From NCBI GenBank assembly GCA_964658305.1, contig OZ210885.1, positions 22,692,001-22,756,000 of the forward strand: a DNA stretch of 64,000 nt, written 5' to 3'. Shown piece after piece: positions 1 through 64,000 of this stretch. Source of the stretch: Leptogorgia sarmentosa (lineage: Eukaryota). The translations under genes were made by a program, and so were the position numbers. The notes under the pieces are model-generated. The model was not told the origin of the DNA. It did not search any database and saw only the letters and a program-made list of their open reading frames with translations. Positions within the stretch are counted from its first letter, which is position 1. Each line of letters starts with the position of its first letter.

Positions 1-3
1 CCG

Positions 4-173
4 ACGAGCGCTCAAAATTTCGAAAAACTTTCGGTTAGCATTGGTAGTTTAACACCCTCTGGTATATCTAGCACTTAGTTTATTTTAAAAACAAACTTTC
101 TTAGAATGCGAAATGTCATTACTGAAAGGCCCGTTAAAAACGGCTTGCGCAGAAAAAATAAGTTCCCCCCGGA
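4..173 (+). repeat. Interspersed repeat, second copy of the left arm of the Tc1/mariner-like element at 21325
   Basis: Near-identical to 21374-21533 (acgagcgctcaaaattt...aaaaaataagtt). Confidence 0.8.
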
Positions 174-269
174 GTTTACACTATGACTGAATGACTCGAT
201 GACTCGATTACCCGATGACTCGATGACTGATGTGAATTTTCCCCACTCATCACAATACTGCAAAGTTTC

Positions 270-910
270 TTTGAAACTTTGCACTAAAAAGGAACATCCC
301 TGGAGGAGTTGGCCCTAACACCCTTAGGTGACTTGGAAGATGACTTTCCAAGGGGACGTGGGAGAGCATACAGGATTGGCAGCGAAAAATCAAATGAGTA
401 ATAACACATTTTTCGGATGATATTATCGATGGCAGACCGGGCATTGATCGGTTTATATCGGATCATGCCGCTGTTGTCTGTCATCTTGCAGGTCCAACGT
501 CATTGAAATCGTATCGGAAAATAACTTATAGGAAGTTGAAGTCTGTGGACCGCGATGTTCTCAGGGAGGATCTGGCAGCTACATCACTGTGTACCTCCCG
601 TTATTGTGAGACGGAATATCGGCGAGACGAGAACAGCATTGATGCTTTGGCACATGAATACTACTTAACTCTCAAGAAATTGACTGATCGACATGCTCCA
701 CTAAAGACAAAGGTGCTTCGGGCGAGACCATCTGCTCCTTGGTATAATGCGGATATTAATGCAGCTAAGAGACGATGTAGGAAGGCTGAAAGGGTGTGGC
801 GGAAAAGCAAATCACTGGCTGACTTTACTGAGTTTAAGTCTTCTAGAAATCGTGTGACTTATTTAATAAACAAAGCAAAGAAAACATATTACACTGACTT
901 GATTGCGGAT
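270..910 (+). pseudogene. CR1/L2-group LINE ORF2 fragment (end of endonuclease plus EN-RT linker)
   Basis: SDH motif (tcggatcatgcc), then ORF 503-913 with 'HAPLKTK...PWYNADINAAKRRCRKAERVWRK', a typical EN-RT linker. Truncated at about 910. Confidence 0.7.
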
Positions 911-2026
911 TAATTTCTGCATAATTGGATATTTGCATTAATTACCAATGCAAATTGAAGCTAATTCCCAAAGGTCCGTAATTACGCGAAGAAATTGCGG
1001 AAAATCCAGTTTTCGGACATCGCACATTCGTCTCGGCGTGCACCAAATTTCTCAAAACTTGAATAGCTTGTATATCGTACTCCATATTTTCATCCGATTA
1101 ATTCAAATTGTGTGAAGAAAATGTCCCAATTTCTCTTGATGTGCGAAACTCCGTAGTGTACCGATGTCCTTTCAATTTTTAAGCAAAAATTATCCAGTTG
1201 TAACGTTATACTATTGTTCATCATTGTTTGCAGCTATTCGTATGGATAAGAAATTTAACTGGGGAAGTAATGTAATCTAAGATGCCTCGAGTTATAGTAC
1301 ACAATGCCGCAAAGCCCCTCCGGAATTTGGATTTTTGCGAAAATTGCAACTCAGCACGTGTTCGTGGGATGAAATATTTGTGTAATACAATATGGCGGAC
1401 GCTAAGGAGTGCGACATTGAATCAGTAATGTGGCCAAGTTTCAACAATGTTTGAACATTTTGCCAAAGCGGTTAAAATGTTATTTGAATATCTGCAATCT
1501 AGAAAACAAGTATGGGTTGTCATGAACAAAAATGGCCATAGCCCATACTATCAACTGCTGCCGTGGATATTATAAATGTGCAAACATTTTTTAGTTTGCC
1601 GTCTTTGCCTTGAGGGTACACTTAATGCAGTAACACAGTAAACTCGTCGCAACAAGAAAACCATAATTTTAAATCTTATTTAGTTCATACGATTGATATA
1701 TAATGGTCGATATATTCGCTTCACACATTTATTTGAACGTGTTTGTTTCCATTTGTTCTCGCCATAGTCGTTTTATTATTATACTGTGAGGGTCAAGAGG
1801 GTCAGAGGTCAGAGATTCAACAAAATAATGTCGAGCACGCGAAATTTGAACGTGCGGATTTCCTTTTTTGGCTATAAAATCTTTTAAATTATTTTATTAT
1901 ACTACATCAAGCTTTTCTTTGAGCTGATGTTACATGGAATGATTTTTAACGGCAATTCAACAACACAACAGGGCCGAACAGGCCGCCAAGCGACATTAGC
2001 TTTAGCTCGATATCTTCGTAGAAACT

Positions 2027-4548
2027 TTGCACTATCCTTGGATTCCTAGTTCCTCTTCCTCCTCCAGTAGTGAGGATGAAGCTGGTCAAGTGTGCAAGAA
2101 AGTCTGCACGTCTGCTCCTGCTCCTCCGAGTCCGTCAAACGCTAGCATGTGGCCGGAGTTCCCGAGCCCTCCTACTCCAACTGCCACTCTTGAGGCCATG
2201 GAGGCTGACGTGGACAAGTGCTTGAGTGGTGATACGGTCGTGGACCCTATCGTCGCTCACGAATCTGCACCTGCTCTTGCCTCTACTGAGCCAGCCGGAT
2301 CCCCGGAGCGTATGGATGATGCTCCCGTGCCTTGTCAGGCTGATGTGGACGATGATAATGCTGCTTTGCAGGATCCTCCTGCAGTGGATGTCTCGTCCCA
2401 ACAGTCTGAGTCATCCCTTGATCTTTTCGAGGCACTGGCAGCCATCCATGAAGACTCACTGTCTCGTCTTTGCATGACGAGACTTTGCAACTCTACTCCC
2501 AAGCGTGCATCTTTGACATGCACGACTTTTAGTGATCAGCTTCGTGCTGATCAACTCGAGGAGCTCCTTCTTGGTGAACTGCCCACTTCTGGGACATCAG
2601 ATTCCGATGGTGAGTCTGATGTCCATTAACATCAACGGTCTTAACGACCGTGTTAAACGAACCGCCCTGGTGGATTGGTTAAAGTGTATGAAGGTGGATG
2701 GAACCTACGCACCCCGACTTGTCTGGAACAGTATATTAGGGAATGTGAATACCATCCCTCCTTATCGGATCATCAATACTTGCTGGTCAAGTTACAATTT
2801 GGTGATCGTATTGCTAGTGGTCCTGGAGTGTGGAAGTTTAATACTTCCCTCCTGGACGACAAAACCTATTGCGCCCTTGTCACTTCTTTTTGGTCCTTCT
2901 GGCAGGCCCATTATACACCTGAGGCCTTTCCCTCCATTTTGGATTGGTGGGACCAAGGGAAGTTCTACCTTTAGAGAAGTGACACGCAATTTTAGTCGGT
3001 CAAAGGAGCTGGACCGGCGTGAACATAAATCCTTTCTGACCAAGCAAATGCACAGACTGCAACGTCTTTTTGAAGCAGGGGATACCTCTGCATTCGCTAA
3101 GCTTTGTGAGGTACAGGAAGAGCTCCGAGGCATTGCTTTGCATGAAGCTAGAGGGGCACAAGTTCGTGCTCGCTGTCAGTGCGCTGAGGAGGGGGAAACT
3201 TCCTCCTCCTTTTTTCTCAATTTAGCCACTAAGCGACATGCAAAGCAGGAGATGCACTCCATTCGAGACCCTGACACCGGTTCCGTGCGCCACAACCCTT
3301 TTGAGATCTTAGACGTCTGGCGGCGGTATTACACCGGACTCTTTACTGCAGCACCCTGCGATACATCTGCTCAGGATGAGATGCTGTCAAAGCTGTCTCG
3401 TCGCCTTAGTAAGGAGGAACGTGCGTGTTGTGAGGGTCTTCTCTCTTTAGAGGAGTGCTTTACTGCCTTATCTGGTATGGCTAGAGGAAAGACTCCGGGT
3501 TCCGATGGCTTTCCCATGGAGTTTTACCTCAAGTTTTGCTCATGCCTTGGCGCTGATCTGGTTCGCGTCCTCAACGTTGCTTACGAGGCCGGCCAGCATT
3601 CCACCTCTCAGCTTCGAGGTCTGATCATAGTACTATACAAAAAGAATGACCGCTTGGAGACAAAGAACTGGCGGCCGATTAGTCTGCTCAATGCAGAGTA
3701 TAAAATAGCTACTCACGCTATTTCAGGTCGTCTCCTAGCCGTCATCGGGTCTGTTGTAGGGCCAGATTGGACATGCGGTGTTCCAGGCCGTACCATCTCA
3801 GAGAACCTCTTTCTGATCCGTGATCTAATTGAGTATGTGGAGCATGAGGACATCCCCCTCACTCTGCTCTCTTTGGATCAAGAAAAAGCATTTGATCGGG
3901 TCAATTGGGGTTTTCTTTTGCGGACTCTGGACACCATGAATTTTGGTCCGGATTTCTGCCGATGGGTAAAATTGTTTTACTCCGACGTTGAATCGGCTGT
4001 TGTTATTAATGGCTGGACCTTCTCCTTTTTTCGCCCTTCACGGGGTGTGCGGCAGGGTTGTCCACTTTCTCCACTATTGTACGTTCTGTCGATTGAGGTG
4101 TTAGCGGCTAACATCCGCTCTGCCCCAGGTATTACTGGTGTTTTTCTCCCTCAATCGCTGGAACAGTTTAAATGCTTTGGGTATGCCAACGATACGACGA
4201 TTGCTCCTACTATGGAAGAATCGATCGAGGCCACCTTCGAGGTATATTCTCAGTTTGAGAAAGCCTTGGGTGCTCGTCTGAATCGCGGCAAATCTAAGGG
4301 CATGTGGCTGGGCTCCTGGAAGCACCGTACCGATACCCCTCATGGTATCCAGTGGGTTAAAGAACTCCCATTACTTGGTGCAACCTTCAGTGCCGCTGAC
4401 TATAGTCAGCCGACCTTCGAGCCAGCCGTTTCCAAGTTGGAGAAACGTTTGTCAGACTGGTCTGGACGCAAACTGTCCTTTGAGGGCAAGGCCACAATTA
4501 TCAACACCTTGGCCTTGTCCCGGATATGGCACTTGTGTCACGTCCTTT
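2027..4548 (+). mobile_element. Degenerate Tx1/L1-clade LINE: ORF1 C-terminus (to 2629) and ORF2 from ATG 2607, with partly deleted APE endonuclease and an RT domain
   Basis: Motifs 'SININGLND', 'SDHQ', 'GPGVWKFNTSLL', 'EEGETSSSFF', 'KTPGSDG', 'WRPISLLN', 'LDQEKAFDRV', 'GVRQGCPLSP'. The catalytic YADD is mutated to YAND. Frameshifts present; homology stops abruptly at about 4548. Confidence 0.9.
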
Positions 4549-5025
4549 TAAAGAAAAAGAGCCAGGGAACGGATATGTTGGCCCACCGACCTCAATCCGC
4601 AACACGGAATGCAAAAAAAGAACCTAATAGACCACCGACCTTTGAGTTGTCCCCAAACAGACTCCTCGACAGGTCACACACAAGAAGAGCTATTACCCAC
4701 TAGCTAATAAAAACAATAAAAAACACTGTAATGGGCGGCCCTATGCTGTGTCGCGTGCTAACCGCGCAACAAACAGTAGGAAAGACTACCAATCGAGTTC
4801 CAAAGAACCAGAAAAGCAGTCCAAAAGAAAACGAATGGACTAACTGCTACCTTGACACCTATCCAAGTAGGCCGGCCAGACAGCGGGAAGACAGAACAAA
4901 GAAGAAGGCGTGTCTGCAAAAAGAACTGCAGCTAGTTGTAAACCTTGCGAGCAGAGTTACAGGTCCATGTTCCTGAGCATAGATCCTCTACTGCAAGGGT
5001 GAAGAACCTGACACGACAAAGACGG
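4549..5025 (-). mobile_element. Non-coding element with a Tx1-like 3'UTR, fused directly after U1 nt 17
   Basis: 4587-4636 resembles the 3'UTR of the Tx1 at 18617-18661 (cgacc(t)caatccg..aacc(t)aata..gaccacc). T-rich on the minus strand, no recognisable ORF, several stems. Confidence 0.55.
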
Positions 5026-5042
5026 TCGCGTCAGGTAAGTAT
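5026..5042 (-). ncRNA. U1: U1 snRNA 5' fragment (nt 1-17), disrupted gene copy
   Basis: Minus strand ATACTTACCTGACGCGA is identical to the U1 start at 17200-17184 and has the same upstream flank. Confidence 0.9.
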
Positions 5043-5478
5043 GACTTCATGGCGCATACAATTACCTTTTATACGCTGCAACCGTGAGGAATGCTTGTGG
5101 AATGAATGCATGGGGATGAGTTTGTCTGTCGATAGATGGATCGATTGATCTCTCGGACTGCACCGTGTTTGCACATTCCGACAATTCTCGACCCGCATAT
5201 TCAATATGAGTTTACAAAAAATTCCATGAATGTAAATCTCATGAACAGCGATGCTGTTTTGTTGGCCAACGAGCTACGCAAGACTATTATAACATGAATG
5301 TGTTAGGCTGCTCACCATGCAAGTATAAATTCGTGGTCGGTCATCCGCAATGAATGCGTCATATATACGTATTTCCTGCCAAATCGCGATGATCAATCTG
5401 TAAGGGCAAGAATAATTTGTTAGAGTTTTGAACTGATAGTGAGTGAGAAATTTTCCCCCAATAATGAAATTGGGGAAA
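5043..5478 (-). repeat. U2-to-U1 intergenic spacer of the snRNA array, containing the presumptive U1 promoter
   Basis: Highly similar to 17201-18114 once the insertion at about 17536-17979 is removed. Lies between a U2 3' end and a U1 start in both copies. Confidence 0.85.
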
Positions 5479-5650
5479 GTGGGCCGTACTCAGCGGTAGT
5501 GCAATACCGAGACAAAAATCCGATGGCCAAGGCGAAGCAAGCTTCAATCCTATGGCCGAGGTCCAAAAATCAGTTTAATTATATGAGTTAGGACATTGCC
5601 TAACATATCAGATATTAAGCTGATAAGAACAGATACTACCCTTGATCTTA
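5479..5650 (-). ncRNA. U2: U2 snRNA gene from nt 22 to the 3' end, 5' end displaced by a retroelement
   Basis: Minus strand TAAGATCAAG(G)GTAGTATCTGTTCTTATCAGCTTAATATCTGATA, Sm site GATTTTTGG, stem-loop IV with ATTGCAC loop. Confidence 0.95.
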
Positions 5651-7250
5651 TTTTGTTTAATAAATCGTTTTAACTATTTACAAAAGGCGTAACGTGCAAT
5701 GCCTGTAAGTCAAAGCTCTGGAAAGATCATGCTCGTCTAGTCCAGCTAGTGATACAAGTCTGGCTTGAAGCCCACAAAACTAAAAAACAAGTGCTCGGCA
5801 CCTGCTAGTCCTCATAACTAATGTAAGTTCTGTCCAGAATCGCACCAAAAATGGCTTCGCGAGTCTCATCGTTCAATCCTCGTATACACTCTGGGTGGGT
5901 AGAAGCAAAGAATACCTCGTAAGCGGCTAAGGTATCCGGTGGCAGGTTATCAATTGGGGCTTTCGCATCCGGCAGGGTTTCGGGAAAGTCCTTGTACTTG
6001 CTCCGGGCCTCCATGTATGTGCGCACGAGATTGTAACGGCTGTATGGAATATCGGTTGTCGTGGTACCAGGGGGAAGAACCGGTGTCAGGAGAGCGGAGG
6101 AAGACAAATCCACACAGTCACTGGGCCACTGGAGGGAACGAAGGTCTGCCACGGCCTGCTCATCCAGTTGGAGAGCTTTTTGCCAGGTGGGATGACGCAA
6201 CGATAGAGTTTTCTCATACTTTGGCCGTAACTCCGAAGGAATGCGGCGATACACAGCTGTAAACTGTTCATGATCAGCTGCAGTTGCTTTGGCACCCAAA
6301 ACATCATCCCGGACACATTCACGTTCGTAGACCTCATAAGGAGGAATATCCGTTCGATCCTTCTTTGAAGGATTTACAACATCGGAACCCGGAAACTGTC
6401 GCTTGCCAGTATCAGGGTTAACAGGTGTCGACGTCGAGGAAACATCATCCATTTGGAGATCAACCACAGAAGAATCACTTGCAGGAGATTCAGGTGACGG
6501 GGGATCAACCAATACGGAGCGAGGGTTGACATCAACAGCCGCGGGGCGCTTTTCAGAAGCTACAGCCGACGTCTGAACTGCCGGCTCACCAACAATGCGG
6601 GACGTAGGGGCTCCACTGGTCTTCTTGAAGGGGCTGTTTCGCGAGATATTACCGGTCTGCTCACATCGAAAGCATTGCTGCACTTGGCCACGGTAGAATA
6701 CGTTCACTGGATAGTTAGCAATGGTAAGACGTGAAGGAATCGGTTTGCGTATCTCCATTTTGACCAAGTATACTGATATACCGATGCCATGTACCAGTTC
6801 TCGACGTATCTTCAAGACGTCACCATAATCGGACAACCGAGACTTAATGGCATTTTCTGTGGTGCCATACATCACACAGTTTAATTTGATCCATTGGGTG
6901 TTGGGCGCCGGGACCAATTTGACAGGATGGGAGCGGAAGGTAAGACCAGAGTGCAGTAAAGCTTCAGCCTGGCGACTATCGGAACAATGCATCACGAACG
7001 TGGATGCATCAGATTGCATAACATTCTCAATTTTTTTGTTGAGGCGTGGGGGACTTGGCGAAGGAAGTCGGAGAGCATTTCCTTCAGAGTAACAGGAGTC
7101 GTTGCCGCAGTTTCCATAACGGCGTCAGGAATCGTGCCCACCAGGGCTCTTGCGGCGAAAGGGATAGCAGCCATATGACCGAAGACCACCAAAAGCGAGC
7201 AGGAACACGAAACTGCTCGCGACGCACGCGTGTTCTCCACGAATTTCTGG
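5651..7250 (-). mobile_element. ORF1-only (HAL1-like) Tx1-type retroelement with its 3' end joined to U2 nt 22; 5' boundary approximate
   Basis: One gag-like ORF, then about 155 nt of 3'UTR ending ATTAAACAAAA|TAAGATCAAG. No EN or RT sequence. Confidence 0.75.
5805..7174 (-). pseudogene. Tx1-type ORF1 (RRM-like region plus CCHC knuckle), one frameshift near 7030
   Basis: ATG at 7174 (MAAIPFAARALVG), shifting into ORF 7019-5805 with 'LSDYGDVLKIRRE', 'KPIPSRLTIANYPVNVFYRGQVQQCFRCEQTGNISRNSP' (decayed CX2CX4HX4C). Confidence 0.8.
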
Positions 7251-7702
7251 CGATTTTTTGGCAGGCGCACGTGGCGCTTTTCCCCGACCTACCTTGGTTC
7301 GCGACCGATTTGCGAATGGCAAATGACCAACATGCATTGAGTTGAACGAAGCGCGTCCGGTTGCGCTTCGGTTGGAGAAATGACGAGTGCATTTGAATTG
7401 GAAATGGTTGTTTAACATAAGTCTAGTATAAAATGCATGATCGGTTGGCAGCGCGTGTATCGATTGACTCATTCATTCATTCCGTGTGACGTGCCTACAA
7501 CAAGGTGTGAGTAATCCAATATTGATTGCATGGTTATGTATTAGTTTCGAATGACCGCGATGTAGTATCGAGTTACATGTGCGGCCTGCAGTGTGAAGAG
7601 CACATAGAATTGTTGTCCCTTCAATAAACTAGGATGCCGACCCGACGACATTTGTAATATCAGTTTTGAGTATTGGAAGTGAGAATAATAAGATGAGGAT
7701 AA

Positions 7703-7842
7703 AGGGGACGAGTGCGAACGCAGGTCCCCACTACCAGAAATTATACGTTCGAGTTACCCACATTAGGGGTAATCGCAGGAGTCAACCCAGTCGAAGTGCA
7801 ATGAAAGGGCCTCATCCTGAGAGGACCTCCTAGTTGATCAAG
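7703..7842 (-). ncRNA. U1: U1 snRNA 3' portion (nt 25-164 including the TSD copy), split by the MULE
   Basis: Minus strand has the SLII loop CATTGCACTTCG, SLIII, Sm site AATTTCTGG and SLIV GGGGACCTGCGTTCGCACTCGTCCCC. Joined to 17200-17167 it gives a U1 of about 164 nt. Confidence 0.95.
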
Positions 7843-8095
7843 GGTTGTGGTTAAAGGGGATGGACGAGAGGTAGGTGACCGTGTGAGGTCTGGGTCTAGT
7901 TGCGTGTTTGCTTCGTGTTCGTGGTACACGCGAGAACAGATTACTTTAGGAAAATTTGGAATTTTCCAAACATTCTCGCAGTTCAGATATTAATATAAAA
8001 TAAAGATGATTTTTCGGTAAATTCGTATCAGCAACAGCAGCTACAGCAATTTATAGTACTTTATGGAGACGCGGAAAGGTATATAATTATAATAT

Positions 8096-8780
8096 TAAGG
8101 ACTTATTAACCGAGTGTGAGGTCTGTACGGGAAAGTATTGCCTGAGGGTTTTCGTACAGACCGAGCGACGAAAGAGCGAGGTCTGTGCGTTAAAAACAGA
8201 AGGCAATACTTTCCCGTACAGACAGAGCAAATGAGGTTAATAAGGGATTTATTATATGGCTTTGTTCGATCACAATTTGTTCTGACATTGTAGAAAGAAC
8301 TAGAAAACACTTTCGATGCTAAAACGTTCAGCCGTATACACTGGCCTACTGAATGGCGGTTTCTGGCCGTTCACTGCTGTACAACAACAAAACAATAAAA
8401 ATACAACAAAGGAAAAAATTGAATAAAAAAATACAATGTAAATGTCGCGATAAACAACAAATGTTCGATGCGAAATGAAGCCATTAAGTGCTGCGAAAAC
8501 AATGTTCGCAACAGTTTTCGAACTGTTGTTTTGTTTGCCGTTATTTTCACTTTAAAACTCAGCATTTTGGATCGTGTGTTTTTCTGGGACAGCAAAATTC
8601 AATCGGGGATTGTTCTTCAACGTCACCGTACGGCATAATAAGATTTAGTTTCCTTAAAAATTTTATTTGTATAATAGTTTCACGAGCGGGCAAGATGACT
8701 TTCCTGAGCGGGCAAGATGACTTTTTCCGGACCGCTAATCAACCAATCAGCGTGCGGCATTTATGTCAGCCATATAATAA
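8096..8780. mobile_element. Non-autonomous element with a palindrome at one end (8096-8250), family uncertain
   Basis: Inverted arms gtctgtacgggaaagtattgcct / aggcaatactttcccgtacagac. Ends cagccatataataa. Flanked by the direct repeat TATAATAT at 8088-8095 and 8781-8788. Confidence 0.65.
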
Positions 8781-11278
8781 TATAATATATAAATGTATAT
8801 AATATGAACTTTATTATCGCTACGTGTATTTAAATTACAAAGCTGTTAGCCTGTTATGAGATTATGAAAGACTTGATTCTGATTGCAACATTTTGTTCAA
8901 TTAATGTATGTGGGAACATTGTGAGCACTTTGTTTTGAAGGCACTCATGCAAATGACTTCTCATTTGTGACTGGTCAAACATCACATTCTTTAAACAAAT
9001 CCCTTTTGCTAAGGCAAGAGCATTTGCAATTGCAAAAAGACCACAATCATTTTTTCCTTTCTGGTTCTGACACATATATGCCTTCACCCTAACTGGTTGA
9101 AGCCCATCTTTGTTCTGGCCATAAACGTGTAGGAGTTGACAAGCAAGCTTTGAAGAAATTGATGGCTCCATTGAGTCATACACTGTTATTCCTCCATTAG
9201 ATGCACTTGATACAACCCAGTGCATGTTGCCAGAATGGTGTATTTGGATACTTGTACCACACTCTGATGTTATTGGAAGAGATTTTCTACTGGCCACTTG
9301 TAATGAATTTGCTAAACCCTCTACATTTGGGAACTGTTGGCGTATAAGATCTTGTGCAGAGTTCATGATACTGTCATTTAGCCATGCATGACTGCTTTGT
9401 AATATCTTCTCGTCTTCCTTGTGTAGCCCTAGTGAGGAAACCCACAATGCATCACTACTGGATTTTTCTGCACTGCTGCCTTGATTTGTTAAGTCAATTA
9501 TGTTTTTTGATGGTTTTGTTGTGGATGAACTTGCAGGAATTTTTTTTATAGGAACATTTACTCTGTATTGCTTCCTCATAATTTCTGCATGACGCCCAAC
9601 TCGTTTGGCGAATGGATGACAAGGTTTACCATATCTTCTTTCAGGGAGGCAATCTTTAACATCTTTTTTCACTTTCTTAGCTTTTTTTGACATCTTCATA
9701 TTTTCCTCTCCCTTCATTGTAGATACTGCTAACTTTCTTTTCTTTCCCTTTTTCTGACAATCTTCATGTTCCAAAACAATGCCATCATCTGATTTCACCA
9801 GTTGTTCAGTTTCTTGAAACATCTGTTGAAGTTGACCTTCAAGTTTCTCAAGGCTTGGCACATCCTTCAGCAAATAAGTCAGTCCGTTCAACTTCTTTAA
9901 AATAACTCTACATTTAGCCTGCATGAGTTTTCTGGTTGTTTTTCTTCTCGGTGGAAGATCTTGTGTCTTACCATGATTGTTCAAATCTTTTTCAGCTTCA
10001 ATTGCACTTTCTGTGGTTGTACTAGTTGTGGTAATTTCTGATGCCAAGCTGGATTGCTTGAAGTGAAGAATAACAAAATACAAATTAGAATGTACTATTC
10101 TTCTATACTACTCTTCTGAATCCATTGACTGTTGGGTATGGTATAGGTTTGAAGTTCAATGCCATCTTAGATTTTTTGCCAGATGATTTGTAACTGACAG
10201 AAATAGAACATTATAATTAATTAAAGGGACAAGCTGATACCATTTTGTTCTAATAAGTGTGCTTGTAGTTTGTAAAGGAGTGCTGATATTACAAAACAAT
10301 GTACACTAACTGCATGAGAGCAAGGAAATTAAATTAAATCTGTAGCTGCCTTTTATTGACAGTTACTTTCAAAGACAATGCTGCAGTACTATAAACAAGT
10401 TTTAATAAAAATTACTCTCACTCTGATAATTACAGGTCAATGATATTCCTCTGTATTACATTGTAAATGCTGTTCATGCACAACTTACCTGTTCTTGTTC
10501 CTGATAATTGTCTGGGCAGTCTCCGGGTTTGGTTTAGACAGACCTCATCTAAATTTAATATGGAGAGGCTTTTGTACAGCGGACTCAAATCATTCCATCT
10601 TTGTTCTGTATTTTTGAAGACAGCACAAAAATGTTTGCACAGAAGCTTGGTTTTGTTCCAGTCTGCACACTGGCAACTTGGATGGCTTGATTCATCTCCA
10701 AAACTAACAGTGTACCACTTGCTGGGGGTTGTTGTACTCTGAACAGAGTATTTTCCTTCTCCCATTTTTCTGATATTCTCGCTTGTGTACCAGCAATCTT
10801 TCCATCTTTTCAAAACATGGGCTACAACAAATCTTGGTCTGTTCTTCAAAAACTCTGGAATATCTTCGTTGTACTTTCGATAGCCTGACGAATACTGGAC
10901 GTTCAATGAGACATATCTGTGAACAATGGTGGTGAATTTTAATTAGGAGATCTGATTAGAAGGACAGGGCTTGTCCTTTGTATGTTTTTCTAGTAGTTGC
11001 ACGGCTAAAGCCTTAGATCCTTTAAAACTGTTATAAAGATTTCCACAACGATGATTATGAATATGCACTTACTTCAAATAAGAGTCAGGCAGAAAGTTTT
11101 CAATGACGACATTCAGCATTTCACTCAGAGAGCAATTTTTGTAGCCAAGCAGATATTCATACTTTAATGCTTCGTTCTGACGCTCTACTCCATTATTTGT
11201 GTGGACTGCTATCTCCATGTCTTCGATACGGAATGCTTGTACCCATCTCTAAAGAATGCAAAATAGACGTCGAACGAA

Positions 11279-11384
11279 TTCAGACGTCGAACTTTCCATG
11301 CGCCGAACCTTATGTTAATGAGCTAAGTTCTTTGTTTGAGCTCATTTGCATTAGGTTCGGCACATGAAAAGTTCGACATCTGAA
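11279..11384. mobile_element. Small palindromic MITE in a MULE intron
   Basis: Inverted arms ttcagacgtcgaactttccatgcgccgaacct / aggttcggcacatgaaaagttcgacatctgaa. Confidence 0.7.
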
Positions 11385-11434
11385 CTAGGCTCTAGGCTTC
11401 AAAAGCTGCTGCATCAAGTAAATTGGAGAGTAAC

Positions 11435-12677
11435 CAGGGGCGGATCCAGGGTTAGACATGACCGGTTTGTAGGGGGGTCCGGGGGTATCCTCCCCCGGAA
11501 AATTTTTGAAAATTAGTGCTCTAAAACAGCATTTCCTGCTTTTTGGGGGGACTAGTTTGACAATATCAGCGATATGAAAATGCACCTTTTTAATACAATG
11601 CTCTGCCATTAAAATATTTGATCCGGTAGCGAGGCATGAATGATAATTGGTACGACACCACAGAATATAATTTAGTGCTCTTTGACGCATCGATATTAGT
11701 TATCAATAGAACAAGTACAGCTAGCTTCAATATAGACATAGTTGGCATTTCAGATCGACAGTTCTACATGTTATCAAACCAAATTTAAAATGAACAAACA
11801 GCTGAACAAAATTGTATTTAAGCTGGAAGGACTGCTTAGTCAGAATCACGCATTTCCTAATGCGATGTCGCCAACGCAATGACACAACAATCAAACAAAT
11901 CTATACAAATCTATGTGCATTTTTCGCGCTATAAGTACACTTACATATTAGGTCACAAGAAACGTTGACGCATCGATGTATGTTATGCTCATAGAACAGA
12001 TAAACACAATTATTTAATATATAATTTTAAACAAACCTTTAAAAGAAACAAGAACCCATGTAAATGCACAAAAGCTTTCATATAAACCATTTCCTCATTC
12101 ATAGTTGCCAACACAAATATTCTGCCACGCAAAATTATAAACATATTTCGCGCGTCCTCGAGTTCTGTTAACCCTCTTACCCAGTTTTTTTTCAGACTGC
12201 TCGATTCACAGGTTTATGACCGGTTTACATCCGCCGATGCGCTGCCGTTTAGCCAATCAAAAGGCGTAGCGACCGGTTTATTCTCATTAGGAAAACTCTG
12301 ACCACCGGTTTACACACAACTGCAGGCGTCTATATGACTATATTTGTTTCAGGTCGCGTTTACTGACCACAACCCACAACGATATATCAGCACTTGCTAC
12401 AACTACAGTATTTCGTAAGCGGAAACAAATGCGATAATCTTCAAGTGGGGTTGTACGTCAATAATTTAAAATCGCAAGGTCATATAAATGATGTAATCCA
12501 TGATCAAATTTCATGCTGCATTTAAATAGCATACGTAGTAAGTTATATATCACACTTTTTGTGAAAGAAATTGTCCTCAATTAAGGCCAAAAACAATATA
12601 ATAATTCAGAATTCTCTTTCTCTGGAAAATCTGACAGGTTTACATAAACCTGTTAAACCTGTCTGAATCCACCCCTG
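11435..12677. mobile_element. Non-autonomous hAT-type element with a 6-bp TSD
   Basis: Termini CAGGGGCGGATCCAG and CTGAATCCACCCCTG. Direct repeat AGTAAC at 11429-11434 and 12678-12683. Internal accggtt repeats. Confidence 0.75.
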
Positions 12678-15600
12678 AGTAACCGTAAATTCTTCGAAAC
12701 TTTTTTCGAATTGGGAGAAAGTTGAATATAGCTTTTACAGTCAATATAATATTACACAGCAGTGTAATAGCCTTCAACCCACTAGTCACAACCTTATTCT
12801 GCGCACATCATTATTATCCTTGCATATTTTTTTAGAAGACAAATTCATTTTGTATGAACAGGCATACAAAAAACCATCGATTTAGAAATATTTACCTTTG
12901 CACTTGGTAACCACTTTCCTTCTTGCCATCTTTGAAGTTTTAAGGACGATTTCCATATCGTACTTTCTTTCATAATTTTCACAGCGTCTTCAAACTGTTG
13001 TATTGTGGTTGAGTGAGCAATAGAGCAAAGGTAGCGCAGAATCTCATCTCTATCCTGACTTACACCATGGTCAGATTTGCTGATCGATTCACTCCAAGCT
13101 TTCTCTTGATGGAAGTCGCACAAAAAAACAGTGCTTTCTACAATGAATATTTTATATTTTGTTGTGACTAGGATTTTATTGATAATGCTACATGATAATG
13201 ATTCCCGTTCATGGCTCACAATTCCCGCCCATTTTTTCATGCAGACGCAATGTTAATGTCCGAGATCATGTTTTTTCATTGTACTGTATGTTAGGACTCC
13301 AAACAGTTCAACATGTTGTAAATGTGTCCATGTGAATAAGCATTGTTAGCAGTAAAGTGCATTAAAAAATATTCACTATAAAAAATGTATTCAATATTAT
13401 TGTAATTATGTTTAGAAATGTTTTAATGTGATTTCTTTAGAAATTGACCACACTAAACTTACCAGGAAATATAGATTCAATAGCCTGTATCTCCGCATCT
13501 GCAAAATCCACCATAAAGTTCTTTGGTTTCCACTCAGGGTTCCATTTTCGAAATATTTCTAGTGCTTCTTTGATACTTTCAATGTCTTCTTGTTGAATGA
13601 CGAAGAGACCAACAACTTGGTAACAAACATTAGTCTTTACACAAAGAAAAGAGGGGAAGTGCGTATCTTGTTGTTCGATAAGTGGCGTCAAGGAGGCACA
13701 TGTTTCCATATCTTGCAAGTAGACGGCGTTGTTCCTTAGATTGGTAACAAAACAGCAGATTTTTGTGGTGAATAGGAAATGTCATGGGCTTAATATTATC
13801 AATGTCTTCCTCAATGTTATCATCGCCCACCTCAGAAATGGAGGTATCTGAAGGTGTTGTGGCATCATTGGCATCATGAGTATGAGCTCTAAAGAAGAAC
13901 ATGTCGTCTGGTTTTTGTATTTTCCATGTAGTAACCAAGTGTTGAAGGTAATCTTGGTCGATATGAGTGAAACGTTTTTCTCTTTTAATTTTGCTGATTT
14001 CGTTTTTGATATCCTGCTTTCTAGGAAAATATCTTCTTCTTGTTCTGGGTGGAATAGCCTGGTGTTTGAAGAGGTCGTTTTACGTACTGTTCCAGGTATC
14101 TTTTCACATCACTTACTCTTCTAACACTCATCCCAATAAGTTCTGCTATTTTCTCTTTCAGAGCAGGATCTATTGACTCGCAAATACCTGCTGCCTGTAA
14201 GAGAATTTAGAAAAACGTAATTTTGATATACAAATACATGTATCGTGAATCACTAGCAATATTAATAAATGTATGCCTTGTGCAAGTTTATAGTAGGTTT
14301 TCATGTTGGTGGGGTAGCACATTTCGCTATAACTGTTCTATAAATAGTGCTCCACTAATCAATTCATTCTTTAGATTTCCTTCTTTTCACAAGTTTATGT
14401 GTCATGTTGATTTTGCACAGAGGTATAAGCAAAGTTGCCCTTTAGCTGAGAAACGGAACAACGACAATAAATAGGCAGATGTCTTTATAATTACCTCTCC
14501 AACTATGTGATTAGCATGCTCATTTGGCCCTGGCAATTTGATGTAAAATCTTGACTCCGGTTTAGCATTGCCCTCCTTAATAGATTCCCGCAAAATTTTA
14601 GAGCTTTGCTTCCGCAACCATGCTGTGTTACGTAGAACCTGTAACATACAAGTTATCAAGATTCTCTTATAGGTATAAAAATTAACACACGATGACGAAA
14701 CTGAGCCATTACAAGAGTCTAGTAATGGCAACCAGTTACACGATGAGGAACATTATAATGTATAGGAATAGCTCTTTTCTAATAAACATCAATTTTTGTT
14801 GTAATTTTTCATAAGAAATGACGAATTCGAATTAAACTATGGAATTTTTTTAATGTCATTATGGCTTACTTAATTTGAACAGAGAGGGACATAGCCTGAA
14901 ACTCTATCGTGATGGAGTCGATCAAGAAATGATCAGAAAAGTTGGCAAACTATTCGATTAAAAGATCTTTTTCTTTCTGTATAATTAGATATCATTACAT
15001 ATTTACCGTCATAAAACTGTACACTTTATATTCTCATAGTCATAGACGCTTTCTTACCTTATTCTCTGGAAACTTTAAAACATGCTTGATGGAGATAGTT
15101 GCTGGACAATCCTTCTTCTCTGTATTTTGTACGTGAAATCGTTTCTTGAAAGTCTTGTCGTAGCTGTGCTCTACAAACTGAATTTCGAAACACATACCAT
15201 ATTTAGCAAACATGAAAATTACTTTGAAAATTAAATGGATATACTTCATTCATTTCATACCTGGCTACTATCTGATTTTGACCTATTCGCTGCCTTTTCA
15301 GCTTTATGTTTGTCCTTTCCCTGATGACACCAATATATTTTCTCTCCATTCATGATAAAAGGAACTCCGTCAAATGGCAAGCTATGCTTGGTTCCGTTCG
15401 GTGACTCCCAACAAACGTTCTTGTTTGTTAAAATAGCATCTTCAATTAAAGTGCGAATGATAACTAAATTATATGATATAATAATGTGCATACCTCTTGT
15501 ATTACTAAAGCATGCATTGCTGCTGTAGACAACAAAGCGACTCATCGTTGCTTTTTCATACTCGTGTATTACTTGGTCGATCTCGTCAAGTGAACTCACA

Positions 15601-15860
15601 TATCCTTCCTTGTCTGAAAACCAAACTCCTCATCGACTACTATCCAGCAATTGCAGTTCCGCCATATTTTAATAAATTAAATTTCCCGCCAAATCAAGTC
15701 TACACGCGGGCTCACGATTGCAACTTTGAAATTCTTGAATTTGTAGGCTTTGCCGTTCGGATTAGTCGGTTTAAAGCGTATTTTCTTGTAAGTGGTTAAA
15801 ATGTCTTAAGGCCCGTTACATACGTCGAATTTTCTTCGCATCGAATACAGTCACGATTTA

Positions 15861-16044
15861 AGGGCTGTATTATTTTTAGAATTTATGAAATAGGGTTAAT
15901 TAGAATTAGCATGAGAGTTGGAATAAAGTTAGGACATGGTGTGAGGTTAGGATTACGGTTAAGATTAGGGTTAGCAATTTGAGTTAAGGTTAGCATTTTG
16001 GTTAGGATTATAAGACAAAAAGTCTGAAAATAGAAACAACCCCC
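15861..16044. repeat. MITE-like repeat with a degenerate (TTAGGG)-like interior
   Basis: Loose inverted ends gggctgtattatttttaga / tctgaaaatagaaacaacccc around ttagg and ttagc units. Confidence 0.45.
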
Positions 16045-17166
16045 AGAACGTGAAAGGTGTGGTTGCAGAACACAGTTTCTCCAAACCTCTCAAATGCTCA
16101 TTTGTTTGCTGGAGAGAGGGCGAGGTTAATAGATTCCTACAAGAAACCCATTCCCTCTGCCATGCATTCTCTAAGGTGTGTGTGTGTTGTGCTCAAAACT
16201 GGTAACTTTATTTTATATAAATTACACTTTTTCCAGAAAAGTACTAGTTGGTCAGTTTTTCCTGTTCACTATCCCTTGCTTGGAACTTAATCGAATTGGA
16301 ACTTCATGATAGTATTATAAGTCAAAAAAGTGAGATAGATCCTGCTTGTGCTGGGACGGATAGCCTGGTTCAGTATTCTACCAATGGCCTTATAACACAG
16401 AGAGTAGGCAATGCCTCTATGCATCTTTGATAGCTATTTTGCTCCAAACAAAAAAAGTTTTAAATTTCAATTACAGGGAATTAGACTAAGTTCTAAAAAT
16501 AATTTATGCAGTATATATGTGTTGATGTACAGAATCTGAATTGTGTACAAACACTTTTATGCCACACATCAATAACATTAGTGGAAAGGGATCAGATTTT
16601 TTGCACAAGTGGCTAATTGCTAAATAATATATGTCAACCTGTATCTCATACTGCTGTGTGTGTAAATCCAAGGGATTGTTTCCTTTGACATGTTTTTATA
16701 ATTTAATAAATGTGAATGATGAGAAGGTGGGCATTGGAATATAATTATCTGGGATCAAGTGCTGCTCCCTTGGAATATATCATTTTTCAAGGTAATTTTT
16801 TGAGGGATATTCTGGTTGGTAACTGATAAATAATTACATTGAAAGTTTAAGTTTTGTTTAATCTTTGCTGGCTAGAAGCCTGAGCAATTTTCAATTTCAA
16901 GCAGGCCAGGCTGGAGGGTAATTTTTAAGGTAGAAGGTCAAGTCAAGAAGAATATAAAGTGATTATCTCTTGAATATTGCTCAGTCAAAAACCACTAATT
17001 TGAGTGAAAAATCTGAACTGCGAAAATGTTTGGAAAATTCCAAATTTTGATTAATTTTCCTAAAGTAATCTGTTCTCGCGTGTACCACGAACACGAAGAA
17101 AACATGCAACTAGACCCAGACCTCACACAGTCACCCACCTCTCGTCCATCCCCTTTAACCACAACC

Positions 17167-17200
17167 GTTGATCAAGGTGCCTCTCGCGTCAGGTAAGTAT
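17167..17200 (-). ncRNA. U1: U1 snRNA 5' portion (nt 1-34)
   Basis: Minus strand ATACTTACCTGACGCGAGAGGCACCTTGATCAAC: the 5' splice-site-pairing sequence and the SLI 5' arm and loop. Confidence 0.95.
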
Positions 17201-17535
17201 GACTTCATGGTGCATATGATTACCTTTTATACGCTGCAACCGCGAGGAATGCTTGTGGAACGAATGCATGGGGATGAGTTTGTCGTCTGTCGATAGATGG
17301 ATCGATCGATCTCTCGGACTGCACCGTGTTTGCACGTTCCGACAATTCTCAACCCGCAAATTCAATACGAGTATACTAAAAATTCCATGAATGTAAATCT
17401 CGTGAACAGCGATGCTGCTTTGTTGGCCAACGAGCTACCCAAGACTATTATAACATGAATGTGTTAGGCTGTTTACCACCATGCAAGTATAATTCGTGGT
17501 CGCTCATCCGCACTGAATACGTCATATATACATAC

Positions 17536-17979
17536 ATATTATACCTCAAATTCAAATTGTCCAATGAAAACACAGCATTTGTACCACGTGATAGTGTGAT
17601 TTCTTACGGTATTTCACTCAAATTCATGATTTTGCAATCCAGCGTGGGATACTATAATATCCCCTGGCAGATACACCGTGGGATATTATAGTATCCCACG
17701 CTCACGCGTGGGCAACACGCGCCTAGCATAGCTAATTAGCTATGCAAAATGGCAGGCGAGCAAGACTCGGACGAAGAAATAAATAGACTTCTTGAAAACA
17801 ATGATGCAAAAATGTTTTGTTCGGTATAATATATCATTTATAGACCCTCCGCTCGGGGGATTCGGCGCAATATTTCCCTCAGTAATGATATTTTCCTCGG
17901 GGCAAAGCCCCTCGGAAAATATCATCACTTCGTGAAATATTACGCCGAATCCCCCTCGCTCCGGGTCTATAAATGATAA
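17536..17979. mobile_element. Non-autonomous element with a terminal palindrome, inserted in the U2-U1 spacer
   Basis: Absent from the other spacer copy (empty site near 5370). Palindrome of about 145 bp at 17831-17978 (tatcatttatagacc...ggtctataaatgata). Confidence 0.8.
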
Positions 17980-18114
17980 GTATCTCCTGCCAAATAAATG
18001 CCGGATCGCGGCGATGATCTACTACATTTACTGATGTAAAGGCAAGAATAATTTGTTAGAATTTTGAACTGATAGTGGGTGAGAAATCTTCCCCCAATAA
18101 TGAAATTGGGGGAA

Positions 18115-18281
18115 GTGGGCCGTACTCGGAGGTAGTGCAATACCGAGACAACCCATGGCCAGGGCGAAGCAAGCTTCAATCCCATGGCCGAGGTCCAAAA
18201 ATCAGTTTAATATATGAGTTAGGACATTGCCTAACATATCAGATATTAAGCTGATAAGAACAGATACTACACTTGATCTTA
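18115..18281 (-). ncRNA. U2: U2 snRNA gene from nt 22 to the 3' end, disrupted by a Tx1 LINE
   Basis: Minus strand TAAGATCAAGTGTAGTATCTGTTCTTATCAG with intact GTAGTA branch-point pairing sequence, Sm site and SLIII/IV. Confidence 0.95.
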
Positions 18282-21200
18282 TTTTGAGTTGAATGACGAC
18301 GGGCTTGTCGACTCCGACGGTGCAATGGAACCTGGACCCAAACAAGTCGCCGCACCCAGGGGGTCACTACAGGTGACGCGGATCGACGGGTCGTGAGCCC
18401 CTCCCCCGCGCCACGATGCAACCGTGAGTGGCCTGAACGATCCGGTGCTATCCACCTTCACGCCCAGGAATCCCTAACCTAATGATGATGAAATGGTCAG
18501 ATGATGATGTTAAACTAGACGATTACAACATGAGCAGCAACCCCTAGATCAAAACCTGTGCAACCCACTCGGAACAAGTCCAAGGGAACCACAGGGCAAA
18601 AATTGAAACAAACAGACGACCCAATCCGATACAGGCAGTACAACCAATAAAGGCGACCACCAGATCTTCATGGGAGGACAAAGCGAACCAACATTAAAGA
18701 TAAAAACAAATGTGCTGTCCAGTCCAAAGACAACTATAAGAAAACAAACACGTCCAGAAGGCGACGACAGTACAACCACTGAAGGCGACCGTCATGCCCC
18801 TAGACCACACTATTTAAGAGAAAAGGGAGGAGAGAAAGGAGGAAGGAAGAGAAGAGAATCAAGTGATGAAATCACGTGTGAATCTGATCCAGTCCTGCTC
18901 TGTTAGCGTGCCTATAAGTCCGTCTGCCAGCCACTCACAAACAAACCGGTGCCGAGGGCAGTGGTGCTTGTGCATACGCACCAGAAAGCGGAAGGTGGTC
19001 TTAGCTTTCTTCAAAGTGGTGGTGACATCTGGGTTGACATGATCAAACCGACAGGTGTTGCGGTTAAGCCAGATGTGGTGACGGAGCACCCCAATCAGAG
19101 CGGAGAAAACACTGAACACCTCGCAGTGTGCAGCGAACCCAAACAGAATTTGATCTGTCGGCAACGCAGGAGCGGACAGACAAAATTTTAGGTACTGGCC
19201 ACGAAACCAAGACCAGAGAGAGACAGAGAACGGACAACTTGTAAAGAGGTGTAAAAGTGTTTCCTGTTCCCCACAGAAACACAACTCGCATACCAAAGCG
19301 GACCAGTCTGTTAGCTGTTGGTAATATGCCATGGAAATTCAACCAGGCCGTATCCTGAACCGACCGGACAAACCGCCAAAGGTGAAGGCTCGCCCACGCT
19401 GCTTGCCACGGTACATTGATGCCCCAGTTGCGATACTTAGCGACGGAACGGTGCTCGGTAGTCGAAGAGCGGCGAAGAAGGGAGTATGCCGTACTGGCAG
19501 TTAGCTCTTCAAAGGGAAGTAATTGCCCTGAAGGACGAGGGACAACCCATACGCCCTGATCGTTTTGGCCATGCAGAGTGACCCACGCGGAAAGTACACC
19601 CCTATAACATAGGGGAAGTTTTTTAATTAAATAGGCTGGAATCGGACCCGAGCCAAAACGTCAGCAACCGACTGACCAAACACTAGCTCAATATGGTGGG
19701 GAAAAAAGCAGGACCATGGGTGCATGTGGTTAGCAAAAAAGCGACGGAGCCAAACGGCACGAATGGACAAGATCTTATTTGAGATGTCTACAATGTTAAA
19801 CCCACCGTCTCCGATGGGCTGGACCACGGATGTACGTGCCATCCATTCGCGCTTTTTTCCCCAAACAAATGGAAAAATTATTTTATTGATTTAAGCTATG
19901 GTCATTTTTGGCAGGTAAAAAATTGTTGCTTGGTACCAGAAGAGCGACAGCCCCAAGGTATTTACAATAAGCGCTCGGCCCCTAAAAGACAACTGACGCT
20001 GTTTCCATATCGACAATTGCTGTTCTAAATTCGCTACCAAAGTGTCCCAGTCGGCAGATTCGACATTGGCAATCCGACACCCCAACACAGTTATGGCGTC
20101 ACTGGACCAATTGAGCTGTACGGGTAGGTCAACTCTATTCTTCCAAGATCCAAAAAGAAGACCATGATATATATAGCTTTTAGCTATATTCAATTTGCAC
20201 CTGACGCTCGTTCATATTTTTCAAAAAGGGAAAAGAGCGACTGCAGGGCCTGCTCGGAGCGAACAATAATTGAAGTGTCGTCGGCATACTGAAAAATTGA
20301 TGGTCTCTCCATTGAACATTTGGAAACCGTCAATATTGAGGTCCTTTTTTATTGCACACGAAATGGTTTCCGCCACAATTATATATAGCAAGGGAGAAAG
20401 AGGACACCCTTGACGAACGCCGCGAGTATTACCACATTACAAAACCATTAACAAAGATGCGAGAAAAAATGTTGGTGTACAGGAGTTTGACCCATGCACA
20501 AAAGGACGGACCAAAATGCATCTTTTCCAAAGTGCGTAACATAAACCCCCAGTCAACTCGATCAAAGGCCTTCTCTTGATCTAATGATATTATGGCACCA
20601 CCAGTATTGTGGCGATTGCAAAAATTGACTACATCTTGTAATGCCCTGATGTTCAGCCCGGAAAACTGTCCAGGAACACCACAAGCTTGAGATTCTGAGA
20701 TAACAGAAGATAGCACTACTTTAAGGCGATTGGTAAGTACCTTAGATAAAATTTTATAATCTGTGCATAAAAGGGAAATGGGCCGCCAATTCTTGACATC
20801 CAAGCGGTCATTTTTCTTAAAGAGGAGGGAGATTAACCCAGTTCGCTGTGAAAAAGAAAGGGCACCTTGTGCCATGCAATCATTATATACTGCAACTAGA
20901 TCAGGTCCCAAAATGTCCCAGAAGGATTGGTAAAACTCGTATGACAAACGATCAAGACCCGGAGACTTATTGCGCTTGAAGGAATTCAATGCTCGCTGGC
21001 ATTCAGTTAATGTGACCTCTCCTTCACAAAGCTGGGCTTCTTGAGAAGAAAGAGATTTATCTAAACTATTGATGAAAAACGACTCATCCGGGTGAGATAA
21101 AAGAGATGATGAAAAAAGTTGAACATAAAAAAGGCACCAAATTTGTAAAATCGCAGAAACAGATCTTACTATAGTACCGCGTGCATCGCGAATGCCTGTA

Positions 21201-21324
21201 AATAAACGGCGTGATGCCCTCGCTTTCTCCTGTCGGAAGAAAAAGGCAGAAGAAGTTTCACCTTCCTCGGCCCACTGCTCCTTGCCTCGAATGCGCGCAC
21301 CTTCCGCTGCATAGAGATGTTCTA
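18282..21324 (-). mobile_element. Tx1-clade LINE (ORF2 RT, CCHC finger and about 580-nt 3'UTR) with its 3' end at U2 nt 22; 5' part lost at the Tc1-like insertion
   Basis: Motifs 'WAEEGETSSAFF', 'KSPGLD', 'WRPISLLCTDYKI', 'LDQEKAFDRV', QYADDT near 20285, 'CFCGEQETLLHLFTSCP'. Stop at 18859. Ends TCAACTCAAAA|TAAGATCAAG. Frameshifted. Confidence 0.92.
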
Positions 21325-22170
21325 CAGGGTGTATAAAAAAAAAGTTTACTGATGAAAAACATTCTCTAAACTAACGAGCGCTCAAAATTTCCAAAAACGT
21401 TCGGTTAGCATAGGTAGTTTAACACCCTCTGGTATATCTAGCACTGAGTTTATTTTAAAAACAAACTTTTTTAGATTGGGAAATGTGGTTACTGAAAGGC
21501 CCATTAAAAACGGCTTGCACGGAAAAAATAAGTTTTCTTCACGCAATTTGATTTAATCGGTTGAAAATCCTCCTCCACATCATGACTATGGATAACAGCT
21601 GGTTAAACAGAACAAAAAAAAATCGCACTAGTCTAAATCTAATTTAATTTCTGATACTGCAAATACCAACGAAAAATTTGTTGGCTCAAGCGGGATTTGA
21701 ACTCCCAGCTTCGGGTTTCTAGAATCTAGACTATCTATCTGTCTAAGTCGTTAAAGCTTGTCTTGGAGGGCAACGCAATGTTTCAAATTCATTCTATCAT
21801 CCTCAGCGATATGAAAAGCTGATTTCATTTATAATCTCATTTTAATGAACAAAAGTGAGAGTTTAAATCCCACCACAATAACTTTGATTTTATCAACTGT
21901 GTTAAAAAACAGACAAACATAATTACCATCATGGTGATCATTGACCTCTTCCTCCAGTATTGCAACGTTGCTGATTATACTTGATTCTATAATTAAATAA
22001 TTTTAAAACCCATTTCATTTTCATAGACGAAGGTCAAAATTCAAATCACACAAACTGACAAACATAATTACCATCATGGTGATCATTGACCTCACCCTCA
22101 TCAATTGCAGTGTTGTTGCCTGGATTTGATTCTATAATTAAACATTTTAAAACCAATTAGACAACAAGGT

Positions 22171-22346
22171 CGTCGTTAATAATCTTTATCTTTATACAAC
22201 AACTTGGAGGAAAACGAGAAAATGTTCGTCGTTAATAATCTTTATCTTTATACAACAACTTGGAGGAAAAGGAGAAAATGTTCGTAGTTAATAATCTTTA
22301 TCTTTATACAACAACTTGGAGGAAAAGGAGAAAATGTTCGTAGTTA
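22171..22346 (+). repeat. 56-bp tandem repeat, about 3.1 copies
   Basis: Unit cgtcgttaataatctttatctttatacaacaacttggaggaaaacgagaaaatgtt at 22171, 22227 and 22283. Confidence 0.9.
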
Positions 22347-22653
22347 TTTAGGTTCACGTTGTTTTTGACAGGGGAAAATTGATTATCAATCGAACACGTC
22401 GACACAATTGAATGCATTCATTCAGGCTTGAGTAAGTGTGACGTCCGAATTCAAAAGGTCCACCAACACCATTCGCCGAGGATGCTTTCGAGCAAAGCGG
22501 TCAATGTTAAGCCTGTTTCTCACTGAACATAAGCGCAAGCATAAGTATACGCATAAGCGCAACGCCGTGAGGACAGTCAAAACACAAGCATAAGTCTGTA
22601 CGCATGTGTAGATGGTTAAATAGAACCCATTCCCCATAAAATGTTCGTCCAAG

Positions 22654-24017
22654 ATGGAGGACGAACACGAAGAAGACTGTTTGTTGTTGCTTGCGTTAGT
22701 CATAATCTTACGTAGAAGAAGGAGAAGGAGGAAAGAAAATGTAAAACCTAGAAGATTTTGGGTTCGTGATATATTTAGACGTAGAAAAACAAGTAGTGAA
22801 TTTCACAATCTTGTCCGCGAGATTAGACTTGGTGATCGAGAACTGTATTTTAGGTAAGATCAAAGATTTTGTATCTTCGCTCTTCAAAAACAATCACATG
22901 AATAAAGTGTAAACTTTTACTGCAGATATATGCGTATGTCTCCAGAATCTTTCGACCATATTCTATCTTTGGTTGAGCCTTTGCTTACTAAGAAGTCTAC
23001 TACGTTACGTGAACCAATCTCACCAGTCGAGCGATTATCGCTCACATTGAGGTTCCTAGCTTCTGGAAGTAGTCAAATCTCAATGTCCTTTACCTATCGC
23101 ATTGGAAGATCGACTGTCAGCAGAATCATAAGTGAAACTTGTTCTGCTTTATGGCAAGCTTTAAATGAAAAATATTTAAAAGCTCCTCGTTCCCCTGCTG
23201 CATGGAAGAACATATCGGAGGAATTCATGAAACTGTGGAACTTTCCCCCACTGCATCGGTGCGATAGATGGGAAGCACATTGCCATTGAATGTCCCAGTA
23301 ATACTGGATCCCTCTACTAAAACTATAAAGGATTCTTTAGTGTGGTATTAATAGCTGTTTGTGATGCTCACTATGTTTTTAACTTAGTGAATGTGGGAGA
23401 CTTTGGTTCTAATAACGACAGCACAGTCTTAGAAAATTCAGCAATGGGCAAATCATTTGGGCCTTCCTGATGAACAAGATGTGGAAGGCTGCAAAATACC
23501 ACTGCCTTACTTCCTTGTTGGGGATGATATATTTGCATTAAAAACTTGGCTGATGCGATCATTCCCAAGGTCTAAATTATCCGAAAATCAACAAATTTAT
23601 AATTATCATCTATCACCGGCACGACGTGTCATTGAAAATGCCTTTGGTATTCTAAGGGCTAGATGGCAAATTTTCAGCCACCCCATCAAGGGGTCTGTAG
23701 AAAATGTTATAGAAATAACAAAAGCAGCTATTTGTCTGCACAATTACCTCAGGATAACTAGTAGTGCATCATACTGTGCATATGGGTTTGTGGACAGTCA
23801 GGACACAACTGGAAATATTAAACCTGGGGAGTGGAGGTCCATTGTTGCCAATGAAGGAAGTGCACTGCAGAATATGCCTCAGCCTAGAGGAAGCAGATTT
23901 TCAAACTCAGCAATGAAAATTGGAGACGCTCTTGTGGATTATTTGGTCTCGGATGCAGGGTTGCCTCCTTGGCAATGGAATCATGTAGGAAGCAGGGGAG
24001 AATTTCTTAGTGAATAG
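22654..24017 (+). pseudogene. Harbinger (HARBI1/ALP1-like) DDE transposase
   Basis: Intron 22854-22925. Motifs 'ERLSLTLRFLASG', 'IDGKH', 'YFLVGDDIFAL', 'ARRVIENAFGIL'. Has frameshifts and a stop. Confidence 0.9.
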
Positions 24018-25332
24018 AACTAGTGCTTTGAGGATTACACAACATAATAACATATATACATAATAGATACTGTATATGCCCACACACTTATCTCATTAAT
24101 TACATCAGTACCTTGTTCTTATCAAAAGCAAATATCATGTAAAGATGTACTACTTGCTCTTGAAGTCAAATGTTTGTTTATAAAATATATATACAAAGAA
24201 GTACAGAACTTGGTAGTTGTTTTATTAAAACACCGATAAATATATAAATAATTACAGTAACAGCGTTAGTTCCACCACTTGCTTAAAACAAGGACATGGT
24301 ACAAGAATTTCAAGTAACACCCAAATAACAGAATTTCAAAAAAATCTGATTAACACCAATGAATATAAAATTAATTGCACTAACAGTATATGTCACCAGT
24401 TCCTTAAATCAAGGACGAGGTCCAAGAATTTCAGCTTGCACTAACTGAATTTTAATTAGCAGAATTTCAACAAAATCTCTTTTATAAAAAATGAGACCAG
24501 TGTCAACACTAGTGTGAGCTACCAGATTATCTGTGCCGGAAAAATGTAGCCTGGATGAAATGTTGAAGGGTCATTTACAGTTTGCATTTCCGTTAAACCA
24601 AGTGATGGAACATGTGTAGTTTGGCTGGAATGTCTTGTCGATTCCTCAGCATGTGACATGTGGCCAGTTGTTTCTCCGAAAAACATGTTAGTTGGATTAT
24701 TTTGGCGTCTTTTTAATATATGAGAATACATCGCATTACTTAGCTGCATTTTCACCGTAACTTGTTCATTCTGAGGCAGTATGCGCAACTGACAAGCAAT
24801 CAGTTCTCCAAAAATGCTTTCCTCGTCTCTTTCAGATGATTTTTTGGCCTTTTGCTCAAGTCTACTACCAATGGTCTTCATAAACTCAAGCTCTGCTTTA
24901 TTTATATCTTCTTTGGTTTTACGTTTCAAATACTTTGCTCGACCTGTTACACCGGATTTCACAGGCATCTCTTGTGTCTGAGTTTTCTACACCTGGGGTC
25001 GTACTAATTACCGACAACAACCGTCAACAACCGACAATTACCGACAACAAGCTCACAATTACCGACAACAAGCTGAAAAATACATACTTTCATTGTATTC
25101 TTATAATTATTTGGTTGTTTTTGAGGAAACCCAGAAATTCGACAGATTTTGTCAAACTAGAATACATAACAATAGATACTCCGGAAAATGATAACATTTT
25201 GTCTGAAATATTTATTTCTACGTTTCGACTAGATTGTAGTCATCATCAAGAAATGAATGATGATGATAATGTTACGTTTTGTTATTGTTATTGTCAAACT
25301 AGGTTGAGTTAAAAGACTTCGCGATTAAAGAT

Positions 25333-25543
25333 TAAAGGAATACCAAATGGTTTCCTGTGTAGGATTGCATCATCCATGCACGTGGGATGTAGCGAAAGTT
25401 TCGGAAACCGTAAAAAATCATGAGCCGCAGGCGAGTGACTTTTGGCTTTCCGAAACTCAAGACCCTGGGTACGTGGTTGCCACATCCCAAGTGCATGGAT
25501 GATGCTATCCTGCACGGGAAAACCATTTGGTAATTGTTTTATA
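25333..25543. mobile_element. Palindromic MITE-like element
   Basis: Arms taccaaatggtttcctgtgtaggattgcatcatccatgcac / gtgcatggatgatgctatcctgcacgggaaaaccatttggta, centre gagccgcaggcgagtg. Confidence 0.75.
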
Positions 25544-25890
25544 AAATACTACAGTGAAACAACGGAAAATGTTAATTTATTTTCCATAAATAGGAGAAAC
25601 TGTAGTTATTATATAAGATTAGTTCGCATAGGCAGACAGTAATTATATTTTCATTGTTTGGCATCAATAAAATCATAAAAAATAGGATTAACACAACATC
25701 CTGCCCAAGGACAAATGTATCCATAATAAAATTCCAATTATGCAAACTATCTATAAACTGCATAGTATGATGATCAGTCATCGATAGCATATAAAAAAAA
25801 CATTTAGTATCATTTATTCAGTCTTATTGACAACTCTCACTATCGAGCTCTCTGAGTCTAATAATAAAGTGTTTTAAAGTTGCTTCAACA

Positions 25891-27552
25891 ATGGTTAGTA
25901 GAAAGAATGTAAGTCGTGTTGGTGAGAAAGTGAAAGCTTACCGATGGCCATGCACGGTTTGTAAGACAAATTGCGCTACCGACGCAATTTTTTGTGAGCA
26001 GTGCTGCGAGTGGGCGCATTACACTTGCGAAAATCTCGGGGAAGATGATTTCCACCAGCTTTCCAAAGTTTCTTGTGGCTATGTGTGCACAAAATGTTGT
26101 GTTGACCAATACCATAAGTTTGATTTCAAGAAATCATTGCAAAGATTGCTCATAGCCTCCAAGAATATGAAGGATCTTCACCATGCAGCGATCGTAGAGC
26201 AGATTTTGCTGAAGAGTCACCCTTTCCAGTTAACAAGTACGAAGCAACCAGTTGGTAATGGTAAAAAGATTCACCAGTACTCTCAATCCGTGGTCAACAT
26301 GTATGGGACGGCGTCGCGGGTACCTATTGATGTCACAGGTGATGGCAACTGCCTCTTTAACTCAGTTTCAGTCGCTCTTCAGGGTGATGAAGCAATGTCA
26401 TCGGAGTTGAGAGTTCGAACCTGCATAGAGCTAGTTTTGAACTTTTCGTACTACAAGAACCACGTACATTATAACGATTTTCGGCTGGTATCGCCCGACT
26501 TGGTGAGAGCATGTCAAATGTGTGCTACTGACTATGAATTTTCGTGCATCTTTACAGCGCAAGGTCTATCGTCGGACATTGGTCGAGACATAGTTTCAGT
26601 ATACCCGGCCATTAATGGAATGCTTGACAACTGTGTACATATTTTAAACACCATTGTTTCACCAAGACTGCAAACGTCGAGCCGTAGATGTCGGGATAGA
26701 GTGTACGTGCTCTGGACTCAAATGGGCAGTACATTTCCTCACCCACAAGGCAAGACCTGGCTTCCCGATCACTTTGTTCCTTTGCTTGGAAATTGTCAAA
26801 TTTTGTCCACAGGCAAAACATCATCACCAGTCACTGTGGACATTCCCTCACCAAATTGTGTCCAGTCTCCATTGAAAGCAACACCAACGAGTAGCGAATG
26901 TGATCTCATTGCATCATTGGGTCGGTCAGCAGTTTCGGACTGCAGCCAGGTTGAAGAAGAATCTTCTGTTGTTGAAGATGTACCATCGCCCATAACAGAA
27001 ACTGGTAAACTTACACCACCTCTAACCAGCCCGCCATCCACTAGATCTTTGCCAGAAGATTAGTTTGCCCACCGATCGTGAAATCCAAGACAAAACTGAG
27101 ACTAGTTCGGTTAACGAAGCCCAGTTTGAAACACATCCTTCGGAGACCGCGACTACTCCTCCCAGAGACTCGAAGAAAAACTTTGATCTATTAAATAGAA
27201 ATAAATTATCAGGTCGGTTTCTCGACGTGGAGGAACTTTGCAAAGTTTTACAAGGTGACCCTGTCAACAGTTCTTCAATTCCGAACGGTGTCAAAGAAAA
27301 CACTTACTTTTTAATTAAAAACGATAAAAGCGTGGAAAAAAGAAAGCGAAAAATGAGAAGTAACTTCGATGATGATTGTGGAGCATGGTTGTCAAAATCG
27401 TCTTAAGAAAAAGACTTTATTCTACTGTGCGACCAAACGTTTTGGATGGTACAACTTAAAAACAGACAGTACTGCACGAAACGACTCGGGGAATGGGTGC
27501 CACTTGAACCTCAACCACTCGAGGAACAAATCATGGTGATGAGGCGCTTTTA
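25891..27552 (+). pseudogene. PHD finger plus OTU-like cysteine protease (vertnin-like) protein; stops at 27061 and 27404
   Basis: PHD 'CTVC..AIFCEQCCEWAHYTC..YVCTKC'. OTU 'TGDGNCLFNSVS' and 'PDHFVPL'. Downstream 'IPNGVKENTYF...FDDDCGAW'. Confidence 0.8.
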
Positions 27553-29879
27553 GGAGGACATTGTAGAATTATCTGTTCCTGCCTCTTCTCCATCAGAAAA
27601 AGTTTCATTTGGAACATCATTATCATCCTGTATAAGAACCAGGTTACTGCTGCTATTTCTTTGTTGAACATATGGATCTAACAACTCCAAATATGAAAAC
27701 AACTCTGATGCGTCTTTCCTGGCTTTTCTAACTGCGTCTGCTGTGGACCCACTCTCTTTGGAACGATTTATCTTTTTCTTGTCTCTGCTATACCTGTTTC
27801 TTAAATTTCTAAAAGCATTTTCAGCTTCTTTCCCTACAAATAACGTAGATATTTAGTAAGAACACAAATAAACCAACTTTTCAATGATTTTTCACAAATA
27901 TTTCCATATTTATACACATACATATTTATATTCATGACACAAAAATGCTGCTTACTGGAGAAAAAGCCTACTTCTTTCGTGACATCATCCCATGCGAATT
28001 CTTTCTTCTTTTTATCCTTAAAATCTTTAGATTCATTGTTTATAGAATGGGAAACTTCTGCCAATTTTTCGTCTACAACAACTTTTTCCGCCATTTTGAA
28101 TTTTGAGGCAAGCTGGAGAACTGGATCCAAGAACTCAATGATTGGTTATTTCCTCTTCTGCTTATGTTTACGATTGCGTTGATCTGTCCTCATTTGCGAG
28201 AAATAAACCAACATAAGCATAACATAAGCACAAGAAAGAGCGCAAGGTCTTCATTTGCTTATGCTTGTGTTTTGACTGTCCTCACAGCGTTGCGCTTATG
28301 CGTATGCTTATGCTTATGTTCAGTGAGAACCAGCGTTTAACTTCTCTGTGGATATTAAGTAAGGCCAAGGCATTTAATCTCTTCTCTCCCATCGTACTGC
28401 GCATGAAAGTTTTAAGTCGGCGAAGAGTTGATATTGATCTTTCGCAGGTACATGTTGTGACTGGTATAGTGCCGAAAATTTGCATAGCGGTTAGAATATT
28501 GGGAAATGACAATTCGTCAATACAAGGAAGTAACTCTTCAAGAGAAGCTGGGAGATGTTCGGTGTAGTCGGTCCACTTGAGCCTCCACATTCGTAACTCA
28601 GTTTGCAAGAAGTCGAAATCAGGGAGATCATCTTTGTACCTGGTGAGGAAACGCAAGTAATTTTCTTTCCAATTTGGATCAGCTACGACCTTGTTTGACA
28701 TTCCAGACATCGCATCAAGAACATCTAGGTTTCCCTTGAAAAAGCGAGATTGTATTTGACCTAACAGTTGGTCCAAAAAAGGGACGGTCACTGCTCTCTT
28801 CCAGTACTCGGAAATGGAATCTGATGGAACTTGAACAGCGGGAGCTCTTTTTCTCTTCGGCTCAACGTTGACTTCCTTTGCCAAATCTATTGCCATCTGA
28901 TAGAAAGCATCGTGAGTGGTGTCGATATCGGAACGAAGCTCGTTGATGGCCAAATACAGCAGAGAAACTTTCTCACGAGCTTTGCCAGCGTCAAGAGATG
29001 CAGACTGGAGTTGGAGTGTCAAGGGCTTTGTGCATTTCAGGCAACGTTCCACCAGGATAAGACACAAAAGGAACTTGAACTTCTTCATTGCAACCACCAT
29101 ATTATCAAACGCCATGCAATCTTTCATTTTTTAGAATAATTAGCTTCCGTCCATCAACTAAAAATTGCTTTTGAGCCTTCAAATTTCATGTGCAAGACAT
29201 TTTCTATCTGTTGGAAAAAACACTCCCCCCAGGTTTTTGAAAATTCAAATTACAAAATTTTTTCATTTATTCTACATTATAAGTACTCAACCAATCCACA
29301 TAAACCGAAAACTTTGTACCCCCTTTGCGAAGTTGAGAGCGATTTAAAATCTGTTCAGTTTTTTTTATACACCCTTGTATTGCAAAATTTAGTGAGTTAT
29401 AAAAAAACACTGATTAGAGGTTAAAACTATTTACAAACATTTACTGTTTATAAGCTCGTCCTGAAAAAGAGAGTTTATGCCTTTCAGTTCCAAAGAAAAA
29501 TAATATTAACTATGAATAGTTTTATTAGTTTTATTTTATTTAAATATTTATATATAGTATAACAATGACACAATATTGTATTTCCGATTACTATTACATT
29601 TACTGAGCTAGTAGTATTACTAGTATCTATAGAAGCTAGAACCCGGGGACAGGGAATATTATATGACTGCCATCAGTCATATAAAAATCACATAAAAGTC
29701 GCATCGGAATGACTAATGAGTAATATTGTGAACAGGACGTCAGTTACGACCCTACTGATACATGCTACAGGCCGTGTCTTCCCTACATATATCTGACCCC
29801 TTGATTAAATGAAAGAATGATAGATGTACATATTCCATTCTGTTGTTTAATATTATTGCATAATTTAATACTTTAGAGT

Positions 29880-30630
29880 GTTCATCAACATAAATTACCT
29901 GCCTTCAACAGGCTATGTGATGAGGCTAAAAGAAAAATGCGTTCAATGACAAGGAGATGGAGTGATAGTGATTCCCTAGACAGTGGAGCTTCATCTGCTC
30001 CTAAACGACAAAAGTTGGATACCGTGCTTTCCTCTAAAGTCAAGTACAATGCCAATATGGTTACCCAAGCCCAAATGGATAATTTGCTGATTAAGTTCAT
30101 GACAGAAGCTGTTATGCCGTTTTCATTGGTTGAACAGCCTGCATTTAAAGAACTTGTCTTAGGACTTCAGCCAAATCGATCAGTTATGTGCAGAGCTACA
30201 GTGGTACGGCGAATCAATGACAAAGCCAGTCTAGTGAAGAAAAATTTGTGGAACATGTTGCAACAACTACGGATTGTTGGAGTGCTCATGGTCGTTCATT
30301 CATTGGTGTAACTGGACATTGGATTGATCCTGAGACTTTGGAGAGAAAAAGTTGCGTTCTTGCTTGTTGGCGTCTCAAAGGCAGACACACATATGATGTA
30401 CTTGCTAGCCAGTTGGAAGACATTCATACAGAATTTGAAATAAGATCCAAAGTTTGTAAAACCACTACAGACAATGGGTCAAACTTTGTAAAAGCCTTCT
30501 CTGTTTTTGCTGACAAAGGCCAAGAAAATCGTGATGATCCAGATACAGATGAAGAGTGTCAATTTGAAGATGTCTTTGATGATTTAACGCAGGCAAGCCC
30601 ATGTCTGGAGTACCAGCTTCCAGAAAATGT
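29880..30630 (+). pseudogene. hAT (Ac/ZBED-like) transposase fragment
   Basis: Motifs 'MPFSLVEQPAFKEL', '[18 protein letters not shown]', '[12 protein letters not shown]'. Frameshifted and truncated. Confidence 0.88.
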
Positions 30631-30744
30631 CATTCATAGTGTCTTACGGTGGCACACAAGTGCCAGCGCAAACAATTACGAGGTTAATGAATATAAAAAC
30701 AAAACAGAAGCAATGTAGTTTAATGTTAATAAGAACAGTTGCAA

Positions 30745-30913
30745 TGCAAACAAAAACAGTACAGATGCAAGTAAGCACGGTATAGATGCAAGTAAGAACA
30801 GCAAAGATGCAAGTAAGAACAGCAAAGATGCAAGTAAGAACAGCAAAGATGCAAGTAAGAACAGCAAAGATGCAAGTAAGAACAGTATAGATGCAAGTAA
30901 GAACAGCAAAGAT
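30745..30913 (+). repeat. 21-bp tandem repeat (gatgcaagtaagaacagcaaa), about 7-8 copies, subterminal array
   Basis: Head-to-tail units with no unique spacers. Confidence 0.9.
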
Positions 30914-31066
30914 GTTTAGGTGAAGTCCGCTGATCTTATTCTGCGAAAGATGTGTCAAAGTTCAACAGGCAGCGCCTTTGGAACAGTATAGATAAAATAA
31001 GTGAACATTTGCGAGACCGCAAGGCTCTGTGGGGAGATGAGCCACGAGGGTCGAAAATAAATAGGG

Positions 31067-34050
31067 GAATTACGGTCGTTTCGCCAACGAGTCGTTTCGC
31101 CAACGTCTCGGGTCGATTCGCCAACGTCAAATTTACTCATAAAATACTATCTACAAATGAATATATTCATTTGCAGATAGTATATATATACTCGCGCAAA
31201 AAGAGTACCAATAATGATTTATTCCATGTTATGTAGTCAATGGCATCAATACTCTTTTTGCGCGACCGTGATGAATAGTTAATCGGAACGATGTTGGTAT
31301 TAGAAAAAGGTTCACAGTGACTAGTTCACAAGTCAGACAACCAATCGAAATACCTGAAAACTATATTATTTACTATCTACAAATGAATGGAAAAATTGTT
31401 CGAAGACCATATGAAAAAATTTATGTTTGAAGCAAAACAGCGGAACTATATTGGACGATTCAGTTGCAATTATGACATATTACATTTTTTTATAACAATA
31501 CTGCAGAAAACTCGCGTTTTGCTGAGGAAGTATTGTTTACATTAACAAAAATATTACGACGAGCCCTAGGATTTTCTTATGTGATTAGGGGGTTTGGAAA
31601 GAACATGTTTATGTTTTGATGTATTCCATATAGACAATAGTCAATATAGACAATACACAATAGTCTTTTCAAACACCCATGGGTGATGTTATGATCAACC
31701 ATGACCCAGTAACCTACCATGTTGTAGAGAATGGGACGAAAAGAAGAAAAATTAGTTTGGTAGACAGTGTTGGTTTCACCTACAATGTCCATTCAAAGAG
31801 GACATGCGCAACATACTGGCAATGCACCATGCGACCAAAAGGCAACCCATGCAAAGCATCAGTTATAGAAAGAAACAGATCATTTCAAACAGGAAAATCC
31901 GTCCACAATCATAGTGTGGAGGCTGGTGCTCTAACTGCAGCGAAAGTAGTTGCTGAAGTAAAGAGAAAGGCATTAGAGGAAAAGTTTACACCCGCCTCAG
32001 CTATTGTCGAGGAGGTAAAAAATCTTCTTCTGTTCTTTAATCTATAGCTTTTGATATATATATCAGTCACACCAAAAACTAATAAAAATCTGCTTGCTTT
32101 TTTACAACTAAAGGTTTTTCTCAACAAGCTTCATGAAGAAGATCGCCGGCCCTGTGCTGCATTGCCTAAACCAGAGCATATAGCCAGGGCAGCCAATAGG
32201 CTGAGACAAAAGCTTCGGCCTGAAGATCCAAAGGATTTGGAGAAGAAGAAAATCTGCCAACAGGATTCCTTCAGGCAGATTTAAAAGTGAAAGACCGCCG
32301 CCATCTAGTTTTCGCCAAGAAGGAACAACTAGCAATACTATGTAAAACTAAGACATGGTACATTGATGGTACTTTCAAGCTAGTTCGTCACCCTTTTAAA
32401 CAGCTGCTGACAATCAATTCCTTTGTAAGATCTGGTGACCACATCAAACAAGTTCCATTTGTTTATGTTTTGATGTCAGGACGCAAAACGAAGGATTACA
32501 AGAAGGTATAATATAAAACTAAACTCTCAACTGTCTAAAGCAAATGAATACTTATATCTTAAGCATTCTCTCTTCAATAGGTTTTGCAAGCAATTATTGG
32601 TATTTTGCCAACGGTAATGCAAGTGAAGAAGATCACCGTAGATTTTGAAGCTGCTTTGTGGAAAGCTTGCAGATCAGTTTTGCCCTGTGTAAAACTACAG
32701 GGATGTGTCTTCCATTGGACTCAGGCTCTTTGGCGAAAGGTAAATAGCGGCAATAGGGATGCAGGAACGATAAAAGGGCAAGGAAGGGGCCAGATCATAG
32801 GTAATCTATACAATTTCATTTCGTTTATTTCAATTTTTGATATACTTTCTCTACAGATTCAACAATTTGGTCTCCAGACTGCCTATGGTGAAGATGATTC
32901 AATTTACAAATATTTAAGAAAACTTATGGCACTCCCATTCCTACCACATGCTGAAATTCGACCCATGTTCATGTCACTAAGTGGACGTGCTCAAAATCCA
33001 CCTTTGTCTGACTTGGTGACATACATCCAGAAGCAGTGGATCGATAGTGAAATCTTCCCCCCTGCTAACTGGAGCATTTACCAGCAAGCCATAAGAACAA
33101 ACAATGATCTGGAGGGTTGGCACAATGCTCTCAACAGACGTGCTGGCGGAAGAAGCAACTTGCCTTTTTACCATATGGTGGAGATTTTAGAAAAAGAAGC
33201 TAGACTGACTGCAGTCAATATAAGACTGGTAAGTGAGCCTTTTAGGATTATGGGTGATTACAAAAAATAGGCTACCCCTATAATATTATGATTTCTATGA
33301 ACCATTCTTAAGCTCTTGTCTACTCACAAGGTGTCGGAGAAAAGCTGAAACGGATTCAGAGGAAGACCTACAGGAACCTACAGGAAAAGATTTTTGAACA
33401 ATGGGGTCTATACAAAAATGGCCGGAAAACAGCAGCTGAACTATTGAGGTTTTGCTCCCATATTAATGGACCAGCCCGGGGATAAATTGTAAATATTTAA
33501 AATTCATTAGTGTTTATAAAATATTGTATCAATTCATTTAATTGTAAATAGTACTTGCCTGTTTGTGAATAAAATGTAATATGTCATAATTGCAACTGAA
33601 TTGTCCAATATAGTTCCGCTGTTTTGCTTCAAACATAATTTTTTTCATATGGTCTTCGAACAATTTTTCCATTCATTTGTAGATAGTAAATAATATAGTT
33701 TTCAGGTATTTCGATTGGTTGTCTGACTTGTGAACTAGTCACTGTGAACCTTTTTCTAATACCAACATCGTTCCGATTAACTATTCATCACGTTCGCGCA
33801 AAAAGAGTATTGATGCCATTGACTACATAACGTGAAATAAATCATTATTGGTACTCTTTTTGCGCGAGTATATATTTGCGCGAGTATATATATACTATCT
33901 GCAAATGAATATATTCATTTGTAGATAGTATTTTATGAGTAAATTTGATGTTGGCGAATCGACTCCGAGACGTTGGCGAAGCGACTCGAGACGTTGGCGA
34001 ATCGACCCGAGACGTTGGCGAACTGACAGTTGGCGAAACGACCGGATACC
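31067..34050 (+). mobile_element. MULE DNA transposon with TIRs of about 420 bp
   Basis: Inverted repeats at 31067 to ~31488 and ~33570 to 34050 with ttcgccaacg sub-repeats. TSD AAATAGGG at 31059-31066 and 34051-34058. Confidence 0.9.
31679..33485 (+). pseudogene. FLYWCH-MULE transposase, multi-exon, frameshift near 32250
   Basis: Motifs 'TYWQC...CKASV...HNH', 'WYIDGTFK', 'VDFEAALW', 'GCVFHWTQA', 'RTNNDLEGWHNALN'. Confidence 0.9.
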
Positions 34051-34076
34051 AAATAGGGAATCGGCCCAAGGAAAAC

Positions 34077-35326
34077 ATGGCGTCCAGCGAAGAGGAGAGA
34101 GATTTAATAAAACACTACTTTGATTTGGGTTATAAATATGCAACGATCCTTAGTCAATTGGAACAACATCATGATATCCGCATGTCTATGCGTACTTTGA
34201 AAAGAAGGCTTGACGACTGGGGATTAAAGAAGAAACAAATTGAAGTTGATGTCCAACAGATTCGTAGACTGATACAAGAAATTATTGTAGGACCAGGTTC
34301 GATGTGGGGTTACCGCAGCGTATGGCATGCACTGAGATTAAGGTATAAGGTTCATGTCCCTTGTAAACTTGTTTCAACTATTCTAAGAGAATTGGATCCG
34401 GAAGGCGTAAATCTGCGAAGACGACATAAATTTTCTCGAAGGCAATATGTATCTAATGGTCCAAACTACTGCTGGCACATGGATGGTAAGTTACATCATT
34501 CAATTCAAGACATTCAAAACAAAATATACCTTCGCAGTGACCGACATTTTACCAATATGTAGAAATTTCAAATGATCTGTAAAATGTAATTGTTATGATG
34601 TAGGTTATGACAAATTAAAACCATATGGTTTTCCCATCCATGGAGCCATTGATGGTTATAGCAGGAAGATCTTATGGATGGAAGTGGTCCGCTCCAACAG
34701 TGATCCTAAGATCCCAGCCCAGCTTTACTTGAACTGTGTAAAACAAGAAGGTGTGTGTCCTCGACTCCTTTGGTCCGATTGTGGAACTGAAAATGGAATT
34801 GCTGCTGCTTTACAGTGCTTTTTTAGGAAAGATGGAGAAGATGAACTAGCTGGTGATAAGGCACATCGATATGGCAACTCTCATGCAAACCAAAGAATTG
34901 AAGCTTTCTGGTCAACTTATCGCAGGACAAGGTCATCGTGGTGGATAGATTACTTCAAAAATCTAGTACAGATTGGAAAACTGGAGCTTGGAAATGTGCT
35001 TCACATGGAATGTCTTTGGTTTTGCTTTTCATCAGTATTGCAGAGGGATATTGACCTGGTAGTGGAACACTCATAGGATACGAGCCTCAAGGTACAACAC
35101 TATTGCAGGAAAACCTGATGTACTCTATTACTTGCCAGAAAACTCAGGTGGCATCAGTTCTGGTGTTCATATTTCTGATGAAGTTATATGTCATTGTGAA
35201 CGTGAGGAAGATGATGAGTATGAGGAATACTTTCATTATGTCATGGAAACAGAGGGGCTTTATTATCCCAACAGTCCTGAGGAAGCATATAGTCTTTATG
35301 AAATACTTTTAACAATAGCACAATAA
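34077..35326 (+). pseudogene. IS3/IS481-like integrase-core DDE transposase (exons 34077-34485 and 34604-35326)
   Basis: Spliced 'WHMDGYDKLKPYGFPIHGAIDGYSR', then 'SDCGTEN' and 'NQRIEAFWS'. Frameshift near 35070. Confidence 0.88.
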
Positions 35327-36698
35327 AAGTGTTGAACTGTGAGTCTGTGACAAATATTATCATAATTATAACAATAAGATTGTCATTTGCCCATATACCT
35401 GTGCAGTTTATTTATCAACATAATCGAATTTATCAACAGAATCGTAGTAATCTCCCTACTAGTTCCCGACGAAGGTTCTCCGCTTGAAACATCAAGTCTT
35501 TTTGCATCGTTTAGGTAGTGAGAATATCCCTTGCTGCTCTTTGATATTCTGATGCTCTACCTACACTGGCCACGTTTGCAATTTGTTTAAACCTCATCAT
35601 ACTTTCATACTGTACAACAACCTATTGAATAAGTGTATTTGTACACATGATAGTAAATTATACACTGCATTTTATATGTACCAAATAATTGAATATTACA
35701 GCAAATAGGGAAGGCTTAGAATAGATTGTTAAAGGTTCACTTGATAATTATGAATTTGGTTTCACAATATAACTGCATACTAGACAGGATCATCAAAAAT
35801 GTGTGGTACTCACAACAGAGGCCTGTTTCGCACTTGCTGTGTAATTATCAACAAAATCATCAACATCATTCTGGTCTGCAAACATGGTTGAACTGTGCCT
35901 TGATGGGCAAATATTGGTGCCCGCAGACTTTTTCCTTACGAGTCCAAAGCAGCCATCCATGCACTCCAGCACGCTTCCTGACTCACCTTCCTACAGGAAC
36001 ATGCACATCATTTGAATTTTAAAGAATCAGGCTAAAATGTTTTACACTGTAGCAACACAAACCCTGTACCACAGATTGCATAAAAATTTCCACTAACCGT
36101 AACAATATTTAAAGTAACAGGATAGTTAATTAACAAGAGACAGAATAGCATGATAACTAAACTAAACTGTAAATAACTACTGACTCGTTCAATTGAAATC
36201 ATAAAGGAAGGCAACAGACTGTTATTTTGCTGCACAGTGGAATGCAGCATACCGGTACTAGTCTTACAATCACACACCTAACTAGTCTACTATCACATCT
36301 TGCCATAACTACTGCAATAATAATGTTAACAGCACAAACATTTACTGTGCAATGCACATATTAACTAACCATACCTTGGGACAAAGAGGACACACACTTC
36401 CAGCCATTTCTGAATTCGTATTCAAGTACATGGAGCCATTTCTCATCAAATATTGATGGTATCTAACAACAATATATGGTAAACAGGTACACTATCGTCT
36501 GTATGTAATCACAAAATATGAAATTATAATGTTCACGAAAGATTTTAGAGTATCTTTTATTCACATAAGCAGTATGAATCAGTCTACTAGGTAGATGTAC
36601 TGTACATATCCATGTGCATGTGAAAAAAGTCTATCATCTTGGAAACGTTTTAATAAAATATGCAATGTTACTTGAACCTACTGTAGTGCTTTGCTCAT

Positions 36699-36930
36699 GT
36701 GAAAAGAGTTAGTCAACACTCTGCTGAAAGTCGTGGGTTTTCTCCAGGCACTCCTGTTTCCTCCCACAGAGAAGTTGACAGGGTGGGTTAGGATAAAAAC
36801 CAGTCAGCTAGGGAAGTAAATCTCAATTGTTGTAAAAATAGCTACCAGTAGTTTAGGTTAAAAGAAAGAGTAACACTTGATGAAATTGGCCATGGCCACG
36901 GAAAAGCCCCAATGGGGAGTGAGCTGGATA
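36699..36930 (+). mobile_element. SINE fragment with a V-domain-like core
   Basis: gtgggttttctccaggcactcctgtttcctcccaca resembles the conserved V-SINE central motif. Confidence 0.55.
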
Positions 36931-37940
36931 ACATTATGTACTGTATGTATTGGTCCCAGAAATTTCTTTGGAATTCCAGAAAATATACAGGATTCAATTG
37001 AGGGGAAAGAAAATGTTTATTTTGACAATATAAGTTAAATAACTTTCAAATTTAAGCAGGAATATAGAACATTTTAGCCATTAAGATGCAATTGTAGAGT
37101 CTCCCCTTGACAAGTTTAATTATCTGGCTTAAGAGACATGCAACCGCAAAGTAAAATATCATAATTACATATTCCATTATTGGTGCAAAACAATTATTTA
37201 TCTCACTCTTGATTGCTATATTTATATTTGTTAATTCTAGATGCCACTAAGTTGGCAGATTTTTTGGGGTCTATGGTCCCAAAATGAAAAATATTTTTCC
37301 ACCCCTGATTAAGCACTTGTCCATCTGAGCATTGACAGGGGCTATTTACCTAATTGAAAGGTGTGGTCAGAAAACATCAAGGGATATTAATTCGCTTAGT
37401 ACAGTGTATCTGTAGTATAAAAGACATTTAGTTACACTGTACCTAAACTCATCAAAGGAATCACTGTTGAGACCAGAATAAATGCTTTTCACCTATTGAA
37501 TACAAAAAAAATCAAATTAATTTACTCAGTGGGTATATTGAAGCCAACTAGCAAACCATTCTGTATTTTTGTTAAGTCATTGCCAGTGTGAGGTTGGTCC
37601 CTTGACCAGCAACCACGTGATCTCGTGTTCGTGTTTCAGCCAATCAGCGCTCAGAAAGGGTTGTCCGAATAGAAATCCATTTTGCTGTATTCACTCGATT
37701 ATATCTTTCGTTATTCTTTATGAAACTAGTTGAAATTTTGTAATTATGTTTGCTTATGAGAACTATAGCTCTGACAAAAATATGGAATCGAAATAAAGTA
37801 TATTATGGGAGATATTCAGTTGTTTCAATCGAAAAATGGATTTCTATCTGAGAGCTAGTCCCAGTCCTTCTACGTGCATTGAGATCACCTGGAATGTGGA
37901 GGGCAAGTCATTAAAGTTTGTAGCCCATAACACTTATGTC

Positions 37941-40936
37941 CAGTGTTTCCACAGCCGAAGATCGAAATTTCCTTCCATCGCGTCCGAAATTTCCTTATTT
38001 TTGTCCAAAATTCCTTCCAAAAATCTCCAATTTTCCTTCCAATTTCCTTCACAATATTTGCTATAATGGTCACATTTCCTGATAGTGCAACGAATAAACA
38101 AGCATTGTATCAGATTGTAAGAACGTTCGTACGGATACTGAAAGTCTGAAAACCACCAAATCCCAATAAAAACCCACTTCTCAGTCCCTGGCAAACACGC
38201 AATGTTAATATTAGCAAACAATGACATGAAACAATATTCAAAGTTCTAATTGCCAAGTTTTAAAGAATAGTACTAGAGAACTAGAGAACAGTACTAAAGA
38301 ACAGTAGTTTAAAAAGTTATAAAAACATAAATTGAACTCTGTTGTAGACCTAGCTGTAGTACAGTCTACATTATTGACGTCATTAAGTGATTTATACAGC
38401 TGTCTTTCATGCACTTTTTAGCTGCCAAACAACTTATCAAGACATATTTTTCTTAAAGATATTGCTTCTTCGTCAGTGGCGCTAGATTTTATTTTCTGCA
38501 TGAGGTCCAAAATGTGTTCATTGAGCGGGAAGCTGCTCGCGTTGTAGTCCCCATTTCTCATTGCAAATTTGCACTGTAATAGGGCCACTAATGATGATGA
38601 TTTTAGTCGGTTACGCTCTTCTGTCTTGATTCTCTTAACGGAACTGAAGACTCTTTCAACCGCAGCGTTGGAGAATGGGAGTGAGGCAATAATTTCGACG
38701 AATTTTGCGAGGTTGGGGTACTTGGAATCTCCTGATGGGACTTTCATATCTTTCACAATTTTCCAATATTGGTCCCATTCCATGTCAGCATTCAGTTTCT
38801 CCTCGAAAACGTGCTCCCTCCACTCCTGGTCAAGCTTTGTGACATTTAAATCTGCTTCTAGGGAAGGCAGCTTTCTGACAATTACAATCAGAGATGGCAG
38901 GACTCTGTGTGCGGCTCTGGCTGGCGATGTGCACTGTACAATCTCGTGCATGTCGTCATTCAAATCAAAACGTTGTTGCACCTGGCGAATGCCTTCAATA
39001 AGGAAGTTTTTGCAATTGATCAGGAAATTGCGCACATCAACATCATCCTCGCGTAAGGTCGCCTTTATTTCGCCAAGTGTTGTTGTTGCCGCTACTCCAA
39101 GATACACATCGGCCAATGGAACATGGAAGGTGGCATTCGCTGGATCTATATCCTTAGGATTAGTGGCTTTAACATAGGTTATAGACATGAAGTCACTCGC
39201 AGTGGATCTGATGAGCTCCTCGACTTGATCTTTTAGGCAATGTAAAAGTGGCTTTTCACTCTGAAACAGGCGGTTGAAGTTGTTAAACCTCTCCAGTTGA
39301 AAGCTTAGAAATTCCAAATAGGCCAAGTTAAACTTGTTGTGGAGTGACTTCACAATTCGATCGTTTGAGTGGGTGGGGTCTTCGTTTGCCGCAAGAATAA
39401 AATAATTCTGTAACGGCACAAACTGTTCCAAAATGCGGTTAACACAAGCTTCTAGTGAAAGCCAGCGTGTTTGGCCAGGGCTGAGCAATCTATGTGGCTC
39501 CACATTATAAAATTGCTGAAACTGCTTGTACACGTCTTGGCGCTTTGATGAACGGTTGAAGTGGGCGAAAACGTTGCGGCATAAATCTTCTAGGCCTTTC
39601 GGCAGCTGTAAAGCGGCATATGAACTTGCCAGGTGGATAAGGTGGCAAGAACATTTGACAGCGACTACTTTCGGGTACTCACTCTTGATCAACTGGGCTA
39701 CTGAATTGTATTCACCGAACATCACATTGGTCGTGTCCGATGAATAACCAACAATGTTCTCCATTGGGATATGGAAATCTGTAAATGTTTTTTTGACGGC
39801 TTTGTAAATGCTTTTAGCAGTCCCATCGACCATTTCCACCATGTCAATGAGATACTGCTTTAACCGAAAATCTCCGAGATCGAAAGATGTAGCGAGGATG
39901 GCTAACTGCTTCGTGGTGCTCCTATCAGTCGTCTCGTCGATGATGAAACTGAACTTATGAGATCGCAATGCTGATATTGCCTCGTTTAAATAGTTGAAGC
40001 CGATCACCTGACGTACAACGTTTGTTGCCTTTTGTTTGCCAAGCATGACACGTTTTAATATGCCATCTCGTGGAAACAATGATCGGAGAAGCTCCACCAA
40101 GTCATCAGAGAGGGAGATTGGGAGGTTGTGTTCGGCGATGAACGAGCAAAGCTTGATTTCCAAAGATGCAGTTTCGTCTTGACAACTTGCTCTCTGGAAC
40201 AGGTCAGCTATTGTACCCGATGTAGTTGTGTTTGTAATTGATCGTTCATGCTTGGCGCTAGCCATGTGCCTCTTCAGCCCTGTTTTTGAACAGGTTACAG
40301 CCTTGTCACATGTTTTACAGAAAGCAGTTGCTTTGTTGTCCACGCCCATCTTTCTCACAAGCCACTTTTTGAAATTTTCATCGGTTAACCAGCTATCCAC
40401 AAAAACTTGTGGGTTTTTTCGACGCTTCTTCTTTGGTTCAGCAGATCCCGATCTGCTGGTAACTGGGTCTGCGTCGTCTTCCACCTCACCCTCCGATGAA
40501 GAAAGCATACTCTCGATCACGACCTTAGACTTAAAAGTGTTAAAACATCGAAATCGCATAGGCAGCACATGGCCGATTGTACAAAAAATACTTTAATAAA
40601 AAATATTTTGGAAAAACGATAAGATGAATCGCGCTAGAATGGCGTGATTGGGTTAAACCACGAAGTCAAGTATTGTGGGCGCATCTAGTACCGAGACTTC
40701 CAGTCCCAGAGTTCACATCACTTCAGATTTCAGAACTTCAGATGCGGGCTTGCGGCCGAGGCCTCTATTGTAGTTAGTTTTTTGTTTATTTTGTCAAATT
40801 ATAAGAGGAAAATAAAATTCTTTCTTATTTCCTTCCCCAAGTTTGAAATTCCTTCCAAATTCCTTCCAAAAAACATTTCCTTCCAAACTCCAAAAAATCC
40901 TTTTGGAAGGAAATTTCCTTCCAAGTGGAAACACTG
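37941..40936 (-). mobile_element. Full-length hAT transposon, about 3.0 kb
   Basis: Perfect 12-bp TIR CAGTGTTTCCAC. Perfect 8-bp TSD CTTATGTC at 37933-37940 and 40937-40944. Subterminal ccttcc motifs. Confidence 0.97.
38418..40568 (-). CDS. hAT transposase (ZNF862-like), uninterrupted ORF of about 700 aa
   Basis: Zinc finger 'FCKTC...RHMASAKH'. Motifs 'IIDETTD', 'SSDTTNVM', 'CSCHLIHL', 'TRWLS', 'PFSNAAVERVFS'. Confidence 0.93.
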   Translation of the reverse strand: MLPMRFRCFNTFKSKVVIESMLSSSEGEVEDDADPVTSRSGSAEPKKKRRKNPQVFVDSWLTDENFKKWLVRKMGVDNKATAFCKTCDKAVTCSKTGLKRHMASAKHERSITNTTTSGTIADLFQRASCQDETASLEIKLCSFIAEHNLPISLSDDLVELLRSLFPRDGILKRVMLGKQKATNVVRQVIGFNYLNEAISALRSHKFSFIIDETTDRSTTKQLAILATSFDLGDFRLKQYLIDMVEMVDGTAKSIYKAVKKTFTDFHIPMENIVGYSSDTTNVMFGEYNSVAQLIKSEYPKVVAVKCSCHLIHLASSYAALQLPKGLEDLCRNVFAHFNRSSKRQDVYKQFQQFYNVEPHRLLSPGQTRWLSLEACVNRILEQFVPLQNYFILAANEDPTHSNDRIVKSLHNKFNLAYLEFLSFQLERFNNFNRLFQSEKPLLHCLKDQVEELIRSTASDFMSITYVKATNPKDIDPANATFHVPLADVYLGVAATTTLGEIKATLREDDVDVRNFLINCKNFLIEGIRQVQQRFDLNDDMHEIVQCTSPARAAHRVLPSLIVIVRKLPSLEADLNVTKLDQEWREHVFEEKLNADMEWDQYWKIVKDMKVPSGDSKYPNLAKFVEIIASLPFSNAAVERVFSSVKRIKTEERNRLKSSSLVALLQCKFAMRNGDYNASSFPLNEHILDLMQKIKSSATDEEAISLRKICLDKLFGS

Positions 40937-41099
40937 CTTATGTCCACCCGAGTTCCAACCTCGTACCCAGGGTCTTGATCCTCGCTCGCCGCAGAGGAAA
41001 GACCCTGGTTGGGGCTGGTCACGTGATTAATTAAGAACACTCTGACTTGGGGGTAGAGGGGAAGTATTAAATTACTCCATAATTTATTCGCGTTCCGTC

Positions 41100-42708
41100 A
41101 TGTTGGACTACATTGTATTTCTATCGTGCTTAGAATTTGCGGTTTTAAATAGTTTATATCAGGACACTATTTTTAAACCAAAGCAGGTTATTTGCCTTGA
41201 GAATATTTATTTGAAGAAGGATGTAATGTGTGTTCTTCCAACGGGCTATGGGAAGTCTTTAATTTTTCATCTTTTACCGATGTTGTTATACGCAAAGCGC
41301 AGATTCGCTGATTGGAGATCGAAAAGTATTTTTACAGACGTTGTTCATTCGATTGTCGTTGTTGTGTCTCCATTGAACTCTCTGATGAGCGACCAAATAT
41401 CTCGTCTGAGCATGGGTGGTATTCGAGCTTCGATTATCAATGTTAAGGCACCAAAAACGGATCAAGATGCTGACGCTTTTGATGAAAATACGGAGGACGT
41501 TTTAGATGTTGACTTCAGTCGTTGTGAAGAAAAAATGTTACGTGATGGTCACTACCACATAGTTTTTGCGCACCCAGAAACATTGATTTCCACAAAATAT
41601 GGATGGGAGCTGTTGTTAAGCGAGACCTACCAGCAACATGTTGTGACAATTGTTGTTGATGAAGCTCATCGTATAGTTGACTGGTTAGTAATTTAATACT
41701 TATAATGTGTAGGCCTGTCTAGCTCAATGGCTTATGTGGGGTTTACTTGAAATTGTTATTAACAGGTCAGCCTATTCCAGATTTCAGAGATTTCAGTCTT
41801 TTTAATACTCTGTCTGTCTGATAGTATTTAATTCTGTATAATTTATTTTTTGCAGGGGAATTGAGTTCAGACGGGACTATGCAAAGTTGGGGGTGTTGTG
41901 TGCACTCTTCCCAGATGTCCCTGTTCTTGCAATGACAGCAACAGCAAGTCAGGCTGATATTATATGTATATGTGAGTCGTTAGGATTAAAAAATTGTGTC
42001 TACATTATTGGCTGCCCAGACAGAAAGAACATTTTTTATAGAAAATCATTCCGACACGGACAGGATATTGACAGCATTCAGTCAATATTAATGCCAGTTG
42101 CAAGAGGCCTTTTGCAGGAAAAAATCAACTACCCTCTTACAGTTATGTACGTACCATTGAAGTTGTGTGGTTTTGCGTACAAACTATTTGAGTATGTTCT
42201 TGGTGATGAACAATATTTCCCACCTGGTACAGCATCAATTCCAGAAAATAGGCTGTTTGCTCAATTTCATGCTCCTAAAACAGATCAAATGAAGGATGTG
42301 ATCTTGAAGCAAATGTGCTCTGGAAGAAGTATTGTTCGTGTGGTTTTTGCCACAGTAGCAATTGGAATGGGTGTAGATATTCCTGATATTCGCCATGTTA
42401 TCCATTTTGGACCTCCGACTTCAGTTAAGGCATACTTTCAAGAAACTGGGCGTGCTGGTAGGGATGGCAAACCTTCATCAGCGCATTTATATTACAACAA
42501 CAGAGACATTGCCAAGAATAGAATGGGTATGCAGGATGATATGCGCAATTTTTGCTCAAGTGATGACAAATGCCTTAGAAAACAATTAGTGGAATCTCTG
42601 GATTACACTAAAAAAATTACTATTAAACCGTTACACCTTTGTTGTGATGTTTGTGAAAAAAAATGCAACTGTTTTGAATGCATGCACAATTTAATGGAAA
42701 ACCTGTAA
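41100..42708 (+). CDS. RecQ-family SF2 helicase (exons 41100-41683 and 41856-42708), apparently intact
   Basis: Motifs 'LPTGYGKS', spliced 'VDEAHRIVDWGIEFRRDY', 'MTATAS', 'ATVAIGMGVD', 'QETGRAGRDG', zinc-binding 'CLR...CCDVC'. Confidence 0.92.
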
Positions 42709-43314
42709 TTTTCACTTAACTTGTCGCAGCTATTAGGCCTAGCTTATATGTTCAAACAGTTTGTTTGATCAAATGACAATGCACTTTACCCCAATTTCAT
42801 ATATTATGATCATTTCATTCTTGTATAATAGTTAGATAATTTACATTTGAGTGCGCCACTACATTAAATACCTATATTTGTTTGTGAAGCGTTTTTGTAA
42901 CATTTTGTGCTTGCGTGCCATGTGCAGGTGCAATCAGTGCAACTAGGTGTTATTAATAAAAAAATATACATTTATCTTCTTATAACATTTTTACAGGGCA
43001 TGTGGACAATCTAAAAGAACTCACAAATTAAATACACTGTTATTTTTGTGAGTTCTTTAAACCACAAATAACTGTAATAAAGGAATTTGAATTCTTTCAA
43101 ACATTAAATCAGACATAACTATTCATGTCTCAGGTTTGTAGTTGATACTGTTTGGCCAATTTAGTCGAAAAATTAAAACACTTTCATTGTATGAAATTTT
43201 CTATGCTCAAACCTGACCAAACCCTCGAGCTACATCTTATAATAAAATACAACAGGCTCCTGTTGAAATATTAATTATACACTATTTGGTGTACACTATA
43301 CGGTATACACTATA

Positions 43315-46300
43315 CTTCATCCGAGGCAGGATAGTGCATTTCAATATTGTTTTTGTGCCGGTCAACCCATGTAGTAAACTTTGCCCTATCAAATGAATGA
43401 GTTGGATCATGTGACATGTTTAAAAAGGATTCGAATGTTCTACCATCTTCCTCCTTGAATGGTCACAAATCTCGTAAGTCCTTTGAAATTAATTGTTCAT
43501 CCTTAGCAGACGACTTGTGGGAATGTGATGTTGATTTGGGTCGAATGTTCACTTGTTGCTCAAATGCCTGAACAATCTTGGTCACACCTCCTGTGGCTTT
43601 ACTTGCTCTTGTTATTGCATTTTCTGTTTTGTTGGCCCCCATGGATTGGATTAGTTTTTTCATCTCATTGTTTTTGTTTTCTTGAAACAGGTCAATCTCG
43701 ATGTTTCTGCCAACACCCCCTTTCCAACTAACCGTTGCAGCCCACTTGCAATGATGAGCTTCTGCTTCAGATAACAACACTTCAGATTGCAGGATATTGA
43801 TTAACATCTCGATGGCATACTCATTAAAACCGGGTGTTGAAAAGAAATGGATTAAGAGTTGTTTCCTCAAGACCGACAAATGTTCACCATTGCCTGTACG
43901 AACAGCATCTTTAAAATCCGCAAGCAACAAGAAACACTTCATGATGTTAACTGAGTAACACCAAATACCATCTGTCACCTTCTTATTGTCATTGCAGAAA
44001 ACAAACTCGTCCAAGAATGTGTCCAGGACACGAGTGATGTGGCTCTTCTGGTAATCTTCTTGAAAGATGTGTACACTATGAGGACCATTTGCTGTTGGTT
44101 TGCATTTTGCATCATTCATCTGGAAAAACTCCAAAAGGGCTTCGATTACAAAACACTTACCAACACTTAAAAAAAGCTGCTCACAGTCCTCATAGTGTTT
44201 GACATCAGCTGTGACATTCCTTCGGTTCAGCTTTTCCCTAAAGAATCGAAGGGTTCCTTTCTCTCTTCCTGAATTCTTGTAGAGTTTCTTGAACACGGTC
44301 TGAAAAGACAAACACAATAACCATTATTTAACCACCACTTCATAATAAACAGGCACTTTGTATACATTTCAATACCATAAACGGTGAATGTATATATTCA
44401 AATTTAACAATCAAGAAAAAACAATCTTGGTACATACTGGCTATGCTTTCACTCAAAACAATAATTGACATAATAGGAAATTGGTATTGTAGAAACCATA
44501 ACTATTCCTCATACCTTCAAGAAACTCCTCTTAGTATGCCAGTCAACAATCAGGAAGGGATACAGGTGGTCTAGTCGCTGCTTTTCAGAATGGCATCCAG
44601 CACGTAGATCTTTTGCCCCAGCCAGTCGGACTCGGGTGAGTTGATCACCAAAACATGGTATTTTAACACCATGCAATGGATCACTCTCAGATGTTGCAGG
44701 TGGTATATGTGAGGCAGGTTGGTCTGGCCTGGATGTGGTTCCAATAATTGGTGCTGTTTCATCAAAAAGGTCTGGTGATGGGGAACATAGTCCAGCAGCT
44801 GAATAAATTTCTTGGGTCCATGTCTCAAGCTGATCGAGAACATCCACACATTCGGAATATTTTTTTTCGTCTTTCATCAAGACAGGCATCGTTACAACTT
44901 CAGACTTAGTTGACATTTCTTTCTTGTATATACAATCTGTGTCTCCGGATATATGATTTTTGAACATTGAAAAGGCTTGGAAATGTTCAAACAAAATGTT
45001 GGCAACAAGTATTCTATAACGGTTTCGAATTGCCTCCAATTCCAGTCGATTGATATCCACCAACTGATGGACATTGCAATCTTTCAGGTCTTCCTGTGGA
45101 CCAGAATCAGGCAATCCTTCATTAGAAACTCGATTAAATACAATGCTTGTTGCCACAGCATGAACACTGCGGTTTTGAACATCTTGTCTCATGTCATGGG
45201 CTTTCTCCTCCCAATCAATGTTGTCAAGAACATAGACAAATTTATGGCCAGCCTTTACCAATTCAGCAGCACGGTCAACAAAGTGTTTGCCAATATCATC
45301 AAGAATTTAGCCTGTGCACAGACGGAAATGCCCTACCGTAATTTCCGTCTGTGAACAATCACGTCATTGCTTGCACGCGGATGTCAGCTTTAGTCTGATT
45401 TTTGATAATGGTTTCTCATTGGTTCGTAAGAAGATCACAAAGTACGAGCCTTACGATTGGCCCGTGCACATACAAACGACTGCATAATTAACGTTACATT
45501 ATAATTGAAAATGGCGGCTGTTTATGGCGAAGTCGAAAGTTCTTTCTGGGAACGTGCAGTTCAGAATGTTTTAAATGTATTTAAAATACCATCCTTGTAC
45601 GAAGAACAGAACGAAGCCTTACGTCACTCGCTCTCAGTAGTTCTTGTTCTTGCCTTCGAAGGTTCTCGAGTTTCTTCAGTTTATCCAAGCAGCATTTACA
45701 TATGTAAATTGACTTTACAAAGTCTACCGTGAAAGGCAATCCTGACAAAGATGTCCGAACATCAAACTTTCCCTTTCCATCAACCAAATAACGTTCGTAT
45801 GCCTTTTGTATTACCTTATGGCAAAGAACGCAGCTCATTTTCCAAAAGCACACTTCGAAGAACAACGAGACACGTACGTCATGTTTTTTTAGATACGCCA
45901 ATTATGTAAATAATTATGCAAATAATTATGCAAAAACATGCTAATCCCTCGATCACGTGGGGCAACCCGGTGCGAGCGCTGGTGCAAGCAATGACGCGAT
46001 TGTTCACAGACGGAAATTACGGTAGGGCATTTCCGTCTGTGCACAGGCTATCAAGAATTGGGTATTTCCTTGTTGGAACAAGGCATATCCCATATTTGTT
46101 CAAACGGGCAATCACCTAAGTGTTACAAGAGAGAACATATAAGTACAATATGGCGGCAACTGGTTTGCATGCTGGTTTCGATGTAATAACTTCCTTTTTA
46201 TTACAATAAAGTTCACATCAAGTACTATCATCATAATTCCATAGATAAATTCAAATTACTTACATTCGTAGCTGCTTGGCCTTCTATCAGCAAAATTGAG

Positions 46301-47385
46301 TTGATCCTTTGTATTCTGCTCAATTCATGGCACCGCAAAAACATCACAATACCATAAATTAAACAGACAGCAGGATTTTTCTTTTCTGGGCGGATGCTGC
46401 ATTCCAGTATGGACATCAGGATGTTGTTTACAGTTGGACATTTGGTTGCCAGCTCCTCCAACACTTCAGACATCCAACTATCAGCTGACATACCATCAAA
46501 CGATCTTTGCCGTAGTACGGATGACTCACTCCTTCTAGCAACCTCTATTAATTCCTTATTTGCTTTAACCAATACATACTTAATCTTAAAAATAGAAATA
46601 CAGGCATTTTTATAATAATAATAATCTTTTTAGAGTAAGCCTATTCACTTACCAAGTGGTTTTCAAGTTTACATTACTAACAGTTCACAAAACAATTAGA
46701 AGCCTTGTTAATAATTTAGGCAACTTATAATGGCTAATAATCACACAAAGTGAGACAGTCATGTATGAATGACACCATTCATTGATTTTATGAATGAAAC
46801 CATTGTAATACAACACTATGGTCCATTGTTGGCAAATGAATGAATTATTCATATTCTAATATGACTCATCAACAGCGCAAAATATTCCAGTAGAACAACC
46901 TATGAATATTGGAACAATTACGAAATAATATAAATCTATAAATATAAACATATACATACATGCGAAGACGATGTGGGACTTTCATCAGCAGCAACATTGA
47001 AATCGATGCTGCGTCGACGTGAACTACCAGTTGCTTGAGCTTCGTTGGCAGGTTTCACAACGGACGGCGATAGCTCCACACAACGTTTTGTACGAAAGTC
47101 TTCTCGTAGTTGTTGCTGCGTTTCACTAATCGTCCTCTTAAACTGTATCACAGTATTTGTTCTCCTTTCGCACGGCTGACAAACCAAATGAGGCAGATCA
47201 GCACTGTGTGGTAACTCGCCACCGAAGAGACTTTCCGCGTTGCGTAAAATAGTGCGATTCGAATCTCGGAACACATTTTTACTGTATTGTGGATCCGTAA
47301 CAGTATTGCAAAGTCTGCGGTGTGAATTGACTGTCGATCCAGAGGACTTTTTATAGAGCTTTTTTGGCGTGCCTTTGCTAGCCAT
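43315..47385 (-). pseudogene. Academ transposase, multi-exon, disrupted by a nested insertion and a stop at 43463
   Basis: N-terminal Cys finger. Motifs 'YVLDNIDW', 'GDQLTRVRLAGAKDLR', 'DWHTK', 'DAVRTGNGE', 'NIEIDLFQENKN'. Confidence 0.82.
45308..46050. mobile_element. Non-autonomous AcademH deletion derivative of a different family
   Basis: TIRs of about 70 bp, TAGCCTGTGCACAGACGGAAATGCC... 9-bp TSD TCAAGAATT at 45299-45307 and 46051-46059. Retains a helicase-like start on + and a Cys-finger start on -. Confidence 0.88.
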
Positions 47386-49845
47386 CGACACGAGTTGAAT
47401 AAGCGGTGGTTCGAAATTTGATCTATTGCCATGCTTATAAAAATGTAATTTAATAGTAGTTCATTTGTTATTCAATCCATGACAGCAAGTGGAAGTGACG
47501 TACGATGAATTTTCAAAATACAAAAGACTACAAATAACATTTTGTAGCTTTATTCCATCTGTGCTTCGACTATATTTTAGTCATCATCTCAGGATAGATT
47601 TTGAACATATCCCCTACCACCCTTCCCTTAGTATATTTTAAATTTACCACCCAAAATCTGGGTGGCACGTGACCAGCCCCAACCAGGGTCTCTTTCCTCT
47701 GCGGCGAGCGAGGATCAAGACCCTGGGTACGAGGTTGCCCGAGTTCCACCTTAGATGCTAAATTATATTCTTGCATGGAATGTTTGCACTATAGAATGCT
47801 ACAGTCTGTGGATAATTGTATAATTTAAAACTAATGATAAAAAGTATACACAGGTAAAATAGTTAAAAATCTTTGATAAAAACCTAAACATTTCCCACTA
47901 TACAGGGATAACAGCATAGAACTTGATTAGTAGACAAATCTGTATATACAGCCTGTAGTTGAACTTTTACGTTTTTCTTATTTACTTGTTTTGTAAACAA
48001 GTGTATCCTTTTTATCATAATATTGATTACAATCAAGTGATTTACGGTATTGTTGTTGGTGCTGTTGCTGTTGTTGTTGCTGTTAATTGTTTTCATTGTC
48101 ATCATTGTAATTGTTATTGACTGCAATTGCTGTTCTATCAGTACCAATATACTGTTGCTGTTTACTGTTCATGTGCTTTGGCATGCAGTACTCCAAATGA
48201 AATGGAAAAAAAATAATACAAATTTACCCATTTTGGTAAAAGAGAAGATTTATTAATCATGTCCAACATGTCGCAGAACTTTTGCAGAGACACTTGACAT
48301 TCCAATACAAGTGCTTCAGCCAACTCCATCAGCTTCAGGTGAAATGCTACCACAGGTCGTTTAGCAGAGTTAGGCCATAAAGACATCTTTAATAATGTCA
48401 CCACATCACTTTCACATTCACAGAAAACTATTTGCTTCTGATGTTGTCATCCTTTAACAAAAATTAAGCTATTTAGTACGGTACTACAACAAAGTAGCAA
48501 ACTGTATTTCTTGTAAAATTAAATGTTAAACTTTTGGGAATATTGTTAAATTACGTACAACATGAGATTGAATGCCATTAGTTCAAACTATAGTATAACT
48601 GTATTCTTAGGAAAAATCCTCACAGAACAGCCAAATATAAAATATTGTATTAAATTAATGAACTGCTGCAGACAGTACTTTTCATTATATTATACATGTC
48701 ATTCTTCTACACCAACTTCAACCTGTTTTGCAGGCGTTTTGAACAAAAATGCCTACCACTTCAGATGTGCACATCAATGTACAAGTAGCCAGTTCAACAA
48801 AAAATGAAGCAAAATAAGCATACATGTAGTAAGGGACTTATCCTGGATATAGGACATTGCATGTACAACAGTCACTGTTTTGCAACAGCAATTTATGAAG
48901 GTTCACCTGTTGTCTCGCATGCAAATGCTGGAAAAAGTGAAACGTTATTGAAAATTGGAAATTACATTAGACTTGTTAACCTGTTTCAGGTGGGCTGATT
49001 TTGGTTGACAGCCTGAGTTTTCACTTAAAATTAAATGCCACATAAATGAGGGCTGTTTCATACAATATTCTTTACCATCCAGTGCTTTAATTACGAAGTG
49101 ACTAAATGACTGGCAGCCAGTTATTTAAATTTTGTCACTAAATGACCGGCAGTACTTCTTTTGGAGTATGCAAGCAGTATTAAAATGTATAAACACTTTT
49201 TATACACATGAATTCAATGGTTCAAGTTAGGGTTACCGTAGTGGTTTTATAGGTCACCTCTCATCCCATGGTTCTTGAGTGTCAAATCCCAGTGTCAAAT
49301 CACATTATTATTTAGTCCCCCTTATTTTTTGGACAACATTGTTTGAGATTTCTTCCTAGGGTTAGTGTTAAGAATATGGTACCGGTACTGAAACTGCTGC
49401 TTGTTTAAGTAGTAAAGTCTAAATGACCGGCTTGGACAGGTCATTTAGTCACTTCATTTAATTTTCTCTAAGCAACAGAAGTAATCAAATGTACAGTATA
49501 TGTATCACTTGGAAATTGTAGCCTTACCATGCTGATCAATGCACACAACATTTCTGGGGCTGGATGTGGGGCAATTTCTTTGATGCAATAAACTCATTGG
49601 TTTCTGGTTTATGAAGAATGGAACAAAACAACCATCCTGTAGGTTGAAAGCATACACATTGAGAAATCTCACAAAGGTGCATCAGGATTTGTCCAGAGCA
49701 AGCTTGTCCAGAGCAAGCTGTTATCGAGTTGTGACAGGGCTGTTAAGTTCATCAAGCACTGTATCTATACAGCCTTGTGGATATCAAGTCGACTTAATAA
49801 GGTGATGCCTGTGGGATGAATCATGCAGCTAGAACAACTTGTAGC

Positions 49846-49985
49846 AAGGGTGAAAGGTGGTGAATTGCTAAATCGGTTTAGGTTGCTAATGTTTCAAGCG
49901 CAAGCCCTCCATCAGAGCGAAAGATGAAGAGCTTTCAACTGAAATGTCAGCAACCTAATCAGATTTGGCAGTTCACCACCCTTCA
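49846..49985. repeat. Inverted pair of Penelope-like terminal motifs with degenerate hammerhead-like cores
   Basis: gttgctaatgtttcaagcgcaagccctccatcag / gatgaagagctttcaactgaaatgtcagcaac. A similar single remnant lies at about 35465-35490. Confidence 0.45.
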
Positions 49986-50949
49986 ACTTTACGCTTCAGG
50001 CAACTTCACACTGCCTACACAGCACTACGGCATCTTTGTAACAAGGTTGCTGAATTGAACAACTTGTTTACAACATGATAACAACTTGTCAACAAGTCTG
50101 GAACAAGGCTTGCAAATACAGTTTGTTACAGCAGCTTGTAACATGTAGCAAGCTTTGCGACTGGAAGCCTTAAGGCTTTAAAAAACTAAAGGACTAACAG
50201 GACATCAACGGTAACTACGTTAACTTTGTCATTGACTTGCAAAACAGTGTAAGGCAATAAGGGATGGTCATAGAACTAATCGATTTGAAATTACACAGGC
50301 TAATCCAGGATGCTCTAAATTATTTACATACCACAAATGTTTCTAAAACATGGAAGTGATTCTTTCTGTCATGACTGTTCAATGCACAGTTAGTACAATA
50401 ATAGACATCGTGACCACAGTCAAGGCAGCGAGTTTCAGCAAATGAAGCGCATTCGCAGCACAATATTCCGTCAGGTTTGAAAGCCTCTCGTTCATAACGG
50501 CATCTGACCAGCATTTCCCTGATTTCTTCCCATTTTCTGTATTCTCGCAATCTTCTTGAATGGTGTTGTGATAGCTCAGAACTATTATTGTCATCATCAA
50601 GTGATTCTGAATTTATATCCATCGACATCGGGCACAAGTTACTAATAATGTCATCATCCGGACATTGTTTTGGACCGTTCTGAGAACTTGAAACTTGGTT
50701 AGTTGATGCTTGTAGACAAATAGTACCAGCATGTTTTCTTCCAGTTGTTGAAACTGAAACGACACGCAGTTTACAAGCTTTAAAACGTTTAGCCGAACTA
50801 ACGCCCGGCTTGGACGCCATGTTTGCTGCTATTCGACTGATTACGCGCTGCATTGTGGGACACACAGCTTCTACAGGTTGCTCAGGTTGCAACACAGTGA
50901 CGCTATATAGCGCTGTTCTAAATTTTAGAACTAACGCTGTATAGTGTAT

Positions 50950-53120
50950 TAGAATAGGTGAAACGGGTGGAAATACAAAGGGGTAAAATATATATGAATT
51001 TGATTTTGGAACTTTCGTTGTATGTGCACGCGGCCTTCCAAATACAGCTCACTGATAAAGGTACCTTGATGTTTTCTCTTCGGCGAAAGTTATATTTTCT
51101 GTCAGTGTGAGGTGTCTGAACGAGTTTTGCTCCTTTTGCAATACCTTGACAAAAAGATTACAAGGCAACTTCAAACCCGGTTGAAGCGAATGACATACTT
51201 TTATGTCTAGTATAAGCGTGCTCACCTGACGCATTTTCTGTAGTCATGCTTGTTATTTCATTGTCACCTGCAGTCGTTAATTTATCACACGGAGTCGTTT
51301 CACAGTTTGAAATAATCATTGATGGGGTAACTTTGGAATTCCCGTCATCAATAGGCGAAGGTACAGAAGGTAGAGTTGAAATACATGGGATGTCTATTCG
51401 AGTACTTTCCACAGTTTCTCCTTCATCTTCGCCAATGCTGAGATCGATTATTTCACAGCTGTCCTCTTTGGTTGTGGGCTCCTGTTGCTAAATTGGATGA
51501 TTGAATTAGCTAAAAATACTTGATATTTACTGACAATATCCTGGATATTAGATTCTTTTTTTTGTATGCACTAAAAAAAATACTTGAATTATGTTCTCCT
51601 TCTCATTGAAAAACACTGCCACTGGGCCAGGTTTTCGGAGTGTCGAGTTCTTTCGCTCTCCACACGTATGGTTTTCTATGAAATAATCATATGTAGTTCC
51701 AGTTTTACAAGTCCCCAATATTAATTTGCGACAGGAAAACTTAGTTCATATACCTAGTGGTAAATCGCAAGTTCTTGAGCTCGTCCCATCTTGTTGTAAC
51801 ATGTCGTACTCATTTCCATAGGAACTATGGGGAGTGTCGATCATGGGTGAATTTAATTCGTAGACATAAAAAATTTTTTTTCAACATTATACCCACCCTG
51901 AGGTTTGCCCTTTCGCGAAAATTATACTGCTCAAGGGATTGGATCTCCATATCTACAGGACAAAAATATTTAGCCGGTTACAAGAAAGGTAATTTCCATG
52001 CAAATTTTACACATTCCACAGTCTGACAAAATTGGCATGCATGACATAAGGCCGAATATATGTATATACCTTGATTTAACGATTTTTCAAAACTAGCATC
52101 GGGTGTCAGTTCAGGGTGGAAATCATCGACATCTTTTTTCCGTTGATCGGCCAATCTTCTTATTGACATAAACACAGACTCGAGGTTTGAACAGTCATGA
52201 TCAGGAATACTTCTATTCACATCTGTCGGGTTGACCAAGACGTTGTTGATAGAACTCGTTTCTACTCTCAGTTCCCGGAGTTCCTGCCTCGGTACGTGAT
52301 TTCTTGAAGCTTTGGTTATCAAACGATGTACCATCCAATGCCTTATGTCATCCACATCTTCACTGTTGTAAAAACAATCTGTTTTGCCACAAGCCAACAG
52401 ATATGCATTCATGCAAGCAAATACTCCACAACTACTTGAGTCTTGTTGGGACGGGATTGTTTTAGGAGCTAAAAGCATCCATTCTTTAAGTGTGAATTTG
52501 ACATTATTGGATGAGAACAGCACCTCCAAAAATCCAAGGGTGAGTCCCAAAACGGTGTAATCGACGCTAAGCAATGAGTCGAAGTATACCAGTAAGGACG
52601 AGTTTGGATATCAAGCGATTAATTGCCAATGTTTATTGAAATGTATTGGGAAAAAAAGAATATCAAATTCTGTTGGACTGACAGACAACGAAACGCGCAA
52701 CATGCTGCTTTTCCACGATTTAGTAGACAACACAGTATATAAGTAAGATGAAAATGCATGTACTCTTGTTCCAGAAGTCAATGACGTCTCCGTTGATATT
52801 GACGCGAAAAATGTATTTACAATACTATCATTCAGCCAATTAGACAGAATCAATGTCTTTAAATGGAAAGACGACACGGTTCCAAAATTGACCTCTTTCT
52901 TGTAACTCCACGCTTTATTCACAAGAATTGAGTCATTTGAAGGGAGCTGCCATTCACTGGAGCACATATCAATTATATTTGATGTCTGTGTGTTTTTCTC
53001 TTCATGCACTCGAGCACCTTTTGAGTAAAAACACATGTACACGTTCTTCATAAATTCATATGAGGTAATAAGGCTTTATTTTTGCTACATACTTCTTTAA
53101 CAATCGTGTCATCATATAAG
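50950..53120 (-). pseudogene. Ulp1/SENP (C48) protease gene, decayed
   Basis: Motifs 'NWLNDSIVNTF', 'ILFFPIHFNKHWQL', 'YFDSL' (about 52575-52590), 'PSQQDSSSCGVFAC'. Has a frameshift and downstream stops. Confidence 0.82.
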
Positions 53121-55024
53121 ATCGCAGTGCTTGCAGTATCAAAAACATATGCTATGAAATGGCCACTCTGAACAAAATGTCCTTTGTGAAGAATAGCACC
53201 TACCAGGGTACACTTCACGACAAAACTGCTGAAAAATATAGGAATCGACCTCCTGAATTAAATGCCACATCCTTGTTAAATTGGTTACGAAGTTTTGATC
53301 ATTCGAAAGCAAACCCCAAAGAATACGGCGATGGCAACACATTGGTTGGGTTGAAGTTGCTTTCGTAGTTCAACAACCAGTACTTCTTTTCAGTATCTGC
53401 TTTTGCACAAGCCACACAGAATTATTTCGGAGTTGCAACATCCCAACCAGCACAAAATACCACCAAATTTGCAATGGTATGCAGCAGCCGTTCACTACTT
53501 CGGACAATTTTGGAAAAATGATGAATGTGTAAGAGATTTTTTGCACAATCAAGGCAACCGCAATCCATATATAACAACCTTTTTAGCCTATCTTCATACA
53601 TTAGGAGACACATATTCTCTTGTCCAACGCCAAATTCTGTCCGCAACATCAGTTCAATGCATACGTTTAATCTCGACGCACAACAACGAACAATTAAAAA
53701 TCATGTTCTGTCTTCACTGCAAAAACGAAATGAGCACTATTCCACCTTCAATGAATCATTACTTACACATACTGATAGTGATTCAGATAACGAAGATGGC
53801 GACGATGTTGAACACAATAGCCCTGTACGTCAACCACCAATGATCTGCCAGAATATTGATATTGACTGGAAAAAGCCTATTGTGGTTACGGGTGAAGCTG
53901 GCTGTGGTAAATCGTATACCATCAACTCTATCGTTACATACTTACTTGCAAACGACGCTACTGTGCTTGTCGCAGCACCAACTGGATTTCTCGCTTCTGT
54001 GTTCAAGGCAATCTTGCCTAATAATGCCAAATGTGAAACAGTGCATGCATCTTTTCACTTTCCCGTTGACACTGCAGATATTCCTCCTTCTATTAACTGG
54101 CAACTATCAAATTTTGATATGATTATAATCGATGAAATATCTATGATTCCACCAACTATTTTTGAACACATTTTGAAAACAATAAATGTCTTGTTGTTTC
54201 GTCCAGTAGTTCTATTTGCTGGAGATGTGGAACAACAACAGCCATTCTGTCGTCAAAATGGACGAATAATGCAACTTCAAAGCGCTTTCGACAACAGTCT
54301 ATTCTTAAGTATGTCATATATTTACAAATTACTCACTCAACATCGCGTTGGCGATAGTGCTTATTTTGCTTTCTTAAAAACCGTTAGAAATTGGGTACCA
54401 ACGCAGCAAGTTCTGGACGAAATACATGAAGGTCATGTGATAAGTGATGACGATGTTATCAGTAATGATACTATTTTAAAAGCATTTTCCATTCATAGCA
54501 ACAACACAATTCTCACCTTCACAAAACAGGCGGCCAATCGGGCAAATGAAGTTATCATAGACAGCATCTTTGCAAAAGAGAATCCTCTTGCTTTCGTCCA
54601 ACTTGACTGGAATTTACCTCCCATAAATATCTATCATGGAATGCGCATTGTGATCACACAAAATCGTGATAAAATAGCTGGTATTGTTAATGGACAGATG
54701 GCGTATGTTCACACGGTTCACAATAATTCGGTATATTTAAAGCTGCCAGATGATAAGGTCTTAGCTGTATATCCAGTCACAATTAAAACTGATGAAAAAT
54801 CACAAACGTTGTATCCCTTTTGCCCCGCTTATGCAACCACAATCTGCAAAGCGCAAGGTCAGACACTTGATAAAATAGTTGTCTGGTTCGATATAGATGC
54901 CATACCACCAGGCACAGTGTATGTTGCGTTGTCAAGAGTGAAATCACACAATGATATATATTTTATGAGAAAGCTTCAACCCTGTTTTTTCACACCTGTG
55001 ACACGATTCTCCCAGTTGTTATGA
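53120..55024 (+). pseudogene. PIF1-family SF1 helicase, C-terminal part of a probable Helitron-like Rep-helicase
   Basis: Motifs 'VTGEAGCGKS', 'AAPTG', 'IIIDEISM', 'FAGDVEQQQP', 'QHR', 'VNGQ', 'YATTICKAQGQTL', 'YVALSRV'. Upstream frames 53159-53368 and 53403-53670 are linked by a stop and a frameshift. Confidence 0.88.
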
Positions 55025-55230
55025 ACCCTTGTCTAAATAATTATATAAAATGTTTTCATACCATATTCAAAGATTAAGAGGTTCATCAATTCCATCTTTC
55101 TTTAATAACGGAAACAACTCAGATAAATAAATTATTATGTAAACCCTTCTTCCCCACTACTCTCTGTACATGTTCAAAATAACAGGAGTATTTTAACTTC
55201 ACTCACGTCAGTTTGGCTTGTTTCCTTTAG

Positions 55231-55971
55231 ATGTATGCTGCAAAATCGAAGCAGACAAGTAATTCTCCAGGCTCTCCTGCTGTAAACTATTTCAGACATT
55301 TTCCTACAAGTTTTTTGAAACCATACGGGATGGCTGATCCTGCACCGTCTGAAGACGTAGTATTCCGTCGTCTCTCGGCCATCAACTGCGAGTGGATGCA
55401 TCGACCCCAAACTGGCATGAGCGAGTTTGCGGAAACGATCGACAAGAATCTTGAATTCCTGTCTGAAACGCATTCCTCTTGCGTCAAACAGAACAAATTC
55501 AAGAACATCAAAGAGAGCCTAGATTCGTTTCTCACCGTACTTAAGAAGTTAAACACAAAAAATGTAGACGAAGGTGAACCAACAGCGCAGGATGTTAAAA
55601 CATTCCTAAAACAAATGTTGAGTGAAGATGAATCCATCAGCGGTTTCTTCGAGGAAATGATGCAGTTTGGCGGTGCCATGTACTTACTTGGAAGCCATTT
55701 TACCGTCATCAAAACGATGCTCAATAATCCGGAAGCCTACGCCACCAAGGGACTGGAAACATTCTGCCCCGAAATGACCCAGTTCAAAGCGGACCCCAGT
55801 GTAAAGGGTATGAAAACGCTCCTGACAAAGACCTGCACTCGAAGTGTAGAAGCACCATGTCGCGATGGAAGTGGCGTAAAAAGGAACTTAGCCGCACTAT
55901 TGGAGTCCTCGGATGAAGAGGAAGAACAAACAGCAACAGTCATTTCCACACCAGTCCTGACAAGAAAATGA
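55231..55971 (+). CDS. Hypothetical protein co-oriented just downstream of the PIF1 gene
   Basis: Open 246-aa frame, more GC-rich than its flanks, with an acidic/basic tail. No domain recognised. Confidence 0.6.
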   Translation: MYAAKSKQTSNSPGSPAVNYFRHFPTSFLKPYGMADPAPSEDVVFRRLSAINCEWMHRPQTGMSEFAETIDKNLEFLSETHSSCVKQNKFKNIKESLDSFLTVLKKLNTKNVDEGEPTAQDVKTFLKQMLSEDESISGFFEEMMQFGGAMYLLGSHFTVIKTMLNNPEAYATKGLETFCPEMTQFKADPSVKGMKTLLTKTCTRSVEAPCRDGSGVKRNLAALLESSDEEEEQTATVISTPVLTRK

Positions 55972-56399
55972 AAAAACAACGATGAAAATCTATAACATTG
56001 ACGTGAGTAAGTCAAGTTCATATTTGTAAGTCGTTGTGTTGTACATTATTAAATTTTATAAGAGAAGAAATGCCTCAGAAGGCAAGAAACTTGAAAAGAC
56101 AATGCTAAAAAAAGACAAAAAAACAACCAAAAAAAAAAAATTAAAAAAAAAATTAAAAAAAAAAAATTGCGTTAATACTTTAAACATAAATTGTCATAAG
56201 TGTAATTTGTATTGAATAGTAAGGTTGATATTCTAAAAGACGTGATAGTATAATCATAGTCAAATTCATATTCGAAAACATCAAACATCATTTGAAATTA
56301 AGAAAGAAGTGAAGTGAAGAAAATGATAAAAACCGTGGTGTGCAGAAATAAACATGAGATTTTGAGGAGAAATTGTGTTAATTGTAATTAATATTGTGC

Positions 56400-57880
56400 A
56401 ATTCGTATTCGAAAACATCAAATATGTCACTTCAAGTGCAATCACTTTCACCTCTGTTGTCATAACATGCATAATGCTATCATTGCAAAACGTTCATCAC
56501 CATTTCCATGAGAAGTAAAGACAAAAAAGGCCCAGGACAACCGACCGTACAGTTACGAGCAGAGAAGCAGGGTGGGTGGGTGGGGAAGCATTGTAAGCAT
56601 TCTTTTGAAGTCTTGTTCGTCATATTTTTGAGTAGTCATTCCCCGTAAATTAATTGTAGTGTCGCATAAAATAGGTGTGTGTATTCGATGCAGCGTGTCA
56701 GTAAATTCGATGCGATTTATCGAAAATGTTAGAATGTTTGGTATTTCTTCTATCAGTTCAACATGATGTGCGGCAGGTTTGCAGTCACAATTTTTGCAAA
56801 CTTCATCATCTTCTGTTGAGAAGCGCCCTGTGGATTGACACCAGAGTAATGACTGTAGGTTAACCATTTTATCAGTTTTAGGAACTTGAATCGGATAGTT
56901 CCATAAGGCAACTTGCCTTCCAGAAATTTTTTCACACTCCGGTACGAGACATCTATTCAAACAAAATATTTTCCATTGAAAAAGCTCATTCAATTCTGGT
57001 AATTCATGTTCGAAAATTTCATTTTTAAGTCCTTCTATAATCTTATTAAAAAACTCTCGGGCATCTTTGTGCTCTCTCACATCTGGAATCATTTCAACAG
57101 CATGCGCAACAGCTAAGGGGCCTTCGCATAATCTAACCGGAAGACATCTTGGTATCAGGAATAATCCGCAAGTTTTCCAGTGATCTTGCAAGTAGAGATA
57201 ATAAACCGGACGGTTCCGATGTATTTGTTAATTTGTTCAAAAAAATCGGCAAAGGAGTGGCCGACAAACAATGTAGAACTCTGCTCAACCAGCAATTTGA
57301 TCTTTTGTTCACTATATTGGCCAAGTGAACAAGTTGAAATTCAGTTCCTTGTTGGAAGAATGAGTCCACATTTTGAGTTTGCGATACCTGTTCAAGGCAA
57401 CAAAACTGGTCGTGTAGTTTTGCTATAATATTATTTTGTGAAGTATCGTGCACGTTTTGTGAAGCGAGGACGTATTTCATGAATGGAATATAGTTGACAT
57501 AGATGCAATTTGTGCAAAAATAATTTGTTTCTCCAATTCTGGCCAGATTTTCACTAAAATTTATGCAATCGAGATGAAATCTTTCTTGGCACAATGAACA
57601 TTCGACTGTGTTAACATATCTTGCTTGGCGACATATACAACACGGATGATCATTCGTCTTCACTTTATTTACTTCACTGATTTTTCTAACTTTGTCAGCA
57701 TACTGATACTCATTGTTTTGATCTTCGTAGAGTGTTATTTGTTCCAACACCATTGACTGGTCACAGTCAACCTCGCCAACATATTCAATGTTACATGTCT
57801 CTCTTTCTGTTAAATTTACTTACTGAATTTTACTGACTTTTTAAAAGCTACCTATTGACTGTCTATTGACAATAGTTGCA
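56400..57880 (-). pseudogene. PHD finger plus USP (C19)-like ubiquitin-specific protease, decayed
   Basis: PHD 'CCIC..VECSLCQERFHLDC..YFCTNC'. Cys box 'IVNKRSNCWLSRVLHCL', 'HKDAREFF', 'PNILTFSINR', and a late 'CNDS...TYLMF'. His box not seen. Confidence 0.7.
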
Positions 57881-58342
57881 CCGTAGAGTATGAAAATGGT
57901 AATAACGTTCACAGCAAAAAACTATGACGCGCCGAACATTTCTTTATTGCCATTGAATTAAATATATTCGCATTGCAAATTAAATATATTCCCATTGGCA
58001 ATTACTTTATTCCCATTGAATTTTATTTATTCCAAGTAAATTTCATTTATTCGTATTGCGAATTTCAATTATTTTTATGTTAATGAAATAAATCGTGTGA
58101 TTCACATTTATTCCGAAAACTAACCCATAAAATCAGGCTTATACAATCATTTATATTTGTCCCATACGAATACAATTTATTAATACCTTGAAAAAATATA
58201 TTTGGATTGTATTACATTGATTTTCGTTCAAAATTTAAAAATTCACCCGAGATGTTCAAAAGTAGAAGTTCCTAGCTATGTTAAAATTTCTTCCATTTAT
58301 GGACCTGTATTTACTGTGTTGACTTGGAGCTAATGGTACACA

Positions 58343-59869
58343 ATGGCGACTGTGCATAGACAACCAAGAGAACGTAACGAACGAGGATTGCAGACGTTCT
58401 TCGAAGAGCTCAAATCTCTTTTTAGCCAACTTGGCCATGCCAACAAAGGTACCCAAAGTCTCGACAAAGAGACTTTGGAGGAATTCATACGAAGGCTACA
58501 AGACGCAGCGGTAACATTACGTCTTTTAGTTGATCATACTTCGGAAGTTGTGATGAGAGCAGGAAATGAAGATCTAGCCTTGATTGCGCAGAATTTAACA
58601 TCTCTTCTCCGATGTACAAATAACATATGCGAGCAGCTTTCCCTCTGCCAACCAGATTCGTTGTTTATGGGCTTTTCCTGTCGTACAACGAAAGCAGAGA
58701 TTGGTCCTGGACGCCCTCAAGTTGAAGTTAGTAAAGAACAACTAGAATTTCTGAGATCAATGCACTTTAGTTGGAGTAAAATCGCGACCCTTTTGGGCGT
58801 TAGCTTATCCATCATCAACAGAAAAAGAGAATACTGGCAAATGAACGATGAAATTTCACAGTGGTCACAAATATCAGACGAAGAACTGGACAACATTGTC
58901 GGAGAAATTAGGAGACTAACCCCCAACATAGGGGAACGTAGATTGGTGGGTGCTTTACGATGTAGACACATTCATGTTCAACGCAGGAGGGTGCGAAACT
59001 GTTTAAGGCGACTGGATCCAATTGGTACTGCTCTCAGATGGAGACCAGTAATCTACAGAAGAAAATACTCTGTTCCCTGCCCAAATGCTCTATGGCACAT
59101 AGACGGTAATCATAAATTAATAAGATATCGTTTCGTCGTTCATTGCTGTATAGATGGATATTCTCGATTACTGATTTACGTACACTGTGTTGATAACAAT
59201 AGAAGTAGCACTGTTTTGGAACAGTTTGAAAAGTGAGTAGCAAAATTTGGCTTACCATCAAGAGTTCGAAGCGACCATGGCATGGAAAATTTCGGCTTTG
59301 CAACCTACATGTTAGAACGCAGAGGACTGGATCGAGGAAGCATCATAACTGGGAGTTCAGTTCACAATTGTAGAGTGGAAAGAGTACACAGAGATGTTTA
59401 TGCTGGTGTTTTGTGTTTCTATGCGTCAATTTTTAATCAGTTAGAAGAATTAGGACAATTGGATCCTTTGAATGAAATCCATATTTTTGCTTTGCACAAA
59501 GTGTTTAAACGCAGAATTAATAATTCATTGAACGAGTTTGTTCAGCAATGGCAACACCACCCGTTATCAACAGAACACAATTTATCGCCAATTCAACTGT
59601 TTACCAAAGGTGTCTTGGAAAATCTAAATTCGGATTACAGTGCCGTAGACAGTTTTGTGAGTGAACAGGAGATGCAGGCCTATGGAGTAGACTATGATGA
59701 AGTGAACACTGATGAAACAGATTGCCAAGTGACAGTACCAGGAATTAACACTGGTTTAAACAACAATCAGATTTCATTTATTGAACAAAATTTTGATTTT
59801 GTCTCAGGTGATGGAGTCACGGCATATTTGCAATGCATAGATCTGGTCCAAGATATGCTTAATAACTGA
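58343..59869 (+). pseudogene. IS3/IS481-like integrase-core transposase with one in-frame TGA (59234-59236)
   Basis: HTH 'FSWSKIATLLGVS', 'WHIDGNHKLIRYRFVVHCCIDGYSR', '[12 protein letters not shown]', '[14 protein letters not shown]'. Confidence 0.92.
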
Positions 59870-60151
59870 TTGTTAATGCATGGTGAAAGAAGATTGTTAT
59901 AATGCAGTACTCGTATACTACCATGACGAACATCATAATACAACTGTTCGAAATTTTATCACTACATGTACATAACAAATTGGTCTTTGATTGTAAACAA
60001 ATATCAACTTGGAAACATGAACATATTATGAGCCCAAATACGGGGGCAACCCCCAGGAACAACGATGATTTTTGAAAACTCAACTACAATTGGGAGACAG
60101 TTTGTACTAAAATGCCGTCACTGTTTCAGCTGGAATCAATTAAACAAGGCT

Positions 60152-63100
60152 TTAAACAAGGTCCATTTCAACGTCATGTTGATTTAAAATGCTGGTAAAC
60201 TCTTGCCTAAAATCGCAAAAATCATCATAGGTTGATGGCAGCTCAATGACATTGCCGCACGTGTGAAAAATAGGCCTTCTTGCTGCTCCTGTGATTGAAG
60301 TGAATGTCACTTGAATGCCATTTCCAATGACAATATCGGCTCCTGTGCTTAACCTGAGGAATTTATGCAATAAGCAATCATCTAGGCCTTTTACCCATCT
60401 CTTTAAATGGGCTAAACTCTCAGCTTCCGTTGGGGTTTCAGGTGTAGCAATAAACATACGACAGACCTTTGCTGGAGTGGGCTGCAGTGAAGAAAACTGG
60501 TGTTGTAATGCCTCTACGGTTGGGAAAAATACCTTCAGAGACTTTAAGATGGTTTCCCAACAATCTGCAACATATTTAGGTTTTTGGACAAGCTCTTTAT
60601 GGGCAAGTTCAACCAATACATCAGATATATTCTCCTGATTAACTGCTTTCTTACAGTCAAATGCTGTAAGGAAATCAAGGAAATCTTCATCTTCAGGGAC
60701 ATGTTACCTGAAATTATGGGAACCACTAATTATTTTAAAAAGATACAAAACATTCAATATCATTCATTTCCTGGTGATTACTATATAATAGCTTGGACGA
60801 AACATCAAAATAAATTTGCTGTTCACTTTTGCCACCACAAGTATCTATTGTTTTGTATTTTACCTGAAATGACTTTGTCAATAATATCTGCCTCTGCTCT
60901 TGACACATATCTTTTAAATGACTCCAAATACATCTCCTTGGATATCGATTCTTCTCCAAAAACTAGTGATACAATGAAAACTTGAGATATCTGAATTGGA
61001 AAATATTTTTCCTGGATAAATCCTTTCAGAAAAATTCGAGCCAAAGCTTGCCAATGATTTTTGTTCATATCATGCCGTATGCAAGGCACTCTTTCGTCTT
61101 CTCCCAACATCAAACTGATGTATGCATCCTGCCAGAAGAGGGAGAGAGCATCACGAATCACTCCTATGCCTTCCCCTTTTTCTTCGTTCCCATGTTCGTT
61201 GATCATCTTTACTACCACGAATTTGGTCATGATATCCTCCCGCTCGAAGATAGACATCAGTTCTTTTCTAAGATTGGTTCTATGAAGAGAAATTTCCATT
61301 CTCTCTTGTATTTCTCCCGACAATAGTAAAACAGGGTCCCCTGCACCCGGATTTGATTCAGAAGTTTGTCCACTTTCTGTTGAATCCAGTAATCCTCGTG
61401 AGACTTGTAATGCTTGGCCAACTGCAGTGTCTGACATGTCAGGCAATTCCAATAATGTTTGGTCCAGATCATTATCATCGTCAAAGACATCTAAAATGAT
61501 TGTAAAAAACATTTGTTACAATGTACAATTTGTAATATAAATGTACCGTAAATGTTGTATGTGGCTTCAGTTAATGACAACAAGCATAAGGATAAGTTAG
61601 GAGGATGCAAATTCCAAAAACAGCCTTGTAGTACTGAAATATGGACAATTGCAGATTCTGTATACCTTCAAATGGTAACAACACTTGATCACCTGTTGAT
61701 CTAGATCTGTTGCTCATTATTTCTTGATCATTTCTTTTGTTAGCTGTAGTAGCATCTGTAGCTGTTGAAAGATGTATGATTCCATGATCAATGATGATAG
61801 TGACAGATTTGCTGACATGATGACATTAAGAGGTTTACACAATCAAAGTACATGTTACTTGTTAATGTAATTCTTCCGGACTTACAAAAAGATAATGTGG
61901 TTTGAATCAGCTCTTCACCAGAGTCTGAATCTGTGTCAGAATCACTGATATCATATTTGTCCAACAGTCTCACATAGACAGCACCTTGACCAGAAATTTT
62001 CAGTAAGGCATCTGTGGTAACACCACATCCACTGGCAAACTTGGGCTCAACAAGAGTCCCATAGCAAGCCTGTAAATAATAACAGCACGTAAATAACAAC
62101 AAAAAACACAACAATATGTGTAGAAACTGTTACCATATAGCACAATAAACACCTGTTTCAATAATTCTACATATACTTAATAACAAAATTTTGTGTTATT
62201 CGAGGGGTGTGTTACTTGATGTAAATCATCTGAAATACTGTCAATGTTTCATCAGAGATTCTGGAAAACACTCCTTTTGCTCAATATTCCTAAATTTCTA
62301 CACATTCTTAAGCTTTCGAACCCCGGAACAAGATTTGACTTGGGGGTTAGTGTTAGGGAGGTGGGGTGGGGCAGTAGGCATTTTTACCCAGGGGAAATTT
62401 TGAAATCTGAAGTTCTAGAAATGGCAAAGTTGAGTTTATATTTACTACATATTTCATTCCCTTTTTGTGTGGTGTCCCCCCTGGCTGGAGGTGTGAGGCA
62501 AATGACATCCTTTGCCCTCATCCTCTCCTCTCTCTGGCCAGCCTAGCCAATATTGAATATACAATATAATATACTATATATAAACATATTAATATACAAT
62601 ATAATATACTATATATAAACATGGTAGTAGTAGTTCTATGGAGAATAATTAATAGTCAACTCACTTTTACATACTGAAATAGCATATCTTGGTGTGGGAG
62701 TTGTTTACGAATATTAGATTTTAATGACACAGCGTCCCAAGAACGATCAAAGGGAAAGCCAGAAACAATAAGCTTGTTTTTCTCAAGTGCCACACGAGCA
62801 TTGTGCGTTGGGACTTTCTTTGTTCCAGGATCTGGAATGATGACTAGATCCCTATACACAATATTAGATGCAGCCGGTCATCCTCTTTTCCCACTAGAAG
62901 CTTTTGATGTTGTTCTGCCGCGTGGCCTCCCTCTCTTACTGCTGGAAGGCTGTCTTCCCTGGGTTGCTGCATTATCGCTGCTACTAGTGGAGGGACTACT
63001 GGTTGGCAAAAGACGTGCAGGGCGGTAGCTAGGAAATCGTCGCAATAGTTCTGAGCGTATTGTTGTTTCATTGTCAGGCTGAGTATTGTTTGCATTGGCT

Positions 63101-63216
63101 GTTGATGCTGATGTTGCTGATTCAGCCACTCGCTGGACGTCCTCTCTAGTTATATTTTGAAATAAAAGTAAAGCTTCAGCCGCCTGTCCGCAAGCGGCCA
63201 TAAAGTTGTCAGCCAT
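60152..63216 (-). pseudogene. Multi-exon HECT-domain (G2E3-like) E3 ubiquitin ligase gene carried by the IS3EU element
   Basis: Motifs 'EKGEGIGVIRDALSLFW', 'FLRLSTGAD', and catalytic 'RRPIFHTCGNVIELPSTY'. Apparent frameshift near 62870. Confidence 0.8.
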
Positions 63217-63641
63217 GTTGTTTATCACACGATTTAGCGCGTGGCAATGGCGCTCGGAGTCCGGAATGCAAAGCGCCCTGGGAGTGTATGTCAAATTCGA
63301 GATTGAATTTAAAATTATATTCCTGCAGAATAAATATGTTTATGTAAGCTAGATTTTGGTGAATGTAATCGCCCAAATTGCAATCACCTTAATGGGAATA
63401 AAACTAAATTCATATGTAATCTATCTAGTACACAATATGATTAATTTGATGAAATTCGTAACGCGAATAAATGAAATTCAATGCGAATAATTTAATTCAC
63501 GATGGGAATAAATGTAATTCGCAATGTGAATAAATGTAATTTAAGCGAATTAATGCAATTTGCGATGCGAATAAATGAAATTCAATGCGAATATATTTAA
63601 TTCAATGGCAATAAAGAAATGTTCGGCGCGTCATAAAAAAC

Positions 63642-64000
63642 CTTCACCTAACACCACCTTTCGTTTGCCTAAACTAAAGGGGTTCAGAATTGCCCATTTA
63701 AATATCGGTAGTTTGATAAAACATTTTGATGAACTTTTAATTTATATGCATGACAAACCCTTTGATATTTTGACACTTAACGAAACTCGACTCGATGATA
63801 GCATACTGAACTCTGAGATCAAAATCTCAGGATATGACATTGTTAGACGTGACAGAAACAGAAACGGCGGGGGTGTCGCAATGTACATCCGAAGTTGTAT
63901 AGCATTTACTAACCGGAATGATCTAGTTCCTGAGTCACTTGAACAAATCTGTGTTGAAATCAACAAACCTAAGAGCAAGCCGTTCTTAGTCTCCTCTTGG
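63642..64000 (+). mobile_element. CR1/L2-group LINE ORF2 start (APE endonuclease), running off the window; probably the target of the IS3EU insertion
   Basis: Manual translation from 63665: 'LPKLKGFRIAHLNIGSL...DILTLNETRL...GYDIVRRDRNRNGGGVAMYI'. Confidence 0.9.

Follow-up and report, generated by a model that had tools for sequence, protein, structure and literature searches.

The U1 snRNA gene that starts at 5042 (minus strand) in the window, the 64 000-nucleotide stretch of Leptogorgia sarmentosa DNA analysed here, is interrupted after nucleotide 17 by a non-coding element that is complementary near its start to the U1 bases before it. The gene retains its native promoter context, the nucleotide-17 junction recurs in other samples and the same U1 target site is occupied in another animal. 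We consider it probable that the element represents the 5′ end of a non-LTR retrotransposon of the Tx1 clade that had entered a native U1 gene at its start, and that the stem formed there has been kept. Taking the parts of this reading separately, the identity as a U1-site element of this kind is very likely, and the balance tilts slightly towards selection for masking of the U1 5′ end, as judged from predicted folds; the U1 target is well supported and a functional lock is plausible.

The interrupted U1 gene and the body of the element

The window contains two units of a U2–U1 snRNA array, 92–94% identical to each other, and all four of their snRNA genes are interrupted. The features around the element are as follows.

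5474–5650, minus strand: U2 snRNA from nucleotide ~22 on, in the upstream unit of the U2–U1 array (Rfam U2, 106.5 bits)
5043–5371, minus strand: native U1 upstream region (promoter side), 92% identical to 17184–17534 before the second U1 gene
5088 (start), minus strand: PSE-like motif, 46 nt before U1 +1, with the same motif at 17246
5026–5042, minus strand: U1 snRNA nucleotides 1–17, including the 5′ splice-site-pairing bases (nucleotides 3–11); the second U1 gene begins identically
4546–5025, minus strand: element body, 480 nt, non-coding (T 37%, A 16%), with no long open frame
4542–4545, no strand: rearrangement break, at which the element meets a plus-strand Tx1 ORF2 tail-to-tail with 3 nt of microhomology, GTC (loose ends at 4546/4542 and 4544)
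2607–4544, plus strand: Tx1-clade ORF2 fragment Tx1-B (endonuclease remnant and reverse transcriptase), broken at residue ~822 of 1181 (RVT_1, E 1.7e-29; 85% to P0001; placed by tree)

In the second unit a Tx1 ORF2 with its tail (Tx1-A) lies directly before U2 at 18281 and a 9.3 kb DNA transposon divides U1 at 17200; an element with a single long ORF (7124–5805, minus strand) precedes U2 at 5650. Linkage of U1 and U2 is reported for Acropora in the accessible part of PMC8167085, and the closest named protein matches of the window are from Paramuricea clavata. Contigs of native U1 genes diverge from the window sequence exactly at 5026. Because the U1 head has its own upstream region with a PSE-like motif (a label given from its position) and stands in the U2–U1 order of the array, it is the native gene and not a retroposed head. 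The initial annotation had considered both a U1-specific element placed behind the U1 promoter and a SINE-like element with a U1 head in the sense of SINEU. The former is borne out by more than 300 nt of native upstream region and by the neighbouring U2 gene. Dispersal through the genome as a short, SINEU-like retroposon with a U1-derived head is very improbable: it would fit the non-coding body, a diverged copy (~90%) outside a U1 gene (X1 record 3, X4 record 30) and the U1 heads described for SINEU and some Tx1-Mar elements in the available text of PMC4494074, but the native sequence and U2 gene precede the head in the same order as in the second array unit, no poly(A) occurs within 480 nt while other copies run on, and the off-target copy starts at 5013 with neither U1 head nor promoter.

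Other copies were compared in contigs of four of the 20 matching runs (X1–X4; 32 records listed and 406 more unlisted); none of the 20 is an RNA data set, which carries no information on expression. Among the records listed, the U1/element junction is bridged by at least 31 letters on each side in two of the four runs (X2 record 14 and X3 record 23), which carry two organism labels from one study; X4 record 29 has 30 letters there, one short of the threshold. The junction is thus neither that of a single copy nor unique to the window. Three sequence variants over 4842–4986 in X1 (records 3, 5 and 6) suggest several loci, contig depth giving no copy number. Ten loci emerged from a metagenome scan for self-complementary U1 heads, and by blastn not one of them resembled the window; the element DNA had no match in any of five MAG records or in the fetched loci. 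The viral contigs contained no Tx1-B relatives and one U1-motif match without a U1 gene behind it, and U1-motif searches of ten further records gave no U1 gene.

The element reads on past 4546/4542 in other copies from all four runs, and in X2 and X3 the plus-strand Tx1-B ORF2 extends beyond 4544 without leaving its frame, as it does in P0002. The window copy is therefore truncated at 4546 and, since both partners continue in other contigs, the break at 4542–4546 is a rearrangement of the window locus; the end of the element had previously been placed at 4549. Tx1-B adjoins the element in inverted orientation through this rearrangement, and none of the listed contigs joins the two in sense; Tx1-B is a possible but unproven parent. 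The median ratio of contig depth between the element and the Tx1-B ORF2 is 0.73–1.57 in the four runs, a weak hint, as depth is not copy number. We infer that the body is either a 5′ UTR or the beginning of a non-autonomous Tx1 derivative. Assignment to the 5′ UTR of Tx1-B itself is tentative, a non-autonomous derivative is somewhat doubtful, the 5′ UTR of another Tx1 element is unlikely and an origin of any other kind is very unlikely. No 3′ end, target-site duplication or linked ORF was found for the family in the window copy and the listed contigs, and no transposase was found in the element.

The T-rich body had initially been likened to a Tx1 3′ UTR. An ordinary 5′-truncated 3′ UTR, joined once to U1 nucleotide 17, would share its T-richness with Tx1 3′ UTRs in general, but it is hardly credible given the same junction under two organism labels. 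The body shows no alignable likeness to either Tx1 tail of the window (scores equalled by 39 and 17 of 100 shuffles), the common trait being T-richness only, and the label is unsupported because the 5′ UTRs of U1-targeting Tx1 elements in another animal (G001, described below) are equally T-rich (33–43% T in seven of seven, with lengths of 189–797 nt). At 480 nt or more it also exceeds the five G001 3′ UTRs measured (235–425 nt), and the window copy (497 nt with its U1 head) has neither an AUUGCAC loop nor a poly(A). An ORF2 C-terminus in the body was rejected, since a tblastn comparison with 120 Tx1 ORF2 proteins gave none in frame and only weak matches (E 0.3 or worse). Twin-priming was rejected on geometry, the forward piece adjoining the 5′ flank, and a ribozyme was rejected with no Rfam match up to E 5 and no match to our own HDV descriptor, which was used without a positive control.

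Several further insertions occur in and near the array. The 9.3 kb transposon (17166–7843, minus strand), which we take to be MuDR-like, has terminal inverted repeats of ~160 bp and a 10-bp duplication, CTTGATCAAC (U1 nucleotides 25–34), and its ORF pieces match the SWIM, ZSWIM RNaseH-like and ALS2CR8 families. Two palindromic insertions, MITE-like by shape, lie in the U2–U1 spacer of one array unit (17832–17978 and 17641–17702) and are absent from the other, and an element of ~2.9 kb with near-perfect terminal inverted repeats of ~400 bp is located at 31088–34027. Tx1-A (18281) and the one-ORF element before U2 at 5650 both join U2 at nucleotide ~22 on the minus strand, with no U2 5′ piece upstream of either junction; this position differs from the Keno/Utopia site at nucleotides 38/39, which is used by the U2 elements of G001, and is a possible new target site. 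The tail of Tx1-A (18428–18285, minus strand) contains the PSE-like motif of the U1 promoter ~45 nt before a GC-rich structured stretch, and a promoter of the snRNA type may be located in the 3′ end of Tx1-A. The motif ATTGCAC is found in predicted hairpin loops of Tx1 tails at 18326 and 5700 of the window and in G001 contigs (L083–L090); these loops resemble U1 stem-loop II or U2 stem-loop IV, the U1A/U2B″ site.

Predicted fold-back over the U1 5′ end

Two hairpins are predicted in the element.

5006–5036, minus strand: 12-bp hairpin, U1 nucleotides 7–17 and the first element base against element nucleotides 26–37 (folding, shuffles)
4998–4943, minus strand: second, long hairpin (z = −2.5, equalled by two of 200 shuffles)

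The arms of the first hairpin, ACCTGACGCGAC (5036–5025) and GTCGTGTCAGGT (5017–5006), enclose the 7-nt loop CGTCTTT and form 12 bp with one G–U pair, as originally described. The first 143 nt fold with z = −4.18, equalled by none of 200 shuffles, and opening of U1 nucleotides 3–11 costs 9.9 kcal/mol, a value that none of 100 shuffles of the body reaches. A helix of at least 11 bp with U1 nucleotides 1–17 was formed by 17 of 20 000 random 37-mers drawn from 23001–64000 of the window. The hairpin is intact in X4 record 29, in which the seven differing letters are all located at 4967 or below.

The stem covers the ACCUG of the splice-site-pairing sequence, again in agreement with the initial annotation, and leaves U1 nucleotides 1–6 single-stranded. 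From the established U1 pairing we take nucleotides 7–11 to read splice-site positions −3 to +2. A consensus splice site would gain ~4–7 kcal/mol on the folded RNA versus 14 kcal/mol on the free head; with this residual gain and with nucleotides 1–6 free, the predicted masking is strong but partial. The predicted hairpin would thus mask nucleotides 7–11 and leave nucleotides 1–6 exposed.

The second hairpin contains the three further stems noted at the outset. All three are present, as parts of one long hairpin of modest significance, but the inner TCTATG/CATGGA stem loses a pair elsewhere, as position 4967 differs in all four runs. Behind 4935 the structure is no greater than in shuffles (11 of 100 as good). 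Covariation is not detectable among the listed copies because they are too similar, being mostly 96–98% alike over the 5′ region.

The U1 start as a target in another animal

Host-derived animal contigs inside a bacterial MAG record (G001) were found by a profile scan with Tx1-B. Five of these contigs, which were reached through their Tx1 matches and are not a random sample, carry a 5S–U2–U1 array full of Tx1-clade elements, and ten of their 20 promoter-side U1 starts are chimeric. All 13 tail junctions read AAA followed by U1 nucleotide 3, and the 5′ junctions, by manual reading, follow U1 nucleotides 11–19; the target is therefore cut near nucleotides 2/3 with duplication of the head. The site is common to autonomous, ORF1-only and non-coding elements, the last being 1.0–1.9 kb long. 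No shared sequence was detectable between the window element and the G001 elements, and in a quick tree Tx1-B forms its own clade, separate from the U1-targeting ORF2s of G001. The link between the two is one of target site and design, not of homology.

Related loci were seen elsewhere. Several bacterial MAG records (L012–L058) are contaminated by host contigs, of animal origin, that bear snRNA arrays and Tx1 elements. The native U1 genes of G002 are close to those of the window, with no chimeric 5′ junction among 12 motif matches, and its Tx1-B relative (L012) is without both ends. Other animals (L022, L026 and L027) have a second Tx1 lineage targeted to U1, with 5′ junctions near U1 nucleotide 25 and tails that join near nucleotide 38. 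Two sister Tx1 elements (L083, 17400–18236, minus strand; L014, 1–130) have in their long 5′ UTRs a short block of structure in common, together with several motifs that resemble 5′ splice sites; the L083 5′ UTR gave no convincing Rfam match and that of L014 contains tandem repeats.

Twelve distinct G001 heads were compared: seven of group A, three of group B, one of group C and one that is 5′-truncated. Within the first 90 nt, the best duplex with U1 nucleotides 1–11 has an energy of −7.6 to −10.6 kcal/mol in all 11 full-length heads versus −2.8 to −5.1 kcal/mol in all six U2-targeted controls and −5.0 kcal/mol in the truncated copy, and the same 11 heads rank 25–275 of 500 against their own shuffles. 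Predicted pairing of nucleotides 3–9 is reached by at most ten of 200 shuffles in six of the 11 heads versus none of five U2-element controls. It is not significant in L022 or in L026, which has a short complement to its own U1 nucleotides 7–15. By opening energy, none of the 12 G001 heads and neither of two G003 heads beats its shuffles (11–84 of 100). Pooling of lineages gives p = 0.004, but this value is the most favourable among the measures tried and derives from related sequences. The window copy is itself unremarkable on the duplex measure (286 of 500) and on nucleotide 3–9 pairing (21 and 64 of 200), because its stem covers nucleotides 7–17 and not 3–9. Support is thus moderate, and dependent on the measure, for the statement that most G001 heads can pair back on U1 nucleotides 3–9 by means of different sequences.

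The groups reach this predicted pairing in different ways. In group A, 46 of 49 cells are paired at U1 nucleotides 3–9, and the four one-sided changes are all from U–A to U–G. Group B pairs nucleotides 4–9 and 14–18, with covariation that is not significant (181 of 500; three sequences). The single group C element is autonomous; its 5′ UTR measures 797 nt and its short fold-back closely resembles that of the window copy. In groups A and B the complement lies 40–65 nt beyond the junction, with other stems in between. Pairing also extends past U1 nucleotide 11 in groups B and C and in the window copy, further than a plain splice site would require.

These comparisons bear on the view, raised initially, that the fold-back is an artefact of integration. 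A pure one-off artefact is unlikely. It could instead be that, in the same U1-targeting Tx1 element, the hairpin is the snap-back or template-switch scar of one ancestral integration, passively copied and functionless. The 3′ arm is almost an exact inverted copy of U1 nucleotides 7–17 placed 7 nt from the junction, the close similarity of the listed copies hides any covariation and the G001 heads are individually weak by opening energy, all of which such a scar would accommodate. We nevertheless regard it as unlikely, since three G001 lineages complement U1 nucleotides 3–9 with different head sequences while the U2-targeted controls and the 5′-truncated copy do not, and a snap-back would not yield the complements that groups A and B place so far from the junction.

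A role in retrotransposition or RNA fate rather than in splicing safety is more doubtful still. The stem would then protect or mark the capped 5′ end, or GGURAG motifs would recruit U1 snRNP in trans for mRNA-like elongation from an snRNA promoter. The complementary motif of group A doubles as a canonical 5′ splice site with the potential to act in trans, and that of group C likewise fits the 5′ splice-site consensus. TTGCAC lies at most 130 nt from the tail junction in 13 of 13 G001 U1 elements versus none of four Keno-site U2 tails, in loops like U1 stem-loop II that point to wider use of U1 snRNP proteins; it is also present in a tRNA-adjacent element (L020). The window element, however, has no strong splice-site motif at its stem, and its complement spans nucleotides 12–17, which is useful only in cis.

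Relation to known elements and a possible mechanism

The nearest parallel is Keno, described in the available text of PMC4494074 and PMC4640811 as a Tx1-clade LINE specific for U2 snRNA (nucleotides 38/39) and present in cnidarians. Both Keno and the window element are inserted at a fixed site in a multicopy spliceosomal snRNA gene, and a Tx1-type ORF2 adjoins the latter and is part of its G001 analogues, all 13 of which also share the Keno-like poly(A) end followed by the rest of the target. The window element differs in its target (U1 nucleotides 2/3–17) and in keeping the splice-site-reading bases of U1 as a head that is paired back, a stem that does not appear in the descriptions of Keno available to us. 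SINEU-1, -2 and -3 of crocodilians are portrayed in the accessible part of PMC4494074 as having heads gained by template switching, poly(A) ends, a preference for Mariner-N4 and no known promoter. U1-derived 5′ sequence on a Tx1-related retroelement is common to SINEU or U1-headed Tx1-Mar and the window element, but in the latter this sequence is part of the target gene itself and has the gene's promoter in front of it; SINEU elements are also shorter than ~500 bp with a 3′ poly(A), while the 497-nt window copy lacks one and other copies are longer.

R2 and its non-autonomous SIDE derivatives in 28S rDNA are promoterless, are co-transcribed with their target, keep target bases on their RNA and have a uniform 5′ junction, according to the sections of PMC3774820 and PMC3414825 available. 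By analogy, the window element as proposed would work similarly, and non-autonomous derivatives at the same site are matched in G001. It differs in being an APE-type Tx1 element in which no HDV-like ribozyme was found; if its RNA starts at U1 +1, no ribozyme would be needed. Dada-U1, a DDE DNA transposon with a 6-bp GCGAAT/GCGAAC duplication deep inside U1 (PMC3706591 and PMC8869645, in part), belongs to another element class, and the window element has its junction at nucleotide 17 rather than at the Dada site and no transposase; the 9.3 kb transposon of the window also differs from Dada-U1 in insertion site and terminal inverted repeats. The accessible text of PMC4640811 gives Dada-U1 as the sole U1-targeting transposon and names no U1-targeting non-LTR element. 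The literature searched contained neither such an element nor a masking stem; Repbase, the original 2004 description of Keno and the tree labels of Fig. 3 and supplements of PMC4494074 lay outside the search and could hold a U1-targeting Tx1. Within that literature, the combination of a U1 target and a fold-back head appears to be new among target-specific Tx1 elements.

By analogy with G001, the target would be cut near U1 nucleotides 2/3 and nucleotides 3–17 duplicated, so that every copy would carry the U1 head. Driven by the U1 promoter, RNA polymerase II would begin transcription at U1 +1 and proceed into the element, giving an RNA that begins with U1 nucleotides 1–17; its cDNA would anneal to the target and yield a uniform 5′ junction, as has been proposed for R2 in the available part of PMC3774820. 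The head would then fold back, with the first 20 element bases covering U1 nucleotides 7–17 and burying the bases that read the GU of the splice site. The RNA would thereby compete less with U1 snRNP and pair less with host 5′ splice sites.

More speculatively, coral-type genomes could harbour a LINE lineage launched from U1 promoters that has repeatedly evolved a cis-acting `anti-U1 lock' together with AUUGCAC tail loops mimicking the U1A site. Its RNA would be a disarmed mimic of U1, making use of snRNA transcription and snRNP proteins while leaving host splicing undisturbed. For LINEs inserted at U1 +1 there would be a direct and testable answer to the question of their promoter, namely the promoter of the target, and they would face a hazard absent from U2 elements, a capped RNA beginning with the sequence that reads 5′ splice sites. 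If the stem is selected, it would represent a way in which a parasite restrains, at the RNA level, the damage that it does to its host, and would help to explain how a long polyadenylated RNA arises from an snRNA promoter.

Follow-up and report, generated by a model that had tools for sequence, protein, structure and literature searches.

We analyzed a 64,000-nucleotide (nt) stretch of the Leptogorgia sarmentosa genome, here referred to as the window, to ask what broke the small nuclear RNA (snRNA) genes of the linked U1-U2 array that it carries. An earlier note on this DNA had described four genes in the order U2-U1-U2-U1 on the minus strand, each cut by a different element, and had regarded the locus as a decayed piece of an array that hosts a community of snRNA-specialized elements. 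Rfam matches and self-comparison of the window bore out the gene order. The U1 and U2 models gave two U2 matches and one U1 match in the window, all above the gathering score and all on the minus strand, to which the features below also belong unless stated otherwise: U2 copy a (142.9 bits, 18110-18293), U2 copy b (106.5 bits, 5474-5690) and U1 copy a (89.1 bits, 7703-7878). The U1 genes start at 17200 and 5042. The U2-to-U1 spacer is indeed duplicated with 92-94% identity (5026-5371 corresponds to 17184-17534 and 5399-5655 to 18035-18286), and self-comparison places a spacer carrying the U1 promoter at both 17201-18109 (spacer 1) and 5043-5473 (spacer 2). Spacer 1 exceeds spacer 2 by about 480 nt and contains two palindromic MITE-like pieces (17641-17702 and 17832-17978). 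The U1-to-U2 spacer (7461-7702) likely holds a putative U2 promoter, as is weakly suggested by a motif at 7538-7524 that is similar to the upstream motif of U1 and equally spaced, the in-register alignment being equalled by 13 of 300 shuffles; the bases at 7464-7461 are possibly a remnant of U2 nt 1-4, again on a weak signal.

Together with comparable arrays in the coral Acropora pruinosa (PMC8167085), the Rfam matches and the duplicated spacer support the view that this is a decayed piece of a linked U1-U2 array. As described for A. pruinosa (PMC8167085), U1 and U2 genes alternate with spacers in a tandem repeat; that repeat, however, includes 5S, whereas neither a 5S nor a tRNA gene was detected in our window. 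The words "retrotransposon" and "transposon" are absent from the main text of that paper. Of the four genes, only U1 copy a retains both halves around an insert (nt 1-34 at 17167-17200 and nt 25-164 at 7703-7842), and therefore interruption by an element is demonstrated for this gene alone. It is well supported for the two U2 copies, which retain the 3′ junction only, and is not shown for the last U1 gene, which retains the 5′ junction only: U1 copy b consists of nt 1-17 (5026-5042), and self-comparison found its 3′ part nowhere in the window.

The most informative point is that both U2 genes are broken at nt 21/22, away from the site used by the Keno and Utopia elements. Both copies lack nt 1-21 and run from nt 22 to the end of the gene, copy a at 18110-18281 and copy b at 5474-5650 with 4% mismatches to copy a, and no U2 5′ end was found anywhere in the 64,000 nt. 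Upstream of them lie a Tx1 LINE (element 1) and a 1.8-kb ORF1-only element (element 3), which are mutually unrelated, and U2 resumes at nt 22 directly past the short A tail of each. Their 3′ untranslated regions (UTRs) gave no mutual match in the window self-comparison. The Keno/Utopia site at nt 39 is unbroken in both copies (18264 and 5633).

Element 1 (18282-21322) is the 3′ part of a Tx1-clade LINE, as judged from domain matches, and residues 360-1183 of protein P0057 map to 21322-18862. Its ORF2 spans from before the reverse transcriptase (RT) to the C terminus, interrupted by stops and frameshifts, and is followed by a 577-nt T-rich 3′ UTR that ends in A4. The 5′ part is cut off at approximately 21323, so that the APE endonuclease part and ORF1 are missing from the surviving copy. 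RT and zf-RVT domains were found in element 1 by a domain search of the window, and close full-length ORF2 relatives (71-79% identity) carry APE, RT and zf-RVT; a more distant named match is "Transposon TX1 149 kDa protein." In a quick tree, element 1 fell into a group of 36 rows (SH-aLRT 99) made up of unnamed relatives.

Element 3 (5651-7460, with a presumed 5′ end) is an ORF1-only non-LTR element of about 1.8 kb. Its ORF1 runs from an ATG at 7174 to a stop at 5805 with one frameshift near 7004-7049 and encodes two RRMs, a decayed CCHC knuckle and a twin helical C-terminal domain; the stop is followed by a 154-nt 3′ UTR, an A4 tail and then U2. No RT or endonuclease was found in element 3, which thus shares with HAL1 a single ORF1, the lack of both enzymes and a 3′ tail of its own. 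A candidate U2 5′ remnant just ahead of the ORF1 start was rejected, since the best match to the U2 5′ piece in the window was equalled by 61 of 500 shuffles.

Relatives of element 3 supplied the evidence from beyond the window. Among 69 ORF1-family proteins, 12 carry an upstream extension of at least 76 amino acids, and in 11 of these the extension is compatible with U2 from nt 1 to nt 24-29. The 11 proteins fall into five clusters but derive from a small number of assemblies and thus do not count as independent cases. The extension of P0179 (93 amino acids) starts at the junction but fails the strict U2 test, and P0202 provides one further U2-compatible extension among 150 representatives. 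As a control, none of 120 ORF2 proteins had a U2-compatible upstream peptide, the best reaching 13 nt. Because 11 of the 12 long extensions spell U2 in this way, the proteins indicate that the ORF1 family occupies U2 genes at the nt-22 spot in other genomes too. Moreover, the extensions run on upstream past U2 nt 1, where their flanks are similar, and therefore look like genomic U2 genes rather than retrocopied heads. No single copy with both U2 junctions was seen; the window supplies the 3′ junctions, and the relatives supply the 5′ junctions through protein only.

The twin helical domain is specific to the family: it was present in all 41 near relatives but in only 2 of 73 distant ORF1s. Its predicted structure (pLDDT 87, pTM 0.84) found no counterpart in the PDB; it gave no Foldseek match at an E value of 0.001, and the best structural Z score among 48,161 chains was 3.8 (rmsd of 4.6 over 125 aligned residues), which does not prove the fold to be new. 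A search with the ORF1 alignment returned no related locus in metagenome, prokaryote or viral contigs.

For the LINE family, the window offers one junction, the 5′ end of element 1 being lost, and the remaining evidence is an indirect co-location with the ORF1 family. With contigs of up to 10 kb and eight fish and turtle rows left out, 4 of 17 close ORF2 relatives but none of 25 distant ones lie on contigs of the same size in base pairs as ORF1-family contigs (Fisher P = 0.021), equal size being a fingerprint only. One distant ORF2 lies on a contig of 127,101 bp, nearly the size of an ORF1 contig of 127,099 bp, and counting it brings the control to 1 of 25. The shared contigs often hold many copies.

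The insert in U1 copy a is of a different kind. The insertion of a MULE reported in the earlier note is real, with corrected bounds: a 9,324-bp element at 7843-17166, flanked by target site duplications (TSDs) 10 bp long, which occupy 7833-7842 and 17167-17176, each corresponding to U1 nt 25-34. Its terminal inverted repeats (TIRs) of about 150 bp are 96% alike between the two ends. The transposase is split by introns and matches ZSWIM RNaseH-like (E value of 4 × 10−9), SWIM (4 × 10−5) and MULE (2 × 10−4, below the curated cutoff) domains; the element also carries a weak C48-like protease ORF and a nested 1.24-kb element at 11436-12676 with an 8-bp TSD. MuDR/MULE elements have long TIRs and TSDs of 9 to 11 bp, and the present element combines both features with a MULE-type transposase bearing a SWIM finger. 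Removal of the MULE restores a U1 of 164 nt that folds with the expected arms. Next to U1 copy b lies element 4 (4547-5025), a 479-nt noncoding piece with a base composition like that of a Tx1 3′ UTR and an A4 end, which matched no RNA family. Its 3′ end adjoins a T run within an unrelated plus-strand Tx1 ORF2 (2717-4547) that is truncated at element 4 and about 40% identical to the relatives of element 1.

It might be argued that all four elements are snRNA specialists, with U1 loop I as the target of the MULE and the stretch near U1 nt 11-17 as that of a LINE or SINE. The clean insertion of the MULE, with its perfect TSD and a rebuilt gene that folds as expected, would agree with this, and an imperfect 8-bp direct repeat that borders element 4 and overlaps U1 nt 11-17 could reflect a TSD with a subsequent deletion. 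Nevertheless, we regard such a foursome as unlikely. The window contains no second copy of either the MULE or element 4, unspecialized inserts are also present in the spacer and within the MULE itself, and the 3′ end of element 4 lies in the ORF2 of another LINE, not in U1. The core of the MULE TSD is a palindrome, and palindromic sites are often favored by DNA transposons anywhere. The published target-specific DNA transposons of U1 are the Dada elements; Dada-U1 resembles the MULE as a DNA transposon within a U1 gene, but Dada is described as having no TIRs, TSDs of 6 to 7 bp and another U1 site (PMC3706591), in contrast to the 150-bp TIRs and 10-bp TSD found here. Hence, of the proposed community of specialists, the two U2-joined elements are supported, having hit the same base twice and having U2 5′ pieces upstream of ORF1 relatives elsewhere, while the noncoding piece and the MULE, of which one copy was seen, in a nearly palindromic site and in surroundings where unspecialized elements have landed as well, are candidates only. 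Given these unequal breaks, with nt 22 hit twice, the MULE a single case and the last U1 reduced to 17 nt with no U1 beyond, the locus likely reveals a novel target site in U2, used by a LINE plus passenger, rather than four proven snRNA specialists.

The repeated break could also stem from a single old event at nt 22 that was copied with the array unit, the different upstream sequences arriving later without any targeting. The last five bases before U2 are identical at both junctions and the two array units are just 4-6% apart, as such copying would predict. U2 copies can also lose their 5′ part without such elements, because six other U2-like matches in metagenome contigs lacked a normal 5′ end, all of them unrelated and devoid of an A tail; viral and prokaryote contigs matched neither the junction nor the U2 patterns. 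We nevertheless consider this origin highly improbable: each element is unbroken from the ORF stop through the 3′ UTR to the A tail at the junction, and the matching U2 5′ piece in ORF1 relatives of other genomes is beyond the reach of one local accident. A decidedly unlikely explanation, in our assessment, is that element 3, rather than belonging to a passenger family of its own, arose from the autonomous U2-targeting LINE by internal deletion. Co-occurrence of ORF1 and ORF2 relatives on the same long contigs is expected also from one element, and the ORF1 of element 1 itself is absent from the window. However, of the 32 ORF1 matches, 14 were on contigs below 10 kb, 11 of them at 1.6-1.9 kb and none at 5-7 kb, the size of ORF2-bearing units, while 15 near full-length ORF2 relatives sit on contigs of 3.8-6.6 kb. 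The two 3′ UTRs are also unrelated except for a short motif, and the 32-63% identity within the family, together with its conserved extra domain, points to long independent survival of an ORF1-only family.

We therefore favor the reading that the locus is a defunct piece of a linked U1-U2 array whose two U2 copies became joined at nt 22, one to a Tx1 LINE and the other to an ORF1-only element, and we consider it probable that this came about through targeting by the LINE endonuclease, with the ORF1-only element borrowing the LINE enzymes. The APE endonuclease would nick the bottom strand at U2 nt 21/22, the short A tail would then serve the RT for priming, and nt 22 to 24-27 would be duplicated by a cut of the top strand 3 to 6 nt further on. 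The U2 promoter may drive transcription of both U2-joined elements, and the ORF1-only family would be mobilized in trans, by analogy with HAL1 or HeT-A. Insertion of the MULE into U1 and disappearance of the last U1 gene would most likely have come later, as untargeted damage to a piece of array that was already in decay.

Among known systems, the closest is Keno, a U2-specific, APE-type lineage of the Tx1 clade reported from fish, frog, lancelet and Hydra (PMC4494074; PMC4640811; PMC6136364). Like Keno, element 1 is a Tx1-type APE-RT LINE in a U2 gene and in the orientation of the gene, with RT and zf-RVT in the copy itself and APE in close relatives; the 3′ flank of Keno, however, begins at U2 nt 39, and behind the present elements U2 resumes at nt 22, 17 nt further upstream. 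U2 arrays with Utopia likewise hold several families, often with the 5′ U2 fragment missing upstream of a copy, but Utopia uses a restriction-like endonuclease and the nt-39 site (PMC4640811), in contrast to the APE of the close full-length relatives and the other site found here. Element 3 resembles HAL1 (half-L1) and HeT-A, non-autonomous non-LTR elements encoding only ORF1/Gag, of which HeT-A is site-restricted and has a Gag that guides partners to telomeres (PMC5753468; PMC5537684); it differs in its Tx1-type ORF1 (two RRMs plus CCHC), its twin helical domain and its target, a single U2 base. The SIDEs of R2 likewise ride at the site of an autonomous partner in a multicopy RNA gene, but they are described as short internal deletions that keep the ends of the partner (PMC3414825), whereas element 3 retains a conserved protein and has a 3′ UTR of its own. 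Neither a U2 nt-22 site nor an ORF1-only U2 element turned up in the literature searched; such a family could be listed in Repbase, in Kojima and Fujiwara 2004, or in figures or supplements of PMC4494074 and PMC4640811, which lay outside the search.

A second U2 site for an APE-type LINE would provide a natural pair for studying how Tx1 endonucleases change target. An ORF1-only element that has persisted for long while fixed on a single base in an RNA gene would parallel HeT-A at an internal site. Its twin helical domain offers a handle on how passengers capture the reverse transcriptase of a partner, and use as targeted insertion tools is a further reason for interest in site-specific LINEs. 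More tentatively, and with slightly more doubt than confidence, we propose that anthozoans harbor a third independent U2-specific lineage (nt 21/22), in which an autonomous Tx1 LINE is accompanied by an ORF1-only passenger of long standing and the additional helical domain of the passenger, with no matched fold, may steer or hijack the partner as in HeT-A; the boldest form of this proposal adds a U1-specific, TIR-bearing MULE in the same arrays.

Finally, no tail folded better than its shuffles. Both U2-joined tails do share, 45-50 nt from the end, a 7-mer of the U1A-type hairpin (approximately 0.5% chance each, noticed post hoc), and the hairpin itself is predicted for the tail of element 3 only (closing pair of 0.63-0.82 versus ≤0.01). 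We keep the common 7-mer as an unexplained observation.

The minus strand of the window carries, in this order, a U2 gene (copy a, 18281-18110; Rfam, 142.9 bits), a spacer, a U1 gene split by a MULE (copy a, 17200-7703; 89.1 bits on the 3′ piece), a spacer, a second U2 gene (copy b, 5650-5474; 106.5 bits), a spacer, and a 17-nt U1 remnant (copy b, 5042-5026). The scores of both U2 pieces and the U1 3′ piece exceed the gathering score, and comparison of the window with itself revealed that the array unit is present twice at 92-94% identity, with divergence of 4% between the U2 copies and 6% between the U1 promoters. These data confirmed the U2-U1-U2-U1 order with a duplicated spacer proposed in an earlier note. 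The array as such is ordinary, because linked U1-U2 repeats were already described in Acropora pruinosa (PMC8167085). Spacer 1 contains two palindromic MITE-like pieces (17641-17702 and 17832-17978), which are absent from spacer 2 and gave weak Rfam microRNA matches under the gathering score. The remainder of the window is for the most part transposon debris; further stretches of it, at 53525-55024 (plus strand), 41842-42708 (plus), 43463-45306 (minus), and 58334-59236 (plus), carry remnants of a PIF1-like helicase, Helicase_C, DUF6589, and an integrase core.

Nucleotides 1 to 21 of U2 are missing from both copies, and each of them starts at nt 22 directly behind an AAAA tail, provided that the U2 5′ end is where we take it to be. 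The sequences upstream of the two junctions are unrelated to each other in the window self-comparison. Copy a is joined to element 1, a Tx1 LINE of which the 3′ portion is present: 21322-18862 corresponds to residues 360-1183 of P0057, a full ORF2, and a 577-nt UTR comes next. Copy b is joined to element 3, which consists of ORF1 and then a 154-nt UTR. In the published U2-specific families Keno and Utopia, U2 resumes at nt 39 (PMC4640811; PMC6136364), whereas this site is uninterrupted in both window copies. Searches of published article text yielded neither an element at U2 nt 22 nor an ORF1-only element of snRNA genes. The two UTRs have in common a 7-mer identical to that of U1 loop II and U2 loop IV (18320-18326 and 5694-5700, minus strand), located 45-50 nt before the end and preceded by a 4-mer common to both tails; a hairpin presenting it is predicted in the element 3 tail only. 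This 7-mer may be a recognition signal. Three U2 copies on unrelated metagenome contigs (L002:169-361, L003:1-158, and L005:2013-2201) are without the normal 5′ end up to approximately nt 20 and adjoin other sequence with no A tail, but the search pattern itself selects 5′-less U2 and hence yields no rate.

Element 3 belongs to a separate family, with 32 relatives at 32-63% identity. Fourteen of these lie on contigs of <10 kb, 11 of them 1.6-1.9 kb long and none 5-7 kb long; 15 near full-length close ORF2 relatives lie on contigs of 3.8-6.6 kb. For an intact relative, the predicted structure comprises two RRMs, for which IMP3 RRM1-2 was the best Foldseek match (E value of 2e-5), a CCHC knuckle (present in 26/29 family members), a linker, and a C-terminal helical region. 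The latter consists of two 60-residue units in tandem (hhalign, 94.9%), occurs in 41/41 near relatives versus 2/73 distant ORF1s, and is predicted with a confident fold, for which a PDB search returned no match. The window copy is dead: its reading frame shifts near 7004-7049 and its CCHC knuckle is damaged. The U2 5′ piece is absent ahead of it. A U1 promoter could be aligned in register with 7635-7465, but weakly, 13 of 300 shuffles being equally good; the alignment ends at a possible, likewise weak U2 nt 1-4. This would leave element 3 a 5′ UTR of about 290 nt, a weak estimate inside the range from the relatives' extensions.

These N-terminal protein extensions, which stem from gene calls starting far upstream, allowed us to read the 5′ flank of the ORF1 relatives. 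In 11 of 69 ORF1-family proteins the extension is exactly compatible with U2 from nt 1 through nt 24-29 (peptides include HRFSAFWL and ASLLGLLAK), whereas none of 120 ORF2 control proteins exceeded 13 nt. Among extensions of ≥76 amino acids, 11/12 were U2 compatible; the twelfth, P0179, begins at the junction and failed the strict U2 test. One further case, P0202, was found among 150 representatives. The U2-compatible proteins form five clusters at 90% identity, and their contigs (650,706, 1,847,268, 24,078, 2,305, 1,873, 7,954, and 127,099 bp) may represent only a few genomes. Upstream of U2 nt 1, the extensions run on into similar flank, as would be expected of a genomic U2 gene. Since the 5′ flank reaches U2 nt 24-29 and the 3′ junction lies at nt 22, we infer a target duplication of approximately 3-6 bp, no single copy displaying both ends. 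The 650,706-bp contig size is common to at least eight ORF1-family and four ORF2 copies and probably represents a large live U2 array; the P0006, P0010, P0013, P0057, and P0058 clusters include contigs of 650,706 and 1,847,268 bp.

APE, RT, and zf-RVT domains are all present in the full ORF2 relatives nearest to element 1 (71-79% identity). Among LINE relatives that carry a name, those of highest identity come from Paramuricea clavata (61%) and Stylophora pistillata (46%), which makes an anthozoan host probable. In a quick tree of 119 rows, element 1 fell into a 36-row group (SH-aLRT, 99). On long contigs, with those of ≤10 kb and eight fish and turtle rows left out, 4/17 close versus 0/25 distant ORF2 relatives had a contig size in common with the ORF1 family (p = 0.021), the latter becoming 1/25 once a 2-bp size difference was tolerated. 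Cluster members, expanded for close clusters only, added three further common contig sizes, with many copies per contig. This pattern, although indirect, fits with the LINE and ORF1-only families inhabiting the same arrays. The 5′ part of element 1 is cut off by 21323-29379, whose TA-flanked inverted ends, 8 kb apart, are presumably Tc1/mariner-like and enclose pieces of Harbinger-like, OTU/PHD, and hAT type; beyond the far end, the LINE has no continuation.

Most likely, the array unit, about 1 kb long, houses a Tx1 lineage that would use its endonuclease to nick U2 at nt 21/22 and would have its RNA made from the U2 promoter. For R2, cotranscription with the target is established (PMC4494074). 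The ORF1-only family would use the enzymes of this lineage in trans. The 16.8-kb array piece is truncated on either side, at 4547 and at 21323, and would afterwards have gathered untargeted elements.

The earlier note had regarded all four genes as broken by snRNA-specialised elements, which is supported for the two U2-joined ones, given the same nt 22 and the U2 flank in relatives, but not for the elements at the U1 copies. Behind U1 copy b, which stops at nt 17, lies element 4, a 479-nt non-coding piece. Its base make-up is that of the element 1 UTR, it is bordered by an imperfect 8-bp repeat, and its AAAA end meets a T run in the ORF2 of another Tx1 LINE, an ORF2 that is truncated at this junction. 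Element 4 could have inserted into that other LINE, with a deletion extending to U1, or into U1, with a deletion afterwards; the sequence is compatible with both readings. The MULE (9,324 bp; TIRs of ~150 bp) is flanked by a perfect 10-bp TSD corresponding to U1 nt 25-34, and its removal rebuilds a 164-nt U1. Chance suffices to explain this site, because the TSD core is palindromic, the window has only a single copy, and further elements inserted in the spacer and within the MULE. The element nested in the MULE (11436-12676) is non-coding, 1.24 kb long, and has short TIRs and a TSD of 8 bp, and a 417-amino-acid MULE ORF (8854-10107, minus strand) gave a weak Ulp1/C48 protease match (E value of 0.06).

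Follow-up and report, generated by a model that had tools for sequence, protein, structure and literature searches.

Tx1-type retroelements joined to U2 snRNA genes at nucleotide 21/22 in Leptogorgia sarmentosa: a probable distinct lineage with an ORF1-only passenger

The window analyzed in this work (the whole 64,000-nucleotide stretch of Leptogorgia sarmentosa DNA) contains a decayed tandem array of U1 and U2 snRNA genes, in which two retroelements, A and B, adjoin U2 remnants. The annotated parts are as follows:

5027..5042, minus strand, U1 snRNA nt 1-16, broken off
5043..5473, minus strand, U2-to-U1 spacer, copy 1
5474..5650, minus strand, U2 snRNA remnant 1, nt 22 to end (Rfam RF00004, 106.5 bits; BLAST)
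5651..7207, minus strand, element A, ORF1-only (HAL1-like) Tx1 derivative (33-nt 5' UTR, ORF1, 154-nt 3' UTR)
5694..5700, minus strand, AUUGCAC motif in the tail of A (predicted 12-nt loop, C-G closing pair, 4-bp stem)
5805..7174, minus strand, ORF1 of A (tblastn, alignment, blastx start)
7208..7702, minus strand, high-depth stretch after U1 (run-contig depth), likely the native U1-to-U2 spacer
7703..7842, minus strand, U1 snRNA, 3' part, beginning with a 10-bp target duplication
7843..17166, minus strand, MULE-type DNA transposon inside U1 (SWIM and MULE domains, ~120-nt TIRs, 10-bp target duplication)
17167..17200, minus strand, U1 snRNA nt 1-34
17201..18109, minus strand, U2-to-U1 spacer, homologous to 5043-5473 and carrying later insertions
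18110..18281, minus strand, U2 snRNA remnant 2, nt 22 to end (Rfam, 142.9 bits; BLAST)
18282..21324, minus strand, element B, Tx1-type LINE without ORF1 and endonuclease
18320..18326, minus strand, AUUGCAC motif in the tail of B

Both U2 remnants continue through homologous native spacers into U1, and U2 is therefore the genomic target of the elements; the possibility that it is their cargo was ruled out on the same grounds. A search for 5S rRNA within the spacers of the window gave none. Similarity between the two U2 units is 92-94%, the last five tail bases are common to both, and the region is heavily rearranged. In contigs assembled from public sequencing runs (4 of the 17 listed runs, covering element A and the spacer), the presumed spacer extends at least 217 nt past position 7208, the point at which the window sequence changes over to A; the 5' end of A adjoins this spacer no less than 217 nt upstream of U2.

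An earlier sequence-only reading had placed the junctions 5650/5651 and 18281/18282 at one U2 position, and comparison with native U2 confirmed this. In BLAST alignments remnant 1 (minus strand, 5650-5474) matches native U2 nt 22-192 and remnant 2 (minus strand, 18281-18110) matches from nt 22 to the end, both with CAAAA directly ahead in place of native nt 17-21, so that both junctions fall at nt 21/22. The same reading had found U2 nt 1-21 missing at the 5' sides, which also holds: the best matches in the window reach 16/21 and 15/21 and lie far from the array. For neither element does the window preserve an intact 5' junction or a target duplication. A third junction was found in a contig of public run X6, whose 38-nt loose end consists of a differing 15-nt tail followed by U2 from nt 22. 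This tail variant occurs alongside the window's own copy in runs X1, X2 and X6, which makes it a paralog; its interpretation as an allele of A was rejected since both forms occur within one run. Altogether, U2 nt 22 begins the 3' flank in three of three junctions, in a single orientation and with zero scatter. If insertions are independent, two same-orientation junctions would share one base of the 192-nt gene by chance in about 1 in 384 cases (simple arithmetic), and A and its diverged relative may stem from a single insertion copied with the array. The sequence surrounding nt 22 is identical in amoeba, oomycete and animal U2.

Element A ends its ORF1 with a stop codon at 5805, 154 nt from the junction at 5651, and its AAAA end abuts U2 nt 22. 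With ORF1 passing directly into the 3' UTR and its terminal A residues, A is an ORF1-only element and not a truncated LINE. The copy is inactive: its reading frame is shifted once within an A-run near 7030-7040, and the CCHC knuckle that homologs of A carry (PF00098) has decayed. Its ORF1 is 57-59% identical to protein P0121 (tblastn, two frames) and homologous to the ORF1-like N-terminal part of P0043, a member of the clade of B (33% identity, E 3e-19, counted from residue 47 onward). That A is a multi-copy family is shown by the run contigs, which contain diverged variants as well as a form with an internal deletion. Full-length homologs share 32-57% identity, with 11 of 32 residing on contigs of 1.6-1.9 kb; a purifying-selection test restricted to the 10 differences listed out of 32 counted five synonymous and five not. 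Another piece, D, was tried as a relative of A or B and aligned with neither above shuffled sequences. The closest analogy is HAL1 (half-L1), which is also non-autonomous and encodes only ORF1p; in the portion of PMC5753468 cited here it is described from mammalian L1, whereas A goes back to a cnidarian ORF1 of Tx1 type and occupies a specific site.

Element B carries a broken ORF2 (RT and zf-RVT) at 21322-18859 and a 577-nt 3' UTR whose final AAAA meets U2 nt 22, while its 5' part, including ORF1 and the endonuclease, is missing. The RT domain matches PF00078 with E 1e-15, zf-RVT (PF13966) scores E 0.0018, under its cut-off, and a named homolog is 'Transposon TX1 149 kDa protein' (46%). Judged by RT type and the C-terminal zf-RVT, B is assigned to the Tx1 clade of the L1 group. 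P0161, which is 78% identical to B, has an AP-like endonuclease with catalytic motifs and serves as a stand-in for the lost one. Within this clade, the endonucleases retain their catalytic motifs and have in common two features absent from the other groups, an 8-residue insert and a GCNPxSPWAYNWP segment. In a maximum-likelihood RT tree, B falls in a clade of 14 rows (support 100/98), apart from the elements that occupy the U1 start and the Keno site in a comparator array (G001). The branch separating this clade from the Keno-site elements has support 81/88, and in the AU test their union as one clade was borderline not rejected (p 0.052). The RT of B is 38-40% identical to Keno-site and 43-45% to U1-start rows.

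The published Keno and Utopia families provide the main points of reference. Keno is described as a U2-specific family of the Tx1 clade, with Tx1-1_HM (hydra) and Tx1-5_BF (lancelet) among its members (cited parts of PMC4640811, PMC4494074 and PMC6136364). Like the lineage of B, it comprises Tx1-type LINEs with an AP-like endonuclease that lie in sense orientation in U2 genes, cnidarians included (same sources). However, the 3' flank given for Keno and Utopia in the portions of PMC4640811 and PMC6136364 used here starts at U2 nt 39, 17 nt away from the nt 22 found here, which upholds the earlier suggestion that nt 21/22 is a different site. With the Keno-site elements of the comparator array as stand-ins for Keno sequences, the tails differ as well: AATAAA is present in three of four, poly(A) is 6-14 nt long and the AUUGCAC motif is missing. 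Utopia, as described in part of PMC4640811, resembles the present case in its U2 target, in the presence of several families per U2 array and in the frequent lack of a 5' U2 fragment upstream. It belongs to another clade and uses a restriction-like endonuclease with a flank from nt 39; the relatives of B combine an AP-like endonuclease with an L1-type RT, unlike the restriction-like endonuclease and NeSL-related RT of Utopia. The comparator array also contains Tx1 elements at U1 nt 2/3 with target duplications of 10-17 nt, and one sister-group Tx1 relative 5 nt before a tRNA. The U1-start elements share with A and B the snRNA array target, a short A tail and AUUGCAC 26-50 nt before the junction, but differ from B in their target and in forming a separate RT clade. 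No Tx1 element at U2 nt 22 or the U1 start was found in the literature searched, a set that lies apart from Repbase, Repbase Reports, the supplements of PMC4494074, Kojima and Fujiwara 2004, and Bao and Jurka 2010.

The tails of A and B had been called unrelated, which is only partly right. Indeed, the alignment of the last 154 nt is equaled or exceeded in score by 75 of 500 shuffles, and that of the whole UTRs by 63 of 500. Both tails nevertheless contain ATTGCAC ahead of the short AAAA, 50 nt before the junction in A and 45 nt in B, and this motif, together with the common ORF1 ancestry, suggests that A and B are better read as one system. Within the last 70 nt, ATTGCAC occurs in both window tails (p 0.004 and 0.0105 against shuffles) and, in the comparator array, in seven of nine U1-start tails, in the single tRNA-adjacent tail and in none of four Keno-site tails (counted after removal of two U1 tails that were duplicates and of a 10-mer match due to chance). 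An AUUGCAC loop closed by C-G in U1 stem-loop II and U2 stem-loop IV is the ligand of U1A, U2B'' and SNF (in the part of PMC5992148 cited). The window tails could form the same C-G-closed loop as a predicted fold, at 11-12 nt with weak stems, compared with 10 nt in U1 (same source). The tail of B allows an 11-nt loop with a 6-pair stem, while its minimum-energy fold pairs the motif instead, and the window tails fold no better than shuffles (z 0.67 and -0.13). The literature search returned no match linking AUUGCAC to a retrotransposon.

JGI proteins of both lineages exist. Eight A-like ORF1s and four B-like ORF2s lie on contigs of equal size (650,706 nt), and nine of 14 members of one B-like cluster lie on contigs of another common size; such co-location, which is judged from size only, fits a clustered common target. 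When metagenomes were scanned for U2 sequences with a non-native base ahead of nt 22, four loci were returned, none with an A tail or Tx1: two carry a one-base U2 variant and two another upstream sequence without an A tail. In viral contigs, the U2 core was found at one locus with a native 5' end, and the A- and B-type protein searches gave no matches. None of G001-G003 contains a B-clade element or a motif-plus-junction match (0/3), and two samples of 401 prokaryote genomes each returned only the center genome.

Taken together, the data probably reflect a distinct Tx1 lineage that targets U2 nt 22 and is accompanied by a HAL1-like passenger. Such a lineage, distinct from Keno, would cut U2 at nt 21/22 and is the likely cause of all three junctions. 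Its AP-like endonuclease would nick the bottom strand between the bases opposite C21 and T22, and the freed 3'-OH would prime reverse transcription at the short A tail of the element. Target-primed reverse transcription is established for this element class. Each insertion would destroy one U2 copy among many, a loss that the array presumably tolerates. Since A has neither RT nor endonuclease, it must borrow both, most simply from the lineage of B; the common site, motif and co-location suggest that it is mobilized in trans. The earlier proposal of a separate U2-specific Tx1 lineage is supported in part, by the different site, the third same-base junction and the separate RT clade; it is less secure as regards U2 flanks in most copies of these families (0 of 4 metagenome loci were of this kind) and a position of B outside every Keno-containing clade (p-AU 0.052 for a joint clade with the Keno-site elements). 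We predict that the common AUUGCAC loop serves as a 3' handle. Because it reproduces the loop that U1A/SNF binds, it may be recognized by a host snRNP protein, which, more speculatively, might replace normal AAUAAA-driven polyadenylation or guide the RNA to snRNA loci. We put forward only tentatively the broader version of this model: a third independent U2 specificity, that of an anthozoan Tx1 lineage for the invariant nt 21/22, with an ORF1-only passenger family, within a wider Tx1 group targeting small-RNA genes, whose tails mimic the U1A/SNF loop in place of a normal poly(A) signal and which relies on a host snRNP protein to handle the 3' end or to find snRNA loci.

Several other explanations were weighed. 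The lineage could have a general preference for snRNA arrays or small-RNA promoters, with nt 21/22 as one easy nick and many copies elsewhere. Targets do vary within the group, as seen from the sister-group relatives, some at U1 nt 2/3 and one 5 nt ahead of a tRNA; the clade of B is diverse, and the metagenome scan yielded no further nt-22 junction. Nevertheless, three junctions on one base, in one orientation and without scatter make such a loose preference unlikely. We consider it quite improbable that a Keno-related element recognizes nt 38/39 with an altered stagger or a captured target, so that nt 22-38 are duplicated or carried at the 3' end. The 17-nt offset is within the 10-20 nt range of target duplications, as in the U1-start elements and the reptile Utopia described in part of PMC4640811, the AU test does not reject a joint clade (p 0.052), and the window copies lack a 5' junction. 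However, two non-aligning tails would need an identical 17-nt capture, the Keno-site tails of the comparator array are built differently, and the Keno-site elements are more distant from B in RT and lack the endonuclease inserts. Duplication of one old nt 21/22 insertion with the array unit, the element part being later replaced through deletions or new insertions, would agree with the similarity of the U2 units, their five common tail bases and the heavy rearrangement of the region. This scenario has very little probability in our view, because A and B each have their own complete 3' end (stop codon, UTR, and the motif at -50/-45) reaching the junction, the X6 tail, despite its different end, is joined to the identical base, and replacement requires more events at that base. 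The L1 cut-site consensus is TT/AAAA. Chance coincidence of two non-specific insertions at such an AA-rich nick is hardly credible: U2 nt 21-26 resemble this consensus, but T22 is kept in all three junctions, one base off an L1-type cut, and the probability calculated above for two junctions is lower still for three.

A distinct lineage at nt 21/22 would add a second site, 17 nt from that of Keno and Utopia, and would show that retroelements have more than one way of targeting the U2 gene. The related AP-like endonucleases with differing targets (U2 nt 22, U2 nt 39, the U1 start and tRNA) form a set for studying specificity switches. As amoeba, oomycete and animal U2 agree around nt 22, an enzyme cutting there would be a candidate for site-specific gene insertion. 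Finally, the fixed-site ORF1-only passenger and the 3' mimic of the U1A loop are both directly testable ideas.

Rfam places a single U1 gene and a pair of U2 genes on the minus strand of the window. They belong to a decayed U1-U2 tandem array, arranged as follows along that strand:

18282-21324 (-), element B, a truncated Tx1 LINE
18281-18110 (-), second U2 copy, nt 22 to end
spacer, then U1 nt 1-34
7843-17166, 9.3-kb MULE with a 10-bp duplication
remaining U1, then a presumed spacer
5651-7207 (-), element A, an ORF1-only Tx1 derivative
5650-5474 (-), first U2 copy, nt 22 to end
spacer, then U1 nt 1-16
rearranged Tx1 pieces

Compared with native U2, both copies start at nt 22 directly after CAAAA, so that the two junctions fall on the same U2 base, as the sequence-only reading had proposed. 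Its two accompanying observations also held: the tails of A and B gave no alignment above shuffles (75 and 63 of 500 shuffles scored as high), and U2 nt 1-21, reported missing from the 5' sides, is absent from the whole 64-kb window. No intact 5' junction of A or B occurs in the window.

Both U2 remnants continue through native spacer into U1, which identifies U2 as the target of insertion and rules out that the elements carry it as cargo. The host is probably an anthozoan, given the closest named RT homologs of B (see below) and the tandem linkage of U1, U2 and 5S described for Acropora in the text available from PMC8167085. Contigs from 4 of 17 listed public sequencing runs (X1, X2, X4 and X6) were compared with A and its spacer. 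All four runs show high depth over the segment at 7208-7695, which extends by at least 217 nt past the point at which the window changes over to A. We read it as native spacer; alternatively, it could be a dispersed repeat. In the former case, the U2 promoter together with nt 1-21 would have disappeared during insertion or later.

A third junction was found in an X6 contig whose A tail has diverged by several substitutions and indels; the loose end of this contig carries a different 15-nt tail and then U2 starting at nt 22. Depth, which does not equal copy number, is 840 for this tail variant in X1 and 438 in X2; the window's own copy reaches ~110 and 86, respectively. The variant is a paralog, since both forms occur within one run; zero-difference pieces of the window's A copy in X4 and X6 rule out a distant species as the source of X6. 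A and its paralog may derive from one insertion. An internally deleted A (6138 joined to 7128) also occurs at high depth in X1, X2 and X4 and is a candidate short non-autonomous family.

The U2-targeting elements listed in the accessible text of PMC4640811 are only Utopia and Keno, which have identical flanks beginning at U2 nt 39; a Keno flank starting TCTGTTC is given in the corresponding part of PMC6136364, and Keno takes in hydra and lancelet families in that of PMC4494074. Thus, the expectation that the known site lies further downstream agrees with these sources, nt 22 being 17 nt upstream of nt 39. The literature searched, with the original Keno description and Repbase outside it, yielded neither an nt-22 family nor a target at U1 nt 2/3 (U1-start).

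The search of genome contigs yielded 13 loci. Eleven come from animal-like DNA within one MAG, G001, and contain a U2-U1-5S array with many Tx1s. In U2 of this array, every one of the four A-tailed 3' junctions uses the Keno site rather than nt 22; U1 nt 2/3 accounts for 11 junctions (9 distinct tails) with 5' junctions at nt 12-19. The array, animal DNA in a bacterial MAG, spans contigs C5, C46, C57, C68 and C71 (loci L006-L015, L018-L020 and L025-L028) and houses several Tx1 families at the two sites; those at U1 nt 2/3 show 10-17 nt duplications, tandem insertions and short non-autonomous forms. Much animal host DNA, including snRNA arrays and LINEs, is present in MAGs G001, G002 and G003. 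At locus L016 (~9400-9670), a Tx1 ends 5 nt ahead of a tRNA gene and bears two ATTGCAC motifs, one inside an 11-pair hairpin. None of four loci from the metagenome scan has an A-tailed junction of the nt-22 kind. Two non-cnidarian metagenome loci, L002 and L005, have non-native sequence right before U2 nt 22 with no A tail, and are probably a variant 5' end and a fragment.

Trees were built from 64 rows (FastTree) and from 36 rows and 475 columns (IQ-TREE), with database rows thinned by identity and two duplicate elements left out. B falls in a clade of 14 rows (support 100/98), nearest to database protein P0161 (78%); a second group (100/99) unites the U1-start elements. The branch parting both from the Keno-site elements, for which stand-ins from the G001 array rather than Repbase Keno were used, reaches only 81/88, and an AU test of B's clade and the Keno-site rows as one clade gave p 0.052. 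For the suggested separate Tx1 lineage, the trees give a well-supported clade; its separation from Keno-site elements is borderline. In B's clade, the endonucleases retain their catalytic motifs, with an 8-residue insert and a GCNPxSPWAYNWP segment in common.

B corresponds to the 3' portion of an ORF2 of Tx1 type (RT and zf-RVT, with frameshifts and a 577-nt UTR) and lacks ORF1 and endonuclease; among named homologs of its RT, those of Paramuricea (62%) and Stylophora (46%) are closest. No Pfam family matches A, which shows 57% identity to unnamed proteins, some of them containing a CCHC knuckle. The ORF of A begins at 7174 and ends 154 nt short of the U2 junction, so A encodes ORF1 only, the same build as HAL1 as described in the accessible part of PMC5753468. 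This ORF1 shares 33% identity with the N-terminus of P0043, a protein of B's clade. Contigs of 1.6-1.9 kb carry 11 of 32 A homologs. This agrees with an ORF1-only family, but breakage of collapsed assemblies at that point is another possible cause. In other assemblies, judged from proteins alone, eight A-like and four B-like proteins sit on contigs of identical size, and another identical size is common to 9 of 14 members of one B-like cluster.

ATTGCAC occurs within the last 70 nt of both window tails (at -50 and -45; shuffle p 0.0105 and 0.004), of the tRNA-adjacent tail, and of 7 of 9 U1-start tails, with one mismatch in the other two, counts that overstate independence because several U1-start tails are close kin. 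It was found in none of the four Keno-site tails over the same length; these have AATAAA in three of four cases and poly(A) runs of 6-14. An AUUGCAC loop closed by C-G is a U1A/SNF ligand in the text available from PMC5992148. Possible closing stems comprise four pairs in A and six in B, and 9 of 10 comparator tails have stems of 5-11 pairs. Neither window tail folds better than shuffles, and the best fold of B's tail has the motif paired.

Several other insertions mark the region. The MULE-type transposon has ~120-nt TIRs and a protease-like ORF, and its duplication corresponds to U1 nt 25-34 (single copy seen). The second U1 (5027-5042) is broken after nt 16, like the 5' junctions of U1-start Tx1s in G001; beyond it, 2006-5026 holds a UTR-like piece and an opposite-strand Tx1, 65% identical to a G002 element and close to the U1-start group. 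Only one unit has palindromic insertions (17832-17978 and 17535-18030) in its U2-to-U1 spacer. B is cut off at a TA by another repeat (21325-21568), 161 nt of which recur at the window start (4-164) and the end of which presumably resembles a Tc1/mariner TIR. The region 22906-60000 is dense in decayed DNA transposons and virus-like or Helitron-like ORFs (Harbinger-type DDE, hAT, MULE, DEAD-box helicase with DUF6589, PIF1 helicase, UCH, PHD and integrase core).

Taken together, we consider it fairly probable that U2 genes are nicked at nt 21/22 by a Tx1 lineage that is separate from Keno and primes reverse transcription on a short A tail. A would ride in trans on this lineage, and the AUUGCAC loop is predicted to serve as a 3' handle to which U1A/SNF may bind. 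The mode of action proposed for B's lineage would be similar to that of Keno, but B does not share the site by which Keno is defined.

Follow-up and report, generated by a model that had tools for sequence, protein, structure and literature searches.

The interrupted U1 and U2 genes of Leptogorgia sarmentosa

The window, which is the whole 64,000-nucleotide stretch of Leptogorgia sarmentosa DNA analysed here (contig OZ210885.1, positions 22,692,001 to 22,756,000 of the forward strand), contains four snRNA genes, two for U2 alternating with two for U1, and all four are interrupted. One of the U2 snRNA genes persists from nt 22 to its end (5474..5650, minus strand; Rfam RF00004, 106.5 bits) and forms the 3' flank of an inserted element of ~1.56 kb (5651..7207, minus strand), a 5'-truncated and decayed copy with an ORF1 only, whose limits were set from the spacer boundary, the junction and an analysis of the reading frame. 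On the minus strand ORF1 is followed by a 3'UTR of 154 nt with a short A-rich end (5804-5651) and then directly by U2 nt 22, the arrangement that an earlier, sequence-only reading of this DNA had described. ORF1 covers ~455 codons (1370 nt) from the ATG at 7174 to the stop at 5805 (5805..7174, minus strand), and its translation starts MAAIPFAARALVG.... The length given in the sequence-only reading is borne out, but the single open frame is not, as the frame shifts in an A7 run at 7031-7037. A contig from run X1 is identical to the window over 6065-7164 (0 differences, 0 gaps), so that the frame break is not a simple assembly slip, although X1 may be the window's own sample.

Several features could be placed on the minus-strand ORF1 by comparison with relatives. 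Two predicted RRM domains occupy 6687..7150 (approximate limits, from the AlphaFold model of the relative P0004, Foldseek and VIA), a zinc knuckle recognised through Pfam zf-CCHC in relatives lies at 6633..6674, a conserved basic motif, GKRQ...KKD, was located at 6357..6407 in the protein alignment, and an all-helical, internally duplicated C-terminal domain extends over 5808..6347 according to the structure model and an hhalign repeat comparison. The knuckle of the window copy reads CCNS, where CCHC is present in 58 of the 62 knuckles among the proteins compared, and Pfam detects no domain in its ORF1 pieces. With a frameshifted ORF1, a mutated knuckle and the U2 5' part lost, the window copy is dead.

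The element had previously been drawn out to position 7250, but its 5' end lies at ~7207, and 7208-7690 is high-depth spacer of the array. Fifteen runs were listed, seven of them holders, with no RNA run listed among the holders, and the contigs of four runs were compared with window positions 5660-7690, a range that leaves the U2 junction itself outside. Across these contigs the spacer at 7208-7690 has a far greater depth than the ORF core; the window subfamily reaches ~3 in X4-X6 and 83-88 in X1, with the spacer at 250-1000 and >10,000, all values being summed contig depth and not copy number. The common spacer form diverges from the window letters at 7208, so the window copy abuts the U1-to-U2 array spacer (7208..7702, minus strand, assigned from read-contig depth) directly, retaining a remnant 5'UTR of ~33 nt (7175..7207, minus strand; loose ends at 7208 and the depth step), and the promoter-side end of the spacer and U2 nt 1-21 are missing before it. 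The U2 5' piece is accordingly absent in front of the window copy, and comparison of 7175-7702 with the U1 upstream region revealed nothing promoter-like (score 23). In agreement with the sequence-only reading, a permissive tblastn search of 5652-7700 with both neighbouring ORF2s recovered no EN or RT remnant (best E 0.089).

The remaining snRNA genes and their surroundings carry further insertions. One U1 gene is split by a 9.3-kb MuDR/MULE DNA transposon (7843-17166) with ~160-bp terminal inverted repeats that are 90% identical, a 10-bp duplication of U1 nt 25-34, and MULE, SWIM and ZSWIM RNaseH-like matches together with a weak Ulp1 protease match. The second U1 gene ends after ~17 nt (5042-5026, minus strand) and gives way to a T/G-rich segment of 480 bp (window 4548-5042), which resembles a LINE 3'UTR, matches neither of the tails described below and adjoins a plus-strand LINE at ~4548. 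In this LINE fragment (1990-4550, plus strand), which is cut at its 3' end, the last part of an acidic, unrelated ORF1 is accompanied by an ORF2 that has an RT and an EN region affected by a deletion and a frameshift. Short palindromic MITE-like insertions (17641-17702, 17832-17978, 11282-11381 and 8121-8223) lie within the MuDR element or the U2-U1 spacer, with miRNA matches that remain below the gathering score. From 22900 to 62000 the window is dense in what, from their translations, we take to be DNA-transposon ORFs: presumably Harbinger-like (22906-24000), hAT-like (28285-29130 and 38421-40592), MULE-like (32224-33267, between inverted repeats at 31074-31491 and 33568-34007) and RecQ-like (41842-42705).

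The ORF1 protein family and its domain architecture

A search with P0001 yielded 32 homologues among 6809 candidates, with 32-63% identity and mostly >90% query coverage. With the first 185 residues of P0004 as the query, 39 of 380 candidates matched, all of them the same kind of protein; all or part of the C-terminal domain is present in 31, and the remaining eight stop early, at 258-443 aa. In the AlphaFold model of the intact relative P0004, two RRMs are followed by the knuckle, a disordered linker bearing the conserved basic motif, and the helical C-terminal domain. The RRMs match tandem-RRM RNA-binding proteins (Foldseek E 2.5e-5; VIA Z 9.9, rmsd 2.8, 72 aligned), and the basic motif is likely a nuclear localisation signal. 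Pfam zf-CCHC is found in 28 of the 29 aligned family members and Transposase_22 in none. The description of the protein as gag-like therefore holds in the sense of a LINE type I ORF1 (RRM-RRM-CCHC), although the extra C-terminal domain had gone unremarked.

When modelled alone the C-terminal domain reaches a pLDDT of 93.6 and a pTM of 0.89, and its internal duplication is detected by hhalign (P 87.7%, E 3.4e-6). Foldseek returned no match with E<=0.001 in PDB or BFVD, the best VIA match had a Z of only 3.7 (rmsd 5.4, 133 aligned), and there was no usable Atlas match and no Pfam match, although missing structural matches do not prove a new fold. A phmmer search with P0053 gave 14 matches, of which 13 are family members or their fragments; the fourteenth, P0077 (E 1.7e-4), is an unrelated repeat protein and was rejected as a relative of the domain. 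Among 25 intact proteins the mean identity is 53% in RRM1, 75% in RRM2, 77% in the knuckle, 27% in the linker and 28% in the C-terminal domain. The latter, while no more conserved than the aligned linker, is present across the family, suggesting a domain that changes fast and is nonetheless retained. A tree of 26 rows resolves several deep groups with good support.

RRM and CCHC domains characterise the type I LINE ORF1, which, in the available account, fits the Tx1 clade when found in animals other than mammals (PMC5203782). The searches with the N-terminal part, for fused forms and with P0053 brought up no ORF1 relative from beyond the family, and a putative Tx1 origin of this ORF1 is for that reason proposed from the domain type only.

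The insertion site in U2

Two unrelated tails in the window have their 3' junction at U2 nt 22, as does a tail from run X4 that is related to that of the ORF1-only element. The 5' side could be followed in relatives, where 11 proteins in five clusters have mis-called N-terminal extensions in which SLLGLLA or RFSAFWL stands 64-113 codons ahead of where ORF1 begins (a distance computed for all but one of the 11). These peptides are the U2 5' end in two frames, as established by hand translation of the U2 sequence in the Utopia supplement. Four further extensions of at least 64 residues are too short to reach the U2 motif. The 5' junctions lie at approximately U2 nt 24, 25 and 27, varying both between and within clusters, and ~170-310 nt separate the U2 5' piece from the ATG. 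Upstream of the U2 piece, the relatives have further sequence that is common to clusters.

A 3' junction at nt 22 and 5' junctions at nt 24-27 imply a target duplication of 3-6 bp, the two junctions being taken from different copies. The 3' flank of Utopia and Keno starts at U2 nt 39 in the published descriptions (PMC4640811, PMC6136364), and the nt-22 site lies 17 nt upstream of it. The same sequence outcome would be produced by an ORF1-only family at the Keno site if U2 nt 22-38 were the element's own 3' end, with the nick between nt 38 and 39 and a loss of 11-14 nt of target at the 5' side, and in the literature available Keno is reported at nt 39 from cnidarians to vertebrates. Three different tails nevertheless join at nt 22, and with 5' junctions at nt 24-27 in five clusters a duplication of 3-6 bp suffices without two extra assumptions, which makes this alternative improbable. 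Neither an ORF1-only U2-specific LINE nor an nt-22 site was met with in the literature searched, although Repbase may already hold cnidarian or lancelet families with an nt-22 junction.

Evidence for an ORF1-only family

Of the 77 proteins, 30 had their contig sizes tabulated, among them every protein on a contig of <5 kb. After the exclusion of three partial proteins from this short-contig count, a full ORF1 is present on 20 contigs of <5 kb, and 18 of these (13 clusters) exceed the ORF by only 207-466 bp, the other two extending 910 and 2506 bp beyond it. A margin of 207-466 bp is compatible with two UTRs and overlaps that reach into a common high-copy flank, and would hardly be expected if a 6-kb LINE had broken at random, although contigs may break for other reasons and other relatives are found on contigs that range from 4 kb up to 1.8 Mb. 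The P0014 sequence begins upstream of U2 and has at most 238 bp remaining after the stop. Eight proteins in three clusters, for which the longest contig listed is 650,706 bp, are 97.9-100% identical within clusters, which is what young copies within an array should look like, provided that 650,706 bp is one contig.

Hand translation of loose ends from runs X5 and X6 gives VVVGWSFGPA and LDPVVPRGTS, both of which occur in P0003. This suggests that P0003 represents a sister family, present in runs that carry the species label of the best holder. Four of the five contigs in the P0003 cluster are 1797-1808 bp long, and one member has the U2 peptide. A joint between 6138 and 7128 had been considered as an internal deletion and was rejected, the intervening letters being unread and the loose ends matching P0003.

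These data bear on the possibility that an autonomous, U2-specific LINE has this protein as its normal ORF1, and that ORF2 was lost from the locus through a single internal deletion. The decay and low depth of the window copy, downstream sides of the relatives that are judged from contig margins, and a related tail, discussed below, that is commoner in X1 than that of the window copy would all suit such a deletion. The small margin beyond the ORF on 18 of the 20 short contigs (13 clusters), the position of P0014 between U2 and a contig end close to its stop, and a locus without an ORF2 remnant speak against it, as does the search for a longer fused form, in which no homologue of 794-2265 aa was found among 7986 scored, albeit in a weak search. 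A one-off deletion is thus unlikely, although a little less so than the Keno-site alternative. Copies with an ORF2 between ORF1 and the tail did not come to light, as judged from the contig margins and the search for fused forms, and the absence of ORF2 from the relatives, read from contig margins and not from their DNA, is the most likely state. With many clusters, tight contig margins and U2-headed members, a U2-specific family that is multi-copy, has an intact ORF1 and, on those margins, lacks ORF2 is most likely, as the sequence-only reading had proposed.

The family was not confirmed in other sources of sequence. The protein scan of metagenome contigs gave 80 candidates, none confirmed, and the junction-pattern scan of the same source gave none; the scan of viral contigs gave 27 candidates, none confirmed; and of two scans of prokaryote genome contigs, one gave no candidates and the other 23, none confirmed.

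Tails and the candidate partner LINE

The second U2 gene of the window likewise starts at nt 22 (18110..18281, minus strand, nt 22 to end; Rfam 142.9 bits) and adjoins a decayed, 5'-truncated LINE (18282..21370, minus strand) consisting of an ORF2 with matches to Pfam RVT_1 (E 1e-15) and zf-RVT (E 0.0018) and a 577-nt 3'UTR that ends at U2 nt 22, a 3' junction identical to that of the ORF1-only element. Its EN and ORF1 are not in the window and its site specificity is read from this one junction. From the appearance of its motifs it is a putative Tx1 element and a candidate partner, and its ORF2 is 43% identical to the other ORF2 in the window (1990-4550). A repeat present in two copies (21374-21534 and 4-164, 92.5% identical) cuts the 5' side of this U2-junction LINE with one of them.

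The distinctness of the two tails, noted in the sequence-only reading, is upheld, since alignment of the 154-nt tail with the 3'UTR of the neighbouring LINE gives a local score of 19, reached by 94 of 300 shuffles. The neighbour is consequently linked to the ORF1-only element by the site only. Folding of the tails revealed no obvious common structure (no shuffle control). A tail related to that of the window copy over 5660-5734, its last ~75 nt, is present in runs X1 and X4, joins U2 nt 22 in X4, and in X1 is commoner than the window copy (depth 437.6 vs 83-88). It was not found in X5 or X6, which hold the P0003 family. The owner of this related tail may be another ORF1-only family, an autonomous element or the true partner.

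The independent LINE at the same nucleotide also bears on whether ORF1 is a host-domesticated gene that was spread in the U2 array by gene conversion after transposition had been lost. Frames that are intact across deep divergence, and an autonomous parent that was not found, would be in keeping with domestication. Against this stand, besides that LINE, the occurrence of several families in each genome, variation of the 5' junction (nt 24, 25 or 27) from cluster to cluster and inside clusters, almost identical copies sharing a contig, and many broken copies in databases, and domestication appears very improbable.

Relationship to known elements

HAL1 elements are described as non-autonomous, encoding ORF1p only and needing the ORF2p of a partner; they are derived from mammalian L1 and have a type II Transposase_22 ORF1p, and target specificity is unmentioned in the portions of PMC5753468 and PMC5786205 that deal with them. 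The window family, by contrast, has a type I RRM-RRM-CCHC protein with an unrecognised domain, a fixed U2 site and no parent that could be identified in the protein searches. The HAL1 likeness put forward in the sequence-only reading thus applies to function, as an ORF1-only element, but not to ORF1 type, Transposase_22 being absent in the 29 members scanned. HeT-A and Ag-Sponge are likewise ORF1-only, and HeT-A is limited to telomeres (PMC5786205, bioRxiv 10.1101/445429); as presented there, however, they belong to the Jockey and CR1 clades, and HeT-A extends chromosome ends rather than occupying a nucleotide of an snRNA gene.

Keno (Tx1 clade) and Utopia, as characterised in PMC4640811, PMC6136364 and PMC4494074, resemble the window family in their U2 target, precise 3' junction, variable 5' junction and in some copies without the U2 5' part, but are autonomous with an ORF2 and have a 3' flank at nt 39 instead of nt 22. 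The window element shares with Keno the insertion into U2, but neither the nt-39 flank nor the APE endonuclease-RT ORF2, which is absent from it. SINEU and the U2-headed Tx1-Mar also have U2 at the 5' end, and their trans-mobilisation has been argued from the target they have in common with a Tx1 LINE (PMC4494074). SINEU elements are, in that account, non-coding, mostly <500 bp and inserted in Mariner elements, whereas the window family is 1.6 kb long and protein-coding, further sequence common to clusters lies ahead of its U2 piece, and the remainder of U2 comes after the element. The best reading is that the window family is like HAL1 and HeT-A in function, but is not HAL1 and is not at the Keno site.

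Proposed mechanism and implications

Taken together, the window copy is quite probably a decayed member of an old ORF1-only, non-autonomous LINE family of ~1.6-2.1 kb. This copy resides at nt 22 of U2, and the EN/RT of a full-size LINE with the same site is the likely agent of its insertion. Mobilisation in trans, as the sequence-only reading had suggested, is likely, and the argument from a common target has a precedent in SINEU and Tx1-Mar (PMC4494074). The host U2 promoter would drive transcription of an intact copy, and the transcript would begin with 24-27 nt of U2. Its ORF1p, with two RRMs, a CCHC knuckle and the basic motif, would coat its own RNA and carry it into the nucleus, where the ORF2p of a Tx1-type partner would nick between U2 nt 21 and 22 and reverse transcription would be primed on the A-rich tail. 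A second nick 3-6 nt downstream would give rise to the short duplication, and the promoter side and the reading frame of the window copy would have been lost later. The ORF1p of ORF1-only elements is thought, in the part of the literature covered by PMC5786205, to multimerise with the proteins of the partner. The helical C-terminal domain could conceivably be a protein-contact module that aids the capture of the partner machinery, which is the weakest step of the scheme and a doubtful one. A bolder and distinctly tentative proposal, for which the case is slightly better than for that step, is an ancient, self-standing lineage of ORF1-only satellites with no close autonomous parent left, which would parasitise a previously unreported U2 nt-22 site across many genomes, driven by the U2 promoter and using a new, lineage-unique helical domain to hijack the RT of LINE partners with unrelated tails.

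ORF1-only LINEs are reported from three clades, L1, Jockey and CR1 (PMC5786205), and why they retain ORF1p is a standing question. A nucleotide-specific ORF1-only LINE whose families are many, diverged and intact, and whose protein has an additional domain, would make this question testable, as the fixed target offers a simple PCR read-out of whether ORF1p and its C-terminal domain are needed in cis for capturing the ORF2p of a partner. The family would also provide a second LINE target site in U2, beside that of Keno and Utopia, and a small-sized design for cargo that is to be inserted at a specific site.
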